From the NCBI GenBank assembly GCA_039630345.1, contig JBCNVD010000024.1:1-27285 (forward strand): DNA of 27,285 bases, in the 5' to 3' direction. This document shows positions 1 to 27,285 of this stretch, in pieces. Source of the stretch: Aquificaceae bacterium. GTDB taxonomy: Bacteria > Aquificota > Aquificia > Aquificales > Aquificaceae. Position 1 is the stretch's first letter, and each line of letters opens with the position of its first letter. Position numbers and translations under genes: made by a program. The notes beneath the pieces are model-generated. The model was given only the letters and a program-made list of their open reading frames with translations, was not told where the DNA came from and did not search any database.

Positions 1-139
1 CGAGGTTTGAAAAAAACCTCACCCCCTCCACCTTTTTTGAAGGGTCTAAATCACACAAAGAGACATCTATCCCTTTTGATGTTAGTTTCTGAAGGTATTT
101 TCTCCCCATTCTTCCCCCGCCTATTAAGAGAGCTTTCAT
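1..139 (-). CDS. Gfo/Idh/MocA-like NAD(P)-binding oxidoreductase, 5' part (runs off the left edge)
   Basis: Manual translation from ATG at 139: MKALLIGGGRMGRKYLQKLTSKGIDVSLCDLDPSKK..., an N-terminal Rossmann GxGxxG motif followed by the beta2 Asp; not in the ORF track. Confidence 0.7.
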   Translation of the reverse strand, partial: MKALLIGGGRMGRKYLQKLTSKGIDVSLCDLDPSKKVEGVRFFSNL

Positions 140-157
140 GACCTTAAGATATTTTAA

Positions 158-811
158 GTGAGGGCAGTTTTTATAACCGCGACAGACACCTCGGTTGGAA
201 AGACCTTTGTTTGCTACAATATTGCCCTGTCTCTTCGTCAAAGGGGCGTGAAGGTAGGCTACTTTAAGCCTGTTGAAACAGGCGTTTACAAACTGCCCGA
301 AGATACCGCGCTTTTATGCTCTGTTACGGGTCAGGATATAAAAAAAGCCAACTGCTACAGTTTTAAGCCCCCCGTCTCGCCATATGCAGCAAGTCTTGAT
401 GATAAAATCCAGATCTCAAAAGAGGTTATAAAAAATCGCTTTGAAGAGCTAAGAGACGAGTTTGAATTCCTGCTGGTAGAGGGTGCAGGTGGAATTTGCG
501 TTCCAATAACTAAGGATTTTAACTACGCAGACCTTGCCAAGATGCTAAATATTCCCGTGATTTTAGTCTCCAGAGCAGGTCTTGGAACTATAAATCACAC
601 TTTGCTATCTGTAAATTATATTCGCCTTATGAATTTAGAGCTTTTAGGCATAGTTATGACCCCTTTTGAAGGAAAAGACATCTCAGAAAAGAGAAATCCA
701 GAAATTATCAAAGAGCTAACAAACATAGAGCCTCTGAAGCTGGAAAAGTCCGGGAGCTTAATCCTTCCTAAATCTCAAAGAGACGCTCTGTGCAGGCTTA
801 TCGGGTTCTAA
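158..811 (+). CDS. bioD: dethiobiotin synthase
   Basis: FITATDTSVGKT P-loop, KPVETG, LVEGAGG, GLGTINHT motifs. Confidence 0.96.
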   Translation: MRAVFITATDTSVGKTFVCYNIALSLRQRGVKVGYFKPVETGVYKLPEDTALLCSVTGQDIKKANCYSFKPPVSPYAASLDDKIQISKEVIKNRFEELRDEFEFLLVEGAGGICVPITKDFNYADLAKMLNIPVILVSRAGLGTINHTLLSVNYIRLMNLELLGIVMTPFEGKDISEKRNPEIIKELTNIEPLKLEKSGSLILPKSQRDALCRLIGF

Positions 812-2440
812 GCCGTAATATACACAAACCCGCTCTACAAGGTCTTTAAAATATGGCGCAGCAACCGTTCCGCCATAGATGTTATCCCCTTTTGGCTCAT
901 CCACCATGATACCCGCTATAAACTTAGGTCTACTTGCCGGAAAATAACCAACAAAATAAGTAACCAGCTTTTGTCTTGAGTAAGTCCCTGTTGACTTATC
1001 AAACTTCTGAGAAGTTCCTGTTTTACCGGCTATATAGAAGTATTCTGACCTTGCCTGCTTGCCTGTGCCTTCTTCCACCACCCTGATGAGGTTTTGCTGA
1101 GCCCATAAAAGACTCCTTTTGGAAAAGACATTCTCCTTTATGATTTTTGGCTCCTGAGCTAGTAAAACCCTGGGCATTAAAACCCTGTTTGTAGCAAGAG
1201 CATTAAAGGCAGTGCATAGCTGCAAAAGATTAAATGCCATCCCCTGACCTATACTTGCGTAGAGTATGTTAGCAGGGTAGTTAAAGTTAGGAAGCCACGG
1301 TCTTGCGCTTGTATGCATCTCCAGGCGCATATCCAATCCAAGGTCTTTCATCAGTTTCTCCACATCCTCTTTTGACATACGCCTTGCAACCTTGATAGTC
1401 CCGACATTCGAAGACTTTATCAACACCTGCTCCAAAGTCATACTCCTCGAGGGCTTTACGTCTTTTACGCTCCTTCCGTAAACCTCTGTGCGTCCACCTT
1501 CAAGGTCAAACCACATCCCGGGTTTTACATAACCAAGCTCAAGAGCTCTTGCTATAAAAAACGGCTTTACAACAGACCCTGGCTCAAAAATATCTGTCAA
1601 AACCCTGTTTCTGCGAGAGCTATCTGGATAGCCCCTTGGGTTATTCGGGTCAAAGCTCGGGTAAGAAGCCATAGCCAGAATTTCCCCGCTATTTGCATCA
1701 AGCAATACAATTCCAACCGCCTTCGGCGACCACTCTTTGATAATCTTTTCCTTTATATCTTCGGCTATTGCCTGAGCCCCAAGGTCGATGGTTAGATAAA
1801 CCTCTCCTGTCTTTGGCTCTTCCCAGAGAGGATTTTTGGCAAGACTCCCAATTTTTCTCGCCTTTAGAAAAGCCCCCCTCTTTTGCTCTCCCTTTAAAAG
1901 CTCATTGTAGTAATACTCAAGTCCGTCAATACCCTCCCCATCTACGCTTGTAAAACCAAGAAGATTACTGGCAAGCGTTCCATGGGGGTAGTATCTTTTG
2001 AACTCTTCCTGAAGCCCAACAGTGCTTGTATTTGCAGTGTCTTTTATAACCCCCTTTATGTAAGGTGAGAGTTCTTTATCTATGTGCCTGATTAACCATA
2101 TCGATTTTCTTTCGCTCTCGAAGGCTTTTAGTATAAATCTCTCATCTACTCCAGCAACAGACGAAAGTCTCCTTGCTAGTTCCTGTCTGTTTTGAACAAG
2201 CTCAGAATTGCTTACAAAAACAGAAACCGTTGGCACGCTTATTGCAAGTGGATTACCATTCCGGTCATAAATTGTCCCTCTGGGGGCGGCGATTGTCATA
2301 ATACTCAATTGTGGAAAATTGCGTGCTATTTTCTCCACATAATCCTCTTTGCCAATAAGCTGTATGTATCCAAACCTCAGAATAATCACCACAAAAATAA
2401 GAAAAGCGAAAAAGATTATCAAAGATTGCCTAACAGCCAT
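758..2440 (-). CDS. ftsI: class B penicillin-binding protein (FtsI/PBP3-like transpeptidase)
   Basis: N-terminal TM anchor, RGTIYDRNG, RYYPHG, EPGSVVK (SxxK), KSSN (SxN), AGKTGT (KTG). Confidence 0.85.
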   Translation of the reverse strand: MAVRQSLIIFFAFLIFVVIILRFGYIQLIGKEDYVEKIARNFPQLSIMTIAAPRGTIYDRNGNPLAISVPTVSVFVSNSELVQNRQELARRLSSVAGVDERFILKAFESERKSIWLIRHIDKELSPYIKGVIKDTANTSTVGLQEEFKRYYPHGTLASNLLGFTSVDGEGIDGLEYYYNELLKGEQKRGAFLKARKIGSLAKNPLWEEPKTGEVYLTIDLGAQAIAEDIKEKIIKEWSPKAVGIVLLDANSGEILAMASYPSFDPNNPRGYPDSSRRNRVLTDIFEPGSVVKPFFIARALELGYVKPGMWFDLEGGRTEVYGRSVKDVKPSRSMTLEQVLIKSSNVGTIKVARRMSKEDVEKLMKDLGLDMRLEMHTSARPWLPNFNYPANILYASIGQGMAFNLLQLCTAFNALATNRVLMPRVLLAQEPKIIKENVFSKRSLLWAQQNLIRVVEEGTGKQARSEYFYIAGKTGTSQKFDKSTGTYSRQKLVTYFVGYFPASRPKFIAGIMVDEPKGDNIYGGTVAAPYFKDLVERVCVYYGLEPDKPAQSVSLRFRKD

Positions 2441-3515
2441 CTATCATAGATACAAATTCTTTAAATACCCCAAAGGCATCTCCCGGTCCCGGCGCAGCTT
2501 CAGGATGAAATTGCACGCATTTGATTTTTAATTCCTGAACCTCAAAGCCTTCTATAGTGTCATCAAGCAGGTTCTTATGCGTTATATTAACTCCTTTTAC
2601 ACTAGATAAATCAACTGCATAGTTATGATTCTGAGAGGTTATTAAAACCCTGTTGTTTCTTAAATCTTTCACGGGATGATTTACGCCATGATGCCCAAAT
2701 CTCAATTTAAAAACCTCACCGCCAAGAGCAATTGAGATCAGCTGATGACCAAGGCATATACCAAGTAGAGGCATCTTGCCGATTATTTGCCTCACAAACT
2801 CAAAGCCGGCTTTTACACTCCTTGGGTCGCCGGGACCATTAGACAAAACCACACCAAGAGGCGAGAGATCTCTAACGCATTCTGTGGCATTTTCAGGCGA
2901 AACTACCACAGGGTCTAGGCCGACACTTTCAAGACAACGCAGTATATTTCTCTTTAGACCAAAATCAACCACTAATACGGGTTTTCGAATTTTTCCAATG
3001 TCATCAGCATTCCAGAGGTAGCTTTTTCGCGTGCTTACTTCAGAAACAAGGTCCTGCACAGATATATCAGGGGCATTTTTCGCAAGATTAATTAGCTCCT
3101 GCGGACTTCTATCAAGCGTGCTAAGAACTCCTTTCATTACCCCCCTGGTTCTTATTCTCTTAACTATTGCCCTTGTATCAACACCCCACATTACCAAAAC
3201 CCCACTTGAGATTAAAAAATCCGATAGACTTTTCTCAGCTCGCCAGCTACTTGCATAAAAGCTAAGGTCTCTTACGACAAAAGCCCTCACATGAATTTCA
3301 GAAGACTCAAGGTCATGCTCATTTACTCCGTAATTACCTACATGAGGCGCTGTCATCACCACTATTTGCCCTCTGTAAGATGGGTCTGTCAGAACTTCCT
3401 GATAACCTGTCATTGCGGTATTGAAAACAACCTCCCCATAGACCTCTCCTTCTCCCAATACAAACCCCCTAAACACACTCCCGTCTTCGAGGGCTAAAAA
3501 GCCTCTTTTCATCAA
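2430..3515 (-). CDS. carA: carbamoyl-phosphate synthase small subunit
   Basis: GEVVFNTAMTGYQEVLTDPSY, SNGPGDP, GICLGHQ (catalytic Cys), QFHPEA; start is TTG 3515 or ATG 3512. Confidence 0.97.
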   Translation of the reverse strand: MMKRGFLALEDGSVFRGFVLGEGEVYGEVVFNTAMTGYQEVLTDPSYRGQIVVMTAPHVGNYGVNEHDLESSEIHVRAFVVRDLSFYASSWRAEKSLSDFLISSGVLVMWGVDTRAIVKRIRTRGVMKGVLSTLDRSPQELINLAKNAPDISVQDLVSEVSTRKSYLWNADDIGKIRKPVLVVDFGLKRNILRCLESVGLDPVVVSPENATECVRDLSPLGVVLSNGPGDPRSVKAGFEFVRQIIGKMPLLGICLGHQLISIALGGEVFKLRFGHHGVNHPVKDLRNNRVLITSQNHNYAVDLSSVKGVNITHKNLLDDTIEGFEVQELKIKCVQFHPEAAPGPGDAFGVFKEFVSMIDGC

Positions 3516-3530
3516 AAGTTTTATTTTAAA

Positions 3531-3621
3531 CGGAGAGGGCGGGATTCGAACCCGCGGTAGGGCTTTGACACCCTACTACTGCTTAGCAAGCAGCCGCCTT
3601 CGACCACTCGGCCACCTCTCC
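3531..3621 (-). tRNA. tRNA-Ser(GCT), long variable arm, CCA not encoded
   Basis: GGAGAGGTGGCCGAGTGGTCGAAGGCG GCTGC-TTGCTAA-GCAGT ... GGGTTCGAATCCC GCCCTCTCC G; acceptor stem, T-loop, variable arm and G discriminator all present. Confidence 0.96.
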
Positions 3622-3645
3622 AGCTATGTTTAACTAGTTTAAACC

Positions 3646-4269
3646 ATGCAAAACAAATTAAGAAGAGGGACTTTGGTAGTTTTTGAAGGAATCGACGGCT
3701 CTGGCAAGACAACTCTGGCAAAGAGACTCTATCAACATCTATTAAACCTTGGCATAGACGCAGTGCTATATAGAGACCCTGGCTCCACCGACCTTGCAGA
3801 AAAGCTCCGTAAAGAGGTCCTGAGTCTTGAGCTACATCCAATCACGGAGCTTCTGATATTCCAGAGCGCTCGCTCTGATTTGGTAAATCGCAAGATCCTG
3901 CCAGACCTTATCAAAGACCGCTTTGTTATTATGGATAGATTTTTGCACTCTAGCATAGCCTATCAGGGCTTTGGGAGGGAAATAAACTTAGGAACTGTCA
4001 AAATTCTTAACCACATTGCCACAAGGGGCATAAAGCCAGACATCGTCTTTTTGCTAAATCCGCCTCTTGAGGTAGCTCTATCTAGATTAAGGACCAAAAA
4101 CCGCTTTGAAGACAGGAACTTCCTAAAGCGCGTGCGAGATGGATACCTAAATCTGGCAAACGAAGAGAGAGAACTCTTTGTATTACTAGACACTTCTCAA
4201 AGCGAGGATCTGACATTTTCATACATCCTCGACACATTGATAGCAAGAGAGCTCTTAAAACTTTCTTAA
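3646..4269 (+). CDS. tmk: thymidylate kinase
   Basis: FEGIDGSGKTT, DRFLHSSIAYQG, KPDIVFLL. Confidence 0.96.
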   Translation: MQNKLRRGTLVVFEGIDGSGKTTLAKRLYQHLLNLGIDAVLYRDPGSTDLAEKLRKEVLSLELHPITELLIFQSARSDLVNRKILPDLIKDRFVIMDRFLHSSIAYQGFGREINLGTVKILNHIATRGIKPDIVFLLNPPLEVALSRLRTKNRFEDRNFLKRVRDGYLNLANEERELFVLLDTSQSEDLTFSYILDTLIARELLKLS

Positions 4270-4305
4270 ACTAAAATGCCCCTTAGGGCGCATAAAATGA
4301 GATTT

Positions 4306-5661
4306 ATGAAAGCCATCATCTTAGCAGGTGGTAGCGGCACGAGACTGTGGCCACTCTCTAGACAGATGTATCCAAAGCAGTTTCTCAGGATAATCGATGA
4401 GCGTTCCTTGCTAAGGGCAACCTTTGAAAGAGTTTTGTCTACCTTTAAAGAAGAAGACATTCTGGTAGTTACTCACAAAGACTATAAAAACCATGTTATT
4501 AACGACCTCTATCCATATGATAGGTTTCACCTGCTTGCAGAACCAGAGCGTAAAAATACAGGTCCAGCAATCTCATACGCAATCTCTTATATAACCCACC
4601 ACCTCAAACCAGACCCTAATGAGGTAATCGCAGTATTTGCATCTGACCACTATATATCTCCGGATTCTGAGTTTATGAAAATGGTAAAACTTGGCATAGA
4701 AGTTGCCAAAGCAGGATACTTTGTCGTTTTTGGTATAAAACCAACAAGCCCAGACCCTAACTTTGGCTACATAAAAAGAGGGGAAGCTTTGATGCAAAAC
4801 CCACCTGTCTATAAGATTGAAGAATTTGTAGAAAAACCACCATTAGAAAAAGCAAAATCTATGATTGAATCCGGACAGTTTTTCTGGAACTCTGGTAACT
4901 TCATCTTTACTCTGGAAGCATTTTTGAACTTTATGGAGAAAAAGGAAAGCCAAATTTACGAATTTATCAAAACCAATCAAATGCTTAAAAATTATAAGCT
5001 CCTGAAAGAAATCTCCTTTGACTACATGGTAATGGAAAGGGTAGATAATGGAGCCGTGATGCCCCTTGAGGTTATATGGAGTGATATAGGGTCTTTTGAA
5101 GGTCTTTATAGAGTTTTGAAAGAAAACGGCCAGCACTGCAAAGGAGATACCATATGCCTAGATGGGGAGGACAATCTTATACTTAGCACCGGCAGACTTA
5201 TTTGCACCATAGGAGTCAGCAACCTGGCAATAGTAGAAGAAAAAGACGCAGTTTTGGTAATATCAAGAGATAAATCCCAGAAGGTAAGAGACCTTGTGAA
5301 AATCCTCTCAGAGCAAAAGCGCCCCGAAGCCTTTTTTCACAAGGAGATAAACCTCCCCTGGGGAAGAGAGTTAACCCTCGAAGAAAGTCCATCTTACAGC
5401 GTCTTTAAACTGCAGATCTTCCCATCCAGAGAGATACCAAAAAGGATGCATCTACATCACAATCGCATCTGGACCATACTTTCAGGTACTGCTATCTTTC
5501 ATGGCTCAAAAGAAGAATATCTGGTACCAGGTCAAAGTGTTTTTATAGAGAGGGCAAAACCATACAGCATAAAAAATATCGGACTCATACCCCTCGAGAT
5601 TATAGAAGTCCGGGTTGGCGAATACCTGAAAGATGAAGATACACAATATGTTGAAACCTGA
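4306..5661 (+). CDS. manC: mannose-1-phosphate guanylyltransferase with C-terminal cupin (PMI-like) domain
   Basis: KAIILAGGSGTRLWPLSR, PKQFL, EPERKNTGPA, FVEKP, WNSG, WSDIGS; ATG 4306 preferred over ORF-track 4276 by family start. Confidence 0.92.
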   Translation: MKAIILAGGSGTRLWPLSRQMYPKQFLRIIDERSLLRATFERVLSTFKEEDILVVTHKDYKNHVINDLYPYDRFHLLAEPERKNTGPAISYAISYITHHLKPDPNEVIAVFASDHYISPDSEFMKMVKLGIEVAKAGYFVVFGIKPTSPDPNFGYIKRGEALMQNPPVYKIEEFVEKPPLEKAKSMIESGQFFWNSGNFIFTLEAFLNFMEKKESQIYEFIKTNQMLKNYKLLKEISFDYMVMERVDNGAVMPLEVIWSDIGSFEGLYRVLKENGQHCKGDTICLDGEDNLILSTGRLICTIGVSNLAIVEEKDAVLVISRDKSQKVRDLVKILSEQKRPEAFFHKEINLPWGRELTLEESPSYSVFKLQIFPSREIPKRMHLHHNRIWTILSGTAIFHGSKEEYLVPGQSVFIERAKPYSIKNIGLIPLEIIEVRVGEYLKDEDTQYVET

Positions 5662-5845
5662 AGACTCCAAAGCCCTTCTTCTTGGCACTCACTTGCTCGG
5701 AGGGTTGATAACAGGTTTAGCTATAGGGTATGGAATTGACTACATATTTAAATCAAAACCAGCAGGAATAATAATATTTGGCATCATAGGGATAATAGCC
5801 GGAATGCTAAATGCCTACAGAGATTTTAAGAAGATTTTAAAATAA
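5648..5845 (+). CDS. AtpZ/AtpI-family small membrane protein
   Basis: Two TM helices with GLAIGYGIDYIFKSKP and GIIAGMLNAYR, typical of ATPase_gene1-type proteins; overlaps manC stop; ATG 5648. Confidence 0.8.
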   Translation: MLKPEDSKALLLGTHLLGGLITGLAIGYGIDYIFKSKPAGIIIFGIIGIIAGMLNAYRDFKKILK

Positions 5846-6224
5846 ATAAGATTTCATCTGGAATTGTCGAGAGTTCTTTGTTATATATCAGGCAGTGCTT
5901 GCTATATGCTTTTGCCACAAGATTATCCTTAAAGATCTCGTAATAGAAGCTAAAACTCCAGCGATTTACTTCTCTTACCCACAAAAGAACATCAAAGACA
6001 TCGGCGTGAAAGATGGGTCGATGGAACCTGCATTTGAGTTCCACGACAGGCACCTCAAAACCCTTCTCTATTATAGTTTCATAAGGAAGTCCGCGCGAGC
6101 GGAGGAACTCAGACCTTGTCTCTTCTAAATATTTGAAAAACACTGAATGATGAACAACACCCTGGGCGTCAGTTTCATGAAAGTGGGCTCTTCTTCTATA
6201 GCGAAAATCAGCCGAACCTACCAG
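5826..6224 (-). CDS. acyl-CoA thioesterase (YbgC/4HBT hot-dog family); start codon uncertain (CTG 6224 proposed)
   Basis: Frame extends 5' of the ORF-track GTG: ...[32 protein letters not shown], containing the catalytic D-x-x-G-V-V-H-H motif. Confidence 0.85.
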
Positions 6225-7032
6225 TGATGTAATCCTCTGTTAACTTATTATCAGGCTTTGTGAATATCTTCTCAGTGTGTCCAAATTCCACAAGCTCACC
6301 TAGGTACATAAAAGCGGTAAAGTCAGAAATCCTTGCCGCCTGTTGCATATTGTGAGTAACTATGACAATAGTAACCCTTTGACGAAGGTCTACTATCAAA
6401 TCCTCTATCTTCGCGGTTGATATTGGGTCAAGAGCTGATGTTGGCTCGTCAAAGAGTAAAACCTCAGGCTCTACAGCTATGGCTCTTGCTATGCAAAGTC
6501 TCTGTTGTTGACCGCCGGAGAGAGAATATGCGTTCGCGTTTAATCTGTTTTTAACTTCGTCCCAAAGAGCTGCACCCTGAAGCGCCTTTTCCACAGCTTC
6601 GTCAAGGAGAGATTTTTTCTTAACCCCTCTTATTCTAAGTCCATAAGCGACGTTTTCATATATGCTTTTTGGGAAAGGGTTTGGCTTTTGAAAGACCATC
6701 CCAACGCGCATCCTGACCGCAAGAGGGTCAGTGGTATTGGCAATTAAATTAAGTCCGTCTGGCATTAGATTAATCTCACCTTCATATCGTGCGCCGGGGT
6801 AAAGGTCATGCATTCTGTTAAATGCTCTTAGCAGTGTTGTTTTTCCGCATCCAGAAGGACCTATGATTGCCGTAACTCTGTTTTCAGCTATTGCAAAGTT
6901 GATAGATTTTAGCGCATGATAAGTGCCATAGTAGAAGTTAAAATCCTTGACCACGATTTTTGTGTTTGCCCCTTTTATTTGCTGGTCGCTGCCCCCTGTG
7001 CGGGACTGGACCATCTTAGCCGGATTTACCAT
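6208..7032 (-). CDS. pstB: phosphate ABC transporter ATP-binding protein
   Basis: [53 protein letters not shown]. Confidence 0.97.
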
Positions 7033-7979
7033 TGATACTTCCTCCTTACCCTGAATCTTATGTAAAAAGCGATAGAGTTCATAAGCAGAGCCAGAACAAG
7101 CAGGACAAAACCTGCAGCTGCGGCATTTGTATGAAACTCTTCCTGAGGTCTTGAGACCCAGTTAAACATCTGAATTGGCAAAACCGTAAAGGCAGACTTT
7201 AAAGTTCCTATTGGGTCAGTTAGAGGAGAAGGCGGAAGAAACGCTATGAATGTTAAAGCGCCTACCGTTATGAGCGGTGCAGTTTCCCCTATTGCCCTTG
7301 ATATGCCTATAATAAGCCCTGTTAGTATACCACCGCCAGAATAGGGCAATATGTGATGAAAGAGGGTTTCCCAGCGCGTTGCACCAAGCGCATAAGCTGC
7401 CTCTCTCACACTTCTTGGTATGCGCCTTATGGCTTCGCGAGTTGACACAACTATAACAGGGAGCATCAAAAGACCAAGGGTCAAACCTGCAGTTAATATA
7501 CTTTCACCAAACTTGAATCTATGGACGAATATTCCAAGAGCCAAAAGTCCATATACTATAGATGGAACTGCAGCGAGGTTTGCTATGTTAGCCTCTATTA
7601 TTCTCGCGATTCTACCTTTTCCACCATACTCTTCCAGAAATATACCTGCTGGAACCCCAAGAAAAACCGCCCAGAATATAGCTCCCGCCATGACATAAAT
7701 AGTACCGACAGTAGCAGATAGAATTCCGGCTTCCTCTGGAAATCTTGAGGGATAGCTAGTATAAAAAGAAGGTGATATAAGTCTAGTCCAACCATCTATC
7801 AACAAATCCACGCTGACCGCAAATAGAAAAATAAGGGTAAACAAGGTTGCTATAACGCCTGTCCACCAGAAAATCCCGTCAACTCTCTTAACACCCTTTG
7901 CGTAGTTTAAACTATCAAAATTATCTAAACTTTCTTTAAGTTCCTCTGAGTATTCGTATACTCTCTTTTTCTTAACCAT
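7026..7979 (-). CDS. pstA: phosphate ABC transporter permease
   Basis: [31 protein letters not shown]; operon position. Confidence 0.95.
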
Positions 7980-7981
7980 GA

Positions 7982-8899
7982 TTAATACCCCGTTGCCTTT
8001 GACTTGAAGTAAACCGATATTGAATTCAGAATCAAAGTTACAGCAAAAAGGAGAATACCAGCTGCGAATATAGACAGATACTCAAAAGAACCATAAGGTA
8101 AATCCCCAAGAGCTACCTGAACTATGTATCCTGTAATTGTTTGGACCGGTTCAAGCGGATTGAGAGTCAGCTGAGGGTACATACCAGCAGCTACCGCCAC
8201 AACCATAGTTTCGCCAAGAGCTCTTGAAAAACCAAGCAAATAAGCTGATAAAACCCCTGATTTGGCAGCAGGTAGCACAACAAAGAGTGTTGTCCTTAGC
8301 TTCGAGGCTCCCATTGCATAAGACGCTTCGCGAAGATACTGAGGAACGCCTTTAAATGCATCTTCAACCATAGAGGCAGTGAATGGAAGTATCATTATGC
8401 CAAGCACCAACCCGGGTGCCAGAGCATTCATACCCTGAACTTCTATATCAAACTTCAAAAATATGTACTCGAGAATGGGGGTTATAGCAAGGAGGGCAAA
8501 ATATCCATACACAACAGTTGGGACCGCTTCTAAGAAATCTATCATCGGCTTTATGCTTTCTCTTACCTTCCAGCTTGCATATTCGCTTAAGTAAATCGCA
8601 ACCAAGAGCCCCAGAGGTATTGAAACAAGCATCGAGATACCTGCTATCATCAAAGTTCCATTTAGCAACGGCCATATACCTATTTGTTTGGTTTCAAAAG
8701 TTGGGGTCCAGCTTGTTTCTGTAAAAAACCTTATCAGGGATTTTGGAAAACCACCCCCTTCGGGGTGGAGAAAGAATCTTGCTGCATCAGTTACCAAAAC
8801 CCAGACAATTCCAAATGTCACAAGGATAGAAACTGCCCCCATAAACATCAAAAACACATATAGGGCAGTGTCTATTTTCTTCTTGGTCTGTATTGTCAT
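7982..8899 (-). CDS. pstC: phosphate ABC transporter permease
   Basis: AVPTVVYGYF, LREASYAMGAS, SRALGETMVV; operon position. Confidence 0.95.
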   Translation of the reverse strand: MTIQTKKKIDTALYVFLMFMGAVSILVTFGIVWVLVTDAARFFLHPEGGGFPKSLIRFFTETSWTPTFETKQIGIWPLLNGTLMIAGISMLVSIPLGLLVAIYLSEYASWKVRESIKPMIDFLEAVPTVVYGYFALLAITPILEYIFLKFDIEVQGMNALAPGLVLGIMILPFTASMVEDAFKGVPQYLREASYAMGASKLRTTLFVVLPAAKSGVLSAYLLGFSRALGETMVVAVAAGMYPQLTLNPLEPVQTITGYIVQVALGDLPYGSFEYLSIFAAGILLFAVTLILNSISVYFKSKATGY

Positions 8900-9888
8900 T
8901 GTTTTGACTCGCGCTTAAGGAGCTCCTCTATTGTTAAACCGACCTCAATTTCACCGCCAAAGACAGTTCCTACTACTCTCTTGTTCCAGCGCTCTTGGGC
9001 AAGTTTGTAAGCAGTTTGTGGAAGAGGAATATATTTAACCTCCCGGCTAATCTTACCAGCATTTGCAAGATAGAAGTCTACAAACTCCTTAACTTCTGGC
9101 TTTTCCTGAGCTGCTTTTGCATTGACATAGATAAATAGAGGTCTGGAAAGTGGCTGATAGGTTCCTTTCATAACAGTTTCCATAGAGGGAGCTACGCACT
9201 GTCCAGTTTTGGGATTTTTGATTTGAACTATTTTTACACGCCTTTTGTTTTCCTCAGCATAAGATAGTCCAAAGTATGCAAGACCACCTCTTTCACGGCG
9301 GATAAACTGAACAAGGACATTGTCGTCTTCTGAAGCAAGGTAGTCACCTCTTGATGATTTTGCTTTGCCTACGATTGCTTCGGTAAAGTAGTCGAAGGTA
9401 CCCGAGTCAGAACCAGGACCAGCTAGTTTGATTTCCATATCTGGCCAGTTTGGATCAAGGTCTTTCCACTTAAATTTCTTGTTTTGAGACTCTGGTCTCC
9501 ATATTTCCTTTAGTTGCTCTACCGTCATACAAACAGCCCAGTCGTTTCTTGTGTTTACCACAACCGCAAGACCGTCATAAGCAACAGGTAGCTCTATGTA
9601 TTGAACACCGTTTTTGCGGCACTCTTCCATTTCCTTTGCAGTTATTGGCCTTGAGGCATTGGATATGTCTGTTTCGCCCCTACAGAACTTTTTGAATCCA
9701 CCGCCTGTTCCGGATATTCCAACGGTTACCTTAACGGCTCCTGCTTTGGCTTTTTGAAACTCTTCGGCAACGCCCTCCGTAATAGGGAAGACAGTTGAAG
9801 AGCCATCAACCTTGATGATTTGTTGAGCAAGGGCACTCGTTGCAAGAAATCCAACCGTAAAAATTCCCGTAATCAACCTTCCTCTCAT
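8896..9888 (-). CDS. pstS: phosphate ABC transporter substrate-binding protein
   Basis: Signal peptide, [47 protein letters not shown]. Confidence 0.96.
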
Positions 9889-9906
9889 TTTTAACCTCCA
9901 TCAGAG

Positions 9907-9948
9907 ATTTTAGAAGATTCTAATTAGTAATTGTTAAGAATCCGTTAA
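9907..9948 (-). promoter_or_regulatory. candidate Pho-box direct repeats and -10 element for pstS
   Basis: Minus strand TTAACG-N5-TTAACA-N5-TAATTA (11-bp period, 9948-9921) then TAAAAT (9912-9907) before the pstS RBS. Confidence 0.45.
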
Positions 9949-10894
9949 CAGTTTCTATAACAGCTGATGCTTTGGGAAGTTTCTTTGCATGCACTTTTAA
10001 AGTTGCTGCCTTACGCGAAAGCTCCAGTAAATTCGCTTTTCCAATAACGGCTACAATTGACGCCTTTGCTATAGGAAATTTGGCTGGCTTACCATTTCTA
10101 TCCAGCGATTCAAAATAACCTCTTTGCACATCTTCCGGTCTATAAAGCTCCGCAAGTGCCCTGGTTAACTTTACAAGAATCTCAGATGTAAGGAGTTTTA
10201 TCTCCTCGAAGGAAGTATTTGAAACTATTATAACAAAATCATCTCCACCAACATGTCCTACAAAAATCCTTTCCTGTGCTCTGGAAGCTATCATATTCAG
10301 AGTAAAACCAACTTTCTTTATCATATTGTCACCACATAAAAATCCATATGCGTCATTGTAGGCTTTAAAGTTATCAATATCTACATAGATTACATAAAAA
10401 CTTTCAGAAGACAGCTGAGTTATTTTTTCTTCTATAGCTCTGTTTCCGGGCAAAAAAGTAAGGGGGTTTCTGTCAAGAAACTCCCTGGCGAGCTTTTTTA
10501 TAAAAAAGTTCATGAGCCTGTTTCTCTCAACCAACCCCCACTCCTGTCCCTCTTTTGTTAAAAAGACTTCATTATCTGAGGATAGAAGACTGAGAATATA
10601 TTCACTTTCTATAGATATATAGTCAGGAATAGAAACCTCATTAGCGTCTTTAAAACAAATTTTGAAAGTTTCTATTAATTCTAAAAGTTTCAGATCTTGC
10701 CTATAACCATAGTCAATGTTATGCTTCAAGCACCAAACATCAACCAGAAAATTGCTTTTGTTGGTTTTTAATATCAGGAATCTTTCCTGAGAAGATAAAA
10801 TCTGCCCCAGAGCATGAGATGCCAGGGCACTTTCTGGAATAATGAGAGACTGAAGGCGCTGAGGTCTTATTACATCCTTCAGGGATTTTTTTTT
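9920..10894 (-). CDS. GGDEF-domain (GGDDF variant) C-terminal half of a frameshifted EAL-linker-GGDEF protein
   Basis: RNPLTFLPGN, DIDNFKAYNDAYG, HVGGDDF; frame stays open from 9920 up to 10921, past the ORF-track TTG at 10729 and across the A9 run. Confidence 0.85.
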   Translation of the reverse strand, partial: KKKSLKDVIRPQRLQSLIIPESALASHALGQILSSQERFLILKTNKSNFLVDVWCLKHNIDYGYRQDLKLLELIETFKICFKDANEVSIPDYISIESEYILSLLSSDNEVFLTKEGQEWGLVERNRLMNFFIKKLAREFLDRNPLTFLPGNRAIEEKITQLSSESFYVIYVDIDNFKAYNDAYGFLCGDNMIKKVGFTLNMIASRAQERIFVGHVGGDDFVIIVSNTSFEEIKLLTSEILVKLTRALAELYRPEDVQRGYFESLDRNGKPAKFPIAKASIVAVIGKANLLELSRKAATLKVHAKKLPKASAVIETVNGFLTITN

Positions 10895-11664
10895 GAGGTG
10901 CGAAAAGACGGGACATAACTGCTAACTGAAGATGCCTCCATAGGTTTTCCTACAATATAACCCTGTATTAGAGTCGCCCCAAGATCCCAAACAAGAACAT
11001 CTAAATCTTCCTCTACTTCAACTCCCTCAAAGATAAGCTTTGCTCCTATATTAGAAACTATATCCAGGAGCATACTTGTTAGTTTTCTTCTTATGTCGCT
11101 TTTTGATATACCATTGACGAGCTCTGTGGGTAATTTAACAAAATCCACAAGGTTCTCTAACTCTGCAAGATGGTATAGAGAGTTATAACCTATCCCTACA
11201 TCATCAATGCCAACCATAAAGCCAACGCTTTTATAATGCTCAAGGGTTTTTTTGATTATGTTTATATCCTGTACTTTACCCGCATCTGTTATTTCAAGAA
11301 CAAGATTTTGTTTTTTAAAGTTTAACTCAGTAACTATTTTTTCTGTCATACGCTTGCCAAATTCTTCTGTGAGTATGTAAAGAGGACTTACATTTACAAA
11401 TAGCTTTGTCTCTCTCAAAGGAAAGTTCTCTATGGCTGTTTTTCTGCATTTAAGGTCAAGCTCCCCCACAAGACCAAAAGAAGAGGCCATCTGGAAGATT
11501 TTATTAGGGGGGGTTGGCATATCCTCGAGCTTGAACCTGCTTAGCGCTTCAAAACCAAAAACGGTTCTTCTCTGAACATCAACTATGGGCTGGTAGTAGG
11601 GGGTAATCTCAAGCTTTTGAAAAAACTCATTTTTAACATTTGCCCTTATGTTATCTTTCCACAT
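10879..11664 (-). CDS. EAL-domain c-di-GMP phosphodiesterase (N-terminal half of the frameshifted gene)
   Basis: YQPIVD, FEALSR, LFVNVS, LEIT, IDDVGIGYNSL, VKL, EGVE, QGY; ATG 11664 preceded by AGAGG. Confidence 0.9.
   Translation of the reverse strand: MWKDNIRANVKNEFFQKLEITPYYQPIVDVQRRTVFGFEALSRFKLEDMPTPPNKIFQMASSFGLVGELDLKCRKTAIENFPLRETKLFVNVSPLYILTEEFGKRMTEKIVTELNFKKQNLVLEITDAGKVQDINIIKKTLEHYKSVGFMVGIDDVGIGYNSLYHLAELENLVDFVKLPTELVNGISKSDIRRKLTSMLLDIVSNIGAKLIFEGVEVEEDLDVLVWDLGATLIQGYIVGKPMEASSVSSYVPSFRTSKKNP
10886..10894 (-). repeat. A9 homopolymer at the EAL/GGDEF frame junction
   Basis: T9 on the plus strand; lies in the 40-nt window where both frames are open. Confidence 0.9.
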
Positions 11665-12889
11665 TTTTGAGCCTCTTTTGTAAGTATACATTAGCTCTGG
11701 ATCTAACAACAGCATATCTGTGCTGAGCCATTATACGCAAAAGTCTAACCGCTTCGTGTGAGGTCATTCTGGATAGAGTATCCACTATTTCCATCAGCAC
11801 TATCGGGTCGCTCTCCTTTGCAATCATAACTTCCAAGTGAGGCAGTGCAGCTTCAAGGTTTTTCTTACCCACCGTGCTTATTACATTAATTTTCATCTCT
11901 TTAACAGGATGTTCAAGTCCCATGATCAACTTATATTCGTATGGTAGATTATGAAACTCAGTGAGGTCATATTTGCATTGCGGGCACTCTTTATCCTCTG
12001 CTGATATAACGCTCCAGCAGGCAGGGCAAAAATATAGAATTGGATTGTCAGGGTCATAAGTCACTACTTTAATCTGACTATCTTCCTCTGTAAGAGCAGA
12101 TATATCAAAGGGAGTGTGCTCTAGTGACAACAACGGCGCAACATAAAACTCGTAAAAAGGCGCCTCTTCAAAACCCTCATTGAAAATTTCCTCGCCACCT
12201 TGCCAAAGCGAGTAACCATACTTTTCAGGGCTTACGCTCACAACAAGCAAATTACCCTTGACATTTTTAGCTATTTCTGGAGAAAACTCAGATAAAACCC
12301 CTGCAAATTCTATTTCTGAAAGCAAGAATGCAATGAGCTCTTCCGGAAGCTCATATATGCGAAGGTTGCAAACATCGTGCATCATGTCATCTATAACAGA
12401 CTTCATTGCAGGTTCGCCTGTAAGACCCGTGTAGTTTGCACTAACGACCATTCCATGCTGCAAAAGAAGATAGCCTTTCTGGAGCTTAACCCTGTTTTCT
12501 ATAAGCACGAAGCCAGTTGTTTCAAAATCTACAAGCTTGTTAAAAAACTCCCTGACATTAAAGCTGATGCTATCTAGATTTATCCAGAGAGGTTTTTCAC
12601 TGTACAGAGGTATCCTGTGGTGTTCGTATAGCTCGAAGGTGTTTATGATGAAATTTTCTAAAGTGCCATAAAAACTCAAGACCTCAAAATCCTGAGGGAG
12701 GTTCGCAAATCTGCCATCAAGAGAGTGTATAAACTCTATAGAATCTGCTGATTGGAGCATGAAATATCCAGTGCGCTGAGAGCTCTTTATCGTCTCTGTT
12801 ATCCACCCTAGATTCAGCATCTCTCTATGGAAAGGACCATACAGAGGTTTTAACTTAAGACTATACTCGCTTAAGATTATGTTTCGCAT
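11651..12889 (-). CDS. DUF4388/PATAN-like + zinc-ribbon + HEAT-repeat protein
   Basis: TTGFVLIEN..GYLLLQHGMVVSA..LTGEPAM (DUF4388-like); CPACW-x9-CPQC; C-terminal HEAT-like helical repeats. Confidence 0.7.
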   Translation of the reverse strand: MRNIILSEYSLKLKPLYGPFHREMLNLGWITETIKSSQRTGYFMLQSADSIEFIHSLDGRFANLPQDFEVLSFYGTLENFIINTFELYEHHRIPLYSEKPLWINLDSISFNVREFFNKLVDFETTGFVLIENRVKLQKGYLLLQHGMVVSANYTGLTGEPAMKSVIDDMMHDVCNLRIYELPEELIAFLLSEIEFAGVLSEFSPEIAKNVKGNLLVVSVSPEKYGYSLWQGGEEIFNEGFEEAPFYEFYVAPLLSLEHTPFDISALTEEDSQIKVVTYDPDNPILYFCPACWSVISAEDKECPQCKYDLTEFHNLPYEYKLIMGLEHPVKEMKINVISTVGKKNLEAALPHLEVMIAKESDPIVLMEIVDTLSRMTSHEAVRLLRIMAQHRYAVVRSRANVYLQKRLKNVER

Positions 12890-13397
12890 TTATAGCCTCC
12901 TTTAGTATTGCTTTGAAAGTCTCGGCAACCCCAAGACCCTGAGAGGCTACGGCTTCTATTATTGTTTTGTTAGGAAATGCCTTTCTGATTAAATCTATGG
13001 GGAGGATACTTTCTTTATCACGCTTATTTGCCTGGATTATTACGGGGGTATCTGAGATATTGTATTCGGATAGCTCTTGGTAGGCTTTTAAGTTCTCCAT
13101 TATATGTCTTGTGGAATCAAGCACAAAGACAAGCCCGTCTATTCCACCAAATAACCAAGAGCGGAGCATTTTAAAACGCTCCTGACCCGGGGTTGTAAAA
13201 AGATGAACTGTCAGAGATTGATTGCCTACCTTTGTTTTTATGTTGAGATTTAGCATATCAAGATAAACGGTTCTGCCCTCTTTTGTTTGCTGATGAACCC
13301 TGTCGACCGTGTAAGAAGAGTAGATCTCTTTGAGCTTTTCTAAATTTGTCGTTTTTCCCGCCATCCCAAGCCCGTGATATAGAATTCTTATATTCAT
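12861..13397 (-). CDS. mglA: MglA-family small Ras-like GTPase
   Basis: G1 GLGMAGKTT, GRTVYLD (intrinsic Arg), G3 TTPGQ, G4 NKRD, G5 EAVA. Confidence 0.9.
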   Translation of the reverse strand: MNIRILYHGLGMAGKTTNLEKLKEIYSSYTVDRVHQQTKEGRTVYLDMLNLNIKTKVGNQSLTVHLFTTPGQERFKMLRSWLFGGIDGLVFVLDSTRHIMENLKAYQELSEYNISDTPVIIQANKRDKESILPIDLIRKAFPNKTIIEAVASQGLGVAETFKAILKEAINAKHNLKRV

Positions 13398-13411
13398 AGC
13401 AAAATATTACC

Positions 13412-13861
13412 TCATATGGCTAAATCTTCAAATCTAACAACCTGCGTCTCCCCTCTTGCAACAGCTTTATCAAGAATTTGCACGAGCTCTCTGCTGACTC
13501 TCTCTTTCATTAGCTTTACAGTTCCCAGGGGGACTTTTTGAGAAAAGACAGAGGTAAACATAAAGCGATTGTTAATCATATGAACATACATGTTTTTTTC
13601 TGCCCCTGAGAAAAACATGCTGCGCTTGGAAGAGATTATATTTTCAAGCTGGTCGACAGCTCCCACAACTGCAGCGCCTATTATTGCAACTCTATAAGCA
13701 AGAGGTTTAAATTTGTCGTTATATGGAGCAAAAGATATCAACCTACCACCTTCGTCCATCAAAACTGCCATATCAAGGAGCAAAGAAGACTGAAACTGGG
13801 AAACCTTTTGATTTATCATCTTGATCTCTTCTTCGCTTAAGGTGTAGCCTATAACATCCAT
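13412..13861 (-). CDS. mglB: MglB-like roadblock/LC7 protein (putative GAP)
   Basis: EEEIKMIN...AVLMDEGGRLIS...VPLGTVKL resembles MglB; directly upstream of mglA; AGGAGG RBS. Confidence 0.8.
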   Translation of the reverse strand: MDVIGYTLSEEEIKMINQKVSQFQSSLLLDMAVLMDEGGRLISFAPYNDKFKPLAYRVAIIGAAVVGAVDQLENIISSKRSMFFSGAEKNMYVHMINNRFMFTSVFSQKVPLGTVKLMKERVSRELVQILDKAVARGETQVVRFEDLAI

Positions 13862-13985
13862 GATAAATGCCTCCTAACATATAATTAAAGCCTCCTCCTC
13901 TCTCCCCATTGAATCTGCGTATTTTGTTTTTAAAACAGAGTATCACCACAACTAAATTTATGCTTTTTGTGTTAAGTTTTTGTTA

Positions 13986-15485
13986 ATGGATGAAGAAATT
14001 TTTACAAAAGGAATAAGGCATACCGCACACGGACTTAACTTTTATATGAGTCTTTTTGATGAAGTGGCAAGAGTTTTGCCAAGAGAAGAGCTTTGCTTTA
14101 TAGTAGGTGGATGGGTAAGAGATAGAGTGCTGGGAGAGCCAGTTGGAGAAAAGATAGATATAGACCTGCTTACAACATACGATCCAATAAAGCTAGCAAG
14201 AGCTCTGGCAGAGAGGATAGGGGGTGCTTTTTTTGAGTTTGAGAAAAGAAAGCTATTTTGGCGATCCAGAGTTGGGGTTGTTGTTTTAAAACAAAAACCA
14301 TATACATACAGGTTTGACATTGCGCAAATAAGAGGCAATGACATAGAAAAAGCTCTGATTCAGGACCTTCTTTCGAGAGATTTCAGCGCGAACGCGATGG
14401 CGATAAATATGGACCATGTTTTGAGTCTTGGGGCAAGGCAGACATTTATATATGACCCCTGCCACGGCATGGAAGACCTTGAGATGGGGATTTTAAAACC
14501 AGTGTCTTTATCAAACATAGAGGAAGACCCAATCAGAATCCTGAGAGGATTCAGGATAGCTCATCAGAGAAAATTAGAATTAACCGAGGATTTTTTAGAT
14601 TTTGTGAGAAGAAAAAGCAACATCATAAAAAAATCTCCACCAGAGCGAATAACTCAAGAGCTCTTAAGGATATTTTCTGCGGAAAATTCCTGGAGAGTAA
14701 TCAAAGACCTATATGAAATAGGTATACTCAAAGAGATATTTCCAGAGACCGCAAGATGGGAAGAGGTAAAAGACAAATCCCAAGAAGCACCTTTGAGCGA
14801 GCATATTTTTAAAGTCATAAAAGAGCTGGAAGAAATTATAAAAAGAAAGAACCAGCTCTTGCCAGATGGGATTGAAATAGAGAGAGAGTTTCTTGGAGAG
14901 TTTTCTCAAATAGAACTTACAAAATTGGCTGCTCTTTTGCATGATATTGCAAAGCCCCATACTTACAAAGTGATTGATGGAAAGTCGACATTTTATGGAC
15001 ATGATGTTTTGGGAGAACAAATGGTAAGAAACTATGCAAAAGTTTATAAATGGGGCAAAGATGTAGAGGATTTTGTTGCAAAAATGGTCAGACACCATCT
15101 GAGGCTTTTTTTCTTAAGAGAGGCAAAACTAAAAAACGAACTGACTGACAGGGCAAAATACAGGTTCTGGAGAGATTGTGAGGATATAGCTCCTTATTTA
15201 TTTTTGCACTCTCTTGCAGACTCTATAGCAAGCGATGATAGTGAAACTCAAATACAGGCGCTGATTGAGTTATTTAAAGAGCTATGGGAATTTAAGCTCA
15301 AAATGGGTCAGTTGCCGAGCGCTCTTTTAAGCGGTGATGAGATTATGGATATTTTAAAAATAGAGCAGGGACCAGAGGTTGGAAAGCTAAAGCAGGCACT
15401 TATCGAAGCCCAGATTGAGGGGAAGGTAAAGACTAAAGAAGAAGCTATTGAGTTTTTAAAACAGATAAAATACCGCGATGGATAA
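13986..15485 (+). CDS. tRNA nucleotidyltransferase with HD domain, probably CC-adding type
   Basis: VGGWVRD, DID, RFD-(short loop)-DLLSRDFSANA, EDPIRILRGFR, LLHDIAKP; strongly resembles the Aquifex CC-adding enzyme as I recall it. Confidence 0.88.
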   Translation: MDEEIFTKGIRHTAHGLNFYMSLFDEVARVLPREELCFIVGGWVRDRVLGEPVGEKIDIDLLTTYDPIKLARALAERIGGAFFEFEKRKLFWRSRVGVVVLKQKPYTYRFDIAQIRGNDIEKALIQDLLSRDFSANAMAINMDHVLSLGARQTFIYDPCHGMEDLEMGILKPVSLSNIEEDPIRILRGFRIAHQRKLELTEDFLDFVRRKSNIIKKSPPERITQELLRIFSAENSWRVIKDLYEIGILKEIFPETARWEEVKDKSQEAPLSEHIFKVIKELEEIIKRKNQLLPDGIEIEREFLGEFSQIELTKLAALLHDIAKPHTYKVIDGKSTFYGHDVLGEQMVRNYAKVYKWGKDVEDFVAKMVRHHLRLFFLREAKLKNELTDRAKYRFWRDCEDIAPYLFLHSLADSIASDDSETQIQALIELFKELWEFKLKMGQLPSALLSGDEIMDILKIEQGPEVGKLKQALIEAQIEGKVKTKEEAIEFLKQIKYRDG

Positions 15486-16101
15486 GCAGAGGGTCATAAA
15501 GACCAAATTCAGATAGCAAATGCCCATCGCCGCCAGTTATTAAAGTTAGTAGCTCCCTTTTATAGACACTTTTCCAGCTTTCCTGACAGTGCCTTATAAG
15601 AGCTGTTGCATAGCCAAAAACCCCGGACAGCATTGCACTTTCGGTATCTTTTGCAGGCAAGATAGTGGCTTTTTCAGGAGAAAGAAGAGGCAAATTAGGG
15701 ACTCTTAAATGGATGCATCTTAAGGCAGTAGATAGTCCAGGCAGGATTAGACCCCCCTGAAATACACCATCTATACACAGGTCTATGGTTATTGCAGTGC
15801 CTGAGTTTACTATTATTGCGTTTTTAGAATAGTAATTTATTGCACCAAAGGCACAAAGGAGCCTATCAATGCCGGTTTTGGAGCTATTTTGTTTTATTGG
15901 AACCTCTTTTACAAGCTTCGCATCCGGAAAAGCATCCAGGATAAATTTATTTAGAGACATCTTAACAGAGCTGACAATCACTTTTTCAAATTTTCCCTTT
16001 GGCAAGAAGGGCGGGACGAATCTGCCTAAGGAGATCAGCTCTCCTGAATATAAGCAGGCGTGTATGGTGGTATTTCCAACATCAAGTGTCAGGATTTTCA
16101 A
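15445..16101 (-). CDS. coaX: type III pantothenate kinase
   Basis: LDVGNTT, GIDR, GTAITID, GGLILPG, LITGGDG. Confidence 0.93.
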   Translation of the reverse strand: MKILTLDVGNTTIHACLYSGELISLGRFVPPFLPKGKFEKVIVSSVKMSLNKFILDAFPDAKLVKEVPIKQNSSKTGIDRLLCAFGAINYYSKNAIIVNSGTAITIDLCIDGVFQGGLILPGLSTALRCIHLRVPNLPLLSPEKATILPAKDTESAMLSGVFGYATALIRHCQESWKSVYKRELLTLITGGDGHLLSEFGLYDPLLIHRGILSVLKTQ

Positions 16102-16975
16102 AAACTTCAGCCCCTTTGTCTGAAGGTTTAAGGATTAAATACCTGGCCTTTATGTTCTCTTGTTCAAAAGCCTCTATCATTGCCTTTGCTATCTCTTCGG
16201 GTTTTGAGAGAGAAAGAGCCATAATGGTAGGACCTGAACCACTTAAGAAAACACCCAATGAACCTGCGCCGAAGGCGCGCTCCAGAATTTTATAAAATCC
16301 GGGCACGAGGGGAGCTCTGTAGGGTTGATGGAGCATGTCTTTGGTGGCTTCTTTAAGAAGGTCGAAGTTTCTGGTTAGTAAAGAGGATATAAGGAGAGAG
16401 GAGCGCTGGATGTTAAAGACTGCGTCTTTTAGGGGAATAGATGTAGGAAGAACCTTGCGGGCTTTTTCTGTCTTTATTTCAAACTCCGGTATGCAGGCGA
16501 TAAAGTAGAGCTCCTGAGGTGGGTCCAGCCTGTGATATACACTATCGCCTGCGCAAACGACCATTCCGCCAAGGAGAGACGGCAAGACATTATCAGGATG
16601 AGGCTCCAACTTAAGGGCTATCTGGAGGGCTTTTTTAATATCAAGGGGCTCTCTGAGCTGGTGGAAGGCGACCACTATACCCGCCACTATTGCGCTTGCT
16701 GAAGAGCCAAGTCCGCGTGAGATTGGGATGTTGTTTTGTAAATACCATGTCATGGGTCTGGGTTCTATGCCTAAGCTTTCACAGGCAAGCAGGTAGGATT
16801 TTATAACCAGATTTTGAGTGTCCTTTGGCAAATCCTCACCATAGCCCTGGATTTTTACGCTAAGGCTTTCAGAGGGCAGGACCTTAATAGTGTTTTTTAA
16901 ATTCAGAGCTATGCCAAGCGAGTCAAAGCAAGGGCCAAGGTTACTGGTGCTTGCTGGGACTTTAATCAGAAACAT
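16082..16975 (-). CDS. thrB: homoserine kinase
   Basis: VPASTSNLGPCFDSLG, IPISRGLGSSASA, EPHPDN, LHQPYR, LSGSGPT. Confidence 0.96.
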   Translation of the reverse strand: MFLIKVPASTSNLGPCFDSLGIALNLKNTIKVLPSESLSVKIQGYGEDLPKDTQNLVIKSYLLACESLGIEPRPMTWYLQNNIPISRGLGSSASAIVAGIVVAFHQLREPLDIKKALQIALKLEPHPDNVLPSLLGGMVVCAGDSVYHRLDPPQELYFIACIPEFEIKTEKARKVLPTSIPLKDAVFNIQRSSLLISSLLTRNFDLLKEATKDMLHQPYRAPLVPGFYKILERAFGAGSLGVFLSGSGPTIMALSLSKPEEIAKAMIEAFEQENIKARYLILKPSDKGAEVFENPDT

Positions 16976-16989
16976 TGTAAAATATATTA

Positions 16990-17346
16990 ATGGTTAAAAG
17001 CTCTTACAATCTAGGTGGGGGCAGGTGGAGACTGAGTTTTTATAACTCTATAGAGAGAGAACACTTCGAGAGGACTTTAAAAAACAGCAATTTATTTGAT
17101 GTTCTGGAATCAGGCAATACTAGCTTGCTGGTGAAGGTCAGGTCAACAGAGATTGAGCAAATATTAAATGCTTCGAGAAATCAGTTAGTAGATAGGGCAG
17201 ATATTCATTTTTATCTAAGTTTTTTTATAAAGCATCCTTTTGTTAAAGCTGTTTTTAGCATAAGTATGCTTGGCTTTTGGGCGGGGTTGATCAGTTTTGG
17301 GGTATGTAGTATGATATTTATGCCCTATATCAGAAGTAGATTCTAA
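16990..17346 (+). CDS. hypothetical membrane protein, Cys-less HMA-like N-terminus (GRWRL) plus C-terminal hydrophobic GxxxG segment (FezC-like)
   Basis: GGGRWRLSF...TSLLVKV; GFWAG in a hydrophobic tail; first gene of the ATPase operon. Confidence 0.6.
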   Translation: MVKSSYNLGGGRWRLSFYNSIEREHFERTLKNSNLFDVLESGNTSLLVKVRSTEIEQILNASRNQLVDRADIHFYLSFFIKHPFVKAVFSISMLGFWAGLISFGVCSMIFMPYIRSRF

Positions 17347-17356
17347 GGAGGTTTAA

Positions 17357-17677
17357 ATGTTTGGTTTGCAAATACCTTCTACCATCGGCGGATGTATACA
17401 GACCAGCTTCCTGGGTTATGGCTTTGGGGCTTTGGTTGGCTTTGTGCTAATTAGCAAGCTCATAAAAGACTCGAGACCTCTGTGGGTTGCCTCTGCGAAA
17501 GAAATAATATCATTTCAACAATGGCTGAACGCAAATGTTGAAGAGGGAAAAGAGTTTTGGGAAGATGTCATCTCAGAGGCAAAAAACCTCTACAAGATGG
17601 AGATAGAGAAAAAACTCGAGATTTTGCAAAAACAGCAAGAAATACTTGAGAGACTAAAGTCCAACATAGGAGGTTAA
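17357..17677 (+). CDS. small GxxxG membrane protein, DUF5132/FezA-like
   Basis: AAGGAGG RBS; GYGFGALVG TM, then RPL...EEGKEFWEDVISEAK and a coiled-coil tail. Confidence 0.7.
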   Translation: MFGLQIPSTIGGCIQTSFLGYGFGALVGFVLISKLIKDSRPLWVASAKEIISFQQWLNANVEEGKEFWEDVISEAKNLYKMEIEKKLEILQKQQEILERLKSNIGG

Positions 17678-17679
17678 AA

Positions 17680-17859
17680 ATGACCAGCTTACTCTCCAGA
17701 TTCTTGTGTTCTGGCCCTTTTGGTTTTGCTCTTGGGTTTGGGATAGGAATTGTGGCTCTTTACCTGCTTGATAAATCAAGGGAAAAGGGCAAAATCCAGA
17801 AAACTCAGCAGGAAATAGAGCAAATGGTAAAAGCCCTGGAATCTAAAAATACTGGATGA
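17680..17859 (+). CDS. 59-aa glycine-zipper membrane protein (absent from the ORF track)
   Basis: AGGAGG RBS; MTSLLSRFLCSGPFGFALGFGIGIVALYLLDKSREKGKIQKTQQEIEQMVKALESKNTG*; ATGA overlap with the ATPase start. Confidence 0.85.
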   Translation: MTSLLSRFLCSGPFGFALGFGIGIVALYLLDKSREKGKIQKTQQEIEQMVKALESKNTG

Positions 17860-19925
17860 CGAAATTCAGGATTGAGAGATTTCTCCCAAGGAGCGTCAAG
17901 CTCCACTCTTACATATTTGAGCATCTTCAATATCCTGAAGAAACCATAAAGGAGCATTTTTCTCGCTTTGGCGGTATAAGAGAGCTTAAATACTACCCTC
18001 ATGGCGGAAAGGTCAGAATCGAATTCGAAGAAGGCTTTGACCTCACAGGATTTTTAAACTACATCCAGGAAACATCAAGAGAGCTCCTCCTTATTGAGCT
18101 ATCAAAGCTAAAGCTCCCAAAAAGAGAGAGGCAAAATAGCCTTAAAGAGCTTCTCCTAGTGAGTGCTGGTTTCTTGCCTTATTTATTCAGAAGTTTAGTG
18201 CCGGGAGCTTTGCTATCTGGAATCACTCTGCTTATGGCAAGCGGGGTTATTAAAAAGGCTATTTCCTCTCTAAAGCGTGGGGATCTGGATGTTCATGTGC
18301 TTGACACAACAGCGATAGTAGCATCCTGCCTTGGTGGGTCACCTCTATCTGCACAGGTGATGGTATTTTTACTAAGTTTAGGAGACTACCTTTCTTCTAT
18401 AGTAGAGAGCAGAGCTTACGAGAAGATTGAGAAGCTATTTTCATACCGCGAAGATATGGCATGGAAAATTACACAGGATGGACAGATCATAAGAGTAAAG
18501 GCTCTTGAATTATCAAGAGGGGAACTAATAGCAGTCTACGCAGGTGAAAAGATTCCAGTGGACGGGGTAGTAAATGATGGAGATGCACTTGTAAATCAGG
18601 CTTCTCTAACAGGAGAGTCTAATCCGGTTCACAAAAAGTTAGGCGATAAGGTATACGCAGGCACATTTGTCGAGGATGGAAAGCTTTATATAAGAGTTGA
18701 AGAAGTAGGGGAAGACACTGTTGTAGCAAAAATAGCCAGAATAGTAGAGGAGAGCATAAGAGAACCAATTAATTTACAGCAAAAAGCTCATGAATTTGCA
18801 AACAGGTTTGTAATTCCCACCATAGGTCTTGGACTGGGTGCCTGGGCTTTATCCGGAAGCGCTTCCAGATTGTCATCTACTTTGATAATAGACTTTCATA
18901 CAGGCGTTTATTTAACAACTCCCCTGACTGTTTTATCAGGAATTGCAAAAGCGTCCGAGCTTGGAATTTTAATCAAAAGTGGCTCAAAATTGGAAGCACT
19001 TTCGAGAGTTGACACTTTTGTGATGGATAAGACCGGAACTTTAACCGTTGGTAACCCGGTTATAGAAGATATTCTCGGTCTTGAAATAAGCGAAGAAGAA
19101 GTACTTCAATATAGCGCATCGCTTGAGCAAAGAATAACCCATCCTGTTGCAAGGGCTATACTGAAACTTGCAGAGTCCCGCTGTATAGAGCTTTTCCAGA
19201 GAGAAAACTCACAATATCATATAGGACTTGGTATAGAAGCAAACATAAATGGGACAAAATTTATGCTAGGAAGTACCAGATTTATGAATAAAAAGAATAT
19301 CAAAATATCACATGAGACAAGAAAACTGGTAGATAAACTTCATGCTGAGGCAAAATCTGTTTTATATCTTGTCAGAGAAAAGAAAATAGTCGGTCTTTTG
19401 AGTTTTAAAGATCCACTTCGCGAAGAAGCAAAAGATATTGTGATGGAGCTAAAAAAGCGAGGAAAGGAAGTTATACTCTGTACTGGCGACAACGAAGGTA
19501 TAGCAAGTTATATATCAAAGCAGCTTGGGTTAAGTAAATTTTACGCAAGAGTTTTCCCTGCTGAAAAGGCAAAGATAGTAAGTGAATTAAAGTCAAGGGG
19601 AAGAGTAGTCGCTTTTGTAGGGGATGGAGTAAACGACTCTCCTGCTCTTTCGTGTTCTGATGTTGGTATATCGTTAAAGAGCGGAACAGACATAGCAATA
19701 GATGTTGCGGATGTTGTTATTGGAGATAGTTTATGGCAGCTTGTTGATGTGCTAGATATAGCAACTAACACTATAAACAAACTCAAAAAGGCATACTTTG
19801 TAAATACCTTGGTAAATGCCATAGGGCTAACAGGTGCAGTAAGCGGGATTTTTGGACCGTCTATATCTACATTTTTAAATAATGGGGCGACAATAGCCCT
19901 TGGTATTTATTCAACAAGGAGGTAA
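17856..19925 (+). CDS. heavy-metal P1B-type ATPase, atypical (P1B-6/FezB-like)
   Basis: LTGES, DKTGT, HP, TGDN, GDGVND; DFHTG in place of CPC; NNGAT in the last TM; degenerate Cys-less HMA-like N-terminus. Confidence 0.92.
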   Translation: MTKFRIERFLPRSVKLHSYIFEHLQYPEETIKEHFSRFGGIRELKYYPHGGKVRIEFEEGFDLTGFLNYIQETSRELLLIELSKLKLPKRERQNSLKELLLVSAGFLPYLFRSLVPGALLSGITLLMASGVIKKAISSLKRGDLDVHVLDTTAIVASCLGGSPLSAQVMVFLLSLGDYLSSIVESRAYEKIEKLFSYREDMAWKITQDGQIIRVKALELSRGELIAVYAGEKIPVDGVVNDGDALVNQASLTGESNPVHKKLGDKVYAGTFVEDGKLYIRVEEVGEDTVVAKIARIVEESIREPINLQQKAHEFANRFVIPTIGLGLGAWALSGSASRLSSTLIIDFHTGVYLTTPLTVLSGIAKASELGILIKSGSKLEALSRVDTFVMDKTGTLTVGNPVIEDILGLEISEEEVLQYSASLEQRITHPVARAILKLAESRCIELFQRENSQYHIGLGIEANINGTKFMLGSTRFMNKKNIKISHETRKLVDKLHAEAKSVLYLVREKKIVGLLSFKDPLREEAKDIVMELKKRGKEVILCTGDNEGIASYISKQLGLSKFYARVFPAEKAKIVSELKSRGRVVAFVGDGVNDSPALSCSDVGISLKSGTDIAIDVADVVIGDSLWQLVDVLDIATNTINKLKKAYFVNTLVNAIGLTGAVSGIFGPSISTFLNNGATIALGIYSTRR

Positions 19926-19928
19926 GAT

Positions 19929-20192
19929 ATGGAAGAAAAAGACCTATCTCAAGAGCTCGAGAAGATTAAACAGGAGTTAGAAGAGCTTAAGAAGAAGCTA
20001 TCTGAAACAGAAGGCAGGAGCATAAAAGACCTTCCAGCAGAAACCTTATCAAAGATAGCAGATGTTGGTAAAGACATAGTAAAAGCAGCAACTGATATAG
20101 GAGAAAAGGCACTCAGGGTAGTAAAATCCTCTATTGAAGGCGCGGTTGAAGGTGCAAAAAGAGCTATCAAAGATGAAAACAAGCAGGAATGA
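19929..20192 (+). CDS. small coiled-coil/amphipathic-helix protein
   Basis: AAGGAGG RBS in the ATPase 3' end; heptad-like N-terminus and amphipathic C-terminal helix; ATGA overlap with the next gene. Confidence 0.75.
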   Translation: MEEKDLSQELEKIKQELEELKKKLSETEGRSIKDLPAETLSKIADVGKDIVKAATDIGEKALRVVKSSIEGAVEGAKRAIKDENKQE

Positions 20193-20446
20193 TTCTTCTG
20201 AAAACCAGAAGCGGAAGGTTTCTAAACGCAGCGCATGTTATAAGTCTATCTATAGAAGAAGCCAAAATTGAAATAGATGGTAGAAAAAGGAATGTTTTCA
20301 AGATAGTAGCTTACTTAACCCAGCCACTATTACCCGCCGTAATAGGTATTTATGCAACAGAAGAGAAAGCTAAAGAGGTTTTAAATTCTGTGGCAATGAG
20401 GCTTAGTCAGGATGAGCGCATCATCGCAACAGAAAGCGAATTCTGA
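20189..20446 (+). CDS. hypothetical protein
   Basis: Translationally coupled (ATGA); globular-looking composition. Confidence 0.65.
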   Translation: MILLKTRSGRFLNAAHVISLSIEEAKIEIDGRKRNVFKIVAYLTQPLLPAVIGIYATEEKAKEVLNSVAMRLSQDERIIATESEF

Positions 20447-20765
20447 AGATTTAATCAGGAATTTAAGGCAAATAGCAACAAATATACAGCAAAAGCATTC
20501 AGCTACTTTAAGTAAGATAAAGTATCCATTGCTTTTTGAGATAAAACTTCCAGATGGCGAAAGGGTATTTTTTCTAATTTCACAGAATACTATAAAACAG
20601 GTAGAGCAAGATAATAGCTCTGTAGACCGGGTAGAAATTTCATACAAAGACCTTATTAGGCTTTTGGAAAAGCCGTCAAGGGCTCCAAGATACGCATTTC
20701 AGGGCAGGTTAAAGATTAAGGGAGATTTCGGTAAGATTATGTCGACTCTAAAGAGTCTGCTTTAG
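20412..20765 (+). CDS. SCP2 sterol-carrier/lipid-binding domain protein
   Basis: C-terminal ISYKDLIRLL...AFQGRLKIKGD is the SCP2 signature. Confidence 0.7.
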   Translation: MSASSQQKANSEDLIRNLRQIATNIQQKHSATLSKIKYPLLFEIKLPDGERVFFLISQNTIKQVEQDNSSVDRVEISYKDLIRLLEKPSRAPRYAFQGRLKIKGDFGKIMSTLKSLL

Positions 20766-20974
20766 AGCACTCTTAGGAGTGCTCGGGTCAGGAAATTTTC
20801 CAGCAGGCCGCCTATTACGAAAGACTCTATAAGGATATTGCGGTCTTTTTTAGTTAAAAAAGTATCCCTTTCCCGGATTATCTGTCTTTCGCCCTTTCTT
20901 AGAAATTTCTTATAGCGCTCTTGGTCTCTCTCGATGTCTTTTAGGATTATATCTATTCTCTCTTTCACAAGCAA
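20762..20974 (-). CDS. small hypothetical protein
   Basis: Fills the gap downstream of the GT4 gene on the same strand; convergent 4-bp overlap with the SCP2 gene; no motif; start uncertain. Confidence 0.4.
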   Translation of the reverse strand: MLVKERIDIILKDIERDQERYKKFLRKGERQIIRERDTFLTKKDRNILIESFVIGGLLENFLTRALLRVL

Positions 20975-21004
20975 AGACTATACCTAAAAAAAGTTTATTT
21001 TTTG

Positions 21005-22111
21005 TTAAGCTCTGGCGAGGGCATTTGAATAGAGGCTTACAAGGTTCTTAAAAGTTTGATCCCAGGAGAAATGATGCCTTATATAATTGCTTATCGACAT
21101 CCTAAGCTCTTGCGATAGGGCGTTTTTCGCCCTCCAGATAGCCTCAAGAAAGGCACTCTCAGATAGGTCTTTTGCCAGAAATTGCTTAAAGGGCTGGGTC
21201 TCTAATCCCATATCCAGCGAGACCAAAACGCAGCCACAGGATTGAGCTTCCAGAAAGGAAAGTCCATAAGTTTCAAGAGGCGAAGCGCTTACAAAGATAT
21301 CACAGCTTGCGTAGATCCTGGCAAGGTCTAAATTGGATCCTACATATTCCAGATAGGTAAGGTTAGGGAGCTTTTTAGAAGCTCTCAATACCCAACTTCG
21401 TAAAGGACCATCACCGACAATCACAAGATGAAAGAGCTTTTTATCAAGTTGTTTAAAGAACTTCAAAAGCGTCAAAAGACCCTTTTCCACAGAAAGCCTT
21501 CCAACATATAAAAGGAGCGCCTTATCTTCTGGTATGTGAATATTTTTGCGAAAATCGGGGTCTTTTTGAAAAGGATTGAAAATGCTTGAGTCAACGCCGA
21601 GGTTTACAGTATATACCCTTTCAAGACCATAGCTTTTTAAAAACTCTTCCTGCTTTTTAGATGGGGTTAAAACAAGGTCCGCCTTTGAAAGTTTTTTAAT
21701 CCAGTTAAAGAGGAGAGCTTTTTTTATCTTTTTTGGAACTGGCAAAAGCGAAAGCTCTGTTCTCAAATCAGCATGGTAGAAAACCGAGAGCAGGTAGTTA
21801 TTAGAAACAAGAGAATCTATTCTCTGGTAGCTACCACCAAGTTCCAGTATTTCAGGGGATTCTCTCCGGAGAATAGATTTTACTTCTGAAAGGGTGTGAA
21901 ACATTCTATAACCGCCACTGAGGGGCAGAGGAATTGACCTGACTGTATAGATAGTGGTATTACCCTCTTTGGTCTCTGAATAGGTGCTACCGGGCACTAT
22001 CAGGATATGGCTAATATCAGTCGAAGACAAAAACCTTGACTTTTCAAAAAGATACCTTCTTACGCCGCCGCTCTTTTTATGGTAATAAGGTGTTACATCA
22101 GCGAGCTTCAT
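21005..22111 (-). CDS. GT4-family glycosyltransferase
   Basis: KSGGVRRY, LLYVGRLSVEKG, IVGDGP, ETYGLSFLEAQSCG; ATG 22111 after GGGAG. Confidence 0.92.
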   Translation of the reverse strand: MKLADVTPYYHKKSGGVRRYLFEKSRFLSSTDISHILIVPGSTYSETKEGNTTIYTVRSIPLPLSGGYRMFHTLSEVKSILRRESPEILELGGSYQRIDSLVSNNYLLSVFYHADLRTELSLLPVPKKIKKALLFNWIKKLSKADLVLTPSKKQEEFLKSYGLERVYTVNLGVDSSIFNPFQKDPDFRKNIHIPEDKALLLYVGRLSVEKGLLTLLKFFKQLDKKLFHLVIVGDGPLRSWVLRASKKLPNLTYLEYVGSNLDLARIYASCDIFVSASPLETYGLSFLEAQSCGCVLVSLDMGLETQPFKQFLAKDLSESAFLEAIWRAKNALSQELRMSISNYIRHHFSWDQTFKNLVSLYSNALARA

Positions 22112-24341
22112 AAACAAGTCTCCCAACACCTGCTATTGTATAAAGATAATCAATATATGTCCTGCGAAGGTCCATTGACTGAGCAAAGTAGAGCGCTTCT
22201 TTTGACATAACTTCCCTGAGGTCTTCTTTAGACAGAAGGAGCTCTAACTTCGAGACATATTCTTCCAGTGAATGTGCAACAAAACCATTAACACCCTGCT
22301 CGATATGTTCATGAGAAGCGCCTTTTGAGCTAACTATCGGTGGCAAGCCACTTGCCATAGCCTCTAAAACTACCTGCCCGTAAGTTTCTGTCTCTGAAGG
22401 GAACAGAAACACATCAGAACTTGCATAAGCCCTCGATAGCTCCTCACCGGTCATAAAGCCAGTAAAGTAAACATTTTGAGGGCTTTTTAACTGAGCTTGA
22501 GAACGGTAAGGTCCATCACCTACTATTACGAAGGCTACGCTATTGAGTCTTTTTGCAACTTCAAGGACAGTGTCTATACCCTTTTCCTGAGATACTCTGC
22601 CCACAAAGAGAACTACCCTTGTATTTGGGTTAATACCCAGCTTCTTACTCCAGAAGCCTTCAACACGCTTTGACGGATTAAAAAGTTCTGTGTCTACACC
22701 TCTTTTAAAGACACTCATTTTGGCATAATCAAGACCCTTACGAGATAGCAATACCCTGTAGTGCTCTGATGGAACAAAAAACCTATCTGAATTATTCCCA
22801 AGAAACACAAAAGCTTTCCACAGGAGCTCTTCGAGCTTCTGGTCTCTTGTGTAGGTTTTTGCATATGCCGGTATATCGGTATGGAATGCACTTGTTATTC
22901 TAAGTCCCAGGAGCTTGCCTGCTATAAAACCAAGAATACCAAGAGGTCCCTGGGTTGCTAGATGAACCTGGGTGAAGTTGTTATTGCTTAGCATATGCAT
23001 AAGCTCAACAAGACTGGGAACACCCATCCTTAGCTCTTCATAAAACGGGGTGGGAATTTCGATAATTGGTTTTAAGTTTATTATGCCTTCTTCTTCTACT
23101 TCGGAATTACAAACGACTACTTTGAAAGGTAAATCTTCCTCGAGTGCTATTTTTTTGACTATTTTTGCACTCCTTGCAACGCCGTTTATGTGATGGTAAG
23201 TGTCTGTAAGATAAGCAACGAGTCTTGGTTTTGAAACATTAAGTCCAAAGTCTTTTGCCAGTTCCTGAATTTTTCTCTCTTCTCTTTTCTGAGCATACAG
23301 CAAAATAGCAGGACTTAAGTGTGCAATAATTGATAAAATAAACTCTCCAAGCTTTTGTGGAGAGGGGGAACTTATCAGTCTGTTAATGGCTACAGAGGGG
23401 ATTACATTGCAAATTTCCCAGAGAAGATTTTCTCTGGATGGGTTTATATCAAAAAAGCTCTTTATTAGCATTCCCATCATGGGATTGTCAGAATGCATAA
23501 AGATATAGTCAGTAAAGGGCTTTAACTCACTTGGGATTTTGCCCTTTTTGCGATAGTGGTCGTATCCTACCCTGAAAATCATATTAAGAAGTCTTGCTTC
23601 TGAAAGTTCTTTGGTGCCGACCCTCGAACGACCCTCTAAAAGACCCTTGAGATATTCTTCTTTTGTCTTTGCACTCTCAACTAAAGTCCAGGTTAGACCA
23701 ATATCCATACCACCATGGTCGTCAGAGCCTGCGGTAAAGGCGATTTTATCCCTATTTCTTTGAGGCTCTATTTTGTGCTTTTCTGCAATGGCGTTTATGT
23801 TGTCCCAGCCATCATAAAGTCTTGCAATGGACTCTTCAAGGTTTAAAACACCATCACCTCTGGTGCCGTTAATTAGCTCCCAGTTATCAAATAGCAAAAC
23901 CATACGCTCGATAAACTGGCGGTTGATGTCTGTTTTCTGGACAGAGAAGAAAGGATGTGCAAGACTATGCGCGATAGCGCGCTTTTTGAGATACTTTACA
24001 AAATCATAGACATTTTCCCGAAGGCGCAAAAGCTCCTCGTGGTCCGCTTCGCTTAAACCATAAACAAGAACGTGAATCTTTGACTTTATGTCAGGGACGC
24101 TGACGGTGTATTCACAGCTGATAAATACATCCTTGTTATGAGCTATCTCGAGAACCCCAGAAATAGTGTTGTGGTCAGTTATGGTAACAAAAGACATACC
24201 TCGCTCTTTCAGGCGTTTGTATATCTCTTTGGGCTCTGTATAGCTCTCAGGGCAATTTATGAGTTTGCTAAACCACCCCCCCGGAAGGTTAGAGGCTTTG
24301 GAATGAAGATGCAGGTCTGCTCTTGCCAAAAACTCTGCCAT
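22098..24341 (-). CDS. PHP-domain/GT4 glycosyltransferase fusion
   Basis: PHP motifs DLHLHS, ITDHN, AHPF, GSDDH; GT4 motifs TDTY..INGVA, FVGRVSQEKG, ETYGQVVLEAMASG. Confidence 0.92.
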   Translation of the reverse strand: MAEFLARADLHLHSKASNLPGGWFSKLINCPESYTEPKEIYKRLKERGMSFVTITDHNTISGVLEIAHNKDVFISCEYTVSVPDIKSKIHVLVYGLSEADHEELLRLRENVYDFVKYLKKRAIAHSLAHPFFSVQKTDINRQFIERMVLLFDNWELINGTRGDGVLNLEESIARLYDGWDNINAIAEKHKIEPQRNRDKIAFTAGSDDHGGMDIGLTWTLVESAKTKEEYLKGLLEGRSRVGTKELSEARLLNMIFRVGYDHYRKKGKIPSELKPFTDYIFMHSDNPMMGMLIKSFFDINPSRENLLWEICNVIPSVAINRLISSPSPQKLGEFILSIIAHLSPAILLYAQKREERKIQELAKDFGLNVSKPRLVAYLTDTYHHINGVARSAKIVKKIALEEDLPFKVVVCNSEVEEEGIINLKPIIEIPTPFYEELRMGVPSLVELMHMLSNNNFTQVHLATQGPLGILGFIAGKLLGLRITSAFHTDIPAYAKTYTRDQKLEELLWKAFVFLGNNSDRFFVPSEHYRVLLSRKGLDYAKMSVFKRGVDTELFNPSKRVEGFWSKKLGINPNTRVVLFVGRVSQEKGIDTVLEVAKRLNSVAFVIVGDGPYRSQAQLKSPQNVYFTGFMTGEELSRAYASSDVFLFPSETETYGQVVLEAMASGLPPIVSSKGASHEHIEQGVNGFVAHSLEEYVSKLELLLSKEDLREVMSKEALYFAQSMDLRRTYIDYLYTIAGVGRLVYEAR

Positions 24342-25005
24342 AGGTTGTAAACCTCCTTTGATTTTTTGTGTCTCTTATTAGATTGCGCCAAAGGCTGACC
24401 TTTTCAGGGTCTTGAAAGTCGCGAAGATGAATAGCCAGTCTAATAATCTCAGCCCTTTTTAAAATTTTATAAAAAATGCCAAGACCTAGCTTGCTTATTT
24501 TAGAAAGCCAGCTTCTATTGCTCAAACTAAGGGCTGGGGAGAAAATATCTTTATTTGAACATAAGTCTCTAAGAATCCATCTATAACCAACTGCGTGAAA
24601 GCCAAGGACTTTTAAAACCCCGTCAAGGTAAGGATTACCTATCCAGGCAGGCGCGACAAAAAACCTGTCGCAAAACCCAAGCTCTCTAAAAATAGAGAGA
24701 CCTTCTTTTATACGCTTGTAGGTTTCTAAAAGCTCAAGAGAGGCAAATTCTCCCTCTCCGTCGGTCCATAGAAAGTTTTTTATTCCCGCATTACCAAGAT
24801 GGGTATACCCATGAAGCACTGCATGCTCGGCACTTATTAGCTTAACTCCGCTCCAGGACTCAAGCGGGTGATTGCCCCACATGTTTGGAACCACAAGGAG
24901 ATTAAACTCCTCTACCCCCTCAGAGGATATTAAATCAAGACACGATAAAAACTCTTTTTCAAACTTTGGGCTTACATCATGGACTTCCAGTATAGCCCAT
25001 GGCAT
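24289..25005 (-). CDS. DUF2334-type polysaccharide-deacetylase-like protein
   Basis: EVHDVSP, VLHGYTH, EGEF, FVAPAW, RLAIH. Confidence 0.85.
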   Translation of the reverse strand: MPWAILEVHDVSPKFEKEFLSCLDLISSEGVEEFNLLVVPNMWGNHPLESWSGVKLISAEHAVLHGYTHLGNAGIKNFLWTDGEGEFASLELLETYKRIKEGLSIFRELGFCDRFFVAPAWIGNPYLDGVLKVLGFHAVGYRWILRDLCSNKDIFSPALSLSNRSWLSKISKLGLGIFYKILKRAEIIRLAIHLRDFQDPEKVSLWRNLIRDTKNQRRFTTYGRVFGKSRPASSFQSL

Positions 25006-25046
25006 AAAAGAATCTTAACGCTTTTGAGGTTTATTTTCTGTTAAAC

Positions 25047-25064
25047 GCGCCCCAAAAGGGGCGC
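25047..25064. terminator. GC-rich hairpin just after the thiC stop, probable intrinsic terminator
   Basis: GCGCCCC-AAAA-GGGGCGC perfect 7-bp stem; the U-tract is weak in the thiC direction (GTTTAA) and stronger on plus. Confidence 0.6.
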
Positions 25065-25070
25065 AATTTT

Positions 25071-26504
<1,434 letters not shown>

Positions 26505-26515
26505 TTAGATCTTCA

Positions 26516-26588
26516 AGGCGCGTAGCTCAGTCGGCAGAGCGCTGGCCCGACACGCCGGAGGTCGGCGGTTCAAGTCCGCCCGCGCCTA
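26516..26588 (+). tRNA. tRNA-Val(GAC), CCA not encoded
   Basis: AGGCGCG/CGCGCCT acceptor stem, TAGCTCAG D-arm, CTGGC-CCGACAC-GCCGG anticodon arm, GGCGG-TTCAAGT-CCGCC T-arm, A discriminator. Confidence 0.95.
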
Positions 26589-26596
26589 TTTTAAGG

Positions 26597-27285
26597 ATGA
26601 AAGTAGGATACTGCACAGTAGCAGGTAGACCCAATGTAGGAAAGTCAACTCTCGTTAATAGCCTCATAGGGACTAAAGTTTCTATAGTTTCTCAAAAGCC
26701 AGGCACTACCAGAATGAGAATCCTTGGTATAAAGACCATAAAAGACATTGCCCAGATAGTGTTTCTGGATACTCCCGGGATAGCAAAAGCCTCTGACGCT
26801 CTCTCTCAGGCCATGCTCCAGAGCGCTAAGGCTTCTTTGGAAGAAGCTGATGTGGTGATGTTTGTCATTGACGCATCTGAAGGCTGGCAATTGGCTGACG
26901 AGCTAATCTTTAGCAGGTACATAAAACCCCTTAAAAAGCCGGTTTTGATGGTTTTAAATAAAATTGACCTCCTTGGCAAAGTAGATAGGACTCTCCCTAT
27001 AGTTGAGGAAATTAGCAAAAAGGTTGGAGATTCTTACGAATTTATACCCGTTAGCGCCTCAAAAGGCTTTAATCTGGATAAACTTACAGACTTAATCATA
27101 AAACATCTAAAAGAAGGTCAGATGCTATTTGAGCCTGATATGGCTACTGACTTGCCACTTAGGATAATCTCAGCAGAAATCATAAGAGAAAAGGTTTTGC
27201 AAAAAGTCTATCAAGAAGTGCCTCAGGGCGTTGCGGTAATAGTTGAAAACATCTCACAGGGTAAATTAGACAAAGAGATGCTGGT
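26597..27285 (+). CDS. era: GTPase Era, partial (runs off the right edge)
   Basis: Manual translation: MKVGYCTVAGRPNVGKSTLVNSLIGTKVSIVSQKPGTTR..FLDTPG..NKID..EIIREK; not in the ORF track. Confidence 0.95.
   Translation, partial: MKVGYCTVAGRPNVGKSTLVNSLIGTKVSIVSQKPGTTRMRILGIKTIKDIAQIVFLDTPGIAKASDALSQAMLQSAKASLEEADVVMFVIDASEGWQLADELIFSRYIKPLKKPVLMVLNKIDLLGKVDRTLPIVEEISKKVGDSYEFIPVSASKGFNLDKLTDLIIKHLKEGQMLFEPDMATDLPLRIISAEIIREKVLQKVYQEVPQGVAVIVENISQGKLDKEML

What the first reader, a model, noticed from the sequence alone, without database searches (positions are those of the whole stretch)
16990..20765. Ferrosome (fez)-like iron-organelle gene cluster in an Aquificaceae-like genome
Seen: seven co-oriented, tightly coupled genes: an HMA-like protein with GRWRL and a GxxxG tail, two small GxxxG/glycine-zipper membrane proteins with coiled-coil tails, a CPC-less P1B ATPase, an amphipathic helical protein, a hypothetical, and an SCP2-like protein. 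Established: ferrosomes (Desulfovibrio magneticus, Rhodopseudomonas palustris, Shewanella putrefaciens, Clostridioides difficile) are encoded by a P1B-6 ATPase (FezB) flanked by small GxxxG membrane proteins and Cys-less Arg-motif HMA proteins. Inference: this is a divergent fez cluster that builds a membrane-bound metal-storage compartment. I know of no characterised example in this lineage, but cannot check that here.
Basis: partly seen in the sequence, partly recalled or inferred. Interest (0 to 1): 0.85.

Follow-up and report, generated by a model that had tools for sequence, protein, structure and literature searches.

The report
Phosphate-wired sister of ferrosome clusters
This bacterium carries an intact eight-gene module around an unusual ion pump from the sister group of the pump behind iron-storage organelles (ferrosomes); most relatives put a predicted phosphate-starvation switch in front of it, which this copy lacks, so the module likely builds a mineral storage body tied to phosphate supply rather than to iron shortage.

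Summary
The seven genes are real and conserved. An eighth, convergent gene (20762-20974) also belongs to the module. The ATPase is not FezB: TM4 reads DFHTG and TM6 NNGAT, where FezB has D[YF]SCA and HNxxT. In two trees it lies in a DxxTG clade sister to FezB, away from Cu/Zn exporters. Gene 2 resembles DUF5132/DUF6110 and gene 1 HMA_2, both weakly. The module occurs in 50 of 178 genomes of the phylum, nearly all-or-none. In 28 of 35 relatives a direct repeat matching the cyanobacterial Pho box precedes it; the same repeat precedes pstS, phoU and phoX. No Fur box was found. Fuller versions add a PhoU-like gene and an altered CDF. This window's copy lacks the box, although its pstS keeps one. 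It is the only P-type ATPase found in this genome. Best reading (0.45): a ferrosome-like cation-phosphate body, ancestrally induced by phosphate starvation, in bacteria mostly lacking polyphosphate kinase. Rivals are an efflux platform, lipid remodelling, and a true iron ferrosome. The substrate and the organelle are untested. This scan found the same module and Pho link before in other genomes (e1-2502076, e1-9941408, e1-9878988).

The parts
16990..17346 (+). g1: HMA_2/CoBaHMA-like Cys-less N-domain with RxR motif (GRWRL) plus a C-terminal membrane helix with GxxxG; FezC-like layout
   Evidence: Orthologues hit PF19991 HMA_2 below cut-off (E 6e-5 to 5e-3). The top hits of the g1 profile outside the phylum are weak (E 0.1-0.9) and include HMA-type proteins of fez-type loci.
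17357..17677 (+). g2: single-TM glycine-zipper protein with acidic amphipathic and coiled-coil tail; DUF5132/DUF6110 (FezA/PacL-like) kin; invariant Cys13 before the TM helix
   Evidence: All ten best hits of the g2 profile among 7,385 outside ORFs lie in loci of FezB- or DxxTG-type pumps (best E 1e-4, a DUF5132 protein). Two orthologues hit DUF5132 below cut-off (E 0.0016, 0.038). Conservation.
17680..17859 (+). g3: 59-aa single-TM glycine-zipper protein with coiled-coil tail; invariant Cys10
   Evidence: Only weak resemblance (E 0.2-0.4) to small proteins upstream of FezB-type pumps.
17856..19925 (+). g4: P1B-type ATPase of the DxxTG clade, sister to FezB; catalytic motifs intact; the only P-type ATPase found in this genome
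   Evidence: AlphaFold model pLDDT 82.8, best PDB matches CopA/ZntA; single DKTG[TS] protein in G000.
18891..18905 (+). TM4 motif D346-F-H-T-G350 (FezB has D[YF]SCA; exporters have CPC, CPH or similar)
   Evidence: FezB motif from bioRxiv 10.1101/2020.01.10.902569.
19878..19892 (+). TM6 motif N675-N-G-A-T679 (FezB has HNxxT)
19929..20192 (+). g5: soluble amphipathic helical protein; likely binds the ATPase
   Evidence: Highest hydrophobic moment of the seven. One database ATPase (P0087) carries a g5 domain fused at its C-terminus (E 1e-31); this is a single case and could be a lost stop.
20189..20446 (+). g6: small beta-rich soluble protein of no known family; weak PH-like fold
   Evidence: Model pLDDT 94.6; best VIA Z 6.0, not significant; Atlas neighbours unnamed; 40 of 41 genomes with it also have the ATPase.
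20412..20765 (+). g7: SCP2 lipid-binding-fold protein
   Evidence: PF02036 above cut-off; 38 of 40 genomes with it also have the ATPase; the other two hold broken or partial copies. Absent from loci L204 and L206.
   Evidence: Alignment; 36 of 39 genomes with it also have the ATPase; box upstream in L167, L178, L204, L206.
16976..16989 (.). 14-bp gap between divergent thrB and g1. In relative L037 (same neighbours) this gap holds the Pho-like box; here it is absent
   Evidence: Best PWM score -4.0 in 16700-16995; same-genus L061 scores -6.3; sequences.
9931..9949 (-). Pho-like box ahead of pstS; shows that the regulon motif is still used in this genome
   Evidence: Joint top PWM hit of G000, 19.3; pstS confirmed by TIGR02136.
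13969..13987 (-). Pho-like box ahead of the roadblock-like/small GTPase/HEAT/EAL/GGDEF run that precedes pstSCAB
   Evidence: Joint top PWM hit, 19.3; GTPase and HEAT domains; the other labels are by eye.
21005..25005 (-). Context, not core: convergent glycosyltransferase / PHP-glycosyltransferase / deacetylase operon, best matches GlcNAc-phosphatidylglycerol synthase and deacetylase (below cut-off); Pho-like box in relatives
   Evidence: The glycosyltransferase is found in 33 of the 50 module genomes and in 14 genomes without the module.

Best explanation
The module is a conserved eight-gene unit whose ATPase is sister to the ferrosome pump FezB; it likely builds a ferrosome-like membrane body into which a divalent cation is pumped and held with phosphate, and in most relatives it is predicted to be switched on by phosphate starvation (PhoB), a switch that this copy lacks. 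Shown here: the gene set, its co-inheritance, the sister-clade position, the motifs, and the box before orthologues and before pstS, phoU and phoX. Inferred steps: (1) PhoB induces the operon when phosphate is short, as Fur-released fez genes prepare a cell for iron resupply. (2) g2, g3 and g1 oligomerise through glycine zippers and cluster the pump in a curved membrane patch or vesicle. (3) The pump moves a cation over an Asp/His/Thr/Asn site with no Cys or Met; Fe2+, Mn2+, Ca2+ or Mg2+ cannot be told apart here. (4) When phosphate returns it is banked as a cation-phosphate mineral in cells that mostly have no polyphosphate kinase; the basic g8, amphipathic g5 and SCP2-fold g7 would act as surface and lipid-handling factors. 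In this lineage the module would be expressed without PhoB.
For: Trees: DxxTG clade (51 rows, SH-aLRT 98) sister to D[YF]SCA pumps (22 rows, 99), joint support 100, CtpC-like and Cu/Zn pumps outside (same result with 84 rows). Ligand columns shared with FezB: D150, D346, N654, N676. Box: literature consensus with at most 3 mismatches within 120 bp of the first gene in 28 of 35 loci, against 89 of 1002 G000 ORFs. The exact pattern occurs 35 times in 4 of 5 complete genomes (3 control matches); of 24 sites read, 3 precede phoU, 1 pstS, 1 PhoX, 1 Porin_O_P, 3 the module's first gene and 2 g8. Independent of the motif: fuller modules begin with a PhoU-fold gene; L055 lies behind pstCAB-phoU-phoR-like genes; L203 is divergent from a PhoB-like regulator. 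GC-0.43 metagenome loci L204 and L206 keep gene order and tandem boxes. PPK1 found in 0 of 90 genomes of the window's family and 1 of 50 of the second family, PPK2 in none of these. Cyanobacterial DxxTG paralogues sit in three mineral-type contexts: feoAB/ferritin/DUF2202, Pho box, and cax plus a calcyanin-like gene. C. difficile ferrosome mineral is ferrous phosphate (10.64898/2026.06.16.732667, passages).
Against: No granule, location, expression or transport data exist here. The window's own copy has no box at g1 and only weak remnants at g8 (6.9) and the lipid operon, and it lacks the PhoU-like and CDF genes, so phosphate control is not shown for this copy. 7 of 35 loci miss the literature consensus and 5 of 35 score under 15 on the PWM. 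Homologous small proteins plus a related pump form plasma-membrane efflux platforms in mycobacteria. Most Aquificota without the module also lack PPK, and the one module-bearing genome of family f5 (G164) has both kinases, so the lack of PPK is permissive, not complementary. No clear phosphate importer for the body is in the core. Most boxes have two repeats, whereas Synechocystis PhoB needs three (PMC11126600). Related genomes are not independent.
Confidence: 0.45

Rival explanations
1. A PacL/effluxosome-like platform in the cytoplasmic membrane. g2, g3 and g1 stabilise and cluster the pump, which exports cations that become free when phosphate ligands run short, or delivers them to periplasmic phosphatases such as PhoX.
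For: g2 is kin to DUF6110, which is described as PacL-like and encoded with P1B-6 pumps (10.1101/2021.10.01.462712). CtpC-like pumps are the next clade out. Fuller operons contain a CDF. It is the only P-type ATPase found in G000, which would suit a housekeeping export role. PhoB also governs iron homeostasis in Synechocystis (PMC11126600, search listing).
Against: No CPC or HN ligands and no His-rich tail on g2 or g3. The operon's CDF lacks the TM2 His of the comparison CDF in all 6 copies aligned and the TM5 His in 4 of 6. PhoX is found in only 27 of the 50 module genomes. Several extra scaffold-type genes exceed the two-gene PacL/Ctp layout.
Confidence: 0.25
2. An accessory of phosphate-starvation membrane remodelling. 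The pump and its basic HMA-like domains, SCP2 and g6 handle lipids, or supply ions to lipid-modifying enzymes, while phospholipids are modified or replaced.
For: SCP2 gene in the operon. Neighbouring boxed genes best match GlcNAc-phosphatidylglycerol synthase and deacetylase and an OlsB-type acyltransferase, all below cut-off. g6 has a weak PH-like fold.
Against: The glycosyltransferase is missing from 17 of the 50 module genomes and present in 14 without it. SCP2 is absent from the 8 DYNTN-type genomes and from L204 and L206. The pump keeps a polar ion-type site shared with FezB.
Confidence: 0.12
3. One reading: a divergent but true iron ferrosome that stores iron after iron starvation.
For: Sister to FezB, with FezA- and FezC-like neighbours. 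One cyanobacterial DxxTG subclade lies beside feoA/feoB-like genes in 10 of 15 cases. The TM4 His could bind Fe2+. This copy has no Pho box, so other control is possible, and G000 has FeoB and two Fur-family genes.
Against: Both FezB motifs fail. The TM6 His is kept in the iron-context clades (FezB, DFVTG) and missing in this clade. The best Fur-consensus match was 10-14 of 19 in 34 upstream regions. Relatives carry Pho-like boxes and a PhoU-like gene. G000 already has a two-domain ferritin-family protein.
Confidence: 0.12

Closest known systems
Ferrosome fez clusters (FezB P1B-6 ATPase, FezA-type GxxxG proteins, FezC; bioRxiv 10.1101/2020.01.10.902569)
   Same: CPC-less P1B pump in the sister clade; shared D150, D346, N654, N676; small GxxxG membrane proteins; a Cys-less RxR HMA-like protein with a membrane tail; compact operon.
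   Different: DFHTG/NNGAT instead of D[YF]SCA/HNxxT; Pho-like box and PhoU-like gene instead of Fur/feo context; extra g5, g6, SCP2 and g8 genes.
PacL/Ctp effluxosomes (DUF1490 with CtpC, CtpG, CtpV; 10.1101/2021.10.01.462712, PMC13043812, PMC13460109)
   Same: Single-TM scaffold with an acidic helical tail encoded next to a related P1B pump; DUF6110 kinship of g2.
   Different: No CPC and no HN in the pump, no His-rich metal motif, eight genes rather than pairs, and a phosphate-type box.
Cyanobacterial DUF5132 + HMA_2/CoBaHMA + DxxTG ATPase loci, including the calcyanin (ccyA) neighbourhood (10.1101/2024.07.07.602159, PMC8890360)
   Same: Same pump clade; DUF5132 and CoBaHMA partners; 6 of 10 D[FL][AM]TG operons have a sense-strand Pho-like box.
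   Different: Uncharacterised as pumps; no calcyanin-like or cax gene in the window's module; only about 30% identity.
Cyanobacterial SphR/PhoB Pho box (CTTAACCT repeats, 3-bp linker; PMC1906773)
   Same: TTAAC repeats with an 11-bp period, lying about 10 bp ahead of a -10-like hexamer, before pstS, phoU and phoX.
   Different: Mostly two repeats rather than three; absent from this window's copy of the module; binding not shown in Aquificota.

Membership tests
FezB / P1B-6 ATPase | TM4 motif D[Y/F]SCA | tested here: not met
   DFHTG; definition. None of the 98 best hits P0001-P0098 shows it (one lacks DKTGT and was not read).
FezB / P1B-6 ATPase | TM6 motif HNxxT | tested here: not met
   NNGAT; NNG in all 18 clade members aligned.
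FezB / P1B-6 ATPase | Falls inside the FezB clade | tested here: not met
   Sister clade in both trees. FezB rows were chosen by motif, not the experimentally studied proteins; quick ML search with SH-aLRT only.
FezB / P1B-6 ATPase | N-terminal R-rich motif (RxR) | tested here: inconclusive
   The window pump reads PRSVKL (no RxR); several close orthologues read GRIRL or GRLRL. [quoted passage not shown]
fez gene cluster | One or more small hydrophobic GxxxG proteins | tested here: met
   g2 and g3 carry GxxxGxxxG in a TM-like segment; g2 is kin to DUF5132/DUF6110.
fez gene cluster | R-rich HMA-like protein (FezC/FezD type) | tested here: met
   g1 has GRWRL plus a membrane tail; 4 of the 5 g1-type proteins of related loci that were scanned hit HMA_2, all below cut-off. 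Weak.
fez gene cluster | Link to iron homeostasis (Fur box, feo or ferritin neighbours) | tested here: not met
   Best Fur-consensus match 10-14 of 19 in 34 upstream regions (consensus recalled). No feo gene seen in the gene maps shown (partly cut; neighbours not all annotated).
fez gene cluster | Forms Fe/P-rich membrane-bound granules | not testable with these tools
   Needs TEM-EDS.
FezH (second fez ATPase) | Its own TM motifs and co-location with FezB | not testable with these tools
   The motif is not in the preprint text read; supplements are closed and the Nature version is not held. No second P-type ATPase was found in G000.
PacL/Ctp effluxosome | DUF1490 scaffold; optional His-rich C-terminal metal motif | tested here: not met
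   No DUF1490 hit on g2, g3 or orthologues; no His in the tails. Related through DUF6110 only.
PacL/Ctp effluxosome | CtpC-type pump with CPC (TM4) and HN (TM6) | tested here: not met
   CtpC-like rows form a separate clade.
Cu/Zn/Cd/Co P1B exporters (CopA, ZntA, CopB types) | CPC, CPH or related Cys-Pro motif in TM4 | tested here: not met
   No such motif; outside these clades. It passes TIGR01512 (331.8 vs 313.5) but not TIGR01511, so automatic names mislead.
Pho regulon | Pho box upstream of the operon (orthologues) | tested here: met
   28 of 35 loci by the literature consensus; the same motif precedes pstS, phoU, PhoX and Porin_O_P.
Pho regulon | Pho box upstream of this window's copy | tested here: not met
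   PWM -4.0 against 19.3 at pstS.
Pho regulon | PhoB binding and induction by phosphate limitation | not testable with these tools
   G000 has PhoB-, PhoR- and PhoU-like genes (PhoB models are best hits but below cut-off).
SCP2 sterol/lipid transfer family | PF02036 above gathering score (g7) | tested here: met
   32.2 bits against 21.3.

The most novel reading that the evidence does not exclude
Aquificota that lack polyphosphate kinase, some uncultured lineages and many cyanobacteria share a PhoB-controlled, membrane-bound phosphate-storage organelle built by the sister clade of the ferrosome machinery. The DxxTG pumps would be a general toolkit for intracellular mineral bodies, re-wired to iron, phosphate or calcium signals, with the TM6 His marking the iron versions.
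Probability: 0.3. Interest if true: 0.85.

Novelty: new variant of a known kind. Interest (0 to 1): 0.62.

Why it matters
Ferrosomes are the only genetically defined lipid-bounded iron stores in bacteria, and their discoverers suggested that related P1B pumps might work alike. This module is such a relative, with a different ion site and, in most genomes, a phosphate-starvation box. If it builds a body, it offers a way to bank phosphate without polyphosphate kinase in a deep-branching thermophilic phylum. It also links iron, phosphate and calcium inclusions to one pump clade. It is directly testable: cultured genera carry it (names), and a fez operon has already been shown to work in E. coli. 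This copy, which has no box, is a natural control for the regulatory claim.

Tried and rejected
Fur control: no good match (consensus recalled). Sigma-70 promoter and terminator scans were at shuffle level (8 vs 9.1; 4 vs 3.6). g5 as a soluble copy of g2: no profile match. Fold of g6: best Z 6.0, many PH-like rows, not significant; Atlas hits unnamed. No solved FezB-type structure among 22 PDB sequence hits or the Foldseek rows shown. Strict pairing with the lipid operon or with PhoX: rejected. Strict complementarity with PPK: rejected. Expression: no RNA holder was listed, which is no evidence either way. A complex prediction of ATPase with g2 could not be run because the queue was full, so binding is unexamined. 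Source names for distant hits could not be looked up (database off). The mixture-model tree and the careful tree did not finish; only quick LG+G4 trees are reported. The genome-contig scan saturated on generic P-type motifs and sampled 1/64 of the collection; it served as a source of reference pumps only. Literature: 'FezH' returned the preprint and mouse-strain noise among 20 of 286 listed; 'Pho box'+'Aquificae' gave 2 papers whose titles concern other topics, not read; 'Pho box'+'heavy metal translocating'+'phosphate' gave 0; Pho regulon+P-type ATPase+cyanobacteria+SphR gave 1 paper on salinity adaptation, not read; ferrosome with Pho terms showed no ferrosome paper among 12 of 641 listed. 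The supplement of PMC1906773 lists two predicted boxes before P-type ATPase genes (CYA_2759, syc0467_c); I did not check which pump type these are. The held part of PMC11672702 had no ferrosome text.

Full report
OBSERVATION. The seven ORFs are as described: g1 16990-17346, g2 17357-17677, g3 17680-17859, ATPase 17856-19925, g5 19929-20192, g6 20189-20446, g7 20412-20765, with gaps of 10, 2, -4, 3, -4 and -35 bp. The ATPase passes TIGR01525 and keeps all catalytic motifs but has no CPC. g7 passes SCP2; g1, g2, g3, g5 and g6 have no Pfam or NCBIfam hit above cut-off. g1, g2 and g3 each have one TM-like segment with GxxxG. The closest database proteins are named Aquificaceae, Hydrogenobacter, Thermocrinis, Sulfurihydrogenibium, Caldimicrobium and Thermodesulfobacteriota. 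The window's assembly is 1.16 Mb and 96% complete.

A UNIT OF INHERITANCE. Of 178 genomes of the phylum, 49 have the ATPase at E <= 1e-100, and one more (G138) has a contig-edge fragment at 53% identity: 50 in all. g2 occurs in 47 genomes, all within these 50. g6 occurs in 41, of which 40 are within; g7 in 40, of which 38 are within, the two others being broken or partial. The eight genomes of genus g5 have a divergent pump (DYNTN in the six of them whose loci I fetched), two HMA-like genes and a CDF, and no g6, g7 or g8 was found in them. Fuller versions read g0-g1-g2-g3-ATPase-g5-CDF-g6-(g7) with g8 convergent (L046, L203, L204, L206). Flanks change between genera. Related genomes are not independent, and many are incomplete.

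NOT FEZB, BUT ITS SISTER. The ferrosome preprint (10.1101/2020.01.10.902569; parts 1-4 of 5 of the text read, supplements not seen) defines FezB by D[Y/F]SCA and HNxxT. The window pump has DFHTG and NNGAT. In a 90-row tree (IQ-TREE quick, LG+G4, SH-aLRT; near-duplicates and four divergent rows L075, L079, L100, L137 left out) the DxxTG-type pumps form a clade of 51 rows (98), sister to 22 D[YF]SCA rows (99), with joint support 100; CtpC-like and Cu/Zn pumps fall outside. An 84-row tree that kept those four rows gave the same split. FezB rows were picked by motif, not from the studied strains; one (L069) has a DUF2202 neighbour as fez clusters do. D150, D346, N654 and N676 are shared with FezB; the TM4 Cys and TM6 His are not. 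A g2 profile searched against 7,385 outside ORFs ranks ten proteins from loci of FezB- or DxxTG-type pumps first (best E 1e-4); Pfam or the record's annotation names those checked DUF5132 or DUF6110, and one had no hit. g1 orthologues hit HMA_2 below cut-off. Whether the clade is the preprint's FezH could not be tested.

THE REGULATORY SIGNAL IS PHOSPHATE. Looking for a Fur box, I found none (best 10-14 of 19 in 34 regions; consensus recalled) but a conserved direct repeat, TTAAC-N6-TTAAC, mostly about 40 bp before g1. A PWM from 17 distinct sites scores 15 or more in 30 of 35 loci; this is partly circular. The independent cyanobacterial consensus (CTTAACCT repeats with a 3-bp linker; PMC1906773, passages) matches 28 of 35, against 89 of 1002 G000 ORFs and 47 of 311 longer ORFs of the same loci. 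The exact pattern occurs 35 times in 4 of 5 complete genomes, with 3 control matches. Of 24 sites read, three precede phoU, one pstS, one PhoX, one a phosphate-selective porin, three the module, two g8, two the lipid deacetylase operon, one dnaA, one DUF302, one a likely TonB receptor (by eye) and eight precede unnamed ORFs. Evidence independent of the motif: g0 has a PhoU-type fold (a lead by the tool's own standard); L055 lies behind pst, phoU and phoR-like genes; L203 is divergent from a PhoB-like regulator and near PhoX; a PsiE gene is a neighbour in L037.

THIS COPY IS THE EXCEPTION. In the window only 14 bp separate g1 from divergent thrB, and the best PWM score upstream is -4.0, while pstS and the roadblock/GTPase run score 19.3 and a PhoX gene 15.3. 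The same-genus locus L061 also lacks the box; relative L037 has the same neighbours with the box in the gap. g8 and the lipid operon keep only weak remnants, and phoU and the porin have no box in this genome. g0 and a CDF were not found with the queries used. The module is nevertheless intact and holds the only DKTG[TS] protein of the genome. The simplest reading is loss of PhoB control in a small-genome lineage with a shrunken regulon; the direction of change is inferred from the wider spread of the box.

THE WIDER CLADE. In 40 cyanobacterial regions holding 45 DxxTG-type pumps, 6 of 10 D[FL][AM]TG operons have a sense-strand box with at most one mismatch within 450 bp of the first gene, one has a perfect box on the other strand, and three have none. 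None of 15 DFVTG pumps and none of the other 20 had one under my heuristic for operon starts; background was 26 sites in 1.2 Mb of strands. Ten of the 15 DFVTG pumps lie near feoA/feoB-like genes (regex labels), one with ferritin, and the six aligned keep the TM6 His. In L245 two DFGTG pumps flank a cax gene, DUF5132-like and a CoBaHMA-GlyZip calcyanin-like gene; DUF5132 and CoBaHMA genes are reported next to ccyA (10.1101/2024.07.07.602159, passages; PMC8890360, passages). The clade thus recurs in iron, phosphate and calcium contexts, which favours mineral bodies over plain export, though only by association.

MECHANISM. Best reading (0.45): phosphate starvation induces the operon; glycine-zipper proteins cluster the pump in a membrane body; a divalent cation is pumped in and holds phosphate on resupply. 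PPK1 was found in 0 of 90 genomes of the window's family and 1 of 50 of the second, and PPK2 in none of them, so such cells lack the usual store; but most genomes without the module lack it too, and G164 has both. Ferrosome mineral is ferrous phosphate in C. difficile (10.64898/2026.06.16.732667, passages). The rivals are an effluxosome-like platform (0.25; 10.1101/2021.10.01.462712 passages, PMC13460109 passages, PMC13043812 abstract), lipid remodelling (0.12) and a true iron ferrosome (0.12). Neither PhoX (27 of 50 module genomes) nor the lipid glycosyltransferase (33 of 50) is an obligate partner. The operon's CDF has an altered first metal site and g2 and g3 have invariant Cys just before the membrane helix; neither is explained. 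No structure of a complex, no expression data and no transport data were obtained.

NOVELTY. It works like a fez cluster in layout and ancestry but fails FezB membership. My searches found no paper describing this module or Pho control of ferrosome-like genes (listings partly shown; subscription journals, the Nature 2022 version and the preprint's supplementary tables were not available and may list these pumps). I formed the Pho reading before consulting earlier notes; the scan had reached it on other genomes, which is not independent support. What this window adds is a box-less, still intact copy that is the genome's only P-type ATPase. Verdict: new variant of a known kind, interest 0.62.

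Noticed in passing
window 9920-13987 (- strand): A roadblock-like gene, a small GTPase, a HEAT-repeat protein, and EAL- and GGDEF-like genes lie between two Pho-like boxes and run into pstSCAB; a possible link of phosphate sensing to a polarity/c-di-GMP module (some labels by eye).
   Followed up: partly
G034 (L042:6229-9244); G076:C8:14212-14656; G130:C1:1199103-1199916: Decaying or relic copies of the module: frameshifted ATPase and truncated g1/g6 in G034; leftover g6/g7 or g7/g8 pieces in two genomes without the pump.
   Followed up: partly
P0087 (residues 692-780): An ATPase of this clade with a g5 domain fused to its C-terminus; one case only.
   Followed up: partly
L046:8828-9673, L203:8163-9017, L204:10099-10926, L206:8088-8915, L050:8499-9359, L054:5336-6187: The CDF inside fuller operons lacks the TM2 His (Phe or Tyr instead) and in four copies the TM5 His (Phe or Arg), so it may not carry the usual Zn-type cations.
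   Followed up: partly
L031:4918-5283, L065:4845-5222: A stand-alone CZB (chemoreceptor zinc-binding) gene sits directly upstream of g1 in some loci and has its own box in L065.
   Followed up: partly
L156 (G074:C1:9-24): An exact Pho-like box lies just before dnaA.
   Followed up: no
P0159, P0192, P0249, P0251, P0256: Proteins of 1600-1700 aa with two DKTGT motifs (tandem P-type ATPases) and degenerate TM4 motifs, related to this clade.
   Followed up: no
L075:102-2099, L100:6986-8551, L079:6521-8962: Long-branch ATPases within the DxxTG side of the tree with unrecognised TM4 motifs; possible further subfamily.
   Followed up: no
L245:5382-14848: Two DFGTG pumps flanking a calcium/proton exchanger, a DUF5132-like gene and a calcyanin-like gene.
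   Followed up: partly
window about 3520-3640 and 26460-26600: Spurious ORF translations there look like tRNA genes read in frame; not run through a tRNA finder.
   Followed up: no
G000:C24:18766-22680: Two PhoX genes in tandem, the first with a Pho-like box.
   Followed up: partly
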